Assembly (NCBI GenBank): GCA_000002445.1
Contig: CP000068.1
Coordinates: 480,001-544,000, forward strand
Reading direction: 5' to 3'
DNA length: 64,000 nucleotides
Source: Trypanosoma brucei
Taxonomy: Eukaryota
In this document: positions 1 through 64,000 of the stretch, piece after piece
Numbering within the stretch: position 1 is the stretch's first letter
Layout of the letters: every line of letters begins with the position of its first letter
The notes under the pieces: model-generated
Told to the model about the DNA's origin: nothing
Seen by the model: the letters and a program-made list of their open reading frames with translations, nothing else
The model's database searches: none
Position numbers and translations under genes: made by a program

Positions 1-258
1 ACGCTCCTGCCCTCCATCACATTCCTCCCACAGATTTGTCTACTCGTAATTTACCCTACGTTATCGCCTTCACTCCTCTAATAAACCTTAGCTTAGAGGA
101 CACACATATTAGGATGCAGCACGTGTGAATGCGGTCCGATGTGCTGGGTCCAGATTCCGCTGGTTACCACAGCACCACCATTCCTCTAAGAGTGATCACC
201 CATACCCTTATTTTCTCATTTTCCGCCTTCCGTCGCCATTTCTTCTCTTCGTAGGCGG

Positions 259-1686
259 CTAGAGGATGAATTTCTTGATGTCCACCTTCTTCATCATGCT
301 CTCGACAGAGTTCCTCACGTAAGCCGCATCAATAACAAACGTTTCCCCTTTTCTGTCAGGGCCGTCGAAACTGACTTCCTCCACAACCTTCTCTGTGATG
401 GTGATAAGACGGCGTGCGCCTATATTCTGCACGGTGGAGTTGATGTGTGCAGCGATAGACGCGATTTCCCATAGCGCATCGTCGGTAAAGACAAGATCAA
501 CACCTTCCGTTTTCATCATCATGACGTGCTGCTTAATGAGATTGTACCTTGGCTCCGTTATAATGCGATGAAAATCTTCCTTGGTGAGGGGCTTCAACTC
601 TACACGAATAGGAAGCCGACCCTGCAGCTCCGCCAACATGTCAGACGGTTTCACGCTGTGGAAGGCGCCGCTACAAATGAAGAGAATCTTGTCCGTCTTG
701 ATCTGCACGTTTCCCTTCGTAGAAACAGTTGTTCCCTCCACTAACGGCAACAGGTCCTGCTGAACACCCTCTGCAGAGGCCTGGTGTCCCTTGTAGCCAC
801 CGGAAGCTGTTACGATTTTGTCGATCTCATCAATAACCACAATGCCATCCTCCTCACAGGCACGCAGCGCCTCAGCAGAAACATCCTCCGTGTCCACAAT
901 CTTGTCGAGCTCCTCTTGCAGTACAGCAGGAATGGCGTCCTTTATCTTCATCACCTTCTTCACCGTCTGCGGACGCTGGCCACCGATCGACGAAGGAATT
1001 TCAAGTGAGATGAACACACCTTCATTCGTTCCTGAATTTTTCGGTTTTTCCTTCTTTTCCTGAAGCTCAACTATGACCTCAATATCGTCGAGGGCACCAC
1101 TCCGGAGGTGCTCGCGGAAGCCATCGGAAACGCCGGCGAGGGCCTTCAGAATGCGATTCTCCGCCTTCTGTCGTGCCGTTTCTTCATGCCGTCTCATGAT
1201 ATTTTGTTTTGTTTGCGTGAGCGAGGCCTTGTAGAGGTCTTCGATGATGCTCTCCACATCTCGGCCGTGAAATCCCACTTCGGTGAACTTTGTCGCCTCC
1301 ACCTTAATAAACGGAGCGTCCACCAACTTGGCCAGACGTCGCGCAATCTCTGTTTTCCCAACACCCGTAGGACCTATCATTAATATATTTTTGGGAGAAA
1401 TTTCTTCACGGATCGCCGCGTCCACCTGGTGGCGACGCCAGCGGTTACGCAGCGCCACCGCCACCGCTTTCTTCGCCTCCGTCTGTCCAATAATATAATT
1501 GTCCAGCTCCTGCATCAGTTCACGCGGTTTCATGTTACGGACAAGCGTTTTTCCAGAAGAGGAGTTCGGTGGGATTGCGGGAGACGCTTCAACGGCCGCC
1601 GCTCCCCCACTGAAGCGGACGTTGGGCCCTAAGCTTCTACCAAGCTTCAGTGCCGATGGTAATGAAGAAGTTACTCGCCGCATCAT
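259..1686 (-). CDS. HslU: ATP-dependent protease ATPase subunit HslU (mitochondrial HslVU complex)
   Basis: 475-aa ORF starting at ATG (doubled MM). Walker A is GPTGVGKT and Walker B is IVVIDEIDKI. An inserted I-domain lies between them. The C-terminal sensor region matches HslU/ClpY layout. The N-terminus is R/S-rich, like a mitochondrial presequence. Trypanosomatids are known to carry bacterial-type HslVU in the mitochondrion. Confidence 0.85.
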   Translation of the reverse strand: MMRRVTSSLPSALKLGRSLGPNVRFSGGAAAVEASPAIPPNSSSGKTLVRNMKPRELMQELDNYIIGQTEAKKAVAVALRNRWRRHQVDAAIREEISPKNILMIGPTGVGKTEIARRLAKLVDAPFIKVEATKFTEVGFHGRDVESIIEDLYKASLTQTKQNIMRRHEETARQKAENRILKALAGVSDGFREHLRSGALDDIEVIVELQEKKEKPKNSGTNEGVFISLEIPSSIGGQRPQTVKKVMKIKDAIPAVLQEELDKIVDTEDVSAEALRACEEDGIVVIDEIDKIVTASGGYKGHQASAEGVQQDLLPLVEGTTVSTKGNVQIKTDKILFICSGAFHSVKPSDMLAELQGRLPIRVELKPLTKEDFHRIITEPRYNLIKQHVMMMKTEGVDLVFTDDALWEIASIAAHINSTVQNIGARRLITITEKVVEEVSFDGPDRKGETFVIDAAYVRNSVESMMKKVDIKKFIL

Positions 1687-2233
1687 TTATATTACAGGAG
1701 AGCTGTCGGTGCTGCCCGTTTCTACTTATACCTCGCCTTCCCCCCTTTGTTGCTCAGTTATCTTTACGCTGTCTTTATGTTCAGTCGCGCGAGGAGATTA
1801 AAAAAAACCAAGCTGTCGAAAAAGGAGCCAACCAAACGGCACTAAGTAGCGAGTCCACTTGGATGAATACTTACAACCTATATTGTTTACTCCCGCAGCG
1901 CTTCGAAACAAACAACTACGAGGCAACAGTGGGGGTAAAAAAAAAAACAAGCGGGAAAGATAAAGAAACTGAAAAATACAGGGAAAGAAGAGCTTTGTTC
2001 GTCTAAGCAGAAGGCAAGGTAACGAGAGTACGAAGTAAGACAGAACAATTATAGAAAGTGAAGCTGTCTCCAGAACAAGGTAAAGATGGTTGTGATCATC
2101 GAACGCTACGTCACGTCACATGGTTATTTAGCAGTGAGATCAGAACATCGAGGAGGAAGGTGAGATAAGGTAAAGAATATGCAACCGCTCACGAAATAGC
2201 ATATCAAATCATGTATGTATTGTGATGGACTCA

Positions 2234-3850
2234 CTAAACGGTATTGCTGAAAAGGATGTGCTGCTGCTTGCGCTTCAAGGGTGCCAGTGAGCGCGCTTTG
2301 TGCACGAGTCGGAGCAGACCAGTCAGAAGGATCCATTTCTGCCGCTCCATTATGGCCGAGGTGTATGTATCACGTGCGCCGACCTGCAGCTCCTCCTGCA
2401 GCACATTGAAGTAAAGCGCTGAGTACAAACCAAGACCGTACGGGGCGTATAGATTAGCAAGGAGAGGGTAGCGCCGCATTAACTCTTCTTGTCGTGCAAG
2501 TAGACCCGCCGCATCGTTCGGGAGATTTAACCGATGGGTGAAGGCATAAGCAACAAATTTGGATTGTGCCTCAAACAGAAGGAAGGGTGGAAGCAGTTCC
2601 TTTTGCATACCCACAAATCCAATGGACGGATTAGGGGCGAAGAGAGTACCAAGATAGAGACTGCGGTGGTCCACCGCTTTCGTAGCATTTGCAGACGTAT
2701 CATCGGCACATTTGTTACCTTTCTGCGGCAAGAAGCAAGTTGGTTTCTCTAGCACTTCTCTTATATCTTCGTGTAGAAAAGGATACCGCAGATGATAGCC
2801 GGTGGCGCATATTACGGCATCGACGTTATCCATAAAGACACTCTGTGGCAAATCACTATAGCCTGACGCTTTTCCTGCCATCGAACAAGCTCGCATCTCC
2901 TTCAACACTTCCACCTTTCCTAGACACTCGTTAGAAAATAGAATACCTTTTCCCTCGCATCCGATGGGTTGACCAAGGTTGGATAGACGACCCCATATGG
3001 CACCGTTCCGAAAGCGCAGCCAATTCGAGACAACCTTATTGCCCCTGGCAACGTCTTTCCGCCATCCCGGTGTGCGAGAGAGAAGTTGAACAGCAGCGCT
3101 AACTATATCACGCATGTTGGTCCCGTATGAACCTTTTATCAGCCCACTCTCGTCGCAGGAGTCGGAAAAATGTCCCTCATCCGGGAATGAGCATCCACTA
3201 TGATACACATCAGCCCCACAACGCTTTAGGTCCCAGCAGTAATCCCACGCAGTGACGTCATCTCCAACCACTACAACGCGCTTGTTTTTGAATTGCCGGA
3301 AATCCTTTACGTGGAAGGCGTGGTGAAGCTCCCCTCCACTCTCCACGTACGGGACCAAAAGCTCCCTCAATCCTTCCGGATACCGCGGCTCGTGCGCTTG
3401 CCCTGTACAGACACATACCTTATCAAATGCCCACTCAAACACATCGCCGTTGACAACGTTAACTGTAATGATGTGCCACACTGCGCTTGTGGCATCGTAC
3501 CGAACCGACTGCACCTTCGTGTTGAAACGCACAAGCCCCCCAACACCTTTTGATGCAGCGTACCGATCCAAGTACCGCCGAACAGAGGAATGGTGAGGAA
3601 ACTGCGGTACGGTGTAGTCAAAGCGCATGTCGCTGAACGCTAGCAAATCTTTCGGCAGGACACAACGCAGTGTGGGGTGCAATGGCGAAATGAGGCCACG
3701 CGTAGAGAAGGAGCTGCGCGTATCACTATTCCAAACCCCGCCAGGATCTGGGGCAAGCTCAAAGCAGGTCACCAACAATCCACTACGCCGCAATGCCATA
3801 CTTGCCGCCATACCGGCGGCACCACACCCAATCACAGCACAGGACTGCAT
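2234..3850 (-). CDS. flavin-containing monooxygenase-like protein (class B FAD/NADPH monooxygenase)
   Basis: 538-aa ORF with ATG start. N-terminal dinucleotide-binding motif is VIGCGAAGMAAS (GxGxxG). A second Rossmann-like stretch is VVVVGDDVTAWD. The FMO-diagnostic ATGY motif occurs in ICATGYHLRYP. Confidence 0.6.
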   Translation of the reverse strand: MQSCAVIGCGAAGMAASMALRRSGLLVTCFELAPDPGGVWNSDTRSSFSTRGLISPLHPTLRCVLPKDLLAFSDMRFDYTVPQFPHHSSVRRYLDRYAASKGVGGLVRFNTKVQSVRYDATSAVWHIITVNVVNGDVFEWAFDKVCVCTGQAHEPRYPEGLRELLVPYVESGGELHHAFHVKDFRQFKNKRVVVVGDDVTAWDYCWDLKRCGADVYHSGCSFPDEGHFSDSCDESGLIKGSYGTNMRDIVSAAVQLLSRTPGWRKDVARGNKVVSNWLRFRNGAIWGRLSNLGQPIGCEGKGILFSNECLGKVEVLKEMRACSMAGKASGYSDLPQSVFMDNVDAVICATGYHLRYPFLHEDIREVLEKPTCFLPQKGNKCADDTSANATKAVDHRSLYLGTLFAPNPSIGFVGMQKELLPPFLLFEAQSKFVAYAFTHRLNLPNDAAGLLARQEELMRRYPLLANLYAPYGLGLYSALYFNVLQEELQVGARDTYTSAIMERQKWILLTGLLRLVHKARSLAPLKRKQQHILFSNTV

Positions 3851-4139
3851 TATTACTGTTACTATATTTTTTTTTTCTACGGTGCCTGCTTATCCGCCTA
3901 ACCCGGCACCGCCACAGCGAAATTGGAAAAAAAATGTCTTCCTCTTTCGTGAAGCGTGTTAAAACCTGAAGTGGAAAGACGGAGAGAAGGCAAGGGGGAA
4001 ACAAGGGGGAGAAGAAAGGTGACGCCGTGGATTTACGTAGCCTCAAAGAACAGTCACAGTATGTTTCAACAACTACTGAGAACGGCACGCCGGTGCACGT
4101 GGGTATCAAAAGCATCGCAATTTTTATTTCTTCCTGTTA

Positions 4140-6347
4140 CTATACATTGGGGAATTCTATGTCACCTTCCCTCCCAGTAAAGTGTGAGCCGACAATTGTA
4201 ATGTCTTTGTCGGCAATCGCAGCCGCCTCTTTGTACAACTCTGGTGTCACTCCAATGAGTCGCCTAAATGTTATCTGTTGTTCGTCGTTAAGGTTTGGCT
4301 CCGGTAGGATGAAGTTAACCTTCTTGGACTCTGGAAGAAGTTTCTTTACCTCAATGTTCGTCACGAAAGGTAAGAAAAGCATTTTACCCTTCGAAACACA
4401 TGGGGCCGTTTCACCCTGTGATGGCCCCACAGTGTTCACAAGGGAAAGCGACGAGACCGTTTTCGGCTTATAGCGTGCCGATAGACTTGGAAGCCCCGTT
4501 GTGTTCACGTAGTCATGGTCAGGTGCCGCGTAAAGTATCCATACCTCCGCGTTGTGGTAGCCTGGGAGCGTAACATCACCAGTATAAGCCACATCCTTGG
4601 GAGAGAAATTGAGAAACGAAAGCAGCTCTCGTCTGCCTTCTTCAGGATACAGCAACACCACCGCCACCGCCACGACATTTGCGCAGGATGGCATCACAAT
4701 GAAGCGCGTGAGTCCCTCCTTCACTTGATATCGCAGCGGTTCCAATAATTTGCATATAGATGGACTAAAATACTGGCAAGGTATCTGTGGTGTCGGGTTG
4801 GCAACAAAGGTAACTAAGGCTTGATAAGCAACAACGGGGACAAATGGCTCCTCGGAAATCAGGTCCGAGAAGGGATCTTTTCTAATCGCACGTGCACCAA
4901 TCACCATACAGTAATATCCCGACTCCGGTACCATTAGAGTGAAGGTTTCACTCATTGACGACTCCTCCCGCTGGTGCCATACCCACCTGGGTCCCAGTGC
5001 CGTAGCTGAGCTACAGTTATCTGGGAGTTCCATTAATGTTCCTCTAAAGAGAACACAGCACAACTCGAAATGCTCCGGGTCCTCGTTGAAAAGTTTGATG
5101 TAAAATGGTGTGGACCGCGTGATGCTAGAGCACCGACGCCCAGAAGGGTCCAGGGCCAGGGGAAAACGGAAGAAATCATGTGTCATCAACGGTTCACCTT
5201 CCCACACGGTTTTCCTCTTCGGTGTCTGCAGCAACGAGTGGCGCGCACGTTTGGGGAAATGTGTGCTGAAAAACTTCTCTGGATGTGTGTTAAAGTAGAA
5301 ATCTTCCATACGCTTCACCTGTGAACAAAAGGGGGCTAACAGGGGGCCTTCAAGTATGCTCCGCTGCGGTGTTGCTTGTTGGGCGGGAGCGGCCCTTCCC
5401 TTACGACCCGTGCTTTCACCCTGCTGATTTGGTTTACCTTTTGGAACATCTTCGGCGGCATCCCCCGGCCGATTGACAGATAAACATTGACCTGAATGAG
5501 CGGAGAGCATCACATCCACGAGATACGAAAGCGGCGGGTCGTCATCCACGGGAATTTGAACAAGGTTCCACGCCCATTCAATACTTTTTCCTGGGGGGCG
5601 TCTCCGCAGAAATCCTTCTACCACTTCGCCCTTAATCCCAGCCAACTGAAGGAACTTCTGATATATTTGGGCCATCCCAATGCAGGTAGCACGGCGTTGC
5701 GCCAGCACTTCCTCAAACAAGTCCATGGACCACAGGGATACGACGGTGTGTGATGCCGCCGATGATTTTTTTTTGTGGCTACGCGACGATGCGACACTGT
5801 TCCCTTCTTCCTTTTTGCCAGCACCAGCAGGCGCAGGTACGCTCGCTGCAGCTTCATCCCCCTGTTGTTGGGGAAGTTCAGGGTTAATATTGTTGCAAAG
5901 CCAGCAATACAATGTTCTCGCCTTCTTCAGCGCACACTGTGAAGCGGACTGCCGCCACGTAACCCGTTTGAAGGGTTCAATGAGCCGCGTCACAATTTCA
6001 TGTGGTCTAGTCACTCCTTCTAGTGGCCCGACTTCGCGTGCCCATGCGTCAGCTTCCTCTCGTTCTTCTTTCCCAATACCCCACTGGGCACCAGGCAGAA
6101 GTTCCACTGACCGCGCAGGTGCGCGCCGGCCTCCGATCCGTGGGGCCTCTCTCAAGTGCTTGGTTTCCCTCTCAATGGAGAAGCCAAAGTGGTGAAGATA
6201 ATCAGCGTAGTGCCGCAACTGTAGATCAAAGATGGACGGCTTTACCGTCTCGGTGTATATTTCAAAAACTTTACGTCCAAAGGACTCAACTCGTGCCTCC
6301 TCAGACTCCGCCCCCGCTGCAGAGTGCGGATTCGGCTTCTTACTCAT
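4140..6347 (-). CDS. hypothetical protein with transglutaminase-like (papain-fold) core, probably catalytically inactive
   Basis: 735-aa ORF with ATG start and coding-like composition throughout. The central segment ATCIGMAQIYQKFLQLAGIKGEVVEGF...EWAWNLVQIPVDD resembles the Cys...His-Ala-Trp...Asp core of transglutaminase-like/KY-type domains. Trp sits where the catalytic His is expected. Confidence 0.55.
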   Translation of the reverse strand: MSKKPNPHSAAGAESEEARVESFGRKVFEIYTETVKPSIFDLQLRHYADYLHHFGFSIERETKHLREAPRIGGRRAPARSVELLPGAQWGIGKEEREEADAWAREVGPLEGVTRPHEIVTRLIEPFKRVTWRQSASQCALKKARTLYCWLCNNINPELPQQQGDEAAASVPAPAGAGKKEEGNSVASSRSHKKKSSAASHTVVSLWSMDLFEEVLAQRRATCIGMAQIYQKFLQLAGIKGEVVEGFLRRRPPGKSIEWAWNLVQIPVDDDPPLSYLVDVMLSAHSGQCLSVNRPGDAAEDVPKGKPNQQGESTGRKGRAAPAQQATPQRSILEGPLLAPFCSQVKRMEDFYFNTHPEKFFSTHFPKRARHSLLQTPKRKTVWEGEPLMTHDFFRFPLALDPSGRRCSSITRSTPFYIKLFNEDPEHFELCCVLFRGTLMELPDNCSSATALGPRWVWHQREESSMSETFTLMVPESGYYCMVIGARAIRKDPFSDLISEEPFVPVVAYQALVTFVANPTPQIPCQYFSPSICKLLEPLRYQVKEGLTRFIVMPSCANVVAVAVVLLYPEEGRRELLSFLNFSPKDVAYTGDVTLPGYHNAEVWILYAAPDHDYVNTTGLPSLSARYKPKTVSSLSLVNTVGPSQGETAPCVSKGKMLFLPFVTNIEVKKLLPESKKVNFILPEPNLNDEQQITFRRLIGVTPELYKEAAAIADKDITIVGSHFTGREGDIEFPNV

Positions 6348-7662
6348 CCTTCTGAGGAGCCACTTCTAAGCTTCAGAATACAGAAAGCGGGGTAGAAAAG
6401 CACATATGTATATATATATATATATATAAGTGTGTGTGTGTGTTTGCTCCGGAAGAATGGCACAGTGCGGCTGCATGGGTAAGAAAAAATCCCTCTGACA
6501 GTAAAGGGACACCAGAAACGACATCTTACTTGCGCAATATGAAAACAGTGTCGCAAGGGATATGCTGGCAATAATTTGGCATCCAGTGCATGATGTAGCG
6601 TAAACGGGAGCCAAAGGTAAGAGCTAAAATTACGACTCACCGTGTTTCACGAGAATCCCATCATCCTTCTATACTTAGTGCGCTCGATCCTTAAACACTT
6701 TGAGCGACAAAAAAAAAAAAAGAAATCAACCAGGGATTGACTGGTCATTTATTTGTTTTGTTTTTTGTCTCCATTACGCGTTCTCACACATGCCTTGTCC
6801 CTGCTTTTCTCGCCTTCACATACCGTCTCTTTCCTCCGCTGGATAAAATTATTTTTAAAAAGTTGGCTACCTTTCCCTACACTTTTTTTTTGATTTTTCC
6901 CTTGTCTCTTTCCGTTCCCTCTTCGCATAAGAAGGAACTAGCACCCACTCTACACCACAAACACTTCACGCTGTAGAATCGCGTACATTCGCTTCTGCTT
7001 CCCTCTCAAAATCTATGAATCACCCCACGTTGCCACATTTTTTTTCTTTTTGCGAAACCTTCAACCACCCAGTATCTAAAAATAGTGGACAACAGAAATG
7101 CGCAGCATAAACCACAACACAAAACAAAGATGCGCCGCAACGAATCTAAAAATAAAAAAATAATACGGGAGAGGGATGTAGTAGGTTAGCGGCGGCACAG
7201 TGCAGCAGACACACAATTAGAATTAGAGATTTCCTCGTTTAGAGTGTGCTACTGATATTTGTGAGGTGTAGGGGGGGGGAAAAAAAAAGCTGAAACCATC
7301 TAGAAAAATGAGGAGGGATAAGATACATAGGGATGAGGCACGAGAAAACGCCCTGTTATGTGGCAACTGCATACGTTGCAGACAACGTATGCAATTTAAA
7401 GGAAGGACGTCCCACGCCAAAACAAAGTGGCGCGCTCATCGCTGCATTTTCATAGCGTCAGCGCGAGAACGCTTCCTTTAGTGGGTGTAGCACCGACCGA
7501 AGGTGCAACACAAACAAAAAAAAACAAGCGAAAGAAAAAAAAAGGAGCCCCTGTGATTCACCCGTCCCGTTGAGTCCCTGATGGACCATAGAGGCGAGTG
7601 TTACGTAGTTTTTAATGCTTTTGCTTTCAGGTTCTCTCCTTTTTTCTATGAAAGCTCCTGCA

Positions 7663-8595
7663 TTATGCGGGAGCGCAAGAAACAACGGGACGTTGGACAG
7701 TGCTGAAGTAAATGAACATGGCCAGTTCAAAAGAATATATCTGTACAGCCTTACTTAGCGTGCTCCGTAACAGCTGCGGCGCAAGCCCCTTGTAAAAACC
7801 GGGTATGCCGTCTTGGTAATAAATGTGTCGTATTGTTGGCATAATGCGCTCATACTCGGGTTTCCCTGTCACGTAGCTGACGCTGCGCATGTGATTCATA
7901 ACGACGTTGTAAGGATAAGAGACGGTGGTGGCGGCAATCTTCGCCACGGCCGAAAGCGATGCTACCGCGACAGATGTCAGAAAAAAGTTGCTGGAACCCT
8001 TGAAACTTGCTTCGTTTGACAACCGCTTAAGAAGTTCATAGATGCTCCAGAAGAGGCCCTCTTCGACGAACCGACCCACAATATTGGTCATGGTCCCGCG
8101 GTAGAAACCACTGAAGCCTTCGTGCTTCAGCACATCTCTAAACGTTTGCCGCACAGTTAGTTTTTCGTTAACTTGCACGCGAGTCCGCACCAGAAATATC
8201 GGCCCTAGGATCGTGTTTGTCACACACACGGCACCACAAGCCGCAATGGCAGGTTGAACATTCTGGTTGACTCCGGCAGAGGAAAGTTGGTCCTTAATGC
8301 AGCGGTATGTAGGAAGATAAATACCATTGGAGGGAAGCGAGGCCATTAGATTTGCCGAGAGACCACGCGAAAAGGCGTGGACAATGCCTCCCTCGAAGAG
8401 GTCCCTAACAGTGTACAAGAGGCTCCTGTGTGCCTTTCCAGTGGCACTTCGGCTTACAGAGAGGCGCACACGGACGGTATCCAATGGGTTTATGACGCAG
8501 GTGGAGCAGACACCGGCAACACAACCAGACAAACAGGATGCAAGGTATTCTTGTCTTTTGGGGGTTTGAACCACATGCGATGTCGGGAGTGCCAT
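7663..8595 (-). CDS. mitochondrial carrier family protein (SLC25-like), substrate unknown
   Basis: 310-aa ORF with ATG start. It has three tandem carrier repeats with the P-x-D/E-x-x-R/K signature (PLDTVRVRL, PIFLVRTRVQV, PYNVVMNHMR). Six predicted hydrophobic helices. Confidence 0.8.
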   Translation of the reverse strand: MALPTSHVVQTPKRQEYLASCLSGCVAGVCSTCVINPLDTVRVRLSVSRSATGKAHRSLLYTVRDLFEGGIVHAFSRGLSANLMASLPSNGIYLPTYRCIKDQLSSAGVNQNVQPAIAACGAVCVTNTILGPIFLVRTRVQVNEKLTVRQTFRDVLKHEGFSGFYRGTMTNIVGRFVEEGLFWSIYELLKRLSNEASFKGSSNFFLTSVAVASLSAVAKIAATTVSYPYNVVMNHMRSVSYVTGKPEYERIMPTIRHIYYQDGIPGFYKGLAPQLLRSTLSKAVQIYSFELAMFIYFSTVQRPVVSCAPA

Positions 8596-9102
8596 TTTTT
8601 TTTTCCCTCCCTACTCTTATCTAAAATTTCTAGTGCCCTTTTGTTTCCTTACACAATAGCAAGGTTGTGGATAATGGCCGTGCCTCTAACAAAGCTACAG
8701 AGCACACCGGGTGCACTTGCGTGCGTGCGTGAATTGAAAGAAAAATTGCGGAAACAGAGAATACTTGAAGGTAGAGGGGCCACAACAGGGGCTGAAATAA
8801 ACTAGCGGATCAGCGAGGGCGACAGCATCCAGAAATACGCAGCCCTCTTTAAGTAATAAGTGACTGGTAGGCAACTCTGTGTGTTAAACGAACCTTTAAA
8901 ACATCGGTAACATTACTTAAACGCGTAGTGGGTGGCTTTTTTACCTAAACGCGGGAACGTCCCTGCTTGTGGCGCGCCCTCCTCGTATTTCGCGGGCCGA
9001 CACCCATATGCACGCACGGACATCCCTGCTCCGGTTTCGGGAACGACTTCACTCCTTTCCCCAACTTTTTTCAGCCATCCCACACCCAACATTTGTGCTA
9101 CT

Positions 9103-11364
9103 TTAATGCCTCGACATGCGCCTTTTATGGCGCGACTTCTTCATACTTTTCACGCCACCGCGATGCTTATAGGCGGGCTTCCCATTCTTTTCCCTACTTT
9201 CTGCCCGCCTTGTCTTCCTCGCATCACGTATCTTTTTCTTCTTCAGCTTCTTCACTATACCCGCCTGTAACTTGTTTTGTGATTTGCGCTGCAGTTCACG
9301 TGCGGCGTTTTTCGCCCTTTCATTGGCACGGGCCTTCGTTTCGCGCTGCGCCCGCCGCTCATTACGCTGCTTTTTCAAAAACTTGTTTTCCTCACGATCC
9401 CAATTTGCCAACTCCTGCTGAAATTGGTTGACAGTAACCTCCGCTTCAGTTTCATACACCCGCCGGGCCTCCTCCTCACGTTTCTTTTGTTCCGTGTGGC
9501 TCAGGCACCAGACCCTCCGCGGGCGCACGGCGGCGCTTTCAGTAAGAATTTTCTCTCCTGCCTCTCGGCCGTACCGGCGTTCCGCACGTTCAATTTTCGT
9601 GTGCAGTTCCTCCGCTGCAAGTTCGGCCCGCACTTGGGGAAACGCGGCGTCGATCTTTTTAATGGCCTCCTGCAGCAGCTCCTCTGGGACATCGCGACGC
9701 CGTACGGTGGCCGCTTGATGATTGCTCACCACACCGCTTACCGCCAGTATCTTTCGCATAATATCCGAGTCCCTGCTCTCATCAACCAGCGAGACCGCGG
9801 TCCCACTACCGCCGATGCGGGCGGTACGGCCCACTCGGTGAATGTATGCAGTGAGTGTTGGTGGGAGATCGAAGTTTATGACTGTCGAAACGTCTTTTAT
9901 GTCTAATCCACGCGAGGCGACATCAGTGGAGAAGAGGTAGTTTACTTCACCAGACGCGAACTTCTCTAAAGAGGCGAAGCGCTCCTCTTGGAGCTGATTA
10001 CCCTGTAGCTCTACGCTGGGAAAACCAATCACGTTGAAGAGGAGACGTAATCGGTGTGCAGTGGTGCGGTAGCGAGTGAATATCAACGTTTTCTCTCGGA
10101 AATAACCTGTGCATAGCGCCACCAAGTAACGTGACTTGACCTTCGTCATGTGTTCCGCCTCGCTTTCAGATTCCTCCGAGTGATTCTGACGCCCTTCGCT
10201 CTGCGGTTTATCATGCGAGCGTTTAGAGCGGGTCTTCTTTTGACACCCCTCCGCAGAAGGGGCTACGTCACCGCGATTTTCCTCAGTAGGTTGCAGGGAT
10301 GTATCAGCATGCAGACGAACGCGAACAAACTGCTGACGCAGTTTGGCCTGAAGAGCAACATGGCCGATGTCCACATTCTTTGGTTTAAATAGATGTTCTT
10401 TCGCAAACTCATCTACTTCTGTCGTCATTGTTGCAGAAAACATCAATACCTGACGCGTTTCCTCCGGCACGCGTTTGAGAATGTCCACCACCTGGTCCCG
10501 GAGCACAACAGTTAACATCTTGTCGCACTCGTCAAGCACAACTACTTCGACCCCCGTTATATCGACAGCACTTTGTGCACCCTTGTGGTTGTGGATCAAA
10601 TCAACTAACCGACCAGGTGTTGCAACAAGAATATCTGGACAAGCCTCAAGGGCAGCCAGCTGGGCAGAGGGTGATACGCCTCCAATTGCCAGTGACACTT
10701 GCAAACCCGTGGTGAATGCCAAAAATTGTTGTAGAACCTGCTGGCATTGCATACCCAATTCCCGTGTGGGAACCAAAACAATGGCCCGGATGTAGCGACG
10801 CTTGCTGTTCATACGCGTCTGCTTCATGGGAGCTCTCGTGAGGAGGAGATGCAACAACGGTAGCAGGAAGGCGGCTGTCTTGCCAGACCCAGTTACCGCC
10901 CGCGCGCAGACGTCGGTCCCACTAAGGATAGCCGGTATAGCTTGTGCCTGTACGGGTGTGGGTGAAATGTACCCTATGTGACTAATGGCGCGGACAAGGG
11001 CCTTGCAGAGACCCAACTCAATCCACATCACCTTGTCTTGTGTCTGCTGACCCGAGCGTTTGTGGCTGTTACCCCCCGTGGAGATTGTCTCACCAGGCAT
11101 CAACTGAGCATAGTCCTGGTCTCCGGATAGCTGGTGGGACATGGGAACACTTCTAACGCCGGTAATACCCTGGAAAAACGACGGTGTATCCTCCAACATA
11201 ACTTCGGTAGCCACGGACGGAGCAGTAAGATCATTTCCTTGGCTACTTTTACCCGAACGGACACCTATGCGTCTACTGCTTGTCGCGGCGGTGTTACCAC
11301 AGCGCAGTGAGCCCCGCCGGGGTTCCGCGGAGGTCGCTCTCCGCCGCAACGGGGTCGGTGGCAT
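9103..11364 (-). CDS. DEAD-box ATP-dependent RNA helicase (DECD variant), nucleolar ribosome-biogenesis type
   Basis: 753-aa ORF with ATG start. Q-motif region is GYISPTPVQAQAIP. Motif I is TGSGKTAAFLLPLL, Ia is PTRELGMQ, II is DECD, III is SAT and VI is HRVGRTAR. A long K/R/E-rich basic C-terminal tail is typical of Drs1/DDX27-like nucleolar helicases. The subfamily assignment is tentative. Confidence 0.85.
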   Translation of the reverse strand: MPPTPLRRRATSAEPRRGSLRCGNTAATSSRRIGVRSGKSSQGNDLTAPSVATEVMLEDTPSFFQGITGVRSVPMSHQLSGDQDYAQLMPGETISTGGNSHKRSGQQTQDKVMWIELGLCKALVRAISHIGYISPTPVQAQAIPAILSGTDVCARAVTGSGKTAAFLLPLLHLLLTRAPMKQTRMNSKRRYIRAIVLVPTRELGMQCQQVLQQFLAFTTGLQVSLAIGGVSPSAQLAALEACPDILVATPGRLVDLIHNHKGAQSAVDITGVEVVVLDECDKMLTVVLRDQVVDILKRVPEETRQVLMFSATMTTEVDEFAKEHLFKPKNVDIGHVALQAKLRQQFVRVRLHADTSLQPTEENRGDVAPSAEGCQKKTRSKRSHDKPQSEGRQNHSEESESEAEHMTKVKSRYLVALCTGYFREKTLIFTRYRTTAHRLRLLFNVIGFPSVELQGNQLQEERFASLEKFASGEVNYLFSTDVASRGLDIKDVSTVINFDLPPTLTAYIHRVGRTARIGGSGTAVSLVDESRDSDIMRKILAVSGVVSNHQAATVRRRDVPEELLQEAIKKIDAAFPQVRAELAAEELHTKIERAERRYGREAGEKILTESAAVRPRRVWCLSHTEQKKREEEARRVYETEAEVTVNQFQQELANWDREENKFLKKQRNERRAQRETKARANERAKNAARELQRKSQNKLQAGIVKKLKKKKIRDARKTRRAESREKNGKPAYKHRGGVKSMKKSRHKRRMSRH

Positions 11365-14300
11365 CCCGTTCGACTTCTCCCCTCTTTCGTATTACACGTC
11401 ACGGTGCCTTGACTTACACGCGGGGGCTTCCTTCAGCGCCTTTTCTCCCTTTACAGGTAGTAACTGCCGTCACTGGTAAAAATATCCAACAGACGCCCAC
11501 GGTGTGAACTCATTGAGATACAAAGACGGAAAAGGAAAGCGATGTAAGGGGAGGTGGATGGTGGAAAACATGTAGAGAGTTCAGGAAGAAAAACGGACAC
11601 CTTCGAAGCAGTTAAAACAAAAAAAAAGGAGATGAAACAAAAAGAAAAAGCGTCACGTCCCCCCTTGCTACAGGCTTAGATAAATAAAATTTCAACTCAA
11701 TGTTCTTAGGGGAGCGTAAAAAATTATTATTATTTTTTTTTGCCAAATCTTGGCCAGGAAAAGAGTAGAGTTACTTTTGAGGGCAGCAGCGCAAACAATG
11801 TGGCCAAGAAAACGTGGAATACCTTGTTTCACACTTTATTCTCACCTCACTCTCTTCTTTCAATTAAAAAAAAAGTATGCGCGTACACCATTTTTGAGTG
11901 AGAACAAAAAAATCGCACGCCCTTTCCCCATTACTCTTGTATCCGCGCGAGAGCAAACGGGTGTTACCGAGTGGAAGTGAGAAAAGCAGCCGTCACAAAA
12001 AAGGAAGGAGGGGGAGGGGAAACGTACGCAGTAGAACAGATAAGAAAAGAAGAGAAATGGTGGAATAAGGATTGGGAAGGAGCCAGGCGCATGCGCGCGC
12101 ACACACACATACACGTGGTTGTGCACTTTCATACCCCTTTTCACGACCTTAAACGTGCATATCACACCATTCCTATCTCATCTTCCTGCTCTTGTGTATA
12201 CGGTTCCTTCAAAATGCATCAACTTAAGCGGTGCCTCCTTCTGTGACACTTCGTTTTATCACCGATGAGTGCACCCAAAAAGAAAAACAGGGAAGCGGCT
12301 GAAAACAACAAGGGGGGAAGGCGAGAGCAACGTGTAGTGGTAGCGCTTACAAAGTACACATGTGCGTAATGCAGGTGGAGACTCGTTCAGCACCGACGTC
12401 AACGCCATCATCCTGAACAGCGTGGTTCCAACTCCACACACGCGTCTGTAACTGCGTTGATATTTCTACGCCCCCTCAGATATTGCATCCCTTGGCACAC
12501 CACGTGGTCGTGAAGATAGAACATTTGGGCTTAGTTTCTTTTCTCTTCTCTTTGTCCCCTTCACAAACCACTTTGGGGCCGCTTTACACTTAAGGACGTT
12601 GCTCTTCTTTCCTTCCCTGTCGTTTTCCAATGACCTTTGCCACCTCCGTAAAGAAATCGGCACTGTTCTTAAGGTGCGCGAAAGTAAACAAACTGAAAGA
12701 TTTGTCACGCCACCATGAGCGTGGCCCAGCAGACCAGTGTTGTTAGTGGGATTGTTCAGCGTGCCATGTGGGAGGTGGGAAAAATATGTGTTCATTCGTG
12801 ATAATAATGGAGATCACCCAAGGAAGGAAGTGTGGTAGGAAGTGGAGATTAAAACGTAGTTTCGTCCGCACTTACCCTCATGGGCGCAGCGCAAAACTAC
12901 CTTACAACGGAGACGCAGATCCCACTTCTCTTTCTTTTCTCTTACTTTCTTTCCCTCTTTCGTTTTTCACATTATTCATCTTACCATTTCAATATACTGC
13001 GAGTGGAAGGGTGAGAAAATGAGGGGTCAAGAAACGAGGAAGAAAAGCAGAAAAAACGGGCCCACTGTTCAGTGGGCAAAGCCATAACTTGGGACGTCGC
13101 CCCACTGCCCCTCATCCATTTCATTCACAACCCCTACATAACGCCATGCACACACTGCCCATGACAGTCAGTTTTCACTTTGCTCTCCACAGCATCCAGC
13201 CGGTAGAACAGAATATATGCCCGCTTCGGCGACCGTAGTCCAAGTGTCCACTTCCCTATAGCGACAACTTCATCATGTTCTATTAAAACGTGCACCCACC
13301 AGGTGACAGCAGCACCATAAAGTGGAGAATGGGTCACTAGAGAAAAAGTGGTAAAAACAGTGACCCATTCCCACAACACACAGTGTTCCTCTTCCTATGG
13401 TTCTTTCACATTCATCAAATCGATTAATTTCCTATTTCCACCCTTTTCTTGCCCACCATCACCGCAGCTCCAGCGCGAATGTCGCCACATTAACAGCAAA
13501 CCCCCAAAATCAGCAGGATAAAAAAAAAAAAATGTGCCCACCCCCTCCAAGTACATTTTGCATTACTGTCCCTACTACCCCCAAGCACATCTCATGCATT
13601 TTTGGGTATTAACTCCTGCATGCAGAGCGCATTGGACATACACACACACACACACACAGACACACATATATATATATGGTTTTCCCGTGTGTATGTACGA
13701 TGAGGAGAGGACACCCTCAACCCTCCTGCACTTTGCTTTACCTCTAAAATGAGAAAAAGAATTGTTCTGAGCGCCGATTGGGGCTCCCTGTCGTTAATGA
13801 TCCTCGAAAAACTAATTACCCTTCCCAACTCCCTTTCTTACTCTCCCTCTCTGTTTGTTTTCAGGTGTAGAGTCACTCCAGATTCTTGTAGGTCGTAAAC
13901 AACCTTATGCGCACACACACGCATTCGCACAGCTCTACCTTGCAGTGATGGGACACCGAACCGCCGCGGTGAAAAACTTTCACAATAGAAAAGCAAAAAC
14001 AACCTACGTAGGAGGCCCCCCCCCCCAGCCATACCATCAGTGTTAAACAGGGTCTTTAAAAAAAAAAAAGCACACACACACACACACACAAACGAAAAAA
14101 GAAGAAAAGAAAAAAAGAAAATTAATGGGGATGAGTACCCAAAACAAGTTATTGTATTATTTTTTCTTCCTATTTCTACTTGAAGGGTGGCTTGCCGGTG
14201 ATAAAAATACAGGAAGCGGCTCTGCACATATGTGTCGTTCATCTTCCTTCAATAAAACGTTTTATTTTTATTTTTTTGCAGAAATGAGTGAAGAACACCC

Positions 14301-14454
14301 CCACCACCCCCGTCCCTTCACGCGATAAATACCATATGCATACACACGCATATATATATATATCATGGTAGCAGCAATCGCGAAGCGGCTAAAATGTATC
14401 GGCTGCCGCGTCGCTATTCTTTTGCCAAGGGCGTTTGAATCACACGTTCCATTG

Positions 14455-14958
14455 CTAGAAAACATAAAGGCCGTAGGGGTTGTGTCGGTACCTCATTGGA
14501 TTTTCCGTTGAGCAGCTTGCCGAGAATTCGCTACGGCACTTTGGGTGTGGGGGTTCTTTATCCGAGTCTGACGACTCAGTGATGGAATTGTACACTTGCT
14601 TGCTTCCCCCCTCACTCCCCTCACCTCCTTGGGTGGCATCTTTCTCTGCAGTCAGCTGAGACGGGAGAGAAATAAAAGTGGGTTGTCGTCGCATCGTGGG
14701 TGTGAGGACGAGGGATGGGCTGTCAGATGGCATCCCGCGGGTTGGCGTCTTCACGGGTAACGCAACGCCATCCAAACGTCGGAGACCGGTTTCTCGGAGA
14801 AGCTTCATATTCTGTTCTTCGGTATGCAGTTGGTGTTCACCGTGCGCGAACGCACAACGGTCCCCGTACGGACATTGCCCATCTCGCTGATAGTGTTCAC
14901 ACAGTGTCGTTCTGTACTTGGACGGTTTCACCTCCACGTGCTTGTTCTTCTTTGCCAT
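14455..14958 (-). CDS. ZC3H12: TIS11-like CCCH zinc-finger RNA-binding protein (ZC3H12-like)
   Basis: 167-aa ORF with ATG start. It has a single C-x8-C-x5-C-x3-H finger, CEHYQRDGQCPYGDRCAFAH, preceded by the KYRTTLC lead-in. From memory, the T. brucei chromosome-5 pair ZC3H12/ZC3H13 has this small-then-large tandem arrangement. Confidence 0.8.
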   Translation of the reverse strand: MAKKNKHVEVKPSKYRTTLCEHYQRDGQCPYGDRCAFAHGEHQLHTEEQNMKLLRETGLRRLDGVALPVKTPTRGMPSDSPSLVLTPTMRRQPTFISLPSQLTAEKDATQGGEGSEGGSKQVYNSITESSDSDKEPPHPKCRSEFSASCSTENPMRYRHNPYGLYVF

Positions 14959-16640
14959 TCGAGTAGAAGTGTCCTTTTCTGTAGTTTATGATCTCTTTTT
15001 GCCTTCCGTCCTGGGTACAAACGTTCTTTTGAGTGTTTTATCTTGAAACCTATAAACGATGCTTGTCTGCGAAGTAAGGGAAACGAAGATGATGAGGGAG
15101 CTAAATACAATGGAAATAGCTACTGTCACACCGCTATTCTACCGAATGAGGTCAGCGTCGTTATGATCTGGTTGGTGGGCTACAGAAAAGGATGTTATAG
15201 ATATATATTTTAAAAGGGTTAGCAAAAACCCACCGGAGTTCAACGGCGCGCACCAGCACCCCCCCCCCACAGGGTTTACACCAGTCACAACTTCGCCGCA
15301 CCCGGTACGAGCAGGGTGGTGGGGAATCAGTTGTTGAAGCACCGGTAGGAAGAAGCCGCATCGCACCTTGCTGTTTACGGCAAAAAACAAACAAACATGC
15401 AATCGACACCAAGACAAGCGGTGGCGATCCGCCCTTATCGTACACGGGAAGGTTCAGGAGGCAAGTTACGCGAGTTCGTATTCCTAAGAAAGTGACGGAA
15501 CCACGTCGTGAACCCCAGTTTTGATAGAATAACGTGTTTTGGTAGACGTGCCGTCAATAATTCTCTAACCAGCTTGAAAGTACAAAGACCTTCCATAACG
15601 CGACAAAACCAACGTTCCCTCTTCAGGACATATTAGTGCAGCAACTCCAGAGGAGGGATGAGCAGAAAATGAACAATTCTGAACACCGTAAGTACGTTAT
15701 CTCATTAACAAAAAAAATGTGGAAACATCAACCAACAGCACAGCTCCTTAAACATCTTATCAGGTAGGTGGTCAGCGCATACAGAGTAAACAGCACCCCA
15801 TTGTGCAAAAAAAAAAAAGGCAAACCTGTATACTTTTGACCCCTGGACACACCCTTCAACATCATCCCAGTCATCCACCACAGTAACGTGGCTGGAGCAA
15901 CTTCCTGCCAAGCGGTTTAAATCCAAAGTGAAAGATTCTCTCAAACCAAACTAGAAAAAAAAAGGACGCAGAAAAAAGATTCGCCCACTTAATGTACCGA
16001 AGAATGGGCCCTCTTGTTGCCCTGTTTACTCGTCGTCTTTCCCGTTTGATGTATTATGTCGCTGCTCACCGAAGAAAGAGACACTGGTTGTGTGCCCTTC
16101 TCATCTCGGTAGAACGTGAGAACCAAAAGCACAGAAAGATAAACAACACAAATTGATGACCACGGTTGAGACACCTGCAAAAATATTCGAAGCTAAAAGG
16201 AGATACAACACAAAACGAGTTGCCCTAGCAACTCATGTCGGTCTTTCAGGTTTAAATTATCAAAGTATTTACGCATATTATGACATAAAACGCATCGTGC
16301 ACAGTAACAACATCGACTAGGCACATCTGCAGGCAATATATGGTAGTTCCCCTGGAATGAAGTTTTGAACAGGGAGGATACCACGACGATCGCAAACTTC
16401 GTATAAGGGGGAGATAACTGCTTCAGCGGAATAAACGATGTACATATCAGTATGTGCGAAGCGGTGCTGCCCTTCCCCACACTTAATCAGAGCAAACGAA
16501 GGGGAAAATCAGAAACAGACAGTACCTGCAGCGCCCGCTCATCTGTATTGGTCACCGAAGCAATTGCAGGCGCATTGGGAAGTGTCACCACTCGGCACCA
16601 AACACCCTCCAAACCTTTAATAACTCACCGCACTTTCTAC

Positions 16641-18341
16641 TCACAGAGGGTACACGGGCACACATTTATCGGATTCTGCACATGACGACTGAAAGTAGTT
16701 AGCGACAACAGGGCGGGGTCGTTGAGCTGGTGGTATCGCACGATGTTGTTCACTTGGACACACAACCTGCGACGTGGCTTCACCAACTTTTCTCGCACCA
16801 CTTCCACCAGCTGCGGAGAAATCTTCCCCTCTTTCAACTGCTCTTGACGTCCATTCTTTGCCCGAGGATACTTCCGCTTGATCCCTTTGGATCTCACTGC
16901 CACCAAGTGCAGCATGTGCAAATATGTTCACATCACAGCCACGAAGGATACTAGTGAAGTCAACATTTCTGTTGTGCTCTTCAACGCTACCTCCTGCTCC
17001 CACACCACCATCACTCTGTTCAGAAGCTACTGGCCGATGAGATCCTCTATCAGCTCGAATTTCGTATAGCTGAGTCAGTCCTGCAGCGGTACATTGCCTA
17101 TAGATACTACCATTTTTCTCATCTCTTGGGTCAGTACCCGCATTCTTGTCCGCGAGAGACTCGCTGATGAGCCGTGAATCAAGTAGGGACCTAAAGTCGG
17201 ATATCTCCTTGGACTTTGTCGAAGGAGGTTCCTTCACTTTGGGGTTTCCGAATTCACCGACGTCGTAGCTGGAGGCATCGTTGTCCTTTCGAAGAGTCGA
17301 ACTCCCTATCCCTTCGGTACATGACGCACTGGACCACGTGGTAGGTTGGTGGGGCAGCGAAGTCTTCATTGATGTTTCGTACACACCCCCCAGGTGCGTA
17401 GACGGGTCCAAAGAAGGCAATACTTCTCCCGCACTTTGTGGAGTCAATCTATTTCCACTACTCCCGCTATTTACGGGAATATTGCCAACAGTATCAAATG
17501 CACGAAAGGCTAAATCCGTGGCACAGTTGGCATTTTCAACCTCCGTTGTCCTTGTTGTGACGAAAGAATTCACCATGTGACCATTAGAAATCCACGCTAC
17601 ACCATCACCAAACGCTGCCTCACTTGGTATTCCCACGCTTGGGATAAAAGGGCCAACATATGGTGGAGGAGCTCCCGGAAAGGGGAAAAGGAAAGCACCC
17701 GGGGCGAGTTGCACGAGTTGTCCTGAGGTGTCAGCCAAGTTCACAACACTAAGATAAACATTATTGCCGCTGGTAGGGTAATGTACACTCGTAGGTTGAA
17801 TTGTACTTTTGGCTTCGACACCCCTCGCTTTGTTTGTAAATACGCTCATATTCGCACGATTTTGCCTTGACAACTTACCTTTCGTTATTTTTGGCGGTGG
17901 TTTAACTCCCTTTAATTCAGTATCTTCCGTAAATGGCACGGTAGCCTCGGAGTTGCTCAGATGATGGGGTGATCCGACACTGCTTCCCCCTTTTGGAGAG
18001 AGAAGCTCAGCTTCATGCCATGAACAGTATGTTACTCTTCCACTAGCACCAGCCGTTGTCTCGTTTGCAGTGCTTTCCATTCCGCTCTCAAAACTGGCAC
18101 ACGGCAAGACAGACCTTTGCTCAGCATTACTACCTCCCTGGGCGCTTTCCACATTAGTGTCGCCACGTTCTCTGCTGTCTCGACTCTTTGGTCCTTCTTC
18201 CTCATGCCGCAACTCATCCTCCCCGTGCGCGAATGCACATCGATCACCAAACTGACACTCACCATTTTCCATGAAGTAGGTGCAAAGAGAAGTTTTGTAT
18301 TTTGACGCCTTCACGATATCATGTTTCCGGTTTCTCGCCAT
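16641..18341 (-). CDS. ZC3H13: TIS11-like CCCH zinc-finger protein with long S/T/P-rich tail (ZC3H13-like)
   Basis: The track ORF 16641-18401 begins at a TTG codon, not ATG. The first in-frame ATG gives MARNRKHDIVKASKYKTSLCTYFMENGECQFGDRCAFAH, which parallels the ZC3H12 N-terminus MAKKNKHVEVKPSKYRTTLCEHY... It has one CCCH finger and then about 500 aa of low-complexity S/T/G/P-rich sequence. Start moved to 18341 on that basis. Confidence 0.75.
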   Translation of the reverse strand: MARNRKHDIVKASKYKTSLCTYFMENGECQFGDRCAFAHGEDELRHEEEGPKSRDSRERGDTNVESAQGGSNAEQRSVLPCASFESGMESTANETTAGASGRVTYCSWHEAELLSPKGGSSVGSPHHLSNSEATVPFTEDTELKGVKPPPKITKGKLSRQNRANMSVFTNKARGVEAKSTIQPTSVHYPTSGNNVYLSVVNLADTSGQLVQLAPGAFLFPFPGAPPPYVGPFIPSVGIPSEAAFGDGVAWISNGHMVNSFVTTRTTEVENANCATDLAFRAFDTVGNIPVNSGSSGNRLTPQSAGEVLPSLDPSTHLGGVYETSMKTSLPHQPTTWSSASCTEGIGSSTLRKDNDASSYDVGEFGNPKVKEPPSTKSKEISDFRSLLDSRLISESLADKNAGTDPRDEKNGSIYRQCTAAGLTQLYEIRADRGSHRPVASEQSDGGVGAGGSVEEHNRNVDFTSILRGCDVNIFAHAALGGSEIQRDQAEVSSGKEWTSRAVERGEDFSAAGGSGARKVGEATSQVVCPSEQHRAIPPAQRPRPVVANYFQSSCAESDKCVPVYPL

Positions 18342-21300
18342 ATTACCGGCTATATAAGGGTCCCAGTATATATATATTTGACACCTCTCTACAGGCAACA
18401 ACTGTGGTTATATCCCTCCTATATTCGGACCTTCCAGTCGGCGACCTGTAGGAATTGCTATGGGAACGAAAAGCACTCCTAACCTCCAGAATCTCTTATG
18501 TGCTCTTTCTCGAGGAAAAAAAGAAATTACGAAAAAAAGCTCCAACGGCAGTAAGAAGGTAAGGCAGGGAACACAGTTGTATTCGGTACCCCAAATCGGT
18601 ACTACAAGAAACAAAGCCGATAATGTCATATGAAACAAACAACAAAAAGGGGAAAACATTTCAATAAGGGACAGCCTTCGGCTGCAGAGTTTTCCTTTCC
18701 CGTACTCACGTCTCAGTTGGTGTTTCAGTAAAAAAGGGTTCTTCCACATGCATGCGGATTACTACAGAGAGAACACAACCAGAAATCAATCACCACCGTT
18801 CAACGATGCATCTCAAACAATAAACATCAATGACCTGCTTTTCCCCGAGTGAGGGAATAGAATGAAGAGCAATTACATTTCAAACGACAAAATATCAATA
18901 GCAATTTAGAAATACTATAAGAGAACACATCACCGTACTATTTGAGCCGAAAGACATCAGGTGTGTATGACATCCCGTTTTAAGCAAGGAACAGACACTT
19001 AAAAAGTACTCAAAATTGTAAAGCAGCGATGCCGCCGTTACGTAAAGCAATATCACACGGGAAATACAAGGCTTCGCGTACCGAGGTAGTGGTTCAACAA
19101 CTGTACAAATACCGGTAAGATATCAAACAAGTTGACTGAGTATGCTGGAGGAAGTTACCAACTACACAACAAATACTTTGTTCTCAACCGTATACAAGAG
19201 TTTTTAAAAAGGATATGATCTAAGGTATTTCATGCATCTGCTTGCCATTTGAACAAATAATTAAAATGCACCCCGCGTTCTACAACGAGCGGCTAAATAA
19301 TAACAACAATAATACAACGATGATGAATTAAAGTAAAAAAAAAATGATGATCTACACGCAAACGCGGTTGACACCCCGCAGCGTAAAAAGAACAAACGAA
19401 CACTCAAAACTGTGAGGGTAGAAACAATGGAAGCAGTACGTCAATGAGTAAAACAAGCCCTTGCTTTGGGGGGAGGTAAATAATACGAAGCATCGAAATT
19501 CACGCTACTTTAAAGTAAATTCCTCTCGCGAACTTCAACCGTTAGTTTGAATTACACACACCACTGGATTAATTCCCTCTCTTCAGAGCCGTGTCAAATA
19601 CTTCCCATCCGAAACATCGGCAAACATGCAGGGATGACAGCGAATGCTTGTCACACCTCAATATATACAATCCATAAAACACAAGACAATACCAGGTTCT
19701 GTACACATCAGTCAGTTACGAAAGCCGTAACACGGTAATTGGTTAAATACAAACGTAAGCATGCGGATGTTAGTGCATGTATCCCGCCACAGCAAGGGGA
19801 TCCGGAAAAAGAAACACCAAAATGAAGCCAGCAACGTCTAAAAGTAGCGCAATCGATCAGACAGATGCGAAGACACACGATGCAGACATTTTTTTTAAAT
19901 GCAGCAGCAGTTCTCCACCGACAAATATTACAACGAAAACAGAATATTCCACGACACTAATCCCACTAAACGGAAAAAATGGGTCAGAACATCCACCAGC
20001 CGCACACTTATGTTAGAAAGCAACGCCACTCCATCCCGCACAAACATCCAATGCCCTCTCTGAAGGTTACAACTGCCCTGCATCTGCGTTGAAACAGACT
20101 AACAAAAAATAAAATAAAATAACCGCCTCTGCCTTCAAAGGGGGTGGGGGCTGCACTCGCCTGCGGCAGCTCTCTTAAAAAACGGCCGCGCTTACTGTTG
20201 TGCCTCCGCTGACGTTGACATTTGGCCAGAAGAGGTGAAGGGCTACTGCTCACAGAAGGAGACGCCGCACGAAAAGCTGCGAGGATAGCACACGGCCATG
20301 TACATGCCGGAGAGGGGCCGCGGCTTCAACTGGCATTGGTGCAAGTGCGCTCAACAATGGTGCGTAAAGTACTCACCGCGGTCCCATTAGCAGCCACCGG
20401 GGCGGTACATTTCAAGCCACAGGCTGCAGGTGGTGAGGTGCACCAATCCGCTTGCCGCGTCGCCACTTCCGCCGGTTATCAATACCAAGTGGTAATTAGG
20501 GCGGGGCCCCCGCAAGAAAAAAAAAACGAAACAGCCACCAAGGAGCAAACGGTTGAAAGGGGCAAAAAAAAAAAAATAACGGCAAAGAAGCGCGAGGCGC
20601 CCGCCGACCTAACGACATTGGCAGGGTTGCTTTAAACGGCACCGCCAAAGCGAGAAACAACACCCCCACTTGAAAGGGCCGCGCGGACGTCGACCGGGCT
20701 TCATTAGCGGTGGGAATCTCTGAAAACATCAGGCACGCAAATACCCGGGCGCGGCCTGCACACCATACCGGTTGTTCCTTGTTTCTGGAGGCTGTCGCGT
20801 GTCATCAAGACGGTACCTACTGTAGTGTGCCTTGTGGAACGTCCATCGATGACAGATACGGGCGAGAGTGGAGACGGTCCCTCATTTCTTGAGGAAAAGG
20901 CAACCCCCCCCCCCCAAAAAAAAAAATAATAATAATGAAAAATGCAGGTAATAGTATTCGCCGGCGCACCTCCCCTTTAATTTCGTTTGGAACGTTTCCT
21001 GCAAGATTAAGGAGGGGATTATGCGTCGCACACGGAAGGGCATGATAGAACTAACCCGAAGAAAAGTAACGACAACCTTCCTATTCGTGCTTTCTCACCG
21101 TTGGATAAAGGGTAATGGTCAAACGGGCAGAAGAACCGACTTCACGCTACAACAATGCTCGGTGGGGTGGGTGGTAGTCAACGCAGCCGCGTTGAAATTT
21201 GAAAAGAGAAGAGCGGTGAAATACAAACTTGAGAACAACCAAAACGATAAAACATGTAGATGTGAGCTTTTGCGGAAAACTCGCCTTGCCGGAAGAGATT

Positions 21301-24300
21301 GCTTCCTTCGTCGAGTCACAGACATCTGCGCAGTGCGGCGTACCGGACAATGGCGCCGCGGCTTGGCAGGTGGCCGCACAACTGGGTGCATCAGCTGAAA
21401 GTAAACGAAGCGTCGGAAATACACCGGAAAGGAGCCAGAGTGGCGACGGTATTAAGGGTAGAATTGCTGTCACCACGTCTACAGTAAAAACTTTGGATAG
21501 AGGCGATCGTTGTGGAAGCACCCGCCGAAACACGTTTCAAATAAATCTGCAACCGTGCTCCCAAGGGAAAAGGCAAAGAAAAAAAAAGGGAAGCAGCGAC
21601 GGAGGGGAGACGTTGAGAGGTTGCTCTTTTCTCAGGTACGCTAGCGGATGGAGTGTTTTTAAAAAATATTCGCCCGTTGTCCCAGTGGCAGAAAGAGGAG
21701 GGGAGGCATTTGGGGAAGTGGTCGTAGAATAGTTAACATGCACATAAAGAAAGGAATTGCCTAACAGAGTTTTCGTATTTTGGACAACAGAGGTTGCTGG
21801 GGGATCATGAGCGTGGGAGCCTTAAGCCTCCAGCGGTTCCCGGTCGTGAGCCCCTTCAAAAAGCAGCTGAGTAGCTGTTGAGTCTACAACGATAGATTTG
21901 AGAGAGAGATAGAGGAGGGTAATTAGCGGACCCAACTTATTCTGTGCCTGTGGCCCCGCAATTATAAGAGGGTTTCATTTCTTGACAGTTGAGGCTCTTG
22001 CTGCGGTAGACTGGTCTTGAGTTTTTTTTTCCAAGCACAGCCCAAACTGACAGGAGCGGCGACTGACTCAAACACCTTTATCAATTTTGCTACGATCGCA
22101 TCACTATTTCCGTCCCATGTCATTGTAGTATAAACTGGTAGTCGCTTCTTGCTCCATTCAAACGGTGGGGAATCTCTGAGGCAGCGGTCTCCTCCGCTTC
22201 TCAAGGCAGTTCACATGCATAACTTATCTTGCAGAGGTGCTGTTGTGGCTGGTGATGAGCAATTTGACATTCATTAATTGGTAAGTAGTTTAGAGGAGCT
22301 CAAAGGCGTTATTTGATACGGCAGTTGGTTGTTTTGTTTGGAAACAAATTGGGGTCATATTGGTTCTAACTGTCCGTAATAGGGCGGCTCGGACAATCCG
22401 AGGGAGTTTTTCCCCTTTCAATTACTATTCATCACGGGATTTTCAATAATTTTATTGTTCATACTTTTTTTCGTTTATTGTAATTTATCATGAAAATGCG
22501 TGTGCCAATAATTTTTTAAATTATAATTTCTATTTGTCATTTCGTTTTTTTCTCTAAATTTCTTTTTACAATGTTTTTTATTTTCATCGAGATGAAACTG
22601 GATTTTCGGTGTATGAGGTTTTAAATTGAATATTAGTGGGTTATTGTAGCTATTTGTTGAAGGAACATCTTGTTTATTTTACTCTGTTGTTTTATATTGA
22701 GGTCTCCCCTATGTTTTCACTGATGGTTGGGGTTTTGTGTGGATTATTCTCATTTCGTTTTTTCTTTTTGGCGCCACGACCGATCGCTGATGTGTCTGGT
22801 TATTCGATGTGCGTTAAAAAAATTTAAATGGTCGTGCGGACATTCTTTGGCAGTTGTGTGTCAATGGAGACGTGCACGTGAATCGCCACTTTGTTTCAAG
22901 TAGACATGTTTTAATTTTTTAAACCTAAACCTAGCTCTCTTGAAGCGTTGCACAGTCTGGTCGGTGAAGTTGCAGTTGGTGCAATTTTTTGCTCTGTGGG
23001 ATCAATGCTTGCTCTGCTTGTACATCCCGATATGTAGGCCCTGATATGGGTTCTAAATAATGTTGTTTGGGTAATTAATAGTGTTTGATGACGTGTTTGC
23101 TGGTGTTTTCATATCGAACCTACTTGTTGTTTGCAATGCCGTGTGACATATCTTCCCTTTCGTGGAGCATTTTTTTTTAAATAGAAAAAAGTTTCTTGTG
23201 GCGCTTTTTATCTTTTATATTTTAGGGAGATTAAAATTTGATTTTCAACCGTTAAAAAGTTCTTGTTATTTATTTTCTTTCCCACTTTACCTTGAGATTA
23301 ATGTTGTTGATGCTAGGTAGTTTATGTTCCGACGTAGTGATTAATTGTTTAGTTTGTATTGTATGCTTGTCCATAGTTCGTTTATTCTTACGGATGCCTT
23401 AGTGGTGCAGATACATGGGAGTCGTGCTGTGAATAGACAAAAAGAATAACTATATACTTTGAAGATTAACAGATTGCACCTCTCCGGGGGAGGGTATACC
23501 ATTTTTGTTGTTGATTTCACGTATTTTGCGGATTGACCAGTTTACCACTTCAGGCCCAGTAACAGTTGTTCTAAGATCATTGATGTACTTTTTATTTGGG
23601 TATCCTGTATATTTTTATCAAAAGGTTATTTTCTATTACACGCAAAGTTTCTCGTACCTGTAGAAATGCTCTTGGGTTAACTGCACTCTTTACTTACATT
23701 GTGCTAATGAGTGATATGGACGTATGTGTCCAGTTGAATATTATTTTTCTCGCGTATTATGTGTTTAATGTTTTTCAATTGCTCCCCTTTCCTCATCTCC
23801 GTCATTTGTCCTCTTATCTTTGCTAGACAATAATGGTAAATGCATCCGATAGTAAACAGCACTTGCCTAAAAAAAATTATACTTCATACGGTGCTATTAT
23901 TATTTGTAGGCAAGTGCTGTTTATCACTGTTATTATTATCATTAATGTTATCTTTTGTGAATCTTGTGGCTGGCTTTATCTTTTTTACTTTGTTGTTACT
24001 TTCCCCTATTCTGCTGTTACTGAAACATGTTTCGTCGACTATGTGATACACAATTTTGTTATAACGTATGTGTTTGAGTTAATAGATGTAGATAAAAGAT
24101 GCCACTCCATAATGCATTTTTATTGGTTCATTTCTCTTCCGGAGGAAGATGCTTCCATTTTTTTATTTTTTAGAAATTTAAATGGGTTTATTTAATTATG
24201 ATTGTGTACGGCACATTTTAAACCAGATTTCGCTCTGTTTTGTTAATGTACTTATGCCAAAATGCGGGGTATTTTGTTTTATAAAGTGTTAAATTTATTT

Positions 24301-25211
24301 TCTGATCTTTGTGGTGCGTAACGAAAATTTAACACCAACGATCACCCTCGGACAAACCACTTTAGATATTAAATAACCGGAACTACTATGATCCTAACAA
24401 TATATAAGAATATACAAACATCTGTAAAGTTTTAAAATTTGTATATACTTATAATTTAAGCGCCTGAGCAATGGCCAACTGCATCGTTTAATATCACTTT
24501 CATTTTTCATTTTTTTTTAAAAAACGATGTCTGTGTTGTTATTGATCGGAGAAAAATTAGGAGGTTGCGTGTTATTCTATTTACCCTCCTAACAGTCACT
24601 TTCTTTTTTTTTCACGACGATTTCATCTCACTTTGAACCCAACGAGTTGTGTGATTTTATTGCCAGAATATGCGCTGTTACCTCTTTGAAAATTCATAGT
24701 TCATGCTTTTTGAATTCAACGCTTGAGTTTTATCGAAAAGAAGCGAATGAAGTCTTTTCCCTTTTCATCGTTGTGTTGCGGCACCGATGCTTTTTTTTTT
24801 CTGGCTCCACTTACGAACAGTTGGAAAAAATATTTTTCCTAGTGCGAGTGCAGAGCAACTGGTCAGCTTTAAAAAGTTTTTTTTAGAATGCTAAACTTTA
24901 AAAAATAATATCGTGTTGTCATCCAGATACATTTTAGAAAATGGTTAGCAACTGGGATTGCAAGTCATATATTCTGGCACACGTTGATGTTTGGTTTGAT
25001 ACATATTTTATTGTGTTATATTTTTGCTATTATTTTATTGGGGAATTTATCTTCGATATGCGCTCATAAGCACCGACTTCTTTTTATATTTGTACTACTA
25101 CTGCAACCTGACCACCGTTCATATGTGTATATATATTAACTACAGTTTCTTGCTCGAAGGGTCCGGCACCTTAAGGTACATTAGCGTAGTAAGGTTGTTG
25201 GATTTACCGCG
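18342..25211. promoter_or_regulatory. divergent strand-switch region, candidate bidirectional RNA pol II transcription start region
   Basis: All confident genes to the left are on the minus strand and all to the right are on the plus strand. The roughly 7 kb interval has no long conserved-looking ORF. It contains a GC-rich block (about 20150-21750), an AT/T-rich block (about 22400-24650) and a C13A11 homopolymer (20904-20927). In trypanosomatids, pol II initiates in such divergent regions without a classical promoter. Confidence 0.55.
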
Positions 25212-25976
25212 ATGGTGATAAAGAAGGATGTTCCTTTCAAGTACACGCTACATCAAGGACTATGTGAGCGGGATCCAGTTTTGAGCACCCCTTTGATAAT
25301 TACGGCGGGAGTAGATGGCAATGAATTGCAGTACCGTCTTGACATGCAAGTTCCATCGCATTCAGCTATTGAAGGCATGGAGGTTACTAACGTGGAGTTC
25401 CTCTTTACAAGTAGCAAATGTAACGCGGGTAAATCAAATCAACATCTTTCTAAGTGTAGCATGTTAGTGTACTTGTACATGCAACTGCTTGATGGTGTAG
25501 GCAGACCCACGAGTCCACCGTTTCCTATATCATGTTGCAACACCCATACTGGGAAAGGCATTTTTTCGTGCGTAAAGCTGCCCCTTCAGGTTAATCAACA
25601 GTGCAGATTCTATTTGGTTCGAAGAAGTTGTACAGATAGTGCTTCCCAGAGTGCTATGGAACTTAAGGGTGTGCGCTTTACCAGTAAGTTGTACCTTTTG
25701 TATCGTTCACCGCTGAATTCTGCAAAAGTTCGGAGTCAGATGGACGTACTCACAGGTGGCGATCTAAAATTTACGGCAGATACCGAAGTAATGACTTCTA
25801 CCGGTGCGAAACGCAGTCGTGAGGAATTAGAGCGATTCGGATCTGAAAATTCTGATCGCAAGGGGAAAAAAGCAAAGAGGGAAAGGGAAACGGCGACCAC
25901 GATGGATAGGGCTTCCGATGATGAACCCCCAAACCTTATTTATGCCTTCGTGTCAGGAGGAGACAATGAGAGTTAA
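25212..25976 (+). CDS. hypothetical protein, first ORF of the plus-strand array
   Basis: 254-aa ATG-initiated ORF, the only long ORF inside the strand-switch interval. Codon composition resembles neighbouring genes. The C-terminus is basic and acidic (KRSREELERFGSENSDRKGKKAKRERE). I recognise no domain. Counting it makes the gene total match the locus numbering I recall for this chromosome-5 segment, which is weak support. Confidence 0.4.
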   Translation: MVIKKDVPFKYTLHQGLCERDPVLSTPLIITAGVDGNELQYRLDMQVPSHSAIEGMEVTNVEFLFTSSKCNAGKSNQHLSKCSMLVYLYMQLLDGVGRPTSPPFPISCCNTHTGKGIFSCVKLPLQVNQQCRFYLVRRSCTDSASQSAMELKGVRFTSKLYLLYRSPLNSAKVRSQMDVLTGGDLKFTADTEVMTSTGAKRSREELERFGSENSDRKGKKAKRERETATTMDRASDDEPPNLIYAFVSGGDNES

Positions 25977-27905
25977 TAATTGTGCGCATATTAAGTTCGC
26001 CATCCCCCCCCCCCCGAGGCATGCTGTCAATATTTTTGACCGTCGCATTATCACATTGCGGCATTTTTTTGCCTGTAGTTCCGTTTTTTCTTGGTGATTT
26101 TTGTCGGTTTTACCTTTTCGATTTATACATATCTACATTGCCACGATTAAGATCCGCTTTCTTCATGTTAATGAAAACAAGCATCATTACTTTTCTCCTC
26201 TGTGACATGTAAATTCGCAAAAAAAAAAACTCTTTCCCCACATTTTCTTAGTTTTAATGTAGTACATACGGTGGTTCATAATTTAGATGGCTGCTATTTT
26301 CTAATGCTTAGATTCACAAAATACTTTAAATAAGTAAAGTGAAATTGGCTATGCATTTTTGGACAAGTGTTTAAGGCCTTGTGTGAATAACATTACTTAA
26401 CTTTCTGGATTGCTGTATAAATGGTTGAGATGACACTACTTTTTTGTTTTTTTTAATTTTAAAGATGAGCAAGAGGGTGTTTGTGGTTTTCTATGTACCT
26501 CATTAATTTCATACAGCGATAAATTTCTATCATTCTGGAAGTGGGTTTCATTTGCGAGGGAATCAATTGAGATGTTGGTTTTTCAACGTTGCGAGAGAAT
26601 CTCTTGGACTGCTGCAATGACACAGGAAGTTACAACATTGATGTCACTACATTTTTATTGGCAAAGGCGATCGTAAGAGTGCGCGGTATATATTCCCCAA
26701 CGTGAAGGGGGAAATGCGTAAAATATGCATGTGTGTGAGCTTGGCCCTTTACAAAATATAAAATATAACAGCAGAGTAGTAGCATTCTACGGTTTCTGTT
26801 AGACTTTCCATCTTCTTACTGCAATGATGTGAGTTCCTTTGTTACGTGTTTCTTTTGTTTTTGCAGTGTGACTCAATTGGAGATATCCGGGCGTCTGTAC
26901 CGGGGTACGCGCAACTAATGAAGGAAATACTTTAGTATCAACTATTTTTCTTTACCTTTTGCGGAACATTTTTAAAAATTATTATTATTTTGACCGTTGT
27001 TATGTGATATTAAAAAGTTGATAGTGTTCATTTGTTTTGGTTTTATTACACCGAAGACTCGCTATCGGTGTTTTTAGTGTATTTTCTCAGTTATCGTTTT
27101 GCTTTCCTTAGCAGCACGTGGTCAAGGGTTCGATTTTTTTCCCCCTTTGCCATTTGCAGGTGTTTTTGCTGCGACACGGTAAATGGGGATGCCAGCAACT
27201 GAGTTGTCCTGGTAGCTTGGGCAGATATGTCATTTTTCAATTCTACCCAACATCTACAGTTGTTTGATTCATTTCTCTCTTATTTTTATTTTTTACTTTG
27301 GTTTTTTTAAACATTTGGAAGATGACATCCTGAAGGATCGGGGTGATATACCTTCTAAAACGATAAATGGCACGGGGCTGCAATTTAACAGCAAGTTACT
27401 ACCTCAGGAATTACTGGTGATGAACTAAGGTAGTGAAGACCATGCGCGCAGTCCTGTTCGCTGCCGTACCGTCCGTGTGCGGTTTGTAAACAGCTGCAAA
27501 CTTACTTTCTTTTATCGATCGATTTGTTTTTTTAAAGATAAACTTTTTGCAAGGGATTTTGATGTACTCAATTATTTTTGTAAATATACGTGGTTTCGTC
27601 ATTCGAAAAATCTTTGAACACGCGGCAATTCTTTAGGTAACTGTGGGATCGCGTCTTCTTTTTATGCGACGGCATTTAAACGTAGGAGCTGCTGTTCTGT
27701 GAGGTTGCTGTGACTTACTCTGCACCATGGTTGTTCACTGCTCCCTTAATGCTTCTATTTTTTGAAATGTTTAAATCTATATCCCATCGTGTTTAACGCA
27801 CTTGTAGGAAAACCCGCGGAGAACAACATTTATTTTTGTCATCATTAATGCTATTATTACCCTTTTTTTTTGCAATCTCTTAATAGGGTTTACGTGGTCA
27901 TTTGA

Positions 27906-29762
27906 ATGAGTGAACCATTGATGGCTAGGTGTGCATCTCTGCTGGACATCTTGGTTCCCCGTAGTGTTGAATGCTTAAGCAATGCGAAGGTACAGAACGA
28001 ATCGTGCTGCGCTATACAGTACGACCGAATTTTGCGTGTCCCGGTTCTGATTATGAAAGGAGACATCTCGAATGCCCGTGTTCAGATACCGCGTGATGGC
28101 AAATCACTTCCTGTAGTTCCGCTGCCGTGCACTCTCGTAGCTCTCCAGGCGTACATTGGATCTTTTGACACCTTTGCGTTGGAGGTGTCAGTGAGCACTA
28201 AGACTTCTCTTCGCGTGAAGCTGATTATTGGGACTCACTTTAACAAGACGTCGTTGGAGGACACCGGTAGCAGTCTGATTCTCTTTAGGATGCCCTTGAT
28301 CATACCGCGAAACAGATGGGTTCAAATAGTATTTCACATTTCAGGAATCGTAACGCATCTTCTTGAACTGCCGCCAATTAAATTCATCGACGCAATATCA
28401 TTGAGTGGCACATGTAAGGCTTCGCGCTTGATGGCATCCAATAGTGAGGAGGTTGTAGTGAACGCAACACCCAGTGACATGACTCTCTTTGCTGTTCCGG
28501 CGTATGCGCCCCCGATTTGGCAGACCGTTGCGGCCTCTCCACCCCCGAACGGGACCTGCAGTGACAATAATAAAAAAATTAGTGGTCGCTCTCCACAGAA
28601 AGTTGCTAAAGACCGCTTACCCGTTGTAGTGAAGTCGCCATTAAGAAGGGACGATGATACTGCCAATGAGGGTGAAAACGACTCACCAAAGCATAATGTG
28701 GTGCGAACAGCTGCTACAAGTGCTTCTAACGGCACACCATCGCCCCCGTACAAACAAATAGGGCGCGAGGTTTCGGCTATTGAGAGTACATCAAGCGCCA
28801 ACTCCTTTGATGTGCCGCCGGAAGGTCGGGCGCCAAGTTTGCCAGGTGACTTTACAGATGCCCGCCGAGTCAAGCAGATGCCTAAGCAACAGGTCGGTCA
28901 GCCCGCTGCGAGGTGCGGATCTGCCGCTTACATACGGCTGGTAAGCGGAGCGAACTTTCCGCCACGTAGCAGCAGTAACCCGACTGTGAAACCGCGTCCG
29001 CTTCACTTAGGGGCAAAGGAACAGAGTCCTAGTGCGGTTACAACTCCCCCGCCACCCCCTGTCGAAACATACCCGGGTGTATGCGATCTTTTGTTTGATG
29101 CCTCGTATGGCATCACAGGTTGGGGGGAAACCGCCTGTCGTGCAAGTACTGCTGCTTCAGCCTCTCCTCCTCGTGCCGGAAGCGATGTAAAGTGCAGGTC
29201 GGCGCCAACTGCGGCAGTACCAACCAACCGAATATCTGGTGGTGCAGTGAGTGAGTGTAAAACGAACGGATTAGCGGAGCAGGTTTCCCCGAAAGCGAAA
29301 CGGTTGAAAAGGGTTATAGAAATAAGGCGGCGGTCATTCGTCCCCCCCACTAGGCGCCGGAAGCCGTGCGGTGGTGATGGTCAAAACGGTGAAGGCAACG
29401 AAACAGGGGCGGCCGCGGGCGGTACGTCCAGGAGGTCTGCTGTTAGTGTGAGGCGGCTTTACATGCGAAAGAGGATCAGGAAACTAAAGGAAGCACAGAA
29501 CAGCGCACGTCGCATGCAAGAAATGAAAAGACTTCCAGCGTCTGAACTACCCATAGACCCTCAGGACGAGGCACTTATGATGGTTGGTGAAGAGACAATG
29601 AATGTCACGCGTGAGCCACGTTGTGGTTACGGTTTTGGTTATCTTGGTGTCCTTCATGAGAGTGGCGGATTTGAGGCGGATGAGAATGCTGACACGGAGT
29701 TGAAGGGCGCTCTCACGCTGGAGCTTTCCGAATTATCCGATGGTGAGGAAAATGAAGAATAG
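27906..29762 (+). CDS. CFAP20/DUF667-domain-containing protein with long disordered S/P/A-rich C-terminal extension
   Basis: 618-aa ORF with ATG start. The N-terminal roughly 190 aa follow the CFAP20 (BUG22) pattern: FALEVSV...LRVKL...FRMPLIIPRNRWVQIVFHISG...GTCKASRLMAS corresponds to the CFAP20 blocks FEVQV...MPMRLDDGWNQIQFNL...ANCRIRRV. The remainder is low-complexity with a KR-rich patch (RRLYMRKRIRKLKE). Confidence 0.5.
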   Translation: MSEPLMARCASLLDILVPRSVECLSNAKVQNESCCAIQYDRILRVPVLIMKGDISNARVQIPRDGKSLPVVPLPCTLVALQAYIGSFDTFALEVSVSTKTSLRVKLIIGTHFNKTSLEDTGSSLILFRMPLIIPRNRWVQIVFHISGIVTHLLELPPIKFIDAISLSGTCKASRLMASNSEEVVVNATPSDMTLFAVPAYAPPIWQTVAASPPPNGTCSDNNKKISGRSPQKVAKDRLPVVVKSPLRRDDDTANEGENDSPKHNVVRTAATSASNGTPSPPYKQIGREVSAIESTSSANSFDVPPEGRAPSLPGDFTDARRVKQMPKQQVGQPAARCGSAAYIRLVSGANFPPRSSSNPTVKPRPLHLGAKEQSPSAVTTPPPPPVETYPGVCDLLFDASYGITGWGETACRASTAASASPPRAGSDVKCRSAPTAAVPTNRISGGAVSECKTNGLAEQVSPKAKRLKRVIEIRRRSFVPPTRRRKPCGGDGQNGEGNETGAAAGGTSRRSAVSVRRLYMRKRIRKLKEAQNSARRMQEMKRLPASELPIDPQDEALMMVGEETMNVTREPRCGYGFGYLGVLHESGGFEADENADTELKGALTLELSELSDGEENEE

Positions 29763-30925
29763 GTTGTTTAGGCCTTGTGACGTCTGTGACAATATATCTT
29801 TCCGATTCTTGTGGACTTTTTTGTGGCATTTCAGTGGTGTATGTAAGAGTTTTTGCGTTACAAAAGTGCGTGTGTACAAATCGTGCGTTGAAAGGCAGGA
29901 GACACTCCTTCGCCGCGCTTGCGGCGGCAGGGGTGATTTTTTTTTTCTTGGAAGGGAGTCGTATCCGTGTGCGTGTGCTTCTTCGTAAGTTGTTGCGCAC
30001 AAAACCTTGCCTGCTGAAATGCGCGTCTCATATACATATACATATATATATATATATATATCTTCCCATCATTATCACTCCCCATCTGGTCTTTTTTTCT
30101 TTTGTGTTCAGCTGGGTGATGCCCTTTTCGTTTCCTCGTTCCAACCTTTTGTATGTCTGGTTATATTTCACTCCCCTTTACGTTTAGTGTGCCCCCTAAC
30201 TCTTCCACTCGCTTATCATGGAAGCGTTCTTGCCAGAAAGATGATTTGTCTTCAACCGGAGTTCGTTTTTTTTTCCTAAGGCAAGAGTGAACTCATGCAC
30301 ACAGGCTCGGGTCAATATTAACGACACGCCAAGCGGCTGGGTGAGCAGTGAGAGCATTTACCCTATTTTCTCCCTTCTTCGTTTGTTTTCTATCTTCTTC
30401 ACTGTATTCCCCCCTTTTTGTTCGACAGTTGTTGATGTTAATTGACTGCTTGTACCTTTTTTTTGTCATTTTTCTTTTTTCTTCTTTTCTCATTTCCATT
30501 CCACTTTCTTTTTGTTTTCGTCCTTTTTTTTTCTTTTTAGCCCTGTACGTGCTTGCAGCAGATAAGGCTGCCGTCATTACGATTCCAGTGTGTTACGTCT
30601 ATGGTGAAGGGGAAATTTCGTGTGGATGTGAGGTAAATAAAACAAAACCAAGTTGAGCGAGAGCAGACGGGCATACAGTCGAAGGAACGGGATAAAACTA
30701 AATTAAAAAAAAGATCCGAACTGCTGGAAACCCTGAATAACACCATGGATATGCACCCATCCTTTCCACTTGGTCAATCGCGATTCCCACCATCTTCTTT
30801 TGTGTTTTGTGGAGTAAAAATGTGTGAGGGGAGGGTATGGGAAGGGAGTTTACATGCTGTAGTTTCGCATATTGTTACATGTCGTCGTCTTTTTTGACCT
30901 TTCTTCTTAAAGAAAGGCCAATATC

Positions 30926-31058
30926 GCCTCCTCTTTTTTTTTTTTACAATCCTACACTGCCCTTCATCTCGTCAATTTTTCTTTGTTTTCAATTCTTTTA
31001 TCTGTCAAACACTACACCATTTCCTCGCCGTGTCGCTTTCTTGTTTTGTTGAACACAG
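30926..31058 (+). promoter_or_regulatory. polypyrimidine tract plus AG, candidate spliced-leader acceptor for the L13a gene
   Basis: A roughly 130-nt C/T-rich run (ctcctcttttttttttttt...cctcgccgtgtcgctttcttgttttgtt) ends about 20 nt upstream of the ATG at 31078. The first downstream AG is at 31057-31058. This is the canonical trypanosomatid trans-splicing signal architecture. Confidence 0.45.
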
Positions 31059-31077
31059 AAGAGAGTAAGCTCCCGGA

Positions 31078-31746
31078 ATGGTTTTACCAAGCCGCAGGTC
31101 GCTGAATCGCAGCTCCCGCAAGGGCTTCAAGAAGCACCGTCCTGACATTATTGTTATTGACCTGAAGGACCATGTATTGGGTCGTGCGGCCGCCATCGTC
31201 GCCAAGCAGCTGCTGCTCGGAAAGAAGATAACTGTGGTCCGTTGTGAGAAATTAACAATTGCAGGATCGGAGATTCGCAACAAGATCAAGTACCTGCAGT
31301 TCCTTCGCAAGCGGAAGCTGTCAAACCCGAAACTTGGACCATTCCATCATCGCAGTCCCTCTGATGTGTTTATCCGCACAGTTCGCTCCATGCTGCCGCG
31401 TTACACAAAGCGAGGCCAGCGCGCGCTCCGCCAGCTCGTTGCTTACGAGGGCGTACCCGTCAACGTCGTGCGTACCGGCGGTCGTGTGGTGATTCCCAAG
31501 GCGCAGCGTCACAACTGCTACCGTAACGAGCGCCGCTTCACGGTGTTGGGTAACATGTGCAAACACGTTGGATGGAAGTACAGCGACGTTGTGGAGAAAC
31601 TTGAGGCAGCCCGTATTGAAAAGTCCGGGCGTCACCACAAGAAGATGGAAAAGGTTCGCGTCGCTTGGAAGAATGCCCGCAAGGAGGCCCTCAAGAAGAT
31701 GCCCCAGAAGAATGTGGAGGTTCTCAAGAAGTTTGGTCTTGCGTAA
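31078..31746 (+). CDS. RPL13A: 60S ribosomal protein L13a (uL13)
   Basis: 222-aa ORF with ATG start. It is strongly basic. Conserved L13a blocks include VIDLKDHVLGRAAAIVAKQLLLGKKITVVRCE and KYLQFLRKRKLSNP. Confidence 0.9.
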   Translation: MVLPSRRSLNRSSRKGFKKHRPDIIVIDLKDHVLGRAAAIVAKQLLLGKKITVVRCEKLTIAGSEIRNKIKYLQFLRKRKLSNPKLGPFHHRSPSDVFIRTVRSMLPRYTKRGQRALRQLVAYEGVPVNVVRTGGRVVIPKAQRHNCYRNERRFTVLGNMCKHVGWKYSDVVEKLEAARIEKSGRHHKKMEKVRVAWKNARKEALKKMPQKNVEVLKKFGLA

Positions 31747-32230
31747 TTCACATGGGATTCACCGAGAAGTCTCTGCCGTAGAAGCGTGGCTGAGGTGCCG
31801 TCTGAAAGGTCTAATCTCTCTCTAATTTTGTTCATTTACTACTCATTTCTTGTTTCAAAAAGAAAAAAAAAGAGACGATATTTTTGCTTGTACGGTTGCT
31901 TCACCCAGCAACTGTGGCACCATCGTTGGTTGCGGGTCCTGCACTGATGATTTGCTGCGTGTCGTATCTGGATTTTCTTTCTTCTCACTCTTCTCGTCTA
32001 TTTTCCTAATTTCCCTTTGTTGGGTAACGGTGGCATCTGCACTTTGCTGTGCTTTTTTTTTTTGGGGGGGGGCGTCACCTGTGTACACCTCGAGGTTTTT
32101 TTGTGTTTTAGTTCGAATATTTTTGGTGCTTCCTTATCGAAGGGACTCGTCTGACCACGACAAAAGAGTTGTAGTTTTTTTTTTTTGCAGAAGTAGGAAG
32201 TGGAGTGACGAGAAGGACTAGTGCGTTCAG

Positions 32231-32989
32231 ATGGAAAATAACGATACGACTCCATCCAATGCCAATTGTACTAGGGGCGATGGTGGTGTAGAGCGTGCCA
32301 TGACTTGGGAGGAGTACAGAAAGAAATATGTGGAAGAGCAGCGGCGTAGGTTTCGGTTGCATCAACAGGGCATCAACAGAAATGATGGAGAAGGCGGGGC
32401 TATTAGCGAAACAAATGCAAGTGCTCAAGCCTCTTCACTACCTTTACAACAGCCGACTCCTCAGCCAAATGCTCCGGAACAACAGCAACAGCAGCGGGAG
32501 GAGGAGGAGGAGGGGGCGGGACAGCCAGTGCCACAACTGGTCAGAGCGGCACTGCGCCGAGGATTGACCCACTTTTTGAACGAAGAAACGGTAATTCAGG
32601 GCCTCCGAGTTGTGGGACGGGCGGCGCTGGCGAGCGTACTTGTCTTTCGCTCTTTCAGTGTCTATAACGTTTTTGTGATGCTCGGGATTTACATGGGATG
32701 GTGCTTGCTAAAATTCATGTTTTCCTCTGTGCGTGTGGAAGGGTCGAGTGAAAGGAAGAGAAATCAGGGAAGGGAATCCGTTCAACCGGAGGGAATCAAT
32801 CCTGAAGGGACGGAGCCTCAAGCTGCACAAGCGGTTCAGCGTGTGACACCAGTTCGTAAGCTCCTTTATGTGATAACTCGCTGCGCCACCTCCTTTGTTC
32901 TAAGCATATCTCCAACATATTCGGTGGAGCAGTTGGAGGCAGAGTTGGTTGCAGATGGCATAGTGGATCCTCATCTACATGTGGACTAA
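32231..32989 (+). CDS. hypothetical protein, Q/E-rich N-region and C-terminal hydrophobic segments
   Basis: 252-aa ATG-initiated ORF. The middle has a (Q)5 REEEEEG tract. Two hydrophobic stretches (ALASVLVFRSFSVYNVFVMLGIYMGWCLLKFMF) suggest membrane anchoring. No recognised domain. Confidence 0.5.
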   Translation: MENNDTTPSNANCTRGDGGVERAMTWEEYRKKYVEEQRRRFRLHQQGINRNDGEGGAISETNASAQASSLPLQQPTPQPNAPEQQQQQREEEEEGAGQPVPQLVRAALRRGLTHFLNEETVIQGLRVVGRAALASVLVFRSFSVYNVFVMLGIYMGWCLLKFMFSSVRVEGSSERKRNQGRESVQPEGINPEGTEPQAAQAVQRVTPVRKLLYVITRCATSFVLSISPTYSVEQLEAELVADGIVDPHLHVD

Positions 32990-33079
32990 ACAAAAATGGT
33001 TGTACCTCCATTGCAACTGTAACACCCCATGACTGAAGCGCCATGCAGTTGCTTTTCATTCACTTCTTTTCTGTGCTCC

Positions 33080-33082
<3 letters not shown>

Positions 33083-33126
<44 letters not shown>

Positions 33127-33154
33127 TATATGTGTGTATGTGTGTGTGTGTGTG
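33083..33154. repeat. compound microsatellite (TA)~24 followed by (TG)~11
   Basis: Direct reading: tatatata...catatatatatgtgtgtatgtgtgtgtgtgtgtgt, located in the spacer between the 32231 and 33641 genes. Confidence 0.9.
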
Positions 33155-33640
33155 TATGAGTTACGTATTGTTGAACCGCATTTTGCTTTTCTTTGTGCTG
33201 AAGGGTGGAAGCGGCATTCGAATAATGAGGTGGCGAGTAAGGGTGGACGGGTGCAAATGGTGTTTGGAAGGAGAAAAAAAAAACAGTGTCTCTATTATCT
33301 GCCTCTACTATCTTTACCTCCTCTCCTTCTTGCTGCGTCTGGTCGGATGTGTTGGGTCCCGGTTGTTGCCGACAATTCCATGATGCTAACGATGATTGCA
33401 TGTCATCTGCGTGGATGTATTTTATTTTTCCTTTGTCGCTTCACCCTTTTCACTCTATCAACTCCCTTCGCTGTCGCATGGCGTAAAGAGACAAGCAGCC
33501 ACAAGACGACACAGACAAGAAGCTAGCGAGCCTGTTCGTGTTTTTTTTTCCGTGGGTTTGAAAGGCGTGTGCGTGGAGTGACCTACGACGTTGGGTATTC
33601 ATTGTTGTACTGTGAAAGAAAAGAAAAAAACTTGCAGGGG

Positions 33641-34120
33641 ATGTCCCTCATTACTTCACCGGGCGATGCGGGGTTTGGGGTACTGCTTCTTTCCTTTGTT
33701 TGTGCATCAACGGTACTAATATTCTTGAAATTAGCTATTCGGAGAAGACAGCACTTAAAAGAGGCGGCGCCCCCAACCATTTTTATTCCCCGTGGTTACA
33801 CGGTCGAGGAACTTAGTGAGTATGATGGTGTGAAGTCGCCGCTTGCTTTTGTCGGGGTGCGGGGCATTGTTTACAACGGTGCCACTTCTTTTTACGGAAA
33901 CAATGCGCCTTACAACGCATTTGCGGGTAGGGATAGCTCGCGCCACTTTGCGAAAATGGATGTGGGACGGCAAGAAGCGAACATGGATTGGACGACACTT
34001 AGCCCATCACATATGAAAACTCTGATTGAGTGGGAGGCATTGCTGCGTAGTAAGTATGAGGTTGTGGGTTGGATTGTACCATCCGACAGTTTCTTTAAGA
34101 AGGATGAAAATTTAGCCTAA
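33641..34120 (+). CDS. cytochrome b5-like heme/steroid-binding domain protein (MAPR/PGRMC-like), N-terminal membrane anchor
   Basis: The track ORF starts at GTG (33569). The first ATG at 33641 gives MSLITSPG... An N-terminal hydrophobic helix is followed by a cyt-b5-like fold: FTVEELSEYDG...LAFVGVRGIVYNGATSFYGNNAPYNAFAGRDSSRHFAK. The heme-ligating His pair of true cyt b5 is absent, as in MAPR proteins. Confidence 0.6.
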   Translation: MSLITSPGDAGFGVLLLSFVCASTVLIFLKLAIRRRQHLKEAAPPTIFIPRGYTVEELSEYDGVKSPLAFVGVRGIVYNGATSFYGNNAPYNAFAGRDSSRHFAKMDVGRQEANMDWTTLSPSHMKTLIEWEALLRSKYEVVGWIVPSDSFFKKDENLA

Positions 34121-34680
34121 TGATTCATCTGTGTGAAGGACTTTGTTTCCCGCTTTCACATTCAGTGCCCCACACGTAGGTATGAGCTACACGTGCATAA
34201 ATACCTCTAGAGAGGAGTGGCTAACGCTGACGTGCAGAAGGTACGTGTGTGAAATGGATTTATTGGACAATCAAGTTACCGTGAGCCTGCCTGTTAACCC
34301 GTAGTAGGTAGTTGCGGCTGCCACTGGCAGCAGAAGATCCTCCCACTTGCTGTTGTAATTGTGGTAGTATATTTTCTTTTCGCTGCAGCGTCATTTGCCT
34401 GATTTCTTCCACGGCATCTGTGCCTCGCCGAGTCCGCCGGACTGCCGACTCTTTGGACATGTGCTGGCCTTTTCCTCTCGCTCTTACCTGGCAACACGAA
34501 ATAACTCTCTTCCCTCCCCTGCTGCGCATATGCACACACACACACACACACACAAAGAAAAAAAAGTAAAACAAAAACAAGGACGGTACGGAGAATTCGG
34601 GTTTCCCCCATCGACTTCTTCGGCTCCTTCGCAAATTCTTTCTGAGAACCCGGTTGGTGCGGGAAATAAGCTAACAGTAT

Positions 34681-36672
34681 ATGCGCCCCAACTCGATGCT
34701 CCCAAACATTCCAAGAGACGTTTCCCCTCACGTTGTAGCGAACAATAAAACTTCTCCACGGAACACTCCTCACCACCCGGCACTTGCGGGGGTTGGGGGT
34801 CTTCCCTCCACACTTGTGGTTACTAGCGGAGAGGAGTTAACGGAGGAATCAAAAACATACACGCCCATCATCACTGCTTTGCGGGAGCGAGTTGCCAATT
34901 TGGAAGAGGCGCTACTTACTGCCTCCCGTTGTCTGGAGTTGGCAAAGTCTGTTGATGAGAATAACGACAGCTCCACACGTAACGCCGGGGTGCATCAGCA
35001 ATACTTTTGCGTTGATGAGGAACCATCACAGAATGGCGGCAACGAACTGATTAGCACCCGTGATGTAAACCTTACGGCAACATGGCCGCAAAAACTGCCC
35101 TCATGGTCACACGGAGAGAAGTTTCAGAAGTATAGGAAGGATATAACCAGCTGGTTTGGTTGCAATGAAAAACTAGTGGTTGACAGTTCCCCTGCGACTG
35201 AGATGGACGGGTCTGAGGAAGTAGTGGTGGTGCCGTGTGGTGGAAACGGGGGCGCCAGTACCAGTTGGAAGGTGCCAACGTCCTCCAACCTCCATGTTGA
35301 GCCGGTTATTGTGATAGATGTCACTGGCTTTGTGATGGCAAAAAGGGAGGCGGAGGCCAGCGCCTCGGCTGGTCGTACCGGTAACGAGGAACTGAAGGAT
35401 GATCTTACCGTGATTATTCGTGAGTTGAACGAAGAAAACGAGAGACTTCGGGAGGAGACTGCCGAGGTGGTTGTTAAACTAAGCGAGGAGAACAAGAAGC
35501 TGAAGGAAGAGACTTCCGAGGTGGTTGTTAAACTGAGCGAGGAAAACGAGAGACTTCGTGAGGAGACTGCCGAGGTGATCTACAAACTGAGCGAGGAGAA
35601 CAAGAAGCTGAAGGAAGAATCGAGTGAATTGGCTCGGCGTGTGGAAGAACGGGTAAAGCAGCGGCAGGATGAATCTGCTCAGGTGCCGTGGGATCTGACC
35701 GATGAGGAGGGCACAATACTCGGCAGACCCCCTGCGATGTGGCCGCCTTTGAGCGCCGCTATCCAGGAGGACCAATGTCGAGAAGCACAATTGGCGACGC
35801 TGCAAAACAACTTGAAAAATGCCGAGAGTAAACTTTCAGTCCTTCAGCAAGAGCGTGATGCAGCCCTTTCCGCAAGTAGTGATGCTGAGAAGTCGCTTGC
35901 ATCGTTACGAAAGGATAATGCGGCGTTGAGGGCAGAGGGCGTGCGGTTGCGAAGCGAAATGGAAAAAGCAAAAGATTTGATCTCCCAGTTAGAAACGGGG
36001 CTTAGTTCATGGTCAAGTAAGGAACGTGAGCTGCAGCGTCTTCGCATTTTGATGCGGTTCTCGGAGCTTAAGAAAGACAGCGACAGACTACCTGATGTCC
36101 TCGGGCAGGTACAGCAGCTCGAGGAGGAGCGTGGCCGCTGGTTGGAGGAGAAGAGGCGTTTCCGTGACATGATTGAAAGATACCAGCGCCGCCTGGAGGA
36201 ACTCGAGTGCGAGTGTAACGTTCTCAAAGAAGGCAAGGCAGTATACGTTGAGGCGGAGAAAAATGCGGGGAGCTCCCCGGTTGGGCCCTCGCCTGGCGTG
36301 TCGAGTTCGTGCGACTCGATGTCAGGTGGGCGTGCCCCTGCCGAGCGCACATCGGACTCAGGTCAACCACCCAGCGAAGGCAGTAGTAGCAGTGTTAGCA
36401 CTGTTCAGATATTAGAGGTGAAGCCGCAACATCGGCCACAGCGTCCCGCAACTGCCATGGTAGGAGAAAAACGACTGTCTGGAAGTGCGGCACTGAACTT
36501 GAGGAGACTTCAAAGCGTTACTGAAAGGCCGCGCTCCAGCAGACCTGTACTTTCCATCAACAAGATATACACAGCCGCCGCAAATGCCAGCACCAACAGA
36601 AGCCCAAGGCTCAGGAAGCTGCTCAATGACGTGACATCTTCAAGAAAGAAGAGGCGGTCCACAACCTACTGA
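34681..36672 (+). CDS. coiled-coil protein with four 21-aa (63-bp) tandem repeats
   Basis: 663-aa ORF with ATG start. It has alternating repeats: EENERLREETAEVVVKLSE and EENKKLKEETSEVVVKLSE. The downstream segments are heptad-rich (LQNNLKNAESKLSVLQQERDAALSASSDAEKSLASLRKDNAALRAEGVRLRSEMEKAKDLISQLE). Confidence 0.7.
   Translation: MRPNSMLPNIPRDVSPHVVANNKTSPRNTPHHPALAGVGGLPSTLVVTSGEELTEESKTYTPIITALRERVANLEEALLTASRCLELAKSVDENNDSSTRNAGVHQQYFCVDEEPSQNGGNELISTRDVNLTATWPQKLPSWSHGEKFQKYRKDITSWFGCNEKLVVDSSPATEMDGSEEVVVVPCGGNGGASTSWKVPTSSNLHVEPVIVIDVTGFVMAKREAEASASAGRTGNEELKDDLTVIIRELNEENERLREETAEVVVKLSEENKKLKEETSEVVVKLSEENERLREETAEVIYKLSEENKKLKEESSELARRVEERVKQRQDESAQVPWDLTDEEGTILGRPPAMWPPLSAAIQEDQCREAQLATLQNNLKNAESKLSVLQQERDAALSASSDAEKSLASLRKDNAALRAEGVRLRSEMEKAKDLISQLETGLSSWSSKERELQRLRILMRFSELKKDSDRLPDVLGQVQQLEEERGRWLEEKRRFRDMIERYQRRLEELECECNVLKEGKAVYVEAEKNAGSSPVGPSPGVSSSCDSMSGGRAPAERTSDSGQPPSEGSSSSVSTVQILEVKPQHRPQRPATAMVGEKRLSGSAALNLRRLQSVTERPRSSRPVLSINKIYTAAANASTNRSPRLRKLLNDVTSSRKKRRSTTY
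35400..35640 (+). repeat. in-frame 63-bp tandem repeat (about 4 copies) inside the coiled-coil gene
   Basis: The DNA-level repeat gaggagaacaagaagctgaaggaagagacttccgaggtggttgttaaactgagcgag alternates with gaggaaaacgagagacttcgtgaggagactgccgaggtg... Confidence 0.8.
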
Positions 36673-37769
36673 TTTCGTCACGGATGTAGTTTGTATATAC
36701 CTTCAATGCGAGGGTTGTCGTTGGTTTCGTTTTTTTTGTTTTTAATCCTTCCTTTCACTTTTTCACGCTGCCATGGTCAGCTTACCTCACCCCGACAGGT
36801 GGAAGGGCATGTCAATGTATCAGTGTGCTGCCCGTGCCTTCGGCTATATGTACGAATACACATATTTATTTGTTTGATCATACGCATTGTTTTTTCTTTT
36901 GTTTTCCGACCGGTGAGGTTCAGTGGGAAAACGAAAAAGCAATATATATATATATTAAAAAACGGGTCCCTAGAAGCAAAATTCAGAGTGGAACGCTTTG
37001 CAGTAGACCAAAAGGAAGAAATACGCGCTTGCGTACTTTCCCAGTCTTGTAGATGAGTTCTCAACATCACTTTTTTCTTTGAAAATCTTCTATTTGTTTC
37101 AAGTAAAAATTTTCATTTCCACCCTGAGCCCCGTTGGTTGTGCTACGGTACCTTACTCTTCTCTTCCTCTTAGTATATTACTACTTCCACGCATTTCTTC
37201 CCGATGATCCTTTTTTTTTTTTTTAAAAAGGAATACACCTACCGTTATTTCTTACCCCCTTTCAGTGAATGTTATCAAAACTAAGCTAAGGCATTAATAC
37301 CGTTAATACCGCAAAACGCTATACAAGAAAGGCCTCCACTAGCGAAAAGCAGATATCGTAAGTTTAAAAGGAAAAAGGTGTTGCGAAGTGTATAGCAAAT
37401 ATATTGTTGTGGGAGGCACTAGCCGGTTTGACATGGTGAGGAAGTCAGTAGAAGAAAAAGACAAAGAACAGCCACATGTTCAAACTTGCGGTAACTTCAG
37501 TCGAACACAATCGACCTAGGAAACTACACCTTCCCCCTTTTTTGTTTTAGTCTACAAAACCATTTATATTCGTGCACTTGGCCGTCACCAGGCCCTGGGC
37601 CACACATCCTCTGACTCGTATCTTTTCCTCTTTCACTTATGTGTGTATGTGTTTCATTGGTCGTAATTTTACCCCTCTTCTATAGCTCAAGAAGTGTTGT
37701 AGTGCACATTAAAGCCGACCGCATCTGTTGGTGTGCTGCATTTGTGTTCGTGCCCTTCCTTTGACGGCA

Positions 37770-39821
37770 ATGAGCGGCAGTGCAACTACGGCTCTGGCCC
37801 CTCATGAGTATCGTGAGCAGTCAGAGGCCGGTGCCAATCTGTCAGATTGTGTATTTCAATCAACAGCGTCTGTAGAGGTTGAGAGCGCATCTGGTGCAAT
37901 TGTTACTCACAGGTTAGTGGATGAGGAGTCGGGCATGCGGGCAGATGCCAACTCTCGCTGCGCTAATGGGACTGAAATGCCTGAAGTAGCCCATGTTAGC
38001 GATGAGTCTCGTGTAGATGCTGCAGAGGGCGTTGCGCCTCAAGTCTCCATGAAATTGGATCAGAGAGCGGATCAAAACTGCACAGATGCGGCGGAACGTT
38101 CTGGTGGTGCTGTTTTAACTCAACCTAGTGGCGGTGGTTGCGGAACAGGCAAGAATGCCAATGATCCAGCCATGGTTTCATGTGTAGCGGCGAAAGACAT
38201 GCTTGAAGTGAAAATGGGTAAGAAGACAATGGGACGGGCAGATCCCGTACATAGTGCGGGGCTTAGTGCCATTATGCGTCCTCGTTTGATGACTGTGGCC
38301 CGTAGAGGGCAGGCAGTTGCATCTTCCCTTTCGACTGAGTCTCTGGCAGTGCGTGCTGCTTCGTCGACCAAAGATGGTCATGGTGAGCGAGTTGCAACTC
38401 ACGTGAATGCCACAACCTCCGATGTTGTAGGCGCTGCATCAGATATCCAGTCTAATAGTGTGCCAAGTGCAGAACCACGGTTGAGTGGCCGGCATAATGA
38501 TGATGAATCAAAGCAATCTAGTACAGGTATGCATGTCGCTAATCACAATAACCACGATCATCGTAGGCAGGATGCATTTGCACCCCAAGTACGTTCTTCA
38601 GGTGTTGTTACTACTGTTTCTACTGCTATTACCAATGCCGTCCCAGTGCCTGCGAATGTTACTTTCACAACGTGGGCTTCCAGCGGTAGGAACCCTCGTC
38701 CAATAGTTGCTCTTAGTGTTCATCTGTCTGAGCTGTATCGGCGCATAGATGAGTTATGTTGTCAACAAAGAAGGATGGCAGAACCAGAGCCAAAATACAA
38801 TGATGGCTTCGATGACAAGGAGGGACATTACTTGGTTCTTTATGGTGAGGAGATACTCAATCGGTACACTGTGCGTGAGTTACTGGGGAAGGGTAGTTTT
38901 GGAACTGTCGTTCGATGTTTTGATGCGAAACGACAGAAGAATGTTGCACTCAAGATAACTCGTCGTGGACTTAGTTTTCGAGCGCAGGCGGAATTGGAGT
39001 TTGACATCCTCTCGGGCCTGAACGGAAATCCCCGTCTCAATAACCTCGTTGTGAAGTTATTCAAGGCGTTTAATTGGCGGGGACACCTTGTCCTTGTATT
39101 TGAACTGCTCACCTACAACTTGTATCAACTCATCAAGCACACGGGTTACCGTGGAGTTGGACCTCGTGTGGTGCGGAAGTTTGCCTTTCAGTTGGTCCAA
39201 GCTCTACGTGAGCTGGAGGAGGCGAAGCCCAGTCCAATCATTCACTGCGACATCAAGCCCGAGAATATACTGCTGAAGTATCCCAATCGCAGCAGCATCC
39301 GCCTCATTGATTTTGGCTCCGCAACTTATACCAACAATGTTATCCATCGTTACATTCAAAGTCGTTATTATCGCAGTCCTGAGGTTATTTTATACTTGGA
39401 ATATGGAACTGCGATTGACCGATGGTCATTAGGCTGTGTGCTTGTTGAGTTATATACGGGGTTACCGCTATTTGATGGGAAAACAGAGGCAGCACAGCTT
39501 GCACGTTTTGAAGCTCTGCTTGGCCCCGTGCCAGTTGATATGTTGGAGTCATCACCGAAACTAAATGGATTTTATGAAAAAGTGGGTCGGAACTACAAAT
39601 TAAAGGAGCCTCTTCCGCCGCATCGGTCCCTGAAAGCCGTTCTCGGTCTTATGGATGGTGCCACTCCTCAAGAAGCTCGCAGGATTCCATTGGAAGATGA
39701 GGTGGAGGACGCCCTTCAGTTATATGACTTTGTTAGCCGCCTTTTGCGCTACAGAGCCTCTGAGCGCATGAGTTGTGAGGAGGCATTACGTCACCCCTTT
39801 TTAGAACCGATGAAGCGATGA
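37770..39821 (+). CDS. DYRK-family dual-specificity protein kinase
   Basis: The track ORF starts at TTG (37728). The first ATG at 37770 gives MSGSATT... The C-terminal kinase domain has LGKGSFGTVV, VALKI, HCDIKPENILL, DFGSA and the DYRK activation-loop signature YIQSRYYRSPEVIL. The N-terminal roughly 380 aa are a low-complexity S/A-rich extension. Confidence 0.8.
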   Translation: MSGSATTALAPHEYREQSEAGANLSDCVFQSTASVEVESASGAIVTHRLVDEESGMRADANSRCANGTEMPEVAHVSDESRVDAAEGVAPQVSMKLDQRADQNCTDAAERSGGAVLTQPSGGGCGTGKNANDPAMVSCVAAKDMLEVKMGKKTMGRADPVHSAGLSAIMRPRLMTVARRGQAVASSLSTESLAVRAASSTKDGHGERVATHVNATTSDVVGAASDIQSNSVPSAEPRLSGRHNDDESKQSSTGMHVANHNNHDHRRQDAFAPQVRSSGVVTTVSTAITNAVPVPANVTFTTWASSGRNPRPIVALSVHLSELYRRIDELCCQQRRMAEPEPKYNDGFDDKEGHYLVLYGEEILNRYTVRELLGKGSFGTVVRCFDAKRQKNVALKITRRGLSFRAQAELEFDILSGLNGNPRLNNLVVKLFKAFNWRGHLVLVFELLTYNLYQLIKHTGYRGVGPRVVRKFAFQLVQALRELEEAKPSPIIHCDIKPENILLKYPNRSSIRLIDFGSATYTNNVIHRYIQSRYYRSPEVILYLEYGTAIDRWSLGCVLVELYTGLPLFDGKTEAAQLARFEALLGPVPVDMLESSPKLNGFYEKVGRNYKLKEPLPPHRSLKAVLGLMDGATPQEARRIPLEDEVEDALQLYDFVSRLLRYRASERMSCEEALRHPFLEPMKR

Positions 39822-40228
39822 AATTAGCTGGCAATTACTCCAAGCGCCTATCCCATGTCAGATGTTGATATGAGAAGAAAACAAAGGTGATGAAGTAAGA
39901 AATGGATGCGATCGGTAAGGGAAGTGAGAGAAAGCGAAAGAGAAAGAGAAAAAAGAAAAGAAGGAGAGGGTGAAAGCGTCACTTCGTTTATGATTGCCCA
40001 GGGCTGAGAGTAACAACAGCAGCAACAAAGTAATAAACACCGATGCTAACGAACGGGTGAAGGGAGTTGTTTGGGAATCTGATGAGTAAAGAGAGGATGA
40101 GGAACGCCGGCGGTGAAATAAAAAAAATGTCTGGCAGCTGCAGGGTGACTTGAAGTGAAAAAAAGAAAAAAAGAAAAGCAAAATAGTACCCATCCAATAT
40201 GCGTTCCCTGGGAGTCTGAGTGAGGGGT

Positions 40229-40302
40229 GAGGAGAGGAGAGGAGAGGAGAGGAGAGGAGAGGAGAGGAGAGGAGAGGAGAGGAGAGGAGAGGAGAGGAGA
40301 GA
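40229..40302. repeat. (GGAGA)~15 pentanucleotide microsatellite
   Basis: gaggagaggagaggagagg... read directly. The complement is a perfect polypyrimidine (TCTCC)n. Confidence 0.9.
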
Positions 40303-42403
40303 GGAACTCCATAATTGTTGGTTTTCTTTTGTTTTCTTTTTTTTTTTTAAAGGAAAACCCCCTCTTATATTGCCGTTGCGTATCACTGGCTGATAAAGAT
40401 TTTGTGTCGTCAGGTTGGTTCAATGCTGTTTTTTTTTCCCCCTTTCCTGCCCGCATCTTCGATCCTGTCGGCGGTCACTTTCACTTTTGCTCTCACTGTC
40501 GCTTTCGTTTTTTTCTTTTCTTTTAAGGGTTCGTCACATTAACCACTGAAAAGGAGCAATCCCTGTATGAAGAATGGCTGCCTTCCTACTGTTATCATAA
40601 TTGTTATTGTTTGGAATCATGGGAAGAAAACATATGCGGGAGAAAAGGGATGGTAATACGGTAGTACACATCAGGGGCAAATAACTAAACAGCTGAGTTT
40701 GCGAAGTTTCTTTTTTTCTTTTTCTCTTTTTTTTTCCCCCCTCTCTCTCTCTCTCTTTCTAATTTATCCGTGAGTGGGGGTGATTATTGGCTTTCTTATA
40801 TCAGCGATGGCTCATTGCGTGTTGATTAGTATTTAAAAAAAAAAAAAAAGCAAAAACAAGAAGAAAAAAAAGCTCGAGATCACCAACGGTAAACAAGCAA
40901 TAAAACAAAACAGAAAAAATAAAAGTAAAAAAAAAATATATATATGATATTCAAACTCGGAAAGCGGAGGTCATGGACCACCCAAGCAACCGCAACAAAA
41001 GTAAAATAATGGAAAAAGAAGAAAAAAAGAAAGAAAAGATAGAAGGCGAAGCCAACAGGGGAAGTGACAGAATGAAACGTCTGACGAAACAAAAAAGATG
41101 AACTGAGGAAATAAAATGGAGACACAGAAGGGGAAATATATAAAAAGTGAAAGTGAGAAAAAAAGAAAGAAAAGAAGCCCTTCACGATGGCGGTGGAATG
41201 GATTGCAGTGAGTGGAACCTAAATAAATATAAATATATATATATGTTTGTTTGTGGGTGTTTGTGGGTGTTTGGAAATAGCCAAACGATATCGAGCAGAT
41301 GCTGAAAGGAAGTTGTCATGCAAATAAAGTGAAGGCAAATAACAAAGGAGAGGGAGCGAGGGAGGGAGAAAAAGAGAAAAAAAAAAGAAAAAAGAAAAAA
41401 AGAAAATAGAAAGAGACATTCAAAGACGTAAAGCAGAAAACACAAAACAGAAAACAACAACAACAACAATACCATTAATAAGTGGGAGAAATGCGTAAGT
41501 AATGAAATGCGCCGTGGTCCTGCGTGCGAGGTCGTGGTTTCAGTGGTTGACCATTTTGTTTATGTTTTTACCCCCTTCCCTTTTTCTTTTTTTTTTTAAA
41601 AAATATCTGTCGTGGATGGGTTTCAGTTCGGCTAGTGCGTTTATATTTAGATATTTATGTTTTTTATGTATGCTTCATACATGTAAACATATATATATAT
41701 ATTATTTTTTTTTTTTGAAAGAAAATATATGTGCGTGCGCGGTGCCGACTGATAAGAAAAAAAAAAGAAAAAGAAAATTTATTAACATTACGAGCGTAAA
41801 TTTCGACATTTTTGCGCCGTATTTGAGTGCTTTAAAGTTATCCATAGATTTCCATGCTTCCGGCGTGTGTGTGTGAGAGAGAGTGTGTGTGTTTTGTGTT
41901 TTGTGTTTTGTGTGCGTTATTTGGAGTATGCGGCCGCTACGCAGGAAGGTAGCTGGAACTTCTTTTTGTTTTTTATTTTTAAAAAGTTAAAAGTTAAAAA
42001 GAATCGGGGAGTGTTTAACCAAAAGCAAAGGGAAGGAGAGGAGAGGAGAGGGGAGGGGGCAAAAAAAAAGTTCGTTACGGCAGAAGAAAGAGAGGGAGGA
42101 AAGAGGAGGAAACTAAACATGAATGTCAGGTTTTGCTTCTTTTCATTTTTTAAATTTAAATTTCGCTGCCACAGTTGCGTGCCGTTTCGCTCATTATTTT
42201 CCTCTCGTTTTCCCATATATATTGATATATACATTTCTTATTATCACTATTGTTATCATTTTAGTGGTTTAAACCCCTTCTTTTATTCTTATTGTTATTA
42301 TTACTTTCCTTTCCCCCATTCTTTTTCTCTACTGTTTGTCCTTGAGGGATTATATTAGTAACCCTCATACTTCGCCTTTTTCACTTTTATATGTTATATA
42401 TAA

Positions 42404-42404
<1 letters not shown>

Positions 42405-42443
<39 letters not shown>
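42405..42443. repeat. compound microsatellite (TA)~10(TG)~11
   Basis: Read directly. It is one of more than 10 simple repeats in the 39.9-44.2 kb spacer. Confidence 0.85.
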
Positions 42444-43385
42444 AAGGTTACATAAATTTTAAATAATATATTATCAAATTTATTGTCCAAAATTTGTTTC
42501 TTTTCTCCCTTTAGTTTTCTTCCTACAAAATTTTGAGTTGCCCCTCCGAGTGGTCAGCACCGATACGTGGCCGCCTTTTTTTTTTTTGAATATAAATAAA
42601 TAAATAAATAAATATATATATATATCTTATCTTTTTATTGTTTGGTCTTATTTGTATATGCTTCCATTCCATTCCATTCCCTTCACTCACCTGTCCTTTA
42701 CCATCTAATTCAATCCAATCCGTTTCTTTTTTTTTATATAAAATTATCATATCATCCTGCAGGCGTATATATATATATATATATATTTATAATTATTGCT
42801 ATTGTGATCGATGTTATAAACGGCGAAAGGTGAGGGGGAAAAAACAACAACAACAACAACAACAAAAGAAAAAAAAGAAAAAGAAAGTGAAAAATTCCCA
42901 TTATTGCCCAGGGTTGCAAGGTTCATGTGAGGGAGAGGAAAATTAATGTGTGTGCGCTTGTATATATATATATATATTTATTTATTTATTTATTCATTTA
43001 TATAATGCATTTATATGTTTTTTCCCGTTATATTCAAATATATGTGTGAACGTGTTGTGTCTGCGGAAACAAACAAATAAACAAAAAAAAAGGGTGAGGG
43101 AAGGAAAAAAAAATGTCTGTGAAACACTCCCCCTTTTTCTTCTAATGTGTGCATTTGCATTGTCCGCTTAGATGCGTTGCCTGCAACTAGCACCTTGGCA
43201 GCATTTCATTCATTCATTCGTTTTGTTATTATTATCATCATTATTACTATTATTTAACTTAGCGGTTTTGGATTTACTTTACTTTTCTTTTTTCCTTCCC
43301 TTTTGTGTATGTTTATTTTACCTTTCTTTCATCGCACTGACTTGTGCCAAAGCCTTTTTACCGTGTCCGGTTGTTATTATCATCA

Positions 43386-43393
43386 TCATCATC

Positions 43394-43444
<51 letters not shown>
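43386..43444. repeat. (TTA)~19 trinucleotide microsatellite
   Basis: attattattatt... run read directly. Confidence 0.9.
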
Positions 43445-44141
43445 GCGCTTCCCGAGTTCTTTCGTGTGTACTTTTCCCACTTTAAGTAGTGACGTATCGC
43501 CTTCATTTTGCTGCAATATTCCCCTTTTTCCTTTTCTTTTCATTTGTGTGTTGCGTCGTCTAATTTTTTTTTAATGTTTTTTTTTTCGCCGCTGTGCCCA
43601 CCACAACAATTTGTTTTGTTTTATATTATTTGTTTGCCAGTGAGATAAGACTTAGTGCTGAAGGGAAGTAAAACATTAACGAAACAGAACAAAAGCTAAA
43701 GCAAACTAAAGTGTAGCTATTTAAATTAAAGCCAGAATAAAGTGAAAACAAAAACAAAAAAAAGAAAAGGCATCTCTCACGAAGCCAGTAGGGCATAGGG
43801 AATAACAGAAGTATTAAAAAAATTAAAAAATAAGATCAAAAGAACCATTCAAAAAGGTGTGGTAGAGAAGCGCAGTGAGGTTATATAAATATCACATAAG
43901 TTAAGCAAAAAAGAAAAGAAAAAAGGAAAAAAAAAAGAAGACCATAAAGAGAGGGAGCAAAAAAATAATAATAATAATAATAACAGGGGAAGACAAAAAG
44001 GAACTTTTTTTTTTTTAAAAAGAAAAGAATTATCAATAAAGGAAAACATTCAGATACAAGAGGGGTTTCGGTTTCACGGGTTGGGTGTAGCTAACGAAAA
44101 AAAAAACGAAAGACACGAAAAGGCAAAGCAGAAAAGGAAGA

Positions 44142-44220
44142 TTTTTTTTTTTTCGTTCCAGGGAGGGGGGCGAGAATATAGGAAGTTTACGCCACTATTT
44201 TTTTTTCTCCTTCTTTGAAG
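44142..44220 (+). promoter_or_regulatory. polypyrimidine tracts with downstream AG dinucleotides, candidate SL acceptor region for the PP2C gene
   Basis: T14-CG-TTCC-AG at 44142-44160, and ttttttttctccttctttgaAG at 44197-44220. The ATG is at 44286. Confidence 0.4.
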
Positions 44221-44285
44221 CTACACCGAGATTGATTATCAAGTGTGAGGCTTCAAAATTACGCTAGTTGAACGTTATTTTTGAG

Positions 44286-45563
44286 ATGCCACCCAAAAAT
44301 AGGAATCGGGCCGCGACTGCTGACAGCGCCGCTATCGCCTCTTCTGGCGCCAAACTAATTAACAACCCCAAAAGTAACAGTAGCGGTGTAAAGGGAAAAA
44401 ATAACAACAAAAGTGCCCCCGTTGCAGCGAAGGCAAGAAGGCAAAGCGAAGCGGACGATTTTGAGCGAGTACTGGCAGATCTGAACCGAGCCACAGCCGC
44501 CGTGGGAAAGGAGCGGGAAAAGCAGGTAAAGCGCGAGAAACCACGTAAGGAGCGACATGAGGATGTCCGCGCCTTGGCGCAGAAACCGGAAGGAATAGAT
44601 GAGGAATTCAGCATGATGTTACGCAAGAAACAACAACAGAAGCAGTTTCAGCAACTAATCCAGCAGCTGCTGGCAGCGCGGAGTCCATTTCTCGACGCGC
44701 CAGAGAAGGAGGTGCGTTGTGAAGTGGCGACGGAGAACCCGAATTTTGATGTGGCTGTGGGTGAAATGCAAGGCTGGCGGGTGAGTATGGAAGATAAGCA
44801 TGCCATTGATGTTACTTTTCCCTCTGGAGCAAAGGACAGCAAGGAGGGGTTCTTTTGTGTCTTTGATGGTCACTCGGGTGACGGGTGTGCCAAGAAATGC
44901 AGTGAACTCATCCCAAAAGTTTCACGTGCCCACATGGTGGAGCATACGGACGGTTTTATGGAGATTGACTTTGAGGCAGCGTACATGGAAGTGGACACAC
45001 TTTTAGAAAAGGAGCTGACGGATCAGTCTGGTTGCACAGCAGTGACGGTACACATCACACCAACACGCATTACATGCGCCTCCGTGGGTGACTCCCGTGC
45101 TGTACTGTGCCGTAATGGAATAGCCGTTGCGCTCAGCGAAGATCACAAACCGGACAGGGAAGCGGAGCGAGCCCGTATTGAAGAGGCTGGCGGCCACGTT
45201 GCGGAAAACCGCGTGAATGGTCAGCTGGCTATGAGTCGGGCAATGGGTGATTTCACATACAAGACACAGAAGGAACGTGGCCCACGGCAGCAGTTGGTAA
45301 TTGCCGTGCCTGATGTGGTAATGGTCAATCGTGAGGCCGATGATGGGTTTGTGGTACTTGCCTGCGATGGCATCTTTGATGTAATGAGCAACGATGAGCT
45401 CATCAAGGCAGTGCTTATCAGGAAGGCTGAGAATAAACCAAATAGTGTCATCTGCGAAGAAATTTGCCACGAGTGCCTGGCGCCACCTGCGGAGGAGGGC
45501 AAGTACGCACCGCGGCCGGAGGGTACGGACAATATGACAATAATGATTGTGGATCTTAAGTAG
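44286..45563 (+). CDS. protein phosphatase 2C (PPM family)
   Basis: The track ORF starts at TTG (44268). The first ATG at 44286 gives MPPKNRN... PP2C motifs are GWRVSMEDKH, FCVFDGHSGDGCAKK, SVGDSRAVLCRNG, NGQLAMSRAMGDFTYK and LACDGIFDVMSNDE. The N-terminal roughly 150 aa are K/E-rich and disordered. Confidence 0.85.
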   Translation: MPPKNRNRAATADSAAIASSGAKLINNPKSNSSGVKGKNNNKSAPVAAKARRQSEADDFERVLADLNRATAAVGKEREKQVKREKPRKERHEDVRALAQKPEGIDEEFSMMLRKKQQQKQFQQLIQQLLAARSPFLDAPEKEVRCEVATENPNFDVAVGEMQGWRVSMEDKHAIDVTFPSGAKDSKEGFFCVFDGHSGDGCAKKCSELIPKVSRAHMVEHTDGFMEIDFEAAYMEVDTLLEKELTDQSGCTAVTVHITPTRITCASVGDSRAVLCRNGIAVALSEDHKPDREAERARIEEAGGHVAENRVNGQLAMSRAMGDFTYKTQKERGPRQQLVIAVPDVVMVNREADDGFVVLACDGIFDVMSNDELIKAVLIRKAENKPNSVICEEICHECLAPPAEEGKYAPRPEGTDNMTIMIVDLK

Positions 45564-46265
45564 AATAAGAAGAATAATTTAATGTGGTGTGTGTGTGTGT
45601 GTGTGTGTGGCGGTGGAGGGAGAGAAAAGGGGGAGGAAAGATGGAGGGAGACATCTTTGTGATTGAGAGGTGAGGGGTGATGGGATTCATTAGTTAGTTG
45701 GATGAGGCAAGACAAACACAGCAAGGTAACGAAATGGGTTTGGAACGAAGTGTATACATGTGTGTTGTTAACCGTGGGAAAGGGATGTAGAAGACGAATA
45801 GTGAAGAGGACTGGAGGTTCCCGTTACTTCTTTAGTGCTGTTGGCGATGGCGCACACAACACGCGCGCATTGGCGCCAAAGCTATGAGTGAATTGAAGAG
45901 AGAAGGTTTTACTTGGAGTGTCCGTTTTTGGGGGGAGGGAAACGGGAGCTTGCAGGGATGTATGCACCAGACGGTGGTGTGAATGGTGAGAAAATAGGAT
46001 AGTTCAAGGAATGGGGGAAAGGGAATTTCAAATGCATGGATTGTGATTATGATTATTGTGTTTTTTTTTCGTGTGTTCCTGCTTTTTCGGTATGGTTTGA
46101 TGTTCTCGGTTCTTCAGTTTCTTTTTTTTGAAGCAGGTCGCAGACTGTTGTGGGGAGCTTTGGAACGTATGCTTCTTCCGCATTCTCCCCATCGGTTTCC
46201 CCATATTTTTCATTTTAGGTGCTTGGGTGCTCTGCGTTGCCTGGAGTGTGATGATGATGATGATG

Positions 46266-46267
<2 letters not shown>

Positions 46268-46296
<29 letters not shown>
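46268..46296. repeat. (TG)~14 microsatellite
   Basis: Read directly. A (GAT)n/(GT)n cluster lies nearby at 46250-46300. Confidence 0.85.
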
Positions 46297-46298
<2 letters not shown>

Positions 46299-47090
46299 GG
46301 AGTGGGAGTGGAGTGGTGAACTTCTTCGCGGACTTATCATTTTGTTTCGCATGCATTTCCCTTTCTTCATGACTTTTCCTTCTTATTCTTCTTGCGTGCG
46401 TGTTTGTGTTTGTGTTTTTGTGACATACCATTGTGTGCCATCTCTTCTTCTTTTTCTTCACCATCAATTTCTTTTTCCCAGTGGGGGAGGAGTAGGAGGA
46501 GGATAACTCAAGGGAAATTGCGGGATCTTTTACTTTGGTCTCTTTCCATCTCTAATTCTACCTTTGCGTGCGTGACCACTGGGTTTTTTTTTCGTGCGAG
46601 TTCGTGTGCGTGTTTGCACTGTTCCCATGATGGCATTGCAGTATGTGTTGTACTTGCCGAGGGTTGTTATTTTCCTCCACAGCATTGTTGAATCGGTTCC
46701 TCTTTTTTTTTTCTTTCTTTCTTTTTTATGTTTTTAACAACAGTGTCATGCGCACCAAATAGGTGTGCACGTGCGCTTCAAATCACATTGGCAAAGTATA
46801 TTTTGTTTGTGCCGCTCATCCCAACGTTCGTCACCCGCTTCAACACGTGCATTTATAAGTGCCCCCTTTTCTTATTATGTCGGTTCTGCTTACTGTCTAT
46901 ATTTATATCTCTCTTCTTTTTTTTTCCTCTCTCTCTCTCTTTCTGTGTGTGTGTGTTTGCGTGTGTCTGTTTGTTTCCATCGCTTCTTTACTGTGCGGCT
47001 GGCACTTTTATTGTCCCCATTTCATTTCATTTCATTTCATTCCCTTTTCTTTTAATATATATATATATATATTGTTCTGGTGTTCAAGTC

Positions 47091-48137
47091 ATGTTAACTT
47101 CCACTGCTTATGGCATGGAGCTCCAAGCGCGTGCTATTGCACCGTTTTACCACTCCTCAAATAACAGCAGCAGTACTCATCGGTTCGTTGCCGGAACGGC
47201 ATGCTTCGCTGGTGGGAATGTTATCCGATTGCTCACCTTCCAGGAGGAGTCGCAACTACTGGAGTGTACGGCAACGTGGTCTCATGAGGAAGAGATTTTT
47301 GGTCTGTGGAGTTCTCCATCGGTTGCCGGCCCCAGTCTTTTGGCTGTGGGGGCTTCTTCTTATTGCCGCATCTTTCGCGTGTCGGATGATGTCTCTGGTG
47401 AGTTGGAGCCTGTTGTTAATTTTAATGCGGCTGCTGCGCAAGTTCTTTGGGACCTGGAGGGGCTGCAGAATGAGGTGAAGTTAATCTCTGAGGACTCCCT
47501 TCGTATTTATTCTCTTACTGAAGGTAAGATGGGGGAAGAAATTGGCCGCTTCCGCGTTGACGGTTGTGCGGAGCTGCGGTGTGCTGCATTGGACCCGCAT
47601 CACTCCTCTGTGTGTCTTGCTGCGGGTGAGGGAATTGGAATCGCTGTTATAGATACACGGAGAAAAGGGCCAATTGTAATGCCAAACACCACCACGCTCC
47701 ATGGTTTAGGAATGATACAAAGTATCGATTTCAGTAATGCTCGCGAGGGCCTTTTCATGACGGCAGGAACCGATGGAGTTATCATGTGGCATGATTTTCG
47801 CATGGATGGGGAAAAGAGCGTGGTTGAAAGGAGGGGATACTTGGACGCACATGATCACTGTGTGCAACGGTCGTTGTTTAATCCTTTCCACGACGAGTTG
47901 TTGATTTCTTGTGGATCGGATCATACGCTAAAGCTGTGGGACACCTCGAAGAAAGGGGCTGACGGCGAATGTGCCGTATGTGTGTCAAAACTCTCTGACT
48001 TTGCGGAGTCTGTAGTGGCTTGTTGTTGGAGCAATTCTAATCCATGGGTATTTGCTGGATTGTCTTACAATGGTAGGGTCCTTGTAGATAGTGTACCTGA
48101 AGAGTGTAAAATGCAATTTATTGGAAAGGAGGGTTGA
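47091..48137 (+). CDS. WD40-repeat protein
   Basis: The track ORF 46728-48137 has a 120-aa N-terminal part that is low-complexity translation of CT/GT/TA repeats and a T-rich spacer. The first plausible ATG is 47091 (MLTSTAYGMELQ...). WD-like strands end in GVIMWHDFRMDG and ISCGSDHTLKLWDTS. The start choice is uncertain; 47118 is also possible. Confidence 0.6.
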   Translation: MLTSTAYGMELQARAIAPFYHSSNNSSSTHRFVAGTACFAGGNVIRLLTFQEESQLLECTATWSHEEEIFGLWSSPSVAGPSLLAVGASSYCRIFRVSDDVSGELEPVVNFNAAAAQVLWDLEGLQNEVKLISEDSLRIYSLTEGKMGEEIGRFRVDGCAELRCAALDPHHSSVCLAAGEGIGIAVIDTRRKGPIVMPNTTTLHGLGMIQSIDFSNAREGLFMTAGTDGVIMWHDFRMDGEKSVVERRGYLDAHDHCVQRSLFNPFHDELLISCGSDHTLKLWDTSKKGADGECAVCVSKLSDFAESVVACCWSNSNPWVFAGLSYNGRVLVDSVPEECKMQFIGKEG

Positions 48138-48936
48138 GAGGTAAACTCCCTTTTGATTCCTTTCCTTTATACGTGCTTCGCCGTTACTGAAACCTATCGA
48201 CGGCGGTGTGTACACGCCTGTGTGTGTGTGTGTGTGTGTGTGTCTGCTAAGATCCTTGGCACTGCTAGTGACGACATTTGTTGGTTTTATCAGTGGAAAT
48301 TTGTCTTCTTGCTATCGTTACCATCGCTGCTCTTCTTTCACCTGTCGCCACTGTTTTTTTCCCCCTCTTGCCGGCACCCGTTTTCCAACTCGAATGCAAA
48401 AGGGTGTGGTGGTGGTGGTGCAGCATAGGTGATTGGGCGCCAGCCGGGGCGTAAGGGCGTTACAGGCAATTTTTTTGTGCCTTTTGTTTCCCCTTTCTTT
48501 TCCTGACATATGTGGTGGTTCACGCGTTACGATGCCCAGTAGAAAGGAAAATGGAATGGTAGTACTGCCTGCTCTTGTCTAACGATTCTATGTGTGTATA
48601 TATATATATTCTTCTTGGCATTCTCCTTTCGCCCCTTTCCCGTTTTCTCTGTTTTCCCGTTTACGGTGCGAAACAACCGAACACATCATCACTTTATATG
48701 TATTAAGAGGGGAAAAGGAAGAAAGATTTGACATAGAACTGAGTTATCTTGACAGGTATTCACCCCTTCGGCCGACGAAGGGAAGTAGAAAGAGGCGTAC
48801 AAATAAGAGCAGCAACCTCTACCTTGGAGGTGGGATTGATAAGGGAGGTGACGGCTTCCCATCCTTTATTGCCATTATAATCCTCTTTCATCTAACAAGT
48901 TACTTCCCGCTGTAGTTTATCTATCTAACAGTCGTT

Positions 48937-51900
48937 ATGCCCCCTAAGCTACGACAACATTTTCACCAGAAGGCTGCCGCCGCCGCCGCCGCCGCGGAAG
49001 TGGAATCAGGGATTGCTGGTGTTGAGGAAACTCTCCGACGCCTTGGGTTAGTTGGGGGTGCGGATAAAGCGGGTCGCAACTCAACGAGAGCGAAGGACTC
49101 TGAGGAGTACCTGGCATCCATCAGAAAGGCAAAAGAAGAGGCTGCCAGGCTTCTGCGTGAAAGAGAATGCAGACAGTATGCCGTGGAGGAACAAAAGCGA
49201 GAGGACGAAGTTACACTCTCCGGTAATGATAGGGAGAAGGCGCTGCAAAGTGTTATTGAGGAGGCACGCTTTATTTTAGAGGAGGAGAAGCGAAAGGCGA
49301 TGGAGTCTGTTACAAGGCAGCTTGGAAAGTCTGATGATCGTGTCATTAGGGCAAAGGAACTCAGAGCCGCGTTGGCTGTGCGTGATCGGGAAGTGATGTT
49401 GATGGAAGGTGTACATAGTCCCGCGGTATGTGGAGAATCAAAAGATAGCATGGTTGTACCAGATGTGAAGGAGCGGAGAAGGGCATTAAAAGCCGCTGCC
49501 GCAAGAGAGTACTGTAACATCATTGCCAACGGAATTGTTGAGTTGGCGATTCGGGTCTTTGACAACATGTACACTCCCATAGTCTACAACAACATTCCTT
49601 TGCGTCGATTTCCACAGGATCTCGGTGTGACGAAGTGGCGAGCATGGGTGGAAGAGTTAATTTTCTCCAAGACAGGAGCCAAACCTTTGAGCGATCTTCT
49701 TGCCACGACAAGTCTTCGGGAGCTGCGTAATACAAACTACAGGGCTGTGAAGAATTTGGTGGGGGCGGCGGAATCTGCGAATGATGTGAGCCAGTCCGTT
49801 GAGTTTGACTGCAGGGAGACTGTTGATGGCAGGGATGCAACGGAAACCTTTGACGGAAATGCCTTTGATGCGGAAACTGTTATGAGGAAGGTTACGGAAT
49901 TGCAGTGTAGGCATAGATCGGGACTTATCGCCAAAAGCGTGCAGGAAGCCACTCTCCTCCTCCGATGTGAAGAAGAGAAGGAACTTGAAGCCCAACTAGA
50001 TGATATCCGTCGAACACACGAGGGGGACGCTGCAGAGGAGACAGTGCCCGGATGGACACACAAACTACCGCCGGTGGGTTGTTTTTTGTTCGGTGATGAG
50101 TTAAGTGGACTCAAGCAAATGGCGGAGGCGCTATATAGTGATGTCCCACTGGAAGCAACGGTCTTGTCGGGCAAACAGCGCACAAGCAACTCGCAACTGG
50201 CAGATGTGACAAGGAATACGTTCGACTGGGATACCACCAGTGGTGACTGTATGGCGCATCGGGTTATTTTGGCGTCTCAGCTTATTCGAGGGCATCAAAT
50301 GCACTCCGGTCAGGGAGGATCCGGCTCTGCGTCAACCAGCGGCGCAAAGGTGTATAAAGGCGCGGGTGCGTCGAGCACCGGAACTAGTCGACTGAAGGAT
50401 GTTAAACAAGCCGAAGACTTTGTGGAGTCCAAACAGTACATCGACGCCCTTTGCGAAGCTCTTGTGAAGGAGCTCGTTGCGGTGTACCAATACAATATTA
50501 TGCTCGTCCTACGTCCCTCTGCTGATGCCTCTGAGGGTGTGACGGAGGCGCCTCCGATGATGCGTTTGCTGTTTCTAGTCGGCTTTCCAGACACAGAGGT
50601 GTTTTTACGCACTCTGCACCAACGACTTCATCTGGCCCTTGAGGTACTTGAACACGAAGTTACACGAATGCTTAGAGAGGAGGAGTGCGGCGATGAATGT
50701 GGGTCTGTTACACTGTTGGCTAGCAAGCACCCCATGCGCCAGACGTTATCCACTACCGCGTCCTCTACCCGCAAAAAGGGGAGCCGGCTCTGTTTGTCCC
50801 CATCGACGAGGAGGTGTGGCAACTCTAGGTCATCAGTTATTGAAGCTGAGGAGACACCTCCACCACGGCTGCGTGTGTTCCCGCCATTGTGTCTAGTGGG
50901 GGTATTTCTGCAATATGACATTCCCTCCCGCTACAGGCGGATGCGGCATGCGAGGAACCGCTCCACACTGACCATGTCTGAGATCCTTAGTCAAACTCCA
51001 TCTCCCCTTCTTTCGCAACCTTTTTCAGGCCCAACCCCGCCACAACATGGGGAAGAGGATACCGGCGATTCTTTTGCGGAGTGGCCAGTGTGGCGATTGC
51101 GAATGGAACTCATTCAACAAGACCGGAAGATGCGTCAATCCTGGAAGACGTGGTGTGCGCGCGTGTCTAAGGCTGGTTTATCTCACATTTCTGAGGGAGA
51201 ACGAACCCCGCATGTGGAGAAGGTAAAAAGGCGGGGACGTTCGTCCGTAACACATGGAAAATCTAACGAGAATGTAAGTTCAAACATAAGCCAAACTCCT
51301 ATCCCGCCAGGACTTGCGGTGCCGAAGGTTCTCTTCTTCGAACGGAGGGAAAACCTTCCCGAGAACACAGAACATGGGGATCTCGTACTGTACCTTATTT
51401 TGAACCTAAAATATGAACTGAGGCCCATTGCTAACGTTCTTGCTAATAAGTCCCTAATACCAGGGCAACTGGCTTCTCCATTGAAGCTCAGTGACTACCG
51501 ATTACCGTTGACCGTGCTTGCTCAGCTGGTGGAGGTTCACGACCGATTCCATGCTCGTTGGAATGACTTAATGGCTCTTACCCCCCAGGTGGTGCAGGAT
51601 TCAGTGTTGACTGGGTCATCAACACGGGTGCAAAGCAGGTGTGCGACCGATGAAGGCAACGACGGGGAGGGGCCCCCGAGGTGGGAGACCGCAATAGCTC
51701 TCGAAGCCGAAATGCATCGCGTCTTTCATGTAATTTTATCGGATTTGTTGGATTTTCTGACGGATGAGGTTTTTCCACCATCTCTTTGGGGTGGGAGAAC
51801 CGATTCGATCCCCCCCGTCACCCCGACTAATGTATCCTCTGGCGATAGACTCAGTCGTACTTTGCACTTCATGACTTTAGATGATAATTATGGCGTTTCG

Positions 51901-54192
51901 CGCGAGGCACTGTATGGCTTAATGTCCGAGGGATTAACCAAGCTTGACACTGTTAGTGCCTTGTTACTTCGTCAGGTTCTCGAAGTTGCGTTGGCAGATG
52001 TGGGGGAAGCGCTTTCTGGTCTCTGCGCGTGGGCCCATAGTCACATGCTGTCCGCTCCGCGGATTCCCGCAGAAAAGGGGAATACAACACCCAGTCCAGG
52101 GAGCCCAACGTTTTCACCTGTCCGCAATCATTCTCTTCCGAGCAACTTTTCAACCTATGATTTTGTAAAGAGAGACTTTCTTCGCGCCGCCCCACGTATT
52201 GAATTTGATGAGATACTGCATGCCGTGCAGCAATTAGATGGTAGAGCCGAGGCGGTCGAGAATTTTCAGTATTTCATGTGGGCATATTCGTCGCGTGTTC
52301 ACGAGACGGCGCTGTCGTGTTTGTTGGACTCTATAGATGGTATTAGCAAGAGGTTAAGCGTTGAGGTCTCTAACAGTTGGGATGTTACGGCTCCCCGAGT
52401 TATTCGTCAATTGTTGTCCGAGCTGTTTGCTGTTCCGCCACTGGAAGGGAATGATGGATTTGAAGGTGGCGCAGCGGAAGAAAGGCGCTGCGATACTGTT
52501 TATACCCCTACTCAGAATAATGTACTTCCTGTAGACTCACCATCGCCGCCGTCGCCTCCCGCAATCTCAGTGTCTGTGGGGCGTTTGGTGGCAGCCATCG
52601 CATTACTGCGCCGCTGCTGCATGACATCTGCAATGTGTGCGGCCCGTTGGGTGGATGACATGTACGCGGCGTCACTTAGAATTCCACCTAATGGTAGGTT
52701 TCCATCCGCGTGTCGCCCGTCTGACGTTGCGGGCATCTTCCTACCGCCTGTTGCGGCTCAGGAGGAGATTGCCTCGCGGTCGTCACTGGCAGTGCAGTTG
52801 ATGGAACAGTTGGTCCCAACGTTCAGCATCGACTCGGTGAAAGATCGGAACTGCTGGGAAGAGACTGGAGTTGAGTTAGTTTTGCAAAACTTTTCCATGT
52901 ACCAAAAGGGCACTGTGAACGAAGATGAGTTCACCCACTGTGTTCTTCAGGCGCAGCTCAACTGCATTTGGAAACTGCTACCCGAGGGGTTGCATACGAT
53001 CGCCAGGGACATTGGTTTTACCCTTCCCTTCGCGCCAAAGGATTGTAGCGGTGAGTCGGCGCATATTAAAGGTGTGTCGGACTCCATGTTCTCATGGATG
53101 AGGCTCAGGCACTGCAAGGGTGTAGCTGAGACGCCCGTGCTAACTGGAGAGGATTGCGCTCGCATCTTCCGCAATGCGGTTCGCTGCCAGAAGTATGTTT
53201 TACTTCAGATGGAGTACTCCTCGAGGGCACGACGGACTACACTTTCATCCACCGTCACCCAGAGTGGCATGATGGCGCGGTGGTGTAAAAGACCCGTGCT
53301 TCATCTGCAGCAGTTTCTCGTGGATCTTCTCTTTCGTCAGCCCTATCCTTCCGGCGCATCCAGTGCCGACTACACGAAGGAGTGTAGCCTGGTGAACGAA
53401 CCTTCCACCAAGGAGTTGCGTGAGATGGTGCAGTCGTTCCCCCCAGAGTTGCGGGAACAAGGACCTGATCAGGTGGACGGCACTGCATCTATAACAATGG
53501 AGGCCTGGCACCGCATCAAGTGGTGGCATTTTTCCACGAATGCTTCCAAGGCAAGTTGGGAAGACTTCTTGAAGTGCTACCTTTTTCGTGTTCTTACCGT
53601 TTCGTTTGAACTCAAGAATGGCGTCCTGTGCTCACGTCTGTTGCCGCGCCTTCCAGACTTGTTGTCTGCCATCGCGCGCACACGGGGGGCTCAGGCGACT
53701 GTGGAGCGCTATTATCATGCCCTTGTTGCGCTGGACGCTGCACGGACGAAGAAACTGCGTCATTCCCAGTTGGTAGAAACGCCACTGCTGGCCGAAGCGG
53801 GACAAAATCATGCATATACATTAGCCTCCATAAAGGGTTCATTGTTGGCCCTCTCTCCGCTATCGGTGTTTGATCTCACGTTGTCGGTGAAGGAGGCTTT
53901 GTACTTTTTTCGACCGGCGTTCGACAGCTGCGCTCCAGGTTGGAGTGCGGCGACACAGGGCAATGCTGAATCGACTTCGCCGTATCGTTCCGTGCGTGGC
54001 AGGTATTCACTTGGTGGTGAAGGGAACAGCAAGATCAGCGAGGATGAGGAAAGTAGTGGCGAGTATACCATTTCCCTCGAGGAGGACCTCATCCTTCTGC
54101 TGGAGATTGAAGGCCGCACAGCACTGTCTTTGCCCCTACTGAGTTCCTCACACTGGGGGCGGCACGTATTGCCACGTCTGACGGTCATTTAA
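48937..54192 (+). CDS. large hypothetical protein (1751 aa), kinetoplastid-type, no recognised domain
   Basis: Uninterrupted 5.25-kb ATG-initiated ORF with uniform coding composition. The N-terminal Ala9 run is encoded by (GCC)n. Antisense ORFs inside it are short and low-complexity. Confidence 0.75.
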   Translation: MPPKLRQHFHQKAAAAAAAAEVESGIAGVEETLRRLGLVGGADKAGRNSTRAKDSEEYLASIRKAKEEAARLLRERECRQYAVEEQKREDEVTLSGNDREKALQSVIEEARFILEEEKRKAMESVTRQLGKSDDRVIRAKELRAALAVRDREVMLMEGVHSPAVCGESKDSMVVPDVKERRRALKAAAAREYCNIIANGIVELAIRVFDNMYTPIVYNNIPLRRFPQDLGVTKWRAWVEELIFSKTGAKPLSDLLATTSLRELRNTNYRAVKNLVGAAESANDVSQSVEFDCRETVDGRDATETFDGNAFDAETVMRKVTELQCRHRSGLIAKSVQEATLLLRCEEEKELEAQLDDIRRTHEGDAAEETVPGWTHKLPPVGCFLFGDELSGLKQMAEALYSDVPLEATVLSGKQRTSNSQLADVTRNTFDWDTTSGDCMAHRVILASQLIRGHQMHSGQGGSGSASTSGAKVYKGAGASSTGTSRLKDVKQAEDFVESKQYIDALCEALVKELVAVYQYNIMLVLRPSADASEGVTEAPPMMRLLFLVGFPDTEVFLRTLHQRLHLALEVLEHEVTRMLREEECGDECGSVTLLASKHPMRQTLSTTASSTRKKGSRLCLSPSTRRCGNSRSSVIEAEETPPPRLRVFPPLCLVGVFLQYDIPSRYRRMRHARNRSTLTMSEILSQTPSPLLSQPFSGPTPPQHGEEDTGDSFAEWPVWRLRMELIQQDRKMRQSWKTWCARVSKAGLSHISEGERTPHVEKVKRRGRSSVTHGKSNENVSSNISQTPIPPGLAVPKVLFFERRENLPENTEHGDLVLYLILNLKYELRPIANVLANKSLIPGQLASPLKLSDYRLPLTVLAQLVEVHDRFHARWNDLMALTPQVVQDSVLTGSSTRVQSRCATDEGNDGEGPPRWETAIALEAEMHRVFHVILSDLLDFLTDEVFPPSLWGGRTDSIPPVTPTNVSSGDRLSRTLHFMTLDDNYGVSREALYGLMSEGLTKLDTVSALLLRQVLEVALADVGEALSGLCAWAHSHMLSAPRIPAEKGNTTPSPGSPTFSPVRNHSLPSNFSTYDFVKRDFLRAAPRIEFDEILHAVQQLDGRAEAVENFQYFMWAYSSRVHETALSCLLDSIDGISKRLSVEVSNSWDVTAPRVIRQLLSELFAVPPLEGNDGFEGGAAEERRCDTVYTPTQNNVLPVDSPSPPSPPAISVSVGRLVAAIALLRRCCMTSAMCAARWVDDMYAASLRIPPNGRFPSACRPSDVAGIFLPPVAAQEEIASRSSLAVQLMEQLVPTFSIDSVKDRNCWEETGVELVLQNFSMYQKGTVNEDEFTHCVLQAQLNCIWKLLPEGLHTIARDIGFTLPFAPKDCSGESAHIKGVSDSMFSWMRLRHCKGVAETPVLTGEDCARIFRNAVRCQKYVLLQMEYSSRARRTTLSSTVTQSGMMARWCKRPVLHLQQFLVDLLFRQPYPSGASSADYTKECSLVNEPSTKELREMVQSFPPELREQGPDQVDGTASITMEAWHRIKWWHFSTNASKASWEDFLKCYLFRVLTVSFELKNGVLCSRLLPRLPDLLSAIARTRGAQATVERYYHALVALDAARTKKLRHSQLVETPLLAEAGQNHAYTLASIKGSLLALSPLSVFDLTLSVKEALYFFRPAFDSCAPGWSAATQGNAESTSPYRSVRGRYSLGGEGNSKISEDEESSGEYTISLEEDLILLLEIEGRTALSLPLLSSSHWGRHVLPRLTVI

Positions 54193-55064
54193 TGAGATGG
54201 CATCTGCCACACATGTGTGTTTTTGTATGTGTTTGACGCTACACTCTATTTGTGTTTTCATTTTTTAATTTATTGGGTGCCCTGTCGCTTTGGGTTGCGG
54301 TACAGGCGATTTTTATGTACGCCTATTGTGTGCAACTGCGTGAAGGTGGTGTCTGAGTGGTTAAATACGGAGTTGGTGTGGTAACAGAATATGTTTGTCC
54401 AATACATGTTCCTTTTCTTTTACCTCTGTGTGCATATTTTTGTTATATATATATATATATATAACTTGTTGGTGCACATACGTGTAGACACGGTGTGATT
54501 TCTTTGTGTGTATGTGTGTGTGTGTGTGGGGGGGGTGTATATGGTATGTACAGGTTTGAATTCATTCATTCATTACTTAGATCTTCATGTGATTGCTCGC
54601 GTGCCGTCTACACAAGAGCTTCGCTGTTACTCTTGTAATAACCGTCACTTTTTTTTTGGTTCACTACACCTGGCATTTTCGTCACTCCCCCGATTCTACT
54701 TTCATTTTTTTTTGTTATCTCTCGGTTCTTTTTTTTTGTTTCCTTTTTTCTTTTTCGCCCTCCATTGCTGTGAAGTTTCTTACTATTCCCCCCAGCGCAC
54801 TTGCGAAGCGGGACGCGGAGGGGTGTGTGAGGGGTAATACGGAATATACTGGGGCAGAGGTGTGTGTGTATCAAAAACAAAGAAGCCATCATCTAGATTT
54901 ACAAAGGTAGCGGCAAGAAGGGAGAGAGAGTGAAGGGAAGGGAAGGGAAGGGAAGGGGAGAGGGAGTGCACGTATAAAAGTGGAAACGTAAATAAAATCC
55001 CCTGATCAGATACGGCAACAGGTTTTTTTTCTTCGGTGTGGTTGTACAGTGAAGCGGGGAAAAG

Positions 55065-56453
55065 ATGGAGAGCTACAAGGATGTGATTCTGAGCCAACCG
55101 CCGGCAATGTACCAGCGACTGCCCCAGCCTTCTAATGTCGCCGTAGAAAACTACAAGGGCATTCTTTTATGTGCCTGCCCTGTAAATATTCCCAATGGCG
55201 CCTCCATGGAGCTTCGGGGGAACAATGCCACTGCCCCGACCGGCCCCGTATTCGTACCGGCTGGTGGGTCCAACACGCCACTGGGCTTAGGGCCCTCTGC
55301 GGAGGAGCGCGCAACAATGGAGCGGAACCACCGCCAGCGTGTAGAAAACCTGAAGTCGCAGCGTGCCAATGTCTGCGCAGTCGTTTCACAGCATAAGCGC
55401 TGGCTTCGCAGCTTCGCTAAGCAGATGCGACAAATGAAGGAGGAGGAAGTGGTGCGTGAGGTTGAGCGCGCCCGACGTGTGGACCAGATGAGGCGCAAGT
55501 GGGCACAGAAGGCAAGCGAAGCAACTGCGCAAGAGCAACAAGAGCGCGGTGCAGCGTTGGATGCCGATAGAGGGGGACAAGGGGGCCAACAGCAGCAACA
55601 GCAACAGCAAAGACTCAGTGAAGGAGCAATGGGGAATGTACCTTCAGCACCTGAAGCAAAAGAAAAGAAAAAGGTAGGGAAGAAAAAGAAGAAGCCCAAG
55701 TGGGCCCTCACAGAGGATGAAGCCTTGGAAGATGAGATTGCGGAGGCGGACGACCTGCTTGAGTTCGCAAAGAACCTCGACTATGACAAATTCATCAGTG
55801 ATTACGAGGTGGCTGGCGCTCTTGCCATCATGCGGGACAGGGTGGAGGAACTCACACGCGAGAATAATTGGACGAAGGAATCCGTGGAACGGGCGGCTAA
55901 AGAGAACGCCGACGACGAAGATGAGCATGAATGTGATTATGAAGGAGAAGCTGAGAAGAAGGGTGCATACGATGCAGAGGCGCGTGGCCAAAGGAGGAAG
56001 GAACTCCAACAGCAGCTGTCGAGCACAGCTGTGGCGCGTAAGGCGGCTCCAGCGCAGGTGGCGGCTCATGATAAGGAATGGAGCAATTCAACCTCGATTG
56101 CTGGTGCTTTACGGCGTGCAATCATGCGCGACGCCTTACAGCTTGCGGAGCGTATTCTCGCGTCTTCTGAATCAATGCAACGGATTCACACAAAGTTCAG
56201 TTTGGCTCGCATTCTGCAGTACTGTGCCGTGTGCGGCGAGGATCCGCGAGAGGCAATGCAAAAACCGTCCATTGGTGGGAAGAAAGGACTTGAGAAGGAG
56301 CCACAAATTGTAAAATTACACCCCGATGCCACTGGACTGGAGACTGAAACTAGTGATGGTCAAGGGGGTCAGCGGCGCGTCCTTTTGGATCTTCAGCGCT
56401 CTAAGGAAAGGACTCAGGGGTTGCCGTATTTGTATCGTTGCCCTGCCATATGA
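55065..56453 (+). CDS. hypothetical protein, K/E/Q-rich charged central region
   Basis: 462-aa ATG-initiated ORF. It contains a Q9 run and a KEKKKVGKKKKKPK basic patch, flanked by structured-looking N- and C-terminal regions. No recognised domain. Confidence 0.6.
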   Translation: MESYKDVILSQPPAMYQRLPQPSNVAVENYKGILLCACPVNIPNGASMELRGNNATAPTGPVFVPAGGSNTPLGLGPSAEERATMERNHRQRVENLKSQRANVCAVVSQHKRWLRSFAKQMRQMKEEEVVREVERARRVDQMRRKWAQKASEATAQEQQERGAALDADRGGQGGQQQQQQQQRLSEGAMGNVPSAPEAKEKKKVGKKKKKPKWALTEDEALEDEIAEADDLLEFAKNLDYDKFISDYEVAGALAIMRDRVEELTRENNWTKESVERAAKENADDEDEHECDYEGEAEKKGAYDAEARGQRRKELQQQLSSTAVARKAAPAQVAAHDKEWSNSTSIAGALRRAIMRDALQLAERILASSESMQRIHTKFSLARILQYCAVCGEDPREAMQKPSIGGKKGLEKEPQIVKLHPDATGLETETSDGQGGQRRVLLDLQRSKERTQGLPYLYRCPAI

Positions 56454-57823
56454 TGGACTTTTCCGATTATTAACTATTTTTACGCATCGTTGTGACGGAC
56501 TTGTTGAGGCGGTGGCTTCCGTGGTTGGACCACTGTGCGGATAAATTTCCGTAACTCAGCTCTTATAGTCTCCGGTTTCCCGTTTTTCCACAACCGATTT
56601 GCGTCGGTTGTGTCTCTTAGTGGTGTAGTCGAAATGTGGGGTCCTTCTCGTTTTGTTTCACGCACCTTCAATTTTTTGTTTGTTAGAGGTTTCTTGTGCC
56701 TGCTTTTTTTTTTTCCTTTGCCAGAGCTTAGGGAAACTAAAAGTATGGAGAAAAACAATTGGGTGGCTCGAGGCAGAAGGAAGAAGTGAAGAAAAGGAAA
56801 AGGAAGAGGGGAGATGTGCAGGGAGCTGCATACACACACGCACGTATATAACAATATACTCTTATATGTGTTAACAGGGCCATCGGGCTAGTGATAGTTG
56901 ATGCTGTTAGTGTTTGTCGTGTGCTGCATGAAATACGTCAACAATATGAGGATGTTGTCGGTTAATTTAGATAAAACGTGTGTGTAGTTGCCTCAGAGAG
57001 TTGGGGTGGTGGTGGTTGTGGCGGTGATGCTGCTGTGTGAATAGGAGGAGAGTAGGGGTAGCGGTGGAAGTTGAGGAACCCATGTATATTTTTTTTTGTT
57101 CATGTATTAAGACAGCGGTTTCCATTCTTGTAATTGAAGCACCTACGGGGAAAAAAAGAAAAAAAAAGGAAAGATTGTGTAGGGAACAAAAAGTCTTTGA
57201 GAAGTTGGAGACATTTTCACCCTTACTCTTTTTTTTTCTCTGGGGAGGTTTCCCGTATCACTCTTTGGGAGCCTTTGTCGTTTTTTTATAAAAAAAAATT
57301 GGTGTGCATATATGTGTGTTGGGGGCAGGAGGGGATGAGTTGGCTGCTCCTTCACACGTATAATCTCAACGTCTCCCTTTTTCTTTTGTTGCCTTGGCTT
57401 CCTTTTGTGTTTCAGTTGCTGTGAAGTTGTACCATTGACTGTTGTGCTTTCAGTAGACTAAAGCAGGCTTCATCTTCGGTTGTTGTCAAAGGCTTACTTC
57501 TTCCCCCTTATTTTACACACATTTTTTACATGTGCTCAAGAAACTTGGTGTGCTTTCGCATTTTTCCTTTTTTTTTTTTTTAAATGGTCTCCTCTTGTCG
57601 TTCATTTATTCAGTGCACATGCACTTAAAGTATTGAGTGCTGAGCTACCTGTTTTCGTCCATCCCTCGTCCTTGTTTCTTTTCTTTTTCCTTCGCCCCCT
57701 GTTTATTATGGATAGCGTCGTGGTAACGTGAACAGCGGCAGCAAACGGCAGAAGGGAAAAGAGATAAATATATATATATATATATATTTTTTTTTGTTTT
57801 TCAAAAAGAAAGAGTAGAAGAGA

Positions 57824-58591
57824 ATGGAAGGAAGTGGAAGTAACTTCTTTACTGGTGCCGCGGCGAACTCAAATGCCGCCACGCAGCAGCGGCGGGTGCA
57901 CCCGATCCGCCCCGTCACAATTAAACAACTGCTCGAGGCTCAACGTGTGGGTGAAGGTGTGACGGTTATTGATGGTCGTGAGGTGACACAAGCAACTGTT
58001 GTGGGGCGAGTGGTGGGCTACGAAAACGATAGCGACAACCGCTTCAGTGGCGGTGCCCTCACGGCTAAACACCACGGCTACCGAATTACTGATGGCACTG
58101 GTGTTGTTGTGGTGCGGCAGTGGATGGATGCCGACCAGCAGGATGATCCGCTGCCATTGCAATGTTATGTGCGGGCAGCCGGTACAGTGAAGATGTGGCA
58201 AAACTCTCCTATTGTTACGGGCACGGTGCGGCTTGTGTCAGACTGTAATGAACTAAACTATCACTTTCTTGACGTGATTCTCACACATCTACGACTCACG
58301 CAGGGGTCGCGACGTCCCAGCTCTGCTGCTCCCGCTGCAGTTCCCAATACGGCGAGTGCAGTCGGTGTTCAGAACATGTTTCCTGGTGGTGATGGAAAGG
58401 TGTTCACGACTGATGTTGTCATCAACACAATCAGGCAGAAGGCACGGGGGGAGGAGGGACTTTCCATGGATGAAATCTCTGCGGCTGCATTGCAATATGG
58501 TTTCAGTGGTCAAGACGTACGCAACGCCATACGTACGTTGATGGAGGAGGGAAAGATTTACCAAACACATGATTGTAAGTTTGGCATTTAA
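57824..58591 (+). CDS. RPA2: replication protein A 32-kDa subunit (RPA2)
   Basis: 255-aa ORF with ATG start. The N-terminal tail is unstructured. The OB fold (PVTIKQLLEA...VTVIDGREVTQATVVGRVVGYEN...YRITDGTGVV...VRAAGTV) is followed by a C-terminal winged-helix region (LSMDEISAAALQYGFSGQDVRNAIRTLMEEGKIYQTHD). This is typical RPA2 architecture. Confidence 0.75.
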   Translation: MEGSGSNFFTGAAANSNAATQQRRVHPIRPVTIKQLLEAQRVGEGVTVIDGREVTQATVVGRVVGYENDSDNRFSGGALTAKHHGYRITDGTGVVVVRQWMDADQQDDPLPLQCYVRAAGTVKMWQNSPIVTGTVRLVSDCNELNYHFLDVILTHLRLTQGSRRPSSAAPAAVPNTASAVGVQNMFPGGDGKVFTTDVVINTIRQKARGEEGLSMDEISAAALQYGFSGQDVRNAIRTLMEEGKIYQTHDCKFGI

Positions 58592-59057
58592 AACAAAATG
58601 AAACAATAAAGAGGGGGGAAAAAAAAGAATAGTAGTTCTTGCACGTAATTTTTTCACCTATGCCTGTTGGTGTTGTGGTGTGCTTGCGGCCGGAGGAGGA
58701 GGAAGAAGAGGAGTTGGGGATGGGGTGTTGGGCTTAGACTATGGGAAAAAAAAAATGCACGTATTTGCATATGCATGTATTTATTTATGTATGTGCCTGT
58801 GGTGTCGGGGGAGAAAAATTTTGTTTTTTTTTTTTGAGTCTGGGCGTGGGTGATGCGGGAAAAGGGGGGGGGTGAAAAAAGAAGAAAAATGGGAATAACT
58901 TGCAAAATAGGAATGGAGGTAGTGGAAGGGAAAGGGGAGAAGCCAACAGAAACGTTTTTCTTCCTGTCACTTTATTTCTTTGTGCTTGTTTAGCAGGCTT
59001 TCCTTTGTTACCTGCTTTAACGGTCAGTGGCGGATAGAATGGTATGAATATAAATAA

Positions 59058-59088
<31 letters not shown>

Positions 59089-60812
59089 TATACGTATGCG
59101 TACCTATATACATCTGGAGAGAAGGCTGAAGTAATTTTTGTGCTTCCTTTTTCCTTTAGCTTTATTGATTTGTGCAGATGCCAGCCACTGGGCGTACAGG
59201 TGAAAGATTAAAAATTGTGTCTGGCGCACCGTTTAAATAAGTGTGACTCATCTTTATGCATTATATACATTATATATATATATATATATACAGAATAAAA
59301 CAAACTATAGAAATGCCCCTTCCCCTCTATTTTCAACTCTCTATTTTTACCATCAGTATGAGGCACTGCCGCTGCAAAAATTTTCCCTCCATTGTTGTGA
59401 CCATGGTGGTGAATAGCAGCAGAGGGCGTTACTTGTGACAATAATAATAATAATGATAATGATAATAGTAATAGCCGTAATGAGAGGAATAATAATGAGA
59501 ATAATATGTTGCAACACCATGACACATGTGCGAGCGGGCCGCGCAGTGGTGTGTTTCATAGCGGATGGGAGGGGGGAGGTGCGGCGGCAGGGGAATAAAA
59601 ATTGTGTTTGTTTGTTTTTTATTTTGCTTTTCTTTCTCTGTCATTGTTGCAGTCATTTGTTGGTATGTTTATTATCATTTTGAAGAAGATACTTTTCTTC
59701 CCATTCATTTTTCCTCCATTTTTTTTTTCTTGTTTATATTGTGTGAGTCCTCTGCCCTATCCCGCGTATCATATTGGGGCTTTCCATTTTGTTCTTTTAT
59801 TATTGTTTTAATTCCCGCTAATCTGTACCGTTTATTATATTGTCACGAGTAACGTGTGTTGCTGATAATGTCATGTGCGCACGCATGTTAGGGACTTTTC
59901 TTCCCCTCCCCCCCCCCATTCGAAGAGTTGTGCGCTGCGTTTTTTTTTTTACTATTTTGTTTTTATGCGTATTTGTGCGAAGGAAGCGGGGAAGGATTGG
60001 TGAGTTTGGTTGGTTGAGGAAAAAAAACAAAACGAAGGGAAATGATACACCTTAAGAAGAAATACGGGGGAAAAAAGAAAAAGAAGGAAAGAAAGACGTT
60101 GGAGGACAGGAGGAGAGTATTTATCTGCTTATACATATATATATATATGTGTGTGTGTGTGTATGTGTGATATATTTGTGGAAAAGGCAGCATTAGTTAA
60201 GTACTGTGTTTTTTTTTTTCCGCCCCAAGTTCTTACCTGTCTTTTGCCTTTATCTCTTCACATATCCCTCACATATGTGAGTACGCATTTGTGTGCTGTC
60301 CATCACCATTTTCCACTGAATGGGGTTGGAAGTGCTTTAAAATGGATTCACCTCCTCTCTTCCATCCTTACTTTCCTCCATTTTCTTTTTTCTTTTTTTT
60401 CGTTACTGCGCGCTTTTTTTCTTTGAAAGCCCCAAAGATGGATGATGTTGTTTCCCTTTTGTTGTTGTTGTTTTTTCTGTCCAGTCCTTAATTTTGTGTC
60501 CCGTGTGGTCACACTTTCTTTCCCTTTGTTTTTTTCGTACTTTTCTATTTTGGCTTCTCTCATCCTTTTTTTAAAATTTAATTCTTGTGGCTCAATGCGC
60601 TTCGTTTTTCTCCCTTTTCACTGCAACTTATTACATCCTCTTCATCATCAACGTGGTAAGAGAGGCGAAAAAACTAAAAGATAATTTAGTAACTATCAGT
60701 CTATTGGTAGGAGAAAAGTTAGTTCGTTACGCACGTAAGATTATTTACAAAATAAATCTACATACAGGTTTTAAAGTAAAGGTTTTTTTGTTTTTGAAAG
60801 GAGGGAAACAAA

Positions 60813-60843
<31 letters not shown>

Positions 60844-60866
60844 TAAAACCAAATCGAAGTGGAAGA

Positions 60867-61433
60867 ATGATGCGCCGTGTTTATGCCCCGGTGTTTTGCA
60901 GTGTTGCCGCTGCCCGCTTTGCCGCCACCAGCGCCGCGAAGAAGTATGATTTATTTGGTTATGAGGTGGATACCAACACTGCACCATGGATTGAAAAGAT
61001 CAAGAAGTGCAAGTATTACGACGAAGCCGGGGAGGTGCTCGTAAACATGAACGTCAGTAACTGCCCGCCGGATATCGCCACATATAATGCCACACTCCAG
61101 TGTATTTACCAGTCCCCCTCGAAGCAGTCGACACCCGTGGATAATGAAAGTAAGTTCTGCGCGATGATGGATTTGTTGGAGGAGATGCAGCACCGTAACA
61201 GGTTAAAACCTAACGAAGAATCCTGGACATGGGTGATGAAGGAGTGCGTAAAGAGTGGCCAGTTCCGCCTCGGCTACTGCATTCAACAGGTGATGGAAAC
61301 GGAATGTAAGGGATGCCCAGCAGATCTCGTAAAGGCCAATGAAGCCAATGCACAGAAGGCGAAAACAGAGGGGAAAGAACATCCAGGGCACCTTTCACAG
61401 CAGGCAGGATTGTTTGATGTAAAGGTAGAGTAA
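60867..61433 (+). CDS. small mitochondrial PPR-like protein, probably the euglenozoan-specific F1-ATPase subunit p18
   Basis: 188-aa ORF with ATG start. The presequence-like N-terminus is MMRRVYAPVFCSVAAARFAATSA. Two or three 35-aa helix-turn-helix PPR-like units follow (PDIATYNATLQCIY..., PNEESWTWVMKECVKSGQFRLGYCIQQVM). From memory, p18 lies immediately downstream of RPA2 on T. brucei chromosome 5. Confidence 0.55.
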   Translation: MMRRVYAPVFCSVAAARFAATSAAKKYDLFGYEVDTNTAPWIEKIKKCKYYDEAGEVLVNMNVSNCPPDIATYNATLQCIYQSPSKQSTPVDNESKFCAMMDLLEEMQHRNRLKPNEESWTWVMKECVKSGQFRLGYCIQQVMETECKGCPADLVKANEANAQKAKTEGKEHPGHLSQQAGLFDVKVE

Positions 61434-61810
61434 AAGTACCTCCCCACACACGCAATAGAGGATTCTCTTTTTGACATTCTTCTTGTGTTTAGGTTTTGTG
61501 GGTGTGGTGTGGTGTGGTGTGGCGCCTCTATTTGTATGTTTATTTATTTGGTCGCGTCGGGTAGTTGGCTTGCGCACTCGCAACATATTGACCTTTTTCT
61601 CGAATAAACATAAATATATATATATATATATATTTTCTAGTACGTAGGTGTGTGTGTGTGTGTGTATGTATGGGTGTGTTGGGGTGGCTTTGTTTGAGAA
61701 GGGGCGTGTAGTAATGCTGTGGGAGTTTGGATAGGGAAAGGTTTCGTCTCTCTCTCTCTCTCTCTGTGCGTGTGTGTTTATAATATGCATGCATGGAGTG
61801 ATTGGTGTGC

Positions 61811-61860
61811 GGAGGTGGGACGGGACGGCGCGTGGCGGGACGGGACGGGACGGGACGGGA
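61811..61860 (+). repeat. (GGGAC)n G-rich repeat, canonical G-quadruplex motif on the plus strand
   Basis: ggaggtgggacgggacggcgcgtggcgggacgggacgggacgggacggga has at least six G3 tracts with 2-3 nt loops. It lies in the intergenic spacer downstream of the p18-like gene. Confidence 0.7.
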
Positions 61861-63012
61861 AAAAAAAGAACACAAGGAAGGTAAGAAGGAAGGGAGAGTC
61901 AGAGGTAAGTTGCAAGGCAATACGCGCATCTTGTCGGTTCGTTACCATGCGTGTGTGGTGTGTGGTGGGGTGTGGCGACACATTATTTTCTTTCGTTTTA
62001 TTTTTTGTTTCACCACCGCCGCAAGTGCTTACCATCACCATCACTCTCTCTCCACATACAAGCTTCCTCTTTATCTTCTCTTGTTTAACAATAATAATAA
62101 TTTATCATTATTATTATGAAAATTTCTTATTCCTAAAAATTCTGTCGGTTGCCGTTCGTAATGTGTTGTTGTTAGTTTGGTACTAGTAGCGGTGGAAAGG
62201 GAGATTCTGGGAAATGTTGAGGTAATGCATGTGCATGCGTGTATACGAACACTTTGCGTATGTGCATATGTGCGTACCGCTTCCCTATATCTTCCTCTAT
62301 CTCTCTCTCTATATTTATATATATATATATATTCGTATGCGTGTGAATGATGCTTATTTGTCTTGCATTCCTCCTGTGCCGGGGGGAGTGCGCGAGTAAT
62401 GTGATCCGTGTGTGCGTATGAAGGAAGTATAGTAATGGTCGATAATTCATTTTGTCCCTCTTCTCCTCTTTTTGGTTGCTATTGGCTTTGCCATTCTTAT
62501 TTTATTTTTTAGTCTCGCAAACATTAGAGCATAGATATTCCTACATGCATGTCGTCTTTTCCATATACCTACCACCCTTTTAGTATCACGCGACTGTTAG
62601 GGCTTCTGGAAAGTATGCTTGTATTTGTTCGAATATACTTGAGGGGGAGGAGTTGGACTTTGAGTTTATTTATCTGTAGCGTTCTTCGGCCTATTTTCCT
62701 TATTCCGTTACATGCAAGAAGCGCTGAGCTGCGGTAGAAGGAACAGCAACACATTACAAACTGCCACTGACACCATCTTTAACACAATGGTTGTTATTTG
62801 TTGTTGTCATTATGATTTTTATTATGTATGACCAACCTTTTTGTTTTTCCCTACCCCACGCCATGTCGTGTTCACAGCGGTAACATTCGTAGCAGCGGCG
62901 TCAGTTATTATCAACTTTAGTTTTACTCTGTTTTCTCTTTCTCTTTCCTTATTTGTTTCTTTAACTTTCGAGCAAAAGGAGGAGGAGGAGGGGGGGGGTA
63001 TCGGAGTTGAAT

Positions 63013-64000
63013 ATGAGGGGGTCTTTGCCTCTTTTATTCAACCCTGTGCTACCGCCAAGTACCGCCCGCTTGCGTTTGCTGACGTACCCGATGGCTCTCG
63101 CTCAACCTCATGCCTCTGTGCCTCTCATTCAGCCAACTATTGATGGCACACATGACGGCCGAAATGGTGCGACCGTTTCATTAAGGACACAAGCAAGAAT
63201 GCATGGCACTGCAGATAGCACGATGGCAACTGCGGGGGATAGCTCACAGAACAACAGTGTTATGGATTCGCCGCGCTGGTTGCGTAACCCCGATGAGTTG
63301 TGCGTCGCCGCGCTACGGCGCAGTAGGGACGTGAACAAAATTAACTCCTATGTCGCCACGTATAAGTTCGATGATCCTCAGTGGGCTCCGCTGCTTCTGC
63401 CGGAGGTAACGCTACGGCCACAAGTGAATTCAACTGGTGACAAACCAAACGGTGGGAATGAAGCAGCAGCCGACGTGGTTTCGGTTGGTCCCTCTGTTTC
63501 AGCAACTCCAGAATCCACCCCACCGCCGCCGCCGTCATCATCATCATCGTCACCGTATTCCTGCCACGCTGATTGTGTATCGATAAGTCACAACAAAATG
63601 ATCATGTTGGAGTGTATGTCCCGCCATGTGAATTTCTCACTGCGGCATATTGTACAAAAGGGACACGGTATATATCTTATTTACCATGCGCAGCATAGTA
63701 TTTTGCAACCAAAAGGCTTGGTGGAGCAATCCTTTGTGACGTGTTCATTTGGCATCCGTGGGGAGCGCTTGCGCACAGACATTGTGCACGTGGGTCCAAT
63801 TGACGCTGCTGATGTCATGGAGTTGCAACCCTCAGAGGGGCATGACCATCCACGATGTTGTTTCAACCTATACCAGAAGTCAGATGTGAGGCGCGGTGTT
63901 ATTGCTGTCTCTCAAGTGGAGGGATATGGTACCTGGTTTCAGCGGAAGCCGATGTTGTGGCAGCGCTCAAGACGAATTGGGGCACTGCAAAGCCAGCTCG
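63013..64000 (+). CDS. hypothetical protein, 5' partial (ORF continues beyond the window end)
   Basis: Not in the supplied track because it has no stop within the window. I walked frame 1 from ATG 63013 (alternative ATG 63091) to base 64000 and saw no stop in 329 codons. It is preceded by a T-rich spacer. It contains a P/S-rich tract (TPPPPPSSSSSSP). Confidence 0.5.
   Translation, partial: MRGSLPLLFNPVLPPSTARLRLLTYPMALAQPHASVPLIQPTIDGTHDGRNGATVSLRTQARMHGTADSTMATAGDSSQNNSVMDSPRWLRNPDELCVAALRRSRDVNKINSYVATYKFDDPQWAPLLLPEVTLRPQVNSTGDKPNGGNEAAADVVSVGPSVSATPESTPPPPPSSSSSSPYSCHADCVSISHNKMIMLECMSRHVNFSLRHIVQKGHGIYLIYHAQHSILQPKGLVEQSFVTCSFGIRGERLRTDIVHVGPIDAADVMELQPSEGHDHPRCCFNLYQKSDVRRGVIAVSQVEGYGTWFQRKPMLWQRSRRIGALQSQL

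What the first reader, a model, noticed from the sequence alone, without database searches (positions are those of the whole stretch)
18342..27905. Divergent strand-switch region with three compositional domains and long homopolymers
Coding polarity flips here (minus-strand genes to the left, plus-strand genes to the right), so both gene arrays should start in this interval. The interval is not uniform. A GC-rich block of about 1.6 kb (about 20150-21750) carries overlapping ORF-like frames on both strands. A C13A11 homopolymer sits at 20904-20927, which is a G13 run on the coding strand of the leftward array, the orientation reported for G-tracts at trypanosome transcription start regions. An AT/T-rich block of about 2.2 kb follows (about 22400-24650, no tandem periodicity seen). 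A second C12 run sits at 26004-26015. The GC island could hide a structured ncRNA gene or mark a nucleosome-depleted initiation site.
Basis: partly seen in the sequence, partly recalled or inferred. Interest (0 to 1): 0.6.

Follow-up and report, generated by a model that had tools for sequence, protein, structure and literature searches.

The report
Ordinary trypanosome divergent strand-switch region
This is the gene-free gap where two head-to-head gene arrays of a Trypanosoma brucei-group chromosome begin, a well-known kind of transcription start region; its GC-rich centre is real and recurs at the same spot in three other trypanosome species, but it hides no detectable gene or structured RNA.

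Summary
The window is T. brucei-group DNA, 99.7% identical to a T. equiperdum contig. Genes left of the interval run on the minus strand and end with ZC3H13 (16641-18341). Genes on the right run on the plus strand. The first plus-strand gene is a conserved 254-aa gene at 25212-25976, not the gene at 27906, so the true strand-switch region is 18342-25211 (6.9 kb).

- The three compositional domains are real.
- No tandem repeats are present.
- The first homopolymer is C12A11 (not C13A11) at 20904-20926.
- The second C12 is at 26004-26015, but it lies in the 254-aa gene's 3' flank with C on the coding strand.
- G/C runs of 8 or more occur about once per 6.4 kb across the window, and their lengths differ between close strains, so they are not specific markers.

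The GC core (20000-21900) has no Rfam or tRNA hit and no unusual RNA folding. It has no protein homologue in any frame and diverges between strains as fast as other non-coding DNA. A GC island does sit at the strand-polarity switch of the orthologous region in T. cruzi, T. rangeli and T. theileri, without any sequence similarity.

Verdict: an ordinary divergent RNA polymerase II transcription start region. Interest is low.

The parts
16641..18341 (-). ZC3H13 (CCCH zinc-finger protein 13) coding sequence, the first gene of the leftward array
   Evidence: Pfam zf-CCCH. 99% identical to 'zinc finger CCCH domain containing protein 13' of T. brucei equiperdum. The annotated start in T. equiperdum gives 566 aa.
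18342..19999 (-). Left arm of the switch region. A-rich on the plus strand, so T/GT-rich on the leftward coding strand. Presumed 5' UTR, splice-acceptor zone and downstream part of the leftward transcription start region.
   Evidence: GC 0.41 and GT fraction 0.592 on the minus strand. AT skew is +0.2 to +0.39. A-runs but almost no T-runs.
20000..21900 (.). GC-rich non-coding core, the hinge of the switch region
   Evidence: GC 0.518. The peak 300-nt window (0.59 at 20151) is the most GC-rich non-coding window of the whole window. No Pfam hit, no homologue and no coding-like codon usage. No RNA family and no fold signal. 16.8 substitutions per kb against strain L006. Analogous islands occur at the orthologous site in three other species.
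20904..20926 (-). C12A11 homopolymer pair, which reads T11G12 on the leftward coding strand
   Evidence: Exact coordinates. Length-polymorphic: C10 in L001 and C9 in L006. The orientation matches the coding-strand G/T stretches of Wedel 2017.
21600..21935 (.). Compositional polarity switch point between the two arrays
   Evidence: The cumulative keto skew has its minimum for the whole 64-kb window at 21600. The cumulative T-A skew has its minimum at 21935. The last long A-run is at 21579-21587 and the first long T-run at 22022-22030.
21901..25211 (+). Right arm. AT-rich, and T/GT-rich on the plus strand. Presumed rightward transcription start region plus the 5' UTR and splice-acceptor zone of the 254-aa gene.
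   Evidence: GC 0.359, T 0.395, GT 0.588, rising to 0.65 at 22250-23000. No tandem repeats. No relic of the Kelch gene that occupies this position in other species.
23853..23923 (.). Isolated hairpin-forming inverted repeat inside the right arm
   Evidence: Arms of 29 nt, 90% complementary, with a 13-nt loop. MFE -30.6 kcal/mol and z = -5.1. The 15-mer core is unique in the window.
25212..25976 (+). Conserved hypothetical 254-aa gene, the true first gene of the rightward array
   Evidence: 100% identical to T. equiperdum TEOVI_000062000 and 41-43% to T. cruzi, T. grayi and T. rangeli over full length. Syntenic in all species examined. Coding-like codon score of 0.155.
26004..26015 (+). Second C12 run, in the 3' flank of the 254-aa gene and outside the switch region
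   Evidence: Coordinates. It lies 28 nt after the stop codon at 25974-25976, with C on the coding strand. C11 in L001 and C7 in L006.
27906..29762 (+).
   Evidence: tblastn gives 41-44% identity to the syntenic T. cruzi 642-aa and T. theileri 611-aa proteins.

Best explanation
The interval is a divergent strand-switch region of a Trypanosoma brucei-group chromosome. It lies between ZC3H13 (minus strand) and a conserved 254-aa gene (plus strand).

By analogy with all mapped T. brucei divergent switch regions, it should hold two back-to-back, dispersed RNA polymerase II transcription start regions. One fires leftward from about 21.6 kb toward 18.3 kb. The other fires rightward from about 21.9 kb toward 25.2 kb.

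Each arm is T- and G-rich on its own coding strand. This is the strand bias that Wedel et al. showed can drive directional initiation and H2A.Z deposition. The T11G12 tract at 20904-20926 is one such coding-strand element of the leftward unit.

The GC-rich core is the non-coding hinge where strand polarity flips. It is kept as a composition, not as a sequence.

What is shown: gene orientation, synteny, the skew switch, the absence of genes or RNAs in the core, and recurrence of the GC island in three other species.

What is inferred: that initiation happens here, where exactly it happens, and that the GC island has any role (for example setting nucleosome occupancy or separating the two start regions).
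For: - Organism and genes.
- Head-to-head orientation, conserved in T. cruzi, T. rangeli and T. theileri.
- The global minimum of cumulative keto skew for the 64-kb window is at 21600. A-runs stop at 21587 and T-runs start at 22022.
- Arms are GT-rich on their coding strands, 0.59 each and up to 0.65.
- Wedel 2017 reports that coding-strand 10-mers made of long G or T stretches are enriched at the 5' ends of start regions and drive directional transcription.
- The GC island is the most GC-rich non-coding 300-nt window in each of four species' loci. In each species the A-to-T switch falls inside the island or at its edge.
- Nothing coding or structured is found in the core.
- The core diverges between strains at a neutral-like rate.
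Against: - No transcription or chromatin data could be consulted, so initiation itself is not shown.
- The arms' GT fraction (0.59) is within one standard deviation of ordinary intergenic DNA in the window (0.559 +/- 0.042). The skew therefore marks transcription direction but not specifically a promoter.
- The G-run is no more frequent here than elsewhere.
- The four GC islands share no motif beyond chance.
- The islands have been examined at one orthologous locus only, so a general or functional role for them is unproven.
Confidence: 0.8

Rival explanations
1. The 1.9-kb GC core of T. brucei is mostly the decayed relic of a former coding sequence, either a lost gene or a retroelement inserted into the switch region. 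It would sit on top of a small ancestral GC island, and that would explain its coding-like composition.
For: - The core's GC (0.518) equals the coding-sequence mean (0.513) and exceeds every other intergenic region.
- There is an excess of stop-free stretches of at least 70 codons (16 against 10.0 +/- 2.3, P = 0.008).
- The core is 4-5 times longer than the islands of T. cruzi, T. rangeli and T. theileri.
- T. vivax carries reverse-transcriptase ORFs in the corresponding region.
- Two genes present in other species have vanished from this locus in T. brucei.
Against: - No frame of the core matches any of 5.8 billion proteins at E <= 10.
- The 138-aa frame that scored best of the core's frames on codon usage matches none of 1.84 billion representatives.
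- There is no Pfam hit and no Kelch or metallophosphatase profile match.
- The core shows no similarity to the T. vivax retroelement ORFs.
- Codon-usage scores are like those of spurious frames.
- The longest open frame is not exceptional.
- Shuffling evens out local GC, which alone can inflate the observed excess of open frames.
Confidence: 0.15
2. The centre of the switch region (about 21.6-22.0 kb) also serves as a DNA replication origin. Its A/G-rich upstream side and T-rich downstream side resemble the topology reported for T. brucei origins. This is not exclusive of the transcription-start reading.
For: - Stanojcic et al. 2026 (PMC13179062) define origins by poly(dA) and G enrichment upstream and poly(dT) downstream of the centre. 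They find an A8-upstream plus T8-downstream pattern within +/-0.5 kb in 37% of origins against 9% of controls.
- Here A9 (21579-21587) and T9 (22022-22030) lie 443 bp apart.
- The plus strand is purine-rich (0.58-0.60) from about 20250 to 22000.
Against: - The same paper reports that origins mapped by SNS-seq are not enriched at transcription start regions. Only 3.7% of origins lie within such regions.
- C is not enriched downstream here, since GC skew stays positive.
- An A-to-T switch is expected at any divergent switch region simply from coding-strand T-richness.
Confidence: 0.12
3. The GC island encodes an unannotated functional RNA (a structured small RNA or a lncRNA) or a small protein.
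For: - The island is compositionally distinct and positionally conserved in four species.
- Open frames exist on both strands.
- A lncRNA without conserved structure cannot be excluded from sequence alone.
Against: - Rfam gives 0 hits at gathering score, and only sub-threshold hits of 15-27 bits (E = 0.003-9.4), all far below gathering score, at E <= 10.
- There are no tRNAs in 64 kb. From established knowledge, T. brucei Pol III small-RNA genes depend on a companion tRNA gene.
- No window of the core folds better than shuffles by 2 SD on either strand.
- Strain divergence in the core is 16.8/kb, against 3.5-6/kb in conserved coding sequences.
- There is no sequence or k-mer conservation between species.
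- There are no protein homologues.
Confidence: 0.06
4. The region is a centromere, since trypanosome centromeres lie at strand-switch regions.
For: From established knowledge (Obado et al. 2007, not read here), T. cruzi centromeres are GC-rich strand-switch domains and T. brucei centromeres lie between transcription units.
Against: - There is no tandem repeat array of any period in 18000-28000.
- No retroelement remnants are detectable.
- The GC islands are 0.35-1.9 kb, not the 11-16 kb I recall (from memory, not checked) for T. cruzi centromeric strand-switch domains.
Confidence: 0.01

Closest known systems
Divergent strand-switch regions / RNA Pol II transcription start regions of Trypanosoma brucei (Siegel et al. 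2009, from memory; Wedel et al. 2017, PMC5579346)
   Same: Head-to-head gene arrays, several kb of gene-free DNA, no recognisable promoter motif, and G/T skew on each coding strand. A long G and T stretch lies on the coding strand near the 5' end of the leftward unit.
   Different: Nothing that conflicts. The chromatin marks and primary-transcript ends that define these regions experimentally could not be examined. The papers read here do not describe a GC-rich hinge.
G-tracts at Leishmania major strand-switch regions (Thomas et al. 2009, PMC2679053)
   Same: A G-run of at least 10 nt on the coding strand inside a divergent switch region.
   Different: There is only one such run here. Runs of similar length occur at the same density across the rest of the window, and the run varies between 9 and 12 nt among close strains. 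The paper itself concludes such tracts are not sufficient for initiation.
[quoted passage not shown] 2026, PMC13179062)
   Same: Poly(dA) and purine enrichment upstream, and poly(dT) downstream, of a central point.
   Different: Those origins are mostly within transcription units and are not enriched at start regions. The C enrichment they report downstream is not seen here.

Membership tests
Trypanosomatid divergent strand-switch region (Pol II transcription start regions) | Two gene arrays pointing away from each other across a gene-free gap | tested here: met
   All homology-supported genes at 259-18341 are on the minus strand and all from 25212 onward are on the plus strand. No coding signal lies between them.
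Trypanosomatid divergent strand-switch region (Pol II transcription start regions) | The switch is conserved in synteny in related species | tested here: met
   The same DEAD-helicase / zf-CCCH | switch | 254-aa-orthologue / 618-aa-orthologue / RPL13 order is found in T. cruzi, T. rangeli and T. theileri.
Trypanosomatid divergent strand-switch region (Pol II transcription start regions) | G-over-C and T-over-A skew on each coding strand, strongest at the 5' end of each start region (Wedel 2017) | tested here: inconclusive
   The skew flips at 21600-21935, and this is the global minimum for the window. However, the arms' GT fraction (0.59) is within 1 SD of ordinary intergenic DNA (0.559 +/- 0.042).
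Trypanosomatid divergent strand-switch region (Pol II transcription start regions) | Enrichment of H2A.Z, H2B.V, H4K10ac, H3K4me3 and BDF3 | not testable with these tools
   No ChIP-seq data are accessible.
Trypanosomatid divergent strand-switch region (Pol II transcription start regions) | 5'-triphosphate or nascent RNA ends on both strands | not testable with these tools
   No RNA data are accessible.
G-tract initiation element | A long G-run on the coding strand of the array it serves | tested here: inconclusive
   Met for 20904-20915 (G12 on the minus strand). Not met for 26004-26015, which has C on the coding strand and lies in a 3' flank.
G-tract initiation element | Local enrichment over the genomic background | tested here: not met
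   There are 10 runs of at least 8 nt in 64 kb, about 1 per 6.4 kb, and one in the 6.9-kb switch region.
Structured non-coding RNA gene (any Rfam family, tRNA, snoRNA) | Covariance-model or tRNA-model match | tested here: not met
   0 matches at gathering score in 64 kb. In 18300-28000 at E <= 10 there are only hits of 15-27 bits, far below gathering score. There are 0 tRNAs.
Structured non-coding RNA gene (any Rfam family, tRNA, snoRNA) | Folding energy below that of shuffled sequence | tested here: not met
   160-nt windows across 20000-21900 give z between -2.0 and +2.8 on both strands.
Structured non-coding RNA gene (any Rfam family, tRNA, snoRNA) | Compensatory base changes in orthologues | not testable with these tools
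   The islands of other species are not alignable. Close strains differ too little to test this.
T. brucei centromere | AT-rich tandem repeat array of several kb flanked by retroelements | tested here: not met
   TRF finds only 16-23-nt micro-repeats. There is no retroelement homology.
T. brucei SNS-seq replication origin | At least 8 A upstream and at least 8 T downstream within +/-0.5 kb of a centre, with G upstream and C downstream | tested here: inconclusive
   A9 at 21579 and T9 at 22022 meet the A/T criterion, and purine richness upstream is met. C enrichment downstream is not met.

The most novel reading that the evidence does not exclude
A short GC-rich island, defined by composition rather than sequence, may be a conserved and functional core element of trypanosome divergent strand-switch regions. 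It would sit exactly at the strand-polarity flip and act, for example, as a nucleosome-organising or insulating hinge between the two promoters. The evidence is that in T. brucei, T. cruzi, T. rangeli and T. theileri the most GC-rich non-coding stretch of the whole locus lies at this one orthologous point, despite no alignable sequence.
Probability: 0.2. Interest if true: 0.5.

Novelty: already known. Interest (0 to 1): 0.22.

Why it matters
Divergent strand-switch regions are where trypanosomes start nearly all protein-coding transcription, and how initiation is specified there is still debated. This locus adds nothing new to that debate by itself. It behaves like the textbook case, and its long homopolymers are ordinary, unstable tracts.

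The one observation worth carrying forward is the GC island at the polarity flip. It recurs in four trypanosome lineages at the same orthologous position with no sequence conservation. If the same holds across all divergent switch regions, it would be a simple, testable sequence-composition feature of these otherwise motif-less promoters.

Tried and rejected
- Hidden protein gene or pseudogene in the GC core. I tried Pfam on five ORFs of the core (plus one in the AT-rich right arm), a codon-usage score, and an exact look-up of 8 ATG ORFs in 15 billion proteins. I also ran a concatenated query of all 17 stop-free frames against 5.8 billion proteins at E <= 10 and a full HMMER search of the 138-aa frame against 1.84 billion representatives. 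tblastn and profile HMMs built from 3-4 orthologues against six-frame pieces gave only noise.\n- Retroelement origin. The T. vivax RVT and endonuclease-like ORFs have no match in the window.\n- Structured RNA. Rfam at gathering and at E <= 10, ARAGORN, and a sliding fold z-score were all negative.\n- Sequence or motif conservation between the switch regions or GC islands of four species. blastn with word size 7, tblastx and a shared k-mer test found only low-complexity T-runs.\n- G-quadruplex motifs. None are present in the switch region.\n- Centromere or tandem repeats. None are present.\n- The bacterial promoter/terminator scan is not applicable to a eukaryote and was ignored.\n- I could not obtain the Cordon-Obras 2022 promoter paper or Siegel 2009. 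The 75-bp promoter motifs could therefore not be scanned for, and Siegel's G-run statement is cited from memory only.\n- No T. congolense locus could be fetched, because it was absent from the protein hits.
Full report
**What the window is.** The 254-aa ORF at 25212-25976 is 100% identical to a Trypanosoma equiperdum protein. It is 41-43% identical over its full length to proteins of T. cruzi, T. c. marinkellei, T. grayi and T. rangeli. A 16.3-kb T. equiperdum contig aligns to window 15211-31477 at 99.7% identity. The only differences are homopolymer lengths and runs of N. The minus-strand gene ending the left array (16641-18341) is the CCCH zinc-finger protein ZC3H13. The window is therefore core chromosomal DNA of the T. 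brucei group.

**Checking the observation.**
- The polarity flip is real. Every homology-supported gene up to 18341 is on the minus strand, and every one from 25212 on is on the plus strand.
The conserved 254-aa gene lies inside the interval, so the switch region is 18342-25211 (6.87 kb).
- The three compositional domains exist. The left arm (18342-19999) has GC 0.41 and is A-rich on the plus strand. The core (20000-21900) has GC 0.518. The right arm (21901-25211) has GC 0.36 and is T-rich.
- The core's GC equals the mean of the window's coding sequences (0.513 +/- 0.026) and exceeds all 18 other intergenic regions (maximum 0.489). Its best 300-nt window (0.59) is higher than all 425 non-coding windows outside the switch region.
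- Tandem Repeats Finder finds nothing but 16-23-nt micro-repeats.
- The homopolymers are C12 (20904-20915) plus A11 (20916-20926), one C fewer than reported, and C12 at 26004-26015.

**The homopolymers.**
- On the leftward coding strand the first tract reads T11G12. This fits the finding of Wedel et al. 2017 that 10-mers enriched on the coding strand at the 5' ends of T. brucei start regions are mostly long G or T stretches.
- G/C runs of at least 8 nt occur ten times in the window, about once per 6.4 kb. One run in a 6.9-kb region is therefore the background rate.
- The second C12 lies 28 nt after the stop codon of the 254-aa gene, with C on the coding strand, outside the switch region.
- Both tracts change length between close strains. 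The first is C12, C10 and C9, and the second is C12, C11 and C7, in the window, L001 and L006 respectively.
- In Leishmania such tracts are reported as 'peppered throughout the genome' and not sufficient for initiation.
- They are best seen as ordinary, slippage-prone tracts. One of them happens to have the orientation of the known GT-rich elements.

**Where the polarity flips.**
- The cumulative (G+T)-(A+C) skew has its minimum for the entire 64-kb window at 21600.
- The cumulative T-A skew of the switch region has its minimum at 21935.
- Long A-runs stop at 21587 and long T-runs begin at 22022.
- Both arms are GT-rich on their own coding strand (0.59, up to 0.65 at 22250-23000). Ordinary intergenic regions of the window average 0.559 +/- 0.042, so this bias marks direction of transcription rather than a promoter as such.

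**Is something hidden in the GC core?** Nothing detectable.
- RNA: there are no Rfam matches at gathering score in 64 kb and only far-sub-threshold hits (15-27 bits) at E <= 10. There are no tRNAs. Fold z-scores of 160-nt windows across the core lie between -2.0 and +2.8 on both strands.
- Protein, local tests: there is no Pfam hit. Codon-usage scores lie in the range of spurious frames. None of the ATG ORFs exists in a 15-billion-protein collection.
- Protein, database searches: none of 17 stop-free frames matches 5.8 billion proteins at E <= 10. The 138-aa frame that scored highest of the core's frames on codon usage has no hit in 1.84 billion representatives.
- Open frames: they are somewhat more numerous than in shuffles (16 against 10.0 +/- 2.3), but the longest is unexceptional. 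Local GC heterogeneity can explain the excess.
- Strain divergence: against a second strain (L006, 98.2% identical), the core has 16.8 substitutions per kb. Other non-coding DNA has 8-25 per kb, and the DEAD-helicase, ZC3H12 and ZC3H13 coding sequences have 3.5-6 per kb. The core is not under detectable sequence-level constraint.

**Comparison with other species.**
- The gene order DEAD helicase (-), zf-CCCH (-), switch, then the 254-aa orthologue, the 618-aa orthologue and RPL13 (+) is conserved in T. cruzi, T. rangeli and T. theileri.
- Those species have a Kelch-repeat gene between the switch and the 254-aa orthologue, and a metallophosphatase gene after it. Both are absent from the window. 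Neither tblastn nor profile HMMs find a relic in the AT-rich blocks that now occupy those positions.
- The switch regions share no alignable sequence but do share an architecture: an A-rich arm, a GC island, then a T-rich arm.
- In each of the four species the most GC-rich non-coding 300-nt window of the whole available locus lies in this switch region:

| Species | Island peak GC | Highest GC elsewhere in non-coding DNA |
|---|---|---|
| T. brucei | 0.59 | 0.557 |
| T. cruzi | 0.657 | 0.453 |
| T. rangeli | 0.587 | 0.537 |
| T. theileri | 0.61 | 0.413 |

- In each species the A-to-T switch falls inside the island or at its edge.
- The islands share no k-mers beyond chance.
- The T. brucei core is 4-5 times longer than the others.
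- None of the papers I could read describes such an island.
- This rests on one orthologous locus. It may be a functional composition feature or a by-product, for example of an untranscribed gap free of the U-rich processing signals that make other intergenic DNA AT-rich.

**Most likely mechanism.** This is an ordinary divergent strand-switch region carrying two back-to-back dispersed Pol II start regions. Leftward initiation would occur between about 21.6 kb and the ZC3H13 splice-acceptor zone. That zone probably includes the poly-pyrimidine tract on the minus strand at about 18513-18540, an inference from the sequence. Rightward initiation would occur between about 21.9 kb and the T-tracts at 24604-24800 upstream of the 254-aa gene. 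Direction would be set by coding-strand G/T richness, as shown experimentally elsewhere by Wedel et al. The GC core is the hinge between the two. Initiation itself is inferred, not shown.

**Rivals.**
- The expanded core may be a decayed coding or retroelement relic. This is possible but has no homology support.
- The centre may double as a replication origin. A9 upstream and T9 downstream, 443 bp apart, match the published topology, but SNS-seq origins are not enriched at start regions.
- A hidden RNA or protein gene is poorly supported.
- A centromere is excluded by the lack of repeat arrays.

**Verdict.** The interpretation as a divergent initiation region is sound and already textbook. The suggestions of a G-tract marker and a hidden structured RNA are not supported. 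Interest is low, and the recurring GC island is a modest lead for a genome-wide check.

Noticed in passing
window 21901-25211 and 25977-27905; L003 7683-9512 and 11165-12367; L007 6298-8094 and 3219-4421; L008 7649-9448 and 11213-12415: In T. cruzi, T. rangeli and T. theileri a Kelch-repeat gene and a metallophosphatase gene flank the orthologue of the 254-aa gene. The metallophosphatase gene is also present in T. grayi. Both genes are missing at this locus in the T. brucei-group window, and the AT-rich DNA now in their places shows no detectable relic.
   Followed up: partly
window 23853-23923: An isolated inverted repeat with 29-nt arms (90% complementary) and a 13-nt loop. As RNA it folds at -30.6 kcal/mol (z = -5.1). 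It is unique in the window and unchanged in the second strain. Its function is unknown.
   Followed up: partly
L003 6950-7340; L008 7000-7440; L007 8590-9050 (the island runs into an assembly gap of N): In each of three other trypanosome species, a short GC-rich island (GC 0.59-0.66) is the most GC-rich non-coding stretch of the locus. It sits at the A-to-T polarity flip of the orthologous divergent strand-switch region. It has no sequence or k-mer similarity to the T. brucei core.
   Followed up: partly
window 20904-20915 and 26004-26015, against L001 and L006: Both C-runs are length-polymorphic among very close strains. The first is C12, C10 and C9, and the second is C12, C11 and C7. Some of this could be assembly error at homopolymers.
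   Followed up: yes
L004 2989-5307 (T. vivax): The T. vivax region upstream of ZC3H13 carries non-LTR retroelement ORFs (RVT_1 and an endonuclease-like ORF). Synteny with the 254-aa gene is broken within 10 kb.
   Followed up: partly
L008 6371-6564, minus strand (T. rangeli): An unannotated, apparently frameshifted ZC3H13-like CCCH zinc-finger N-terminus. It shortens the real T. rangeli switch region to about 1.1 kb. T. cruzi shows no second zinc-finger gene at the corresponding place.
   Followed up: partly
window 5393-5421, 7548-7578, 13819-13847 (minus-strand G4); 30828-30846, 45930-45957, 54920-54964, 58716-58745, 58842-58872, 61817-61859 (plus-strand G4): All nine canonical G-quadruplex motifs of the window lie on the coding strand of their gene array. 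None lies in the switch region.
   Followed up: no
window 39822-44267: A 4.4-kb gene-free, very AT-rich stretch (GC 0.35, down to 0.31) inside the rightward array. It has many long A-runs and T-runs on the same strand (for example A15 at 40835 and T12 at 41705). It was not examined.
   Followed up: no

What the first reader, a model, noticed from the sequence alone, without database searches (positions are those of the whole stretch)
25212..25976. Orphan 254-aa ORF inside the strand-switch region, possible first gene of the plus-strand array
It is the only long ATG-initiated ORF in about 9 kb of otherwise non-coding DNA. Its composition is coding-like and it ends in a charged tail. It is flanked by AT-rich sequence on both sides and followed directly by a C12 tract. 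It may be a lineage-restricted gene or a spurious ORF. Its position right at a presumptive transcription start makes it worth testing either way.
Basis: inference. Interest (0 to 1): 0.5.

Follow-up and report, generated by a model that had tools for sequence, protein, structure and literature searches.

The report
Conserved trypanosome nucleolar protein gene
The "orphan" ORF is a real, already annotated Trypanosoma brucei gene (Tb927.5.1590) that heads its transcription unit and encodes a small kinetoplastid-only nucleolar protein whose job is still unknown.

Summary
The 254-codon ORF at 25212-25976 (+) exists as described. It is far longer than chance allows: 0 of 500 simulations reached it. 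It is a genuine gene, Tb927.5.1590 on T. brucei chromosome 5. TrypTag tagging primers for that gene match the window exactly.

Full-length orthologues occur in T. congolense, T. vivax, T. cruzi, T. grayi, T. rangeli, Leishmania, Phytomonas, Lotmaria and unnamed kinetoplastid-like contigs. Downstream synteny is conserved and dN/dS is about 0.35. Published data detect the protein in nuclear and whole-cell proteomes, and both N- and C-terminal tags place it in the nucleolus.

In T. brucei, Leishmania and Phytomonas it is the first gene after a divergent strand switch. In T. cruzi and T. rangeli a Kelch gene precedes it.

The protein has three parts:
- an eight-stranded jelly-roll core;
- a disordered tail with a KRxR nuclear localisation signal;
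- a strongly conserved extreme C-terminal peptide (PxLxYAxVxGGDDES), plus a conserved N-terminal peptide.

Verdict: ordinary, already annotated, lineage-restricted gene of unknown function. The C12 tract is a common intergenic feature.

The parts
25212..25976 (+). Coding sequence of Tb927.5.1590 (254 aa, 28.3 kDa; stop codon TAA at 25974-25976)
   Evidence: ORF. It is 100% identical to T. brucei TREU927 XP_844833 / UniProt Q57VA4 and to T. equiperdum TEOVI_000062000. TrypTag primers match exactly. The cullin paper supplement gives Tb927_05_v5.1:562307-563071(+), length 254.
25212..25253 (+). Conserved N-terminal peptide, residues 1-14 (M-x-x-x-x-x-x-P-F-K-x-T-L-H)
   Evidence: Mean top-residue frequency is 0.56 across 23 family members. 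It is not packed in either AlphaFold model: pLDDT is below 50 for residues 1-13. This also validates the ATG at 25212 as the start codon.
25281..25697 (+). Eight-stranded beta-sandwich (jelly-roll) core, residues 24-162
25482..25526 (+). Family signature Q-L-L-D-x-x-G-R-P-x-x-x-P-F-P (residues 91-105), at the end of strand 4 and the 4-5 loop
   Evidence: This is the most conserved internal segment. Loop 94-103 has mean top-residue frequency 0.60, D94 is invariant and Q91 is at least 90% conserved.
25722..25778 (+). Helix 171-181 and short strand 185-189 that follow the core
   Evidence: Secondary structure and pLDDT of 77-90.
25809..25886 (+). Basic clusters in the disordered tail (KRSR 200-203; RKGKKAKRER 216-225), the predicted nuclear localisation signal
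   Evidence: A K/R-K/R-x-K/R motif is present at the equivalent tail position in most family members. pLDDT is below 50 for residues 193-233. Nuclear and nucleolar localisation come from published data. That these residues are the signal is an inference.
25917..25973 (+). Extreme C-terminal conserved peptide DDEPPNLIYAFVSGGDNES (residues 236-254); family consensus P-x-L-x-Y-A-x-V-x-G-G-D-D-E-S-COOH
   Evidence: This is the most conserved segment of the family, with mean top-residue frequency 0.63, and always lies at the very C-terminus.
25077..25145 (+). Predicted trans-splicing signal: polypyrimidine tract 25077-25085 and the first downstream AG at 25144-25145, which would give a 5' UTR of about 66 nt
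   Evidence: Sequence scan only. Not verified with spliced-leader data.
26004..26015 (+). C12 tract 28 nt after the stop codon, in the 3' UTR or intergenic region
   Evidence: It is also contained in the published TrypTag reverse primer. It is one of nine C or G runs of 9 or more in the window.
20904..21500 (.). Centre of the divergent strand-switch region: a C12A11 tract followed by the point where G+T content flips from the minus strand to the plus strand
   Evidence: In 500-nt windows the plus-strand G+T fraction is 0.38-0.47 up to 21000, 0.48 at 21001-21500 and 0.53-0.65 from 21501 to 25000. Sequence. That transcription starts here is inferred from composition and gene orientation.

Best explanation
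The ORF is the protein-coding gene Tb927.5.1590 of Trypanosoma brucei chromosome 5. It is the first gene of the plus-strand polycistronic unit that leaves a divergent strand-switch region. It encodes a 28-kDa nucleolar protein found only in kinetoplastid-type organisms.

Shown here or in published data: the gene is conserved, syntenic and under purifying selection, and the protein is made and sits in the nucleolus.

Inferred, at roughly 30% for this specific mechanism: the protein acts as a small nucleolar binding or adaptor module rather than an enzyme. An eight-stranded jelly-roll core presents one conserved face, built from the alternate loops 47-52, 94-103 and 127-129 and including the invariant QLLD..GRP...PFP signature. 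This face would bind a nucleolar ligand such as histones or rDNA chromatin, ribosomal proteins, or a pre-ribosomal particle. The disordered tail carries a KRxR nuclear localisation signal. The invariant C-terminal peptide (PxLxYAxVxGGDDES) and the N-terminal peptide (PFKxTLH) would serve as short docking motifs for a conserved partner or for self-assembly.
For: Gene identity:
- The protein is 100% identical to TREU927, T. b. gambiense and T. equiperdum proteins.
- TrypTag primers listed for Tb927.5.1590 match window 25133-25211 and 25894-25973 without mismatch.
- Published chromosome coordinates give a length of 254 aa.
- The neighbours are ZC3H12 (Tb927.5.1570) and ZC3H13 (Tb927.5.1580).

Real gene:
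- ORF length exceeds all 500 simulations.
- Orthologues at 41-43% identity cover the full length in T. cruzi, T. c. marinkellei, T. grayi and T. rangeli.
- More distant members occur in T. congolense, T. vivax, Phytomonas, Leishmania and Lotmaria.
- The downstream order target, [Metallophos], 520-640-aa gene, uL13 is conserved.
- dN/dS is 0.38 for T. cruzi against T. rangeli (dS 0.69) and 0.33 for T. brucei against T. cruzi.

Expression and location:
- Three peptides were found in 3 of 4 nuclear preparations and none in the 4 comparison samples, a log2 enrichment of 4.3.
- Five peptides at 21.7% coverage were found in a bloodstream-form SILAC proteome.
- TrypTag records N-terminal tag 'nucleolus[strong]' and C-terminal tag 'nucleolus'.

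Architecture:
- The AlphaFold2 core has block pLDDT mostly 84-97 and the tail is disordered.
- Conservation alternates between loops, and the two termini are the most conserved parts.
- KRxR is present in most members.

Head-of-unit position.
Against: - Nothing argues against the gene-level claims.
- No interaction, knock-down or binding data were found for the mechanism, and no paper's main text mentions the gene.
- The 'one conserved face' argument assumes standard jelly-roll connectivity. I could not inspect coordinates.
- A C-terminal fluorescent fusion, which buries the free C-terminus, still reaches the nucleolus. The C-terminal peptide is therefore not needed for localisation, and its role is unknown.
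- Four family members lack it altogether.
Confidence: 0.85

Rival explanations
1. It is a true, highly diverged member of the nucleoplasmin / nucleoplasmin-like (NPL) family. On this reading it is a pentameric nucleolar histone chaperone, like NPM1, plant HD-tuins or Fpr3/4.
For: - P. falciparum NPM, Drosophila NLP, FKBP53, FKBP39, NPM2 and NPM1 also appear.
- The overall layout is an N-terminal beta core followed by a disordered charged tail with an NLS.
- The protein is nucleolar, as NPM1, HD2 and Fpr3/4 are (PMC4414354).
Against: - Profile-profile comparison with six PDB-derived HDT and FKBP NPL domains gives probability 0.3%, and the only alignment is spurious.
- None of the 23 members hits the Pfam nucleoplasmin or NPL models.
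- Carbohydrate-binding modules, PNGase F and viral capsid jelly rolls score the same Z.
- Foldseek does not rank NPL domains in its top 50.
- The beta-sandwich core alone (residues 24-162, about 140 residues) is much larger than an NPL core of about 95 residues.
- The tail is about 60 residues with net charge near zero. It is not the stretch of more than 100 residues of mostly acidic sequence that typifies the family.
Confidence: 0.15
2. It is a component of the RNA polymerase I machinery. [quoted passage not shown]
For: - Strong nucleolar signal.
- A size near 28-31 kDa.
- It is restricted to kinetoplastids.
- It has a C-terminal NLS-bearing tail. From my own recollection, not from a tool result, RPA31 of T. 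cruzi is reported to have a C-terminal bipartite NLS (Canela-Perez 2018).
- Reviews state that RPA31 is trypanosomatid-specific and that A14/A43 and A49/A34.5 orthologues are missing.
Against: - I could not find the RPA31 gene identifier in any readable paper.
- Every database name for this protein is still 'hypothetical' or 'uncharacterized', including a TriTrypDB header used in a 2025 paper. That would be odd for a subunit named in 2007.
- A review calls RPA31 a possible divergent RPA43. RPA43 has an Rpb7-like fold, not a jelly roll (this fold assignment is from my own knowledge).
- No Pol I subunit appears among the fold hits.
Confidence: 0.08
3. It is a spurious ORF in non-coding strand-switch DNA.
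For: It is isolated in about 9.5 kb without other long ORFs, has no Pfam domain and shows only a modest GC3 signal.
Against: - Length significance.
- Full-length orthologues across the family, with indel-free conserved termini.
- Conserved synteny.
- dN/dS below 0.4.
- Peptides in two proteomes and tagged-protein localisation.
Confidence: 0.01
4. The conserved ...V-x-G-G + 4-residue C-terminus is a processed conjugation tail in the manner of ubiquitin-like, SAMP/MoaD or Pup tags. The protein would be cleaved after GG and ligated to targets.
For: - G-G lies four residues from the C-terminus in 18 of 19 motif-bearing members.
- It is preceded by an alternating hydrophobic stretch (L-x-Y-A-x-V) and sits at the end of a disordered linker.
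- The resemblance to ...FPPVSGG tails of MoaD/SAMP is from my own knowledge.
Against: - One member has G-D.
- The residues after GG (D-D-E-S) are as conserved as GG itself, which is unusual for a discarded propeptide.
- A C-terminal mNeonGreen fusion is still nucleolar, like the N-terminal fusion, so the tail is not efficiently cleaved off.
- The fold is not beta-grasp.
Confidence: 0.02

Closest known systems
Tb927.5.1590 (UniProt Q57VA4, XP_844833; old id Tb05.30H13.850), 'hypothetical protein, conserved' of T. brucei TREU927, and its annotated orthologues (TEOVI_000062000, TCIL3000_5_1520, TRVL_04416, TCDM_06452, DQ04_11101020, TraAM80_02924, LSCM1_06833, Phytomonas CCW72043, Lotmaria N2W54_006805)
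   Same: It is the same gene, with an identical protein sequence, and published tagging primers map to it exactly.
   Different: Nothing differs. The public annotation carries no function. The domain and motif description given here is new, but it is descriptive only.
Nucleoplasmin-like (NPL) domain proteins: nucleoplasmin/NPM1-3, plant HD-tuins (HDT1-4), NPL-FKBPs (Fpr3/4, FKBP39, FKBP43/53)
   Different: There is no sequence or profile similarity. The core is larger and carries an extra helix and strand. The tail is short and not acidic. The oligomeric state is unknown. The family also has unique conserved N- and C-terminal peptides.
Generic jelly-roll binding modules (CBM6/CBM36, Fbs1 sugar-binding domain, viral capsid and phage decoration proteins)
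   Different: Those modules are extracellular, viral or cytosolic proteins with no NLS or nucleolar role. Sequence identity is 3-14% and TM-scores are 0.33 or less.
T. brucei nucleolar proteins reported to have a nucleoplasmin-like fold (Tb927.8.1230; also Tb927.6.650) and the ISWI partner NLP
   Same: They are nuclear or nucleolar trypanosome proteins described as nucleoplasmin-like.
   Different: They are different genes. I had no sequences for them and made no comparison. NLP is, from my own recollection and unchecked, much larger (about 85 kDa).

Membership tests
Bona fide trypanosomatid protein-coding gene | Full-length orthologues in other species at the syntenic position | tested here: met
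   The order target, [Metallophos], 520-640-aa gene, uL13 is kept from Trypanosoma to Leishmania and Phytomonas.
Bona fide trypanosomatid protein-coding gene | Purifying selection on the reading frame | tested here: met
   Nei-Gojobori dN/dS is 0.38 for T. cruzi against T. rangeli (dS 0.69) and 0.33 for T. brucei against T. cruzi (dS saturated at 1.6).
Bona fide trypanosomatid protein-coding gene | Protein product detected | tested here: met
   From published supplements: nuclear proteome with 3 peptides, SILAC proteome with 5 peptides at 21.7% coverage, and tagged protein visible in the nucleolus.
Bona fide trypanosomatid protein-coding gene | Mapped spliced-leader acceptor and polyadenylation sites | not testable with these tools
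   Only a candidate polypyrimidine tract (25077-25085) and AG (25144) were found. The held supplement of the spliced-leader-trapping paper does not list the gene.
First gene of a polycistronic transcription unit | No conserved same-strand gene between the strand-switch point and the gene | tested here: met
   No tblastn, tblastx or blastn conservation was found in 18402-25211, and the skew flips at about 21 kb. The same position holds in Leishmania and Phytomonas, but not in T. cruzi or T. rangeli, where a Kelch gene comes first.
Nucleoplasmin / NPL family | Sequence or profile similarity to nucleoplasmin or NPL domains | tested here: not met
   hhalign of the family (A2) against the HDT1-4/FKBP43/FKBP53 NPL alignment (A3) gives probability 0.3%. 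No Pfam hit was found in any of 23 members.
Nucleoplasmin / NPL family | Eight-stranded beta-sandwich superposable on NPL cores | tested here: inconclusive
Nucleoplasmin / NPL family | Homopentamer (or decamer) with a central pore | not testable with these tools
   Only monomer prediction was available.
Nucleoplasmin / NPL family | Long (more than 100 residues), predominantly acidic, unstructured tail after the core (PMC4414354) | tested here: not met
   The tail is about 60 residues. Its net charge is -1 in T. brucei and ranges from -12 to +4 among members that carry the C-terminal motif.
Nucleoplasmin / NPL family | Conserved His (strand 3) and Asp (strand 6) lining the pore, as in NPL-FKBPs and HD-tuins | not tested
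   No residue-level structural alignment was available. The family does have an invariant Asp (D94) and a mostly conserved His (H14), but their equivalence is unknown.
RNA polymerase I subunit RPA31 | Identity with the gene named RPA31 and co-purification with Pol I | not testable with these tools
   The gene id of RPA31 was not found in readable papers. All database names for this protein are 'hypothetical'.
Ubiquitin-like / Pup-like conjugation tags | C-terminal Gly-Gly exposed by cleavage | tested here: not met
   GG is not invariant (GD in P0011). The four residues after it are equally conserved. A C-terminal fusion stays nucleolar.

The most novel reading that the evidence does not exclude
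The family is a previously unrecognised, kinetoplastid-specific relative of nucleoplasmin-type chaperones. It would work at rDNA chromatin or on nascent ribosomal particles. It would be recruited or assembled through its invariant C-terminal PxLxYAxVxGGDDES peptide, a new short linear motif whose receptor is a conserved nucleolar protein.
Probability: 0.15. Interest if true: 0.5.

Novelty: already known. Interest (0 to 1): 0.25.

Why it matters
The check settles that the ORF is a real gene and not noise in a strand-switch region. It also shows that the plus-strand unit of this T. brucei locus begins with a nucleolar-protein gene whose head-of-unit position is shared with Leishmania and Phytomonas.

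For trypanosome biology the protein is one of many 'hypothetical conserved' nucleolar proteins. The description given here (a jelly-roll core, one conserved loop face, and invariant N- and C-terminal peptides) supplies concrete mutants and baits for finding its partners. It does not change any current view.

Tried and rejected
- Pfam scans of the protein and of all 23 family members found nothing consistent.
- PDB sequence and profile searches gave only chance-level hits: colicin D and Rcf1, with E around 1.
- tRNA and Rfam scans of the whole window found nothing. No tandem repeats were found in the intergenic region.
- A profile search of the word-indexed protein database with the wide alignment returned only proteins already in hand.
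- A search for other proteins carrying the C-terminal motif failed. The first query was too short and the E-value cap was too low. The concatenated-motif query then found nothing.
- I looked for remnants of the Kelch and Metallophos genes that flank the orthologue in T. cruzi. There are none in the window.
- My guesses at Leishmania gene ids (LmjF.15.0170-0190) pointed to unrelated kinases and phosphatases.
- The RPA31 gene id could not be recovered, and the 2007 RPA31 paper is not held.
- The spliced-leader-trapping supplement lacks the gene, and the nucleolar-targeting paper supplement lacks it too.
- I considered PIP-box, LIR, SIM, PY-NLS, HbYX, PTS1 and RVxF readings of the C-terminal peptide from memory. 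I rejected each because the positions those motifs require are not the conserved ones in the alignment.

Full report
**Observation.** The window carries an ATG-initiated ORF at 25212-25976 on the plus strand, encoding 254 residues. It lies in a 9.5-kb gap between the last minus-strand ORF (16641-18401) and the next long plus-strand ORF (27906-29762). In 500 first-order Markov simulations of that gap, the longest ATG ORF averaged 111 codons and never exceeded 220. ORF GC is 0.45 against 0.35 in the flanks.

The C12 tract is at 26004-26015, 28 nt after the stop codon. Nine C or G runs of 9 or more occur in the window, including another C12 at 20904-20915. It is therefore a common intergenic feature and not a signal tied to this gene. 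The charged tail is real.

**Identity.** The translation is 100% identical to proteins of T. brucei TREU927 (XP_844833, UniProt Q57VA4) and T. equiperdum, and clusters at 90% identity or more with that of T. b. gambiense. All are named hypothetical or uncharacterized.

The neighbours fix the locus. The CCCH genes at 14455-14958 and 16641-18401 correspond to ZC3H12 (Tb927.5.1570) and ZC3H13 (Tb927.5.1580). The uL13 gene at 31078-31746 fits Tb927.5.1610, which is described as a translation component.

The TrypTag supplementary table lists Tb927.5.1590 (old id Tb05.30H13.850) with its tagging primers. The gene-specific parts of two of these primers match window 25894-25973 and 25133-25211 without mismatch. 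A 2025 proteomics table gives the gene as Tb927_05_v5.1:562307-563071(+), 254 aa, 28.26 kDa. This places the window at roughly 537,096-601,095 of chromosome 5.

**Is it a real gene?** Yes.
- Full-length orthologues at 41-43% identity exist in T. cruzi, T. c. marinkellei, T. grayi and T. rangeli.
- An exhaustive profile search found 23 representatives at E below 1e-3. These include T. congolense, T. vivax, Phytomonas, Leishmania martiniquensis and Lotmaria passim, plus unnamed assemblies.
- Gene order is conserved. In T. cruzi and T. rangeli it runs DEAD helicase (-), ZC3H12 (-), strand switch, Kelch (+), target (+), Metallophos (+), 642-aa gene, uL13, then further genes. All of these except Kelch and Metallophos have tblastn matches in the same order in the window.
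- dN/dS is 0.38 for T. cruzi against T. rangeli (dS 0.69) and 0.33 for T. brucei against T. cruzi.
- Published data show the protein. There are three peptides in 3 of 4 nuclear preparations and none in the 4 comparison samples (log2 enrichment 4.3, p = 0.011). There are five peptides at 21.7% coverage in bloodstream-form cells.
- I could not test SL and polyA sites. The sequence offers a polypyrimidine tract at 25077-25085 and a first AG at 25144.

**Position in the transcription unit.** No other conserved coding sequence was found between 18402 and 27905. The plus-strand G+T fraction is 0.38-0.47 from 18 to 21 kb and 0.53-0.65 from 21.5 to 25 kb. The flip lies next to a C12A11 tract at 20904-20926, inside a GC-rich non-coding island. 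By inference from composition and orientation, the divergent switch is centred near 21 kb and the target is the first plus-strand gene, about 4.3 kb downstream.

In Leishmania and Phytomonas the orthologue is also the first plus-strand gene, about 1 kb from a divergently oriented WD40 gene. In T. cruzi and T. rangeli a Kelch gene precedes it. Whether the head position matters for its expression is not known.

**The protein.** Two AlphaFold2 runs were made, with 6 and then 23 aligned sequences. Both give the same picture, and the second has mean pLDDT 75 with block pLDDT mostly 84-97 in the core:
- residues 1-13 are unpacked;
- eight strands between residues 24 and 162 form a beta-sandwich;
- a helix (171-181) and a short strand (185-189) follow;
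- the tail from residue 193 is disordered.

Across 23 members the most conserved segments are the extreme C-terminal peptide (consensus PxLxYAxVxGGDDES-COOH), the loop after strand 4 (QLLDxxGRPxxxPFP, D94 invariant) and the N-terminal peptide (MxxxxxxPFKxTLH). Loops 47-52, 94-103 and 127-129 are conserved, while loops 35-39, 68-83, 111-117 and 140-148 are variable. In a standard jelly roll this would place the conserved loops at one end of the sandwich. That is an inference, because I could not inspect coordinates.

A KRxR-type basic cluster is present in the tail of most members. TrypTag records 'nucleolus[strong]' for the N-terminal tag and 'nucleolus' for the C-terminal tag.

**Comparison with known families.**
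- No Pfam model matches any member, and no PDB sequence does.
- Carbohydrate-binding modules, PNGase F and viral or phage jelly rolls have the same scores.
- Foldseek ranks birnavirus VP2, lambda gpJ and the Fbs1 sugar-binding domain first, with TM-scores of 0.33 or less.
- I rebuilt an NPL alignment from PDB sequences of HDT1-4, FKBP43 and FKBP53. Profile-profile comparison with the family gave probability 0.3%.
- The tail is short and roughly neutral, not long and acidic as in NPL proteins.

The nucleoplasmin resemblance is therefore a lead that fits the nucleolar location. Membership is not supported.

I also considered the Pol I subunit RPA31, which is trypanosomatid-specific, essential and nucleolar. 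I could neither confirm nor exclude it because its gene id was not retrievable. The persistent 'hypothetical' label, including in a 2025 TriTrypDB header, argues against it.

A ubiquitin- or Pup-like reading of the C-terminal GG is contradicted by three observations. One member has GD. The four residues after GG are equally conserved. The C-terminal fusion is retained in the nucleolus.

**Mechanism.** The following are shown: the gene is conserved and expressed, and it encodes a nucleolar protein. The rest is inferred. The protein has no catalytic signature. It looks like a binding module with one conserved loop face, an NLS-bearing linker and two terminal docking peptides. I put about 30% on this adaptor or chaperone role in rDNA chromatin or ribosome assembly. 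Of that, about half (about 15% overall) is for a true nucleoplasmin-type chaperone. I put less than 10% on a Pol I subunit. The remainder is unknown.

**Verdict.** The gene is already annotated, detected and localised in public resources, so novelty is low. What remains open is its function.

Noticed in passing
window 18402-27905, compared with L001/L002 7683-9512 and 11165-12367 and L003 7649-9448 and 11213-12415: T. cruzi and T. rangeli have a Kelch-repeat gene just before the target and a Metallophos phosphatase gene just after it. Neither leaves any tblastn trace in the T. brucei window. The target-Metallophos pair is also present in Phytomonas and in two unnamed kinetoplastid-like contigs (L007, L008). 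Leishmania lacks the Metallophos gene at this position, as T. brucei does.
   Followed up: partly
window 14455-14958 (-) and 16641-18401 (-): There are two related CCCH zinc-finger genes in tandem, ZC3H12 and the much longer ZC3H13. The T. cruzi and T. rangeli loci show only the short one, so ZC3H13 looks like an addition on the T. brucei side.
   Followed up: partly
window 20000-22000: A GC-rich (0.49-0.55) island with no conserved ORF sits in the middle of the otherwise AT-rich strand-switch region. It contains a C12A11 tract at 20904-20926, exactly where strand composition (G+T) flips. It is possibly the bidirectional initiation zone.
   Followed up: partly
window 27906-29762 (+); L006 12286-13899; L007 2982-3957: The 618-aa gene after the target has no Pfam hit in T. 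brucei. Its positional counterparts in Phytomonas and in an unnamed kinetoplastid contig hit the CFA20 domain (E = 1.6e-7 in L007).
   Followed up: no
window 41000-44000: A second AT-rich stretch (GC 0.31-0.35, with strong G skew at 41-42 kb) lies inside the plus-strand gene array, with only a 163-aa GTG ORF listed. I did not examine it.
   Followed up: no
proteins P0020, P0021, P0025 and the C-terminal part of P0022: A sub-group of family members (162-171 aa, from unnamed assemblies) keeps the QLLD..GR...PPF signature. It lacks the C-terminal GGDDES peptide and ends in a basic tail. Its N-terminal motif is P-x-K-R-T-L-H rather than P-F-K-x-T-L-H.
   Followed up: no
PMC12816148 supplementary file 6, row for Tb927.5.1590: In a SILAC proteome of a cullin knock-down in bloodstream forms, the protein shows a ratio of about 1.2 with a significance flag. 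I did not read the column headers, so the meaning of the flag is uncertain.
   Followed up: no

What the first reader, a model, noticed from the sequence alone, without database searches (positions are those of the whole stretch)
27906..29762. CFAP20 (DUF667) fold fused to a 400-aa disordered tail
The first roughly 190 aa follow the conserved block order of the flagellar/ciliary inner-junction protein CFAP20 (EVxV...MP...W.QI.F...CR..R). The protein is three times longer than CFAP20, and the remainder is S/P/A-rich with a basic patch. This looks like the CFAP20-domain-containing (CFAP20DC-like) paralog family, whose function is poorly defined even in model organisms. In a flagellated parasite it is a candidate axoneme-associated protein.
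Basis: inference. Interest (0 to 1): 0.5.

Follow-up and report, generated by a model that had tools for sequence, protein, structure and literature searches.

The report
Divergent trypanosome CFAP20DC-type protein
This Trypanosoma brucei gene (inferred to be Tb927.5.1600) encodes a diverged member of the uncharacterised CFAP20DC branch of the CFAP20 flagellar-protein family: a CFAP20-like domain followed by a long tail with lineage-specific conserved motifs, so it is real and correctly recognised but its function is still unknown.

The parts
27906..29762 (+). Complete coding sequence, 618 aa plus stop codon; inferred to be Tb927.5.1600 (UniProt Q57VA3 / XP_844834.1 belong to the same 90%-identity cluster)
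   Evidence: ORF. 100% identity to T. b. equiperdum DPX39_050021800; cluster members. Gene ID inferred from flanking genes: the Tb927.5.1590 TrypTag tagging primer matches 25934-25973 exactly, and Tb927.5.1610 is a translational-apparatus gene matching the L13 ORF at 31078-31746.
27860..27886 (+). Polypyrimidine tract (27860-27881) and AG dinucleotide (27885-27886): candidate trans-splice acceptor about 20 nt upstream of the ATG
   Evidence: Read directly from the sequence. Its function is inferred from general knowledge of trypanosome mRNA processing and was not tested.
27936..28499 (+). CFA20-type beta jelly-roll domain, CFAP20DC subclass (aa ~11-198)
28485..28520 (+). Family-invariant segment LFAVPAYAPPIW (aa 194-205): last beta-strand of the domain plus the start of the tail
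   Evidence: L194-Y200, P202, P203 and W205 are invariant and A201, I204 are at least 90% conserved across 25 sequences. Strand 193-197 in the models.
28500..29285 (+). Disordered S/P/A/G/T-rich linker (aa 199-460) with two conserved islands
   Evidence: pLDDT below 50. S+P+A+T+G fraction 0.51. Poorly alignable between genera.
28929..28943 (+). Conserved island YIRLV (aa 342-346)
   Evidence: Y342, R344 and V346 are invariant across 25 sequences. Y[VI]RL[VI] is also present in the more divergent relatives P0036-P0044.
29109..29126 (+). Tryptophan-acidic island ITGWGE (aa 402-407); W406 is the only Trp in the 408-aa tail
   Evidence: W406 invariant and G405 at least 90% conserved. The island is present in 33 of 43 family tails against 3.4 expected from shuffles.
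29286..29531 (+). Basic region (aa 461-542, net charge +20), including the predicted long Arg/Lys-rich alpha-helix at aa 508-542 (29427-29531)
   Evidence: Helix 508-542 has pLDDT 72-82 in the full-length AF2 model. Charges. R516, R519, R521, R523 and L527 are at least 90% conserved.
29538..29555 (+). Conserved island ASELPI (aa 545-550)
   Evidence: S546 invariant; A545, E547 and P549 at least 90% conserved.
29616..29720 (+). Near-invariant C-terminal block PRCGYGFGYLGVLHESGGFEADENADTELKGALTL (aa 571-605)
   Evidence: G574, G576-G581, L583, G587, G601, A602 and L605 are invariant across 25 sequences. The G[YF]GxGx[LM] core is present in 42 of 46 family members. pLDDT ~36-42, so it is not predicted to fold alone. 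Not detectably related to the C-terminal motif of other CFAP20DC proteins (hhalign probability 0.3%).
29721..29759 (+). Acidic C-terminal end (aa 606-618, net charge -7)
   Evidence: An acidic end is conserved in the family.

Best explanation
WHAT IT IS (shown). The gene is a protein-coding gene under purifying selection, conserved across trypanosomatids. Its N-terminal ~190 residues are a CFA20/DUF667 beta jelly-roll belonging to the CFAP20DC (C3orf67) subclass. CFAP20DC is an uncharacterised branch of the family that also contains the doublet inner-junction protein CFAP20 and the centriolar wall protein WDR90/POC16. This gene is not the trypanosome CFAP20, which is a separate gene whose product is the one seen in the solved T. 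brucei doublet. The tail has about 260 disordered residues, then a conserved Arg/Lys-rich helix, an ASELPI island, and a near-invariant C-terminal GYGFGYLGVL...GALTL block with an acidic end. These tail motifs are specific to this kinetoplastid-type family. They stand in the place where animal, plant and oomycete CFAP20DC proteins carry a YDP..CYYDP..KYYEL ending.

HOW IT MOST LIKELY WORKS (inferred). The jelly-roll docks on a tubulin lattice or a microtubule-microtubule junction, as the CFA20 domains of CFAP20 and WDR90 do. The long flexible tail then presents short linear motifs that recruit one or more partners. The basic helix may add affinity for the acidic tubulin surface. The site is probably a specialised or sub-stoichiometric one, such as the basal body, transition zone, flagellar tip, central pair or cytoplasmic array, and not the repeating 8-nm inner-junction position.

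CONFIDENCE. About 0.9 for the identity and family assignment and about 0.4 for the microtubule-tethered adaptor mechanism. The figure given is a blend of the two.

For: Subclass: a profile search of 1.84 billion representative proteins found 23 family members at E < 1e-30, then 74 hits at 1e-8 to 1e-3 that match only the N-domain. All 74 score higher against a CFAP20DC reference than against human CFAP20 (median 120 vs 25 bits). Sources name them CFAP20DC or C3orf67 homolog, and all eight sampled non-euglenozoan hits pass PF05018 at 64-136 bits. hhalign gives 99.7-99.9% (E 2.6e-27 and 7.7e-34) to CFAP20DC and 6-76% (E 6e-3 and 2.4e-5) to CFAP20. Pairwise BLAST gives E 4e-10 to hemichordate CFAP20DC and E 0.06 to human CFAP20.

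Not the inner-junction subunit: no PDB chain matches the protein or the family profile, although T. brucei and L. tarentolae doublets are solved and contain canonical CFAP20. CFAP20 is built with 8-nm periodicity in the CFAP20/PACRG inner-junction ladder, and that paper names paralogs only for CFAP67, CFAP106, PACRG and RIB72. The domain evolves fast (47% identity T. brucei vs Leishmania), whereas CFAP20 is ~90% identical from human to stramenopile, fungus and dinoflagellate.

Tail: conserved islands; helix 508-542 at pLDDT 72-82 and C-terminal block at ~36-42; charge dipole of +20 then -17.

Mechanistic precedent: DUF667 domains of WDR90/POC16 from seven species bind microtubules and free tubulin in vitro and decorate cellular microtubules (PMC7500955). 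FAP20 forms the inner junction (PMC4004596). Every named CFAP20DC-type hit comes from a lineage that builds flagella: fish, mollusc, hemichordate, rotifer, Marchantia, Tetraselmis, Phytophthora and Willaertia.
Against: There is no localisation, interaction or phenotype data for this gene. Tb927.5.1600 does not appear in the main text of any paper in the library. It is absent from the held, truncated TrypTag tables and from the held supplements of an axoneme-asymmetry study, an APEX2 flagellar proximity proteome and a nuclear proteome. The T. brucei sequence alone fails the Pfam gathering threshold. The C-terminal motif that marks CFAP20DC elsewhere is absent, so strict orthology is not proven as opposed to an old lineage-specific paralog. 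I did not survey the T. brucei proteome for another CFAP20DC-like gene and did not include WDR90 domains in the comparison. The faster evolution of the domain could mean its tubulin-binding surfaces have changed. Human CFAP20 also has a separable nuclear function (PMC12935552), so a CFA20 fold does not guarantee microtubule-based function.
Confidence: 0.55

Rival explanations
1. It is a true axonemal inner-junction (or other doublet-lattice) subunit: a CFAP20 paralog that substitutes for CFAP20 at some positions along the flagellum, with the tail projecting into or out of the B-tubule.
For: It has the same fold as CFAP20. Trypanosomatids do use paralogs of inner-junction proteins (PACRG A/B, CFAP106 A/B) to build complex repeats. 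Solved maps mostly average distal doublets, so a proximal, tip or doublet-specific paralog could have been missed.
Against: No chain in any solved structure matches the protein or the family profile, including the T. brucei and L. tarentolae doublets. CFAP20 is built with 8-nm periodicity, and no CFAP20 paralog is reported. The domain is only ~19% identical to CFAP20 and evolves much faster (47% vs ~90% identity over comparable or larger evolutionary distances), which is hard to reconcile with the multi-partner packing at the inner junction. It is absent from the held APEX2 flagellar proteome tables (weak evidence).
Confidence: 0.1
2. It is mainly a nuclear, nucleolar or nucleic-acid-associated protein. 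The Arg/Lys-rich region (aa 461-542) would act as a nuclear localisation signal or an RNA/DNA-binding helix, and the CFA20 domain would have a non-microtubule role like the nuclear role of human CFAP20.
For: Basic clusters KRLKR (465-469) and RRSAVSVRRLYMRKR (509-523), with net charge +20 over 82 residues. Human CFAP20 localises to the nucleus and limits R-loops independently of its ciliary role (PMC12935552). The profile of the C-terminal region weakly resembles basic helices of nucleic-acid-binding proteins, but not significantly (E 0.039).
Against: Not found in the held supplements of the T. brucei nuclear proteome paper (weak evidence). Every named CFAP20DC-type relative comes from a flagellated lineage, which points to cilium-linked biology. 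Basic helices are equally typical of microtubule-associated proteins. The similarity is compositional and not significant.
Confidence: 0.15
3. It is the trypanosome counterpart of WDR90/POC16: a centriole or basal-body wall protein of that family.
For: WDR90/POC16 also starts with a DUF667/CFA20 domain followed by a large C-terminal extension, and it sits on triplet microtubules.
Against: No WD40 or any other Pfam domain is found in the 420-aa tail, and the tail is predicted disordered or helical, not a beta-propeller. No WDR90-like protein (CFA20 domain followed by WD40 repeats) appeared among the 97 profile hits; all second-tier hits are CFAP20DC-type. A basal-body location is not excluded, only membership of the WDR90 family.
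Confidence: 0.03

Closest known systems
CFAP20DC (C3orf67; 'CFAP20 domain-containing') of animals, with unnamed counterparts in Marchantia, Tetraselmis, Phytophthora and Willaertia
   Same: The N-terminal CFA20 domain belongs to the same subclass (hhalign 99.7-99.9%, 164-165 aligned columns; BLAST E 4e-10). The overall architecture is the same: domain at the extreme N-terminus, a long low-complexity tail and a short conserved motif at the very C-terminus. The function is equally uncharacterised: literature hits are almost all about the antisense lncRNA.
   Different: Only ~21% identity in the domain. The C-terminal L[DE]L[LV]YDP.L.CY[YF]DP.T.KYYEL motif (weak OCRE-like hits) is absent. In its place are a GYGFGYLGVL...GALTL block plus an acidic end, which is not detectably related (hhalign probability 0.3%). 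YIRLV, the Trp-acidic island, the Arg-rich helix and ASELPI are specific to the kinetoplastid-type family.
CFAP20 / FAP20 / BUG22 (doublet-microtubule inner-junction protein; PDB 9e2g_1V in T. brucei, 9e78_X, 6u42_3W, 7rro_XA)
   Different: CFAP20 is a ~190-aa single-domain protein that is ~90% identical across eukaryotes. This protein is 618 aa and ~19% identical in the domain (E 0.06). It is encoded by a different gene from the T. brucei CFAP20 seen in the solved doublet and is absent from all solved doublet structures.
WDR90 / POC16 (centriolar microtubule-wall protein)
   Same: An N-terminal CFA20/DUF667 domain used as a module in a larger protein. That domain binds microtubules and tubulin directly (PMC7500955), which is the precedent for the mechanism proposed here.
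   Different: WDR90 carries WD40 beta-propellers after the domain. This protein has none.

Membership tests
Pfam PF05018 CFA20_dom (DUF667) | HMM match at or above the curated gathering score (24 bits) | tested here: inconclusive
   T. brucei full-length protein: no hit. Residues 1-200: 18.3 bits, E 0.0019, below the cut-off. However, 13 of 19 orthologous N-domains match at E <= 0.1 (best 2.6e-9) and the divergent relative P0041 scores 49 bits. Membership therefore holds at family level but not for this sequence on its own.
Pfam PF05018 CFA20_dom (DUF667) | CFAP20-type beta jelly-roll fold | tested here: met
   [not shown]
CFAP20DC (C3orf67) subclass | N-terminal domain closer to CFAP20DC domains than to canonical CFAP20 | tested here: met
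   hhalign 99.7-99.9% vs 6-76%. All 74 distant hits of the whole-library profile search are CFAP20DC-type. BLAST E 4e-10 vs 0.06.
CFAP20DC (C3orf67) subclass | Architecture: domain at the N-terminus followed by a long low-complexity tail with no other globular domain | tested here: met
   No other Pfam domain. Residues 199-460 are disordered, followed by a helix. Same layout as the CFAP20DC-type hits.
CFAP20DC (C3orf67) subclass | Extreme C-terminal YDP.L.CY[YF]DP.T.KYYEL motif | tested here: not met
   Absent from this protein and its family. Their C-terminal block is not detectably related (hhalign probability 0.3%). The motif was detected in only 26 of 74 CFAP20DC-type representatives, several of which are short or truncated sequences, so it may not be strictly defining.
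CFAP20DC (C3orf67) subclass | One-to-one orthology (no other CFAP20DC-like gene in trypanosomatids; clade membership in a tree that includes WDR90 domains) | not tested
   No tool here holds a T. brucei proteome to search, and WDR90 domain sequences were not included in the comparison.
Canonical CFAP20 (inner-junction protein) | ~190-aa single-domain protein with very high conservation (~90% identity across eukaryotes) | tested here: not met
   618 aa; 19% identity and E 0.06 to human CFAP20, whereas CFAP20 orthologs are ~90% identical across supergroups.
Canonical CFAP20 (inner-junction protein) | Observed at the A-B inner junction in solved doublet microtubules | tested here: not met
   No PDB chain matches the protein or the family profile. 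The T. brucei and L. tarentolae doublets contain a different protein, canonical CFAP20, built with 8-nm periodicity.
WDR90 / POC16 | CFA20 domain followed by WD40 beta-propellers | tested here: not met
   No WD40 hit even at E <= 10. The tail is predicted disordered or helical.
Microtubule-binding CFA20 modules (functional class) | Direct binding to microtubules or tubulin; cytoskeletal, flagellar or basal-body localisation | not testable with these tools
   Needs a pelleting assay or microscopy. The TrypTag entry for Tb927.5.1600 is not in the held part of the supplement.

The most novel reading that the evidence does not exclude
CFAP20DC is an ancient third class of CFA20-domain proteins, present in discobans, plants and green algae, stramenopiles and animals, and so plausibly in the last eukaryotic common ancestor. 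It would anchor a flexible adaptor tail to a specialised microtubule junction outside the regular doublet repeat. The kinetoplastid lineage has kept the anchor but swapped the partner-binding end: the OCRE-like YDP..YYEL motif is replaced by a basic helix plus a GYGFGYLGVL block, rewiring it to lineage-specific partners. Trypanosomes would then be the first tractable system for finding out what this protein class does.
Probability: 0.25. Interest if true: 0.55.

Novelty: new variant of a known kind. Interest (0 to 1): 0.35.

Why it matters
CFAP20 and WDR90 use the same small jelly-roll to seal or decorate microtubule junctions in axonemes and centrioles. The third branch of the family, CFAP20DC/C3orf67, has no described function in any organism in the literature searched here. 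Showing that trypanosomatids have a clear, if diverged, CFAP20DC-type gene gives a genetically tractable flagellate in which localisation, knockout and partner-mapping experiments are routine. The conserved tail motifs defined here are ready-made deletion and pull-down targets. For genome annotation it is a small refinement: the gene is already labelled 'CFA20 domain-containing', and this work adds the subclass, the domain boundaries and the tail anatomy.

Tried and rejected
1. Sequence searches against the PDB, with the protein and with the N-domain profile, found no CFAP20 chain. The relationship is too remote for HMM-versus-sequence search and needed fold comparison and profile-profile comparison.

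2. The C-terminal profile against the PDB gave only a compositional match to a basic helix of topoisomerase I (E 0.039). I rejected it as not significant.

3. I tested whether the family's C-terminal block is a diverged form of the CFAP20DC YDP..YYEL motif. hhalign gave probability 0.3%, so this was rejected.

4. I tested whether the Trp-acidic island is shared with other CFAP20DC proteins (oomycete tails contain SWEDD). The count was 10 of 59 against 5.4 expected and a shuffle maximum of 10, so it is no better than chance outside the kinetoplastid-type family.

5. The OCRE assignment for the CFAP20DC C-terminus is sub-threshold only (17-18 bits against 24.7).

6. The full-length AF2 model was run to see whether the C-terminal block docks on the jelly-roll. 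The block stays at pLDDT ~36-42, so there is no support for that. Coordinates and PAE were not available to inspect.

7. Localisation and proteome look-ups: the held TrypTag tables are truncated and lack Tb927.5.1600. It is also absent from the held supplements of PMC11971395, PMC8141408 and PMC5519215. No paper in the library mentions Tb927.5.1600, Tb05.30H13.860, Q57VA3 or XP_844834.

8. I tried to find the taxon of the divergent relatives P0036 and P0041 from their contigs. There was no recognisable spliced leader, so the taxon stays undetermined.

9. The AFDB50 fold library was unavailable.

10. No tRNA or Rfam family was found in the window.
Full report
**Observation.**
The window is Trypanosoma brucei chromosome 5 sequence. 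The ORF at 27906-29762 (+) exists exactly as described and encodes 618 aa. Its product is 100% identical to T. brucei equiperdum DPX39_050021800. It shares a 90%-identity cluster with TREU927 XP_844834.1/Q57VA3 and the T. b. gambiense copy. Full-length orthologs at 41-59% identity occur in T. congolense, T. vivax, T. cruzi, T. rangeli and T. conorhini. The N-terminal third is also matched (39-58% identity over 30-48% of the query) in T. theileri and T. melophagium and in Leishmania, Porcisia, Novymonas, Leptomonas and Phytomonas. So this is a real gene under selection, not a chance ORF. A polypyrimidine tract and an AG lie about 20 nt upstream of the ATG, which fits a trans-splice site (inference).

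**Gene identity.**
The TrypTag C-terminal tagging primer for Tb927.5.1590 matches 25934-25973 exactly, which is the end of the upstream ORF. Tb927.5.1610 is listed as a translational-apparatus gene and matches the ribosomal L13 ORF immediately downstream. Tb927.5.1650 is a DYRK kinase and matches the kinase ORF at 37728-39821. By gene order, the gene in question is therefore Tb927.5.1600. This is an inference.

**The N-terminal domain: fold.**
Pfam on the T. brucei sequence alone is weak. The full-length protein gives no hit, and residues 1-200 give CFA20_dom at 18.3 bits against a cut-off of 24. At family level the link is solid. 13 of 19 orthologous N-domains hit PF05018 individually (best E 2.6e-9), and a more divergent relative scores 49 bits.

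**The N-terminal domain: which branch of the family.**
T. brucei has a separate canonical CFAP20, which is the protein in the solved T. brucei doublet (9e2g_1V). The protein studied here belongs to the CFAP20DC branch instead. Five results support this:
- A profile of the full-length family, searched against 1.84 billion representative proteins, found 23 members at E < 1e-30. It then found 74 hits at 1e-8 to 1e-3 that match only the N-domain.
- All 74 score far better against a CFAP20DC reference than against human CFAP20 (median 120 vs 25 bits).
- Most of the 74 are 500-1100 aa long with the domain at the N-terminus.
- Sources name them 'protein CFAP20DC' or 'C3orf67 homolog' in fish, mollusc and hemichordate. 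Counterparts occur in a rotifer, Marchantia, Tetraselmis, Phytophthora and the discoban Willaertia.
- Profile-profile and pairwise comparisons agree:

| Comparison | Method | Result |
|---|---|---|
| Kinetoplastid family vs CFAP20DC | hhalign | 99.7-99.9% probability, E 2.6e-27 and 7.7e-34, 164-165 columns |
| Kinetoplastid family vs CFAP20 | hhalign | 6-76% probability, E 6e-3 and 2.4e-5 |
| CFAP20DC vs CFAP20 | hhalign | 99.4% probability |
| T. brucei N-domain vs hemichordate CFAP20DC | BLAST | E 4e-10 |
| T. brucei N-domain vs human CFAP20 | BLAST | E 0.06 |

No WDR90-like protein appeared among the hits, and the tail has no WD40 repeats.

**The tail.**
'A 400-aa disordered tail' is only partly right. 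Residues 199-460 are S/P/A/G/T-rich (fraction 0.51), poorly conserved and predicted disordered. Two islands within this stretch are conserved:
- YIRLV (342-346).
- A Trp-acidic island around W406, the only tryptophan in the tail. It is present in 33 of 43 family tails against 3.4 expected by chance.

Residues 461-542 carry a net charge of +20. They include a long helix (508-542) predicted with pLDDT 72-82 and several arginines that are at least 90% conserved.

The last 76 residues carry a net charge of -17. They contain ASELPI (545-550), the near-invariant block PRCGYGFGYLGVLHESGGFEADENADTELKGALTL (571-605) and an acidic end. The G[YF]GxGx[LM] core occurs in 42 of 46 family members. That count includes unnamed, more divergent relatives whose taxon I could not establish. 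The block is not predicted to fold on its own (pLDDT ~36-42), which is typical of a motif that folds on binding a partner.

CFAP20DC proteins elsewhere end in a different motif, L[DE]L[LV]YDP.L.CY[YF]DP.T.KYYEL. It was detected in 26 of 74 representatives and gives only sub-threshold OCRE hits. The two endings are not detectably related (hhalign probability 0.3%).

**How it probably works.**
This part is inference. In the two characterised classes, the CFA20 domain binds the tubulin lattice directly. FAP20/CFAP20 forms the A-B inner junction (PMC4004596). Recombinant WDR90/POC16 DUF667 domains from seven species bind microtubules and free tubulin and decorate cellular microtubules (PMC7500955). 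The simplest model is that the jelly-roll here docks on a microtubule lattice or junction, while the flexible tail presents short motifs that recruit partners. The basic helix may add affinity for the acidic tubulin surface.

Three observations argue against a regular inner-junction position:
- The protein matches no solved chain, although the T. brucei and L. tarentolae doublets are solved.
- CFAP20 is built with 8-nm periodicity in the CFAP20/PACRG inner-junction ladder. The L. tarentolae and C. fasciculata study names paralogs only for CFAP67, CFAP106, PACRG and RIB72 (PMC7617938).
- The domain evolves quickly (47% identity between T. brucei and Leishmania), whereas CFAP20 is ~90% identical between human and stramenopile, fungal and dinoflagellate orthologs.

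A specialised or sub-stoichiometric site is therefore more likely: basal body, transition zone, tip, central pair or cytoplasmic array.

A nuclear role cannot be excluded. The basic clusters resemble nuclear localisation signals, and human CFAP20 has a separable nuclear function (PMC12935552). Against this, every named CFAP20DC-type relative comes from a flagellated lineage.

**What is known and what is new.**
Public databases already call this protein and its orthologs 'CFA20 domain-containing protein', so recognising the domain is not new. I found no paper in the library that mentions the gene by any identifier. I also found no functional study of CFAP20DC/C3orf67 in any organism; the hits are mostly about its antisense lncRNA. 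This analysis adds four things: the assignment to the CFAP20DC subclass, the domain boundaries, the exclusion from canonical CFAP20 and WDR90 membership, and the anatomy of a lineage-specific tail. I classify it as a new variant of a known kind, of modest interest.

**Limits.**
No localisation, phenotype or interaction data could be retrieved. The TrypTag tables held here are truncated, and three proteome supplements do not list the gene, which is only weak negative evidence. Orthology as opposed to old paralogy was not tested with a full phylogeny. WDR90 domains were not compared directly. The AFDB fold library was unavailable.

Noticed in passing
window 18401-25212: Divergent strand-switch region. 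All ORFs of 200 aa or more to the left are on the - strand and all to the right are on the + strand, so the CFAP20DC-type gene is the second gene of the rightward transcription unit. The DNA from 22 to 28 kb is AT-rich (GC 0.37-0.38). No tRNA or Rfam RNA gene was found here or anywhere else in the window.
   Followed up: partly
window 25212-25976 (+): This 254-aa ORF has no Pfam domain. It is Tb927.5.1590, because the TrypTag C-terminal tagging primer matches 25934-25973 exactly. TrypTag annotates it as nucleolar.
   Followed up: partly
window 39821-44268: A 4.4-kb stretch with no ORF of 200 aa or more lies between the DYRK-family kinase (Tb927.5.1650) and a PP2C phosphatase gene. It is very AT-rich (GC 0.31-0.38) with strong positive GC skew (+0.26). 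It holds perfect microsatellites (GAGGA)x14.6 at 40229-40301 and (TTA)x16.7 at 43395-43444.
   Followed up: no
window 35451-35618, inside ORF 34681-36672 (+): A 54-bp unit is repeated 3.1 times (76% matches). Because 54 is a multiple of three, this gives an 18-aa tandem repeat inside a 663-aa ORF that has no Pfam match.
   Followed up: no
proteins P0049-P0120 (CFAP20DC-type hits; not in the window): CFAP20DC proteins of animals, Marchantia and oomycetes share an extreme C-terminal motif, L[DE]L[LV]YDP.L.CY[YF]DP.T.KYYEL. It gives only sub-threshold OCRE (PF17780) hits (17-18 bits against 24.7). It looks like a conserved partner-binding element of this uncharacterised family, and I found no description of it in the literature searched here.
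   Followed up: partly
proteins P0088 (2140 aa) and P0118 (492 aa): These two sequences resemble the oomycete-type CFAP20DC hits. Their CFAP20DC-type domain sits behind long N-terminal extensions made of repeated, cysteine/histidine-containing modules. They may be gene fusions or merged gene models.
   Followed up: no
window 28334-28873 (-) and 29003-29350 (-): Antisense ORFs of 179 and 115 aa lie inside the gene. Nothing suggests they are genes; they are probably by-products of the G+C-rich coding strand.
   Followed up: no
window 16641-18401 (-): This CCCH zinc-finger ORF is listed from a TTG codon (586 aa), with zf-CCCH at residues 35-61. The real start is presumably a downstream ATG. It is the last gene of the leftward transcription unit, next to the strand-switch region.
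   Followed up: no
[not shown]
   Followed up: no
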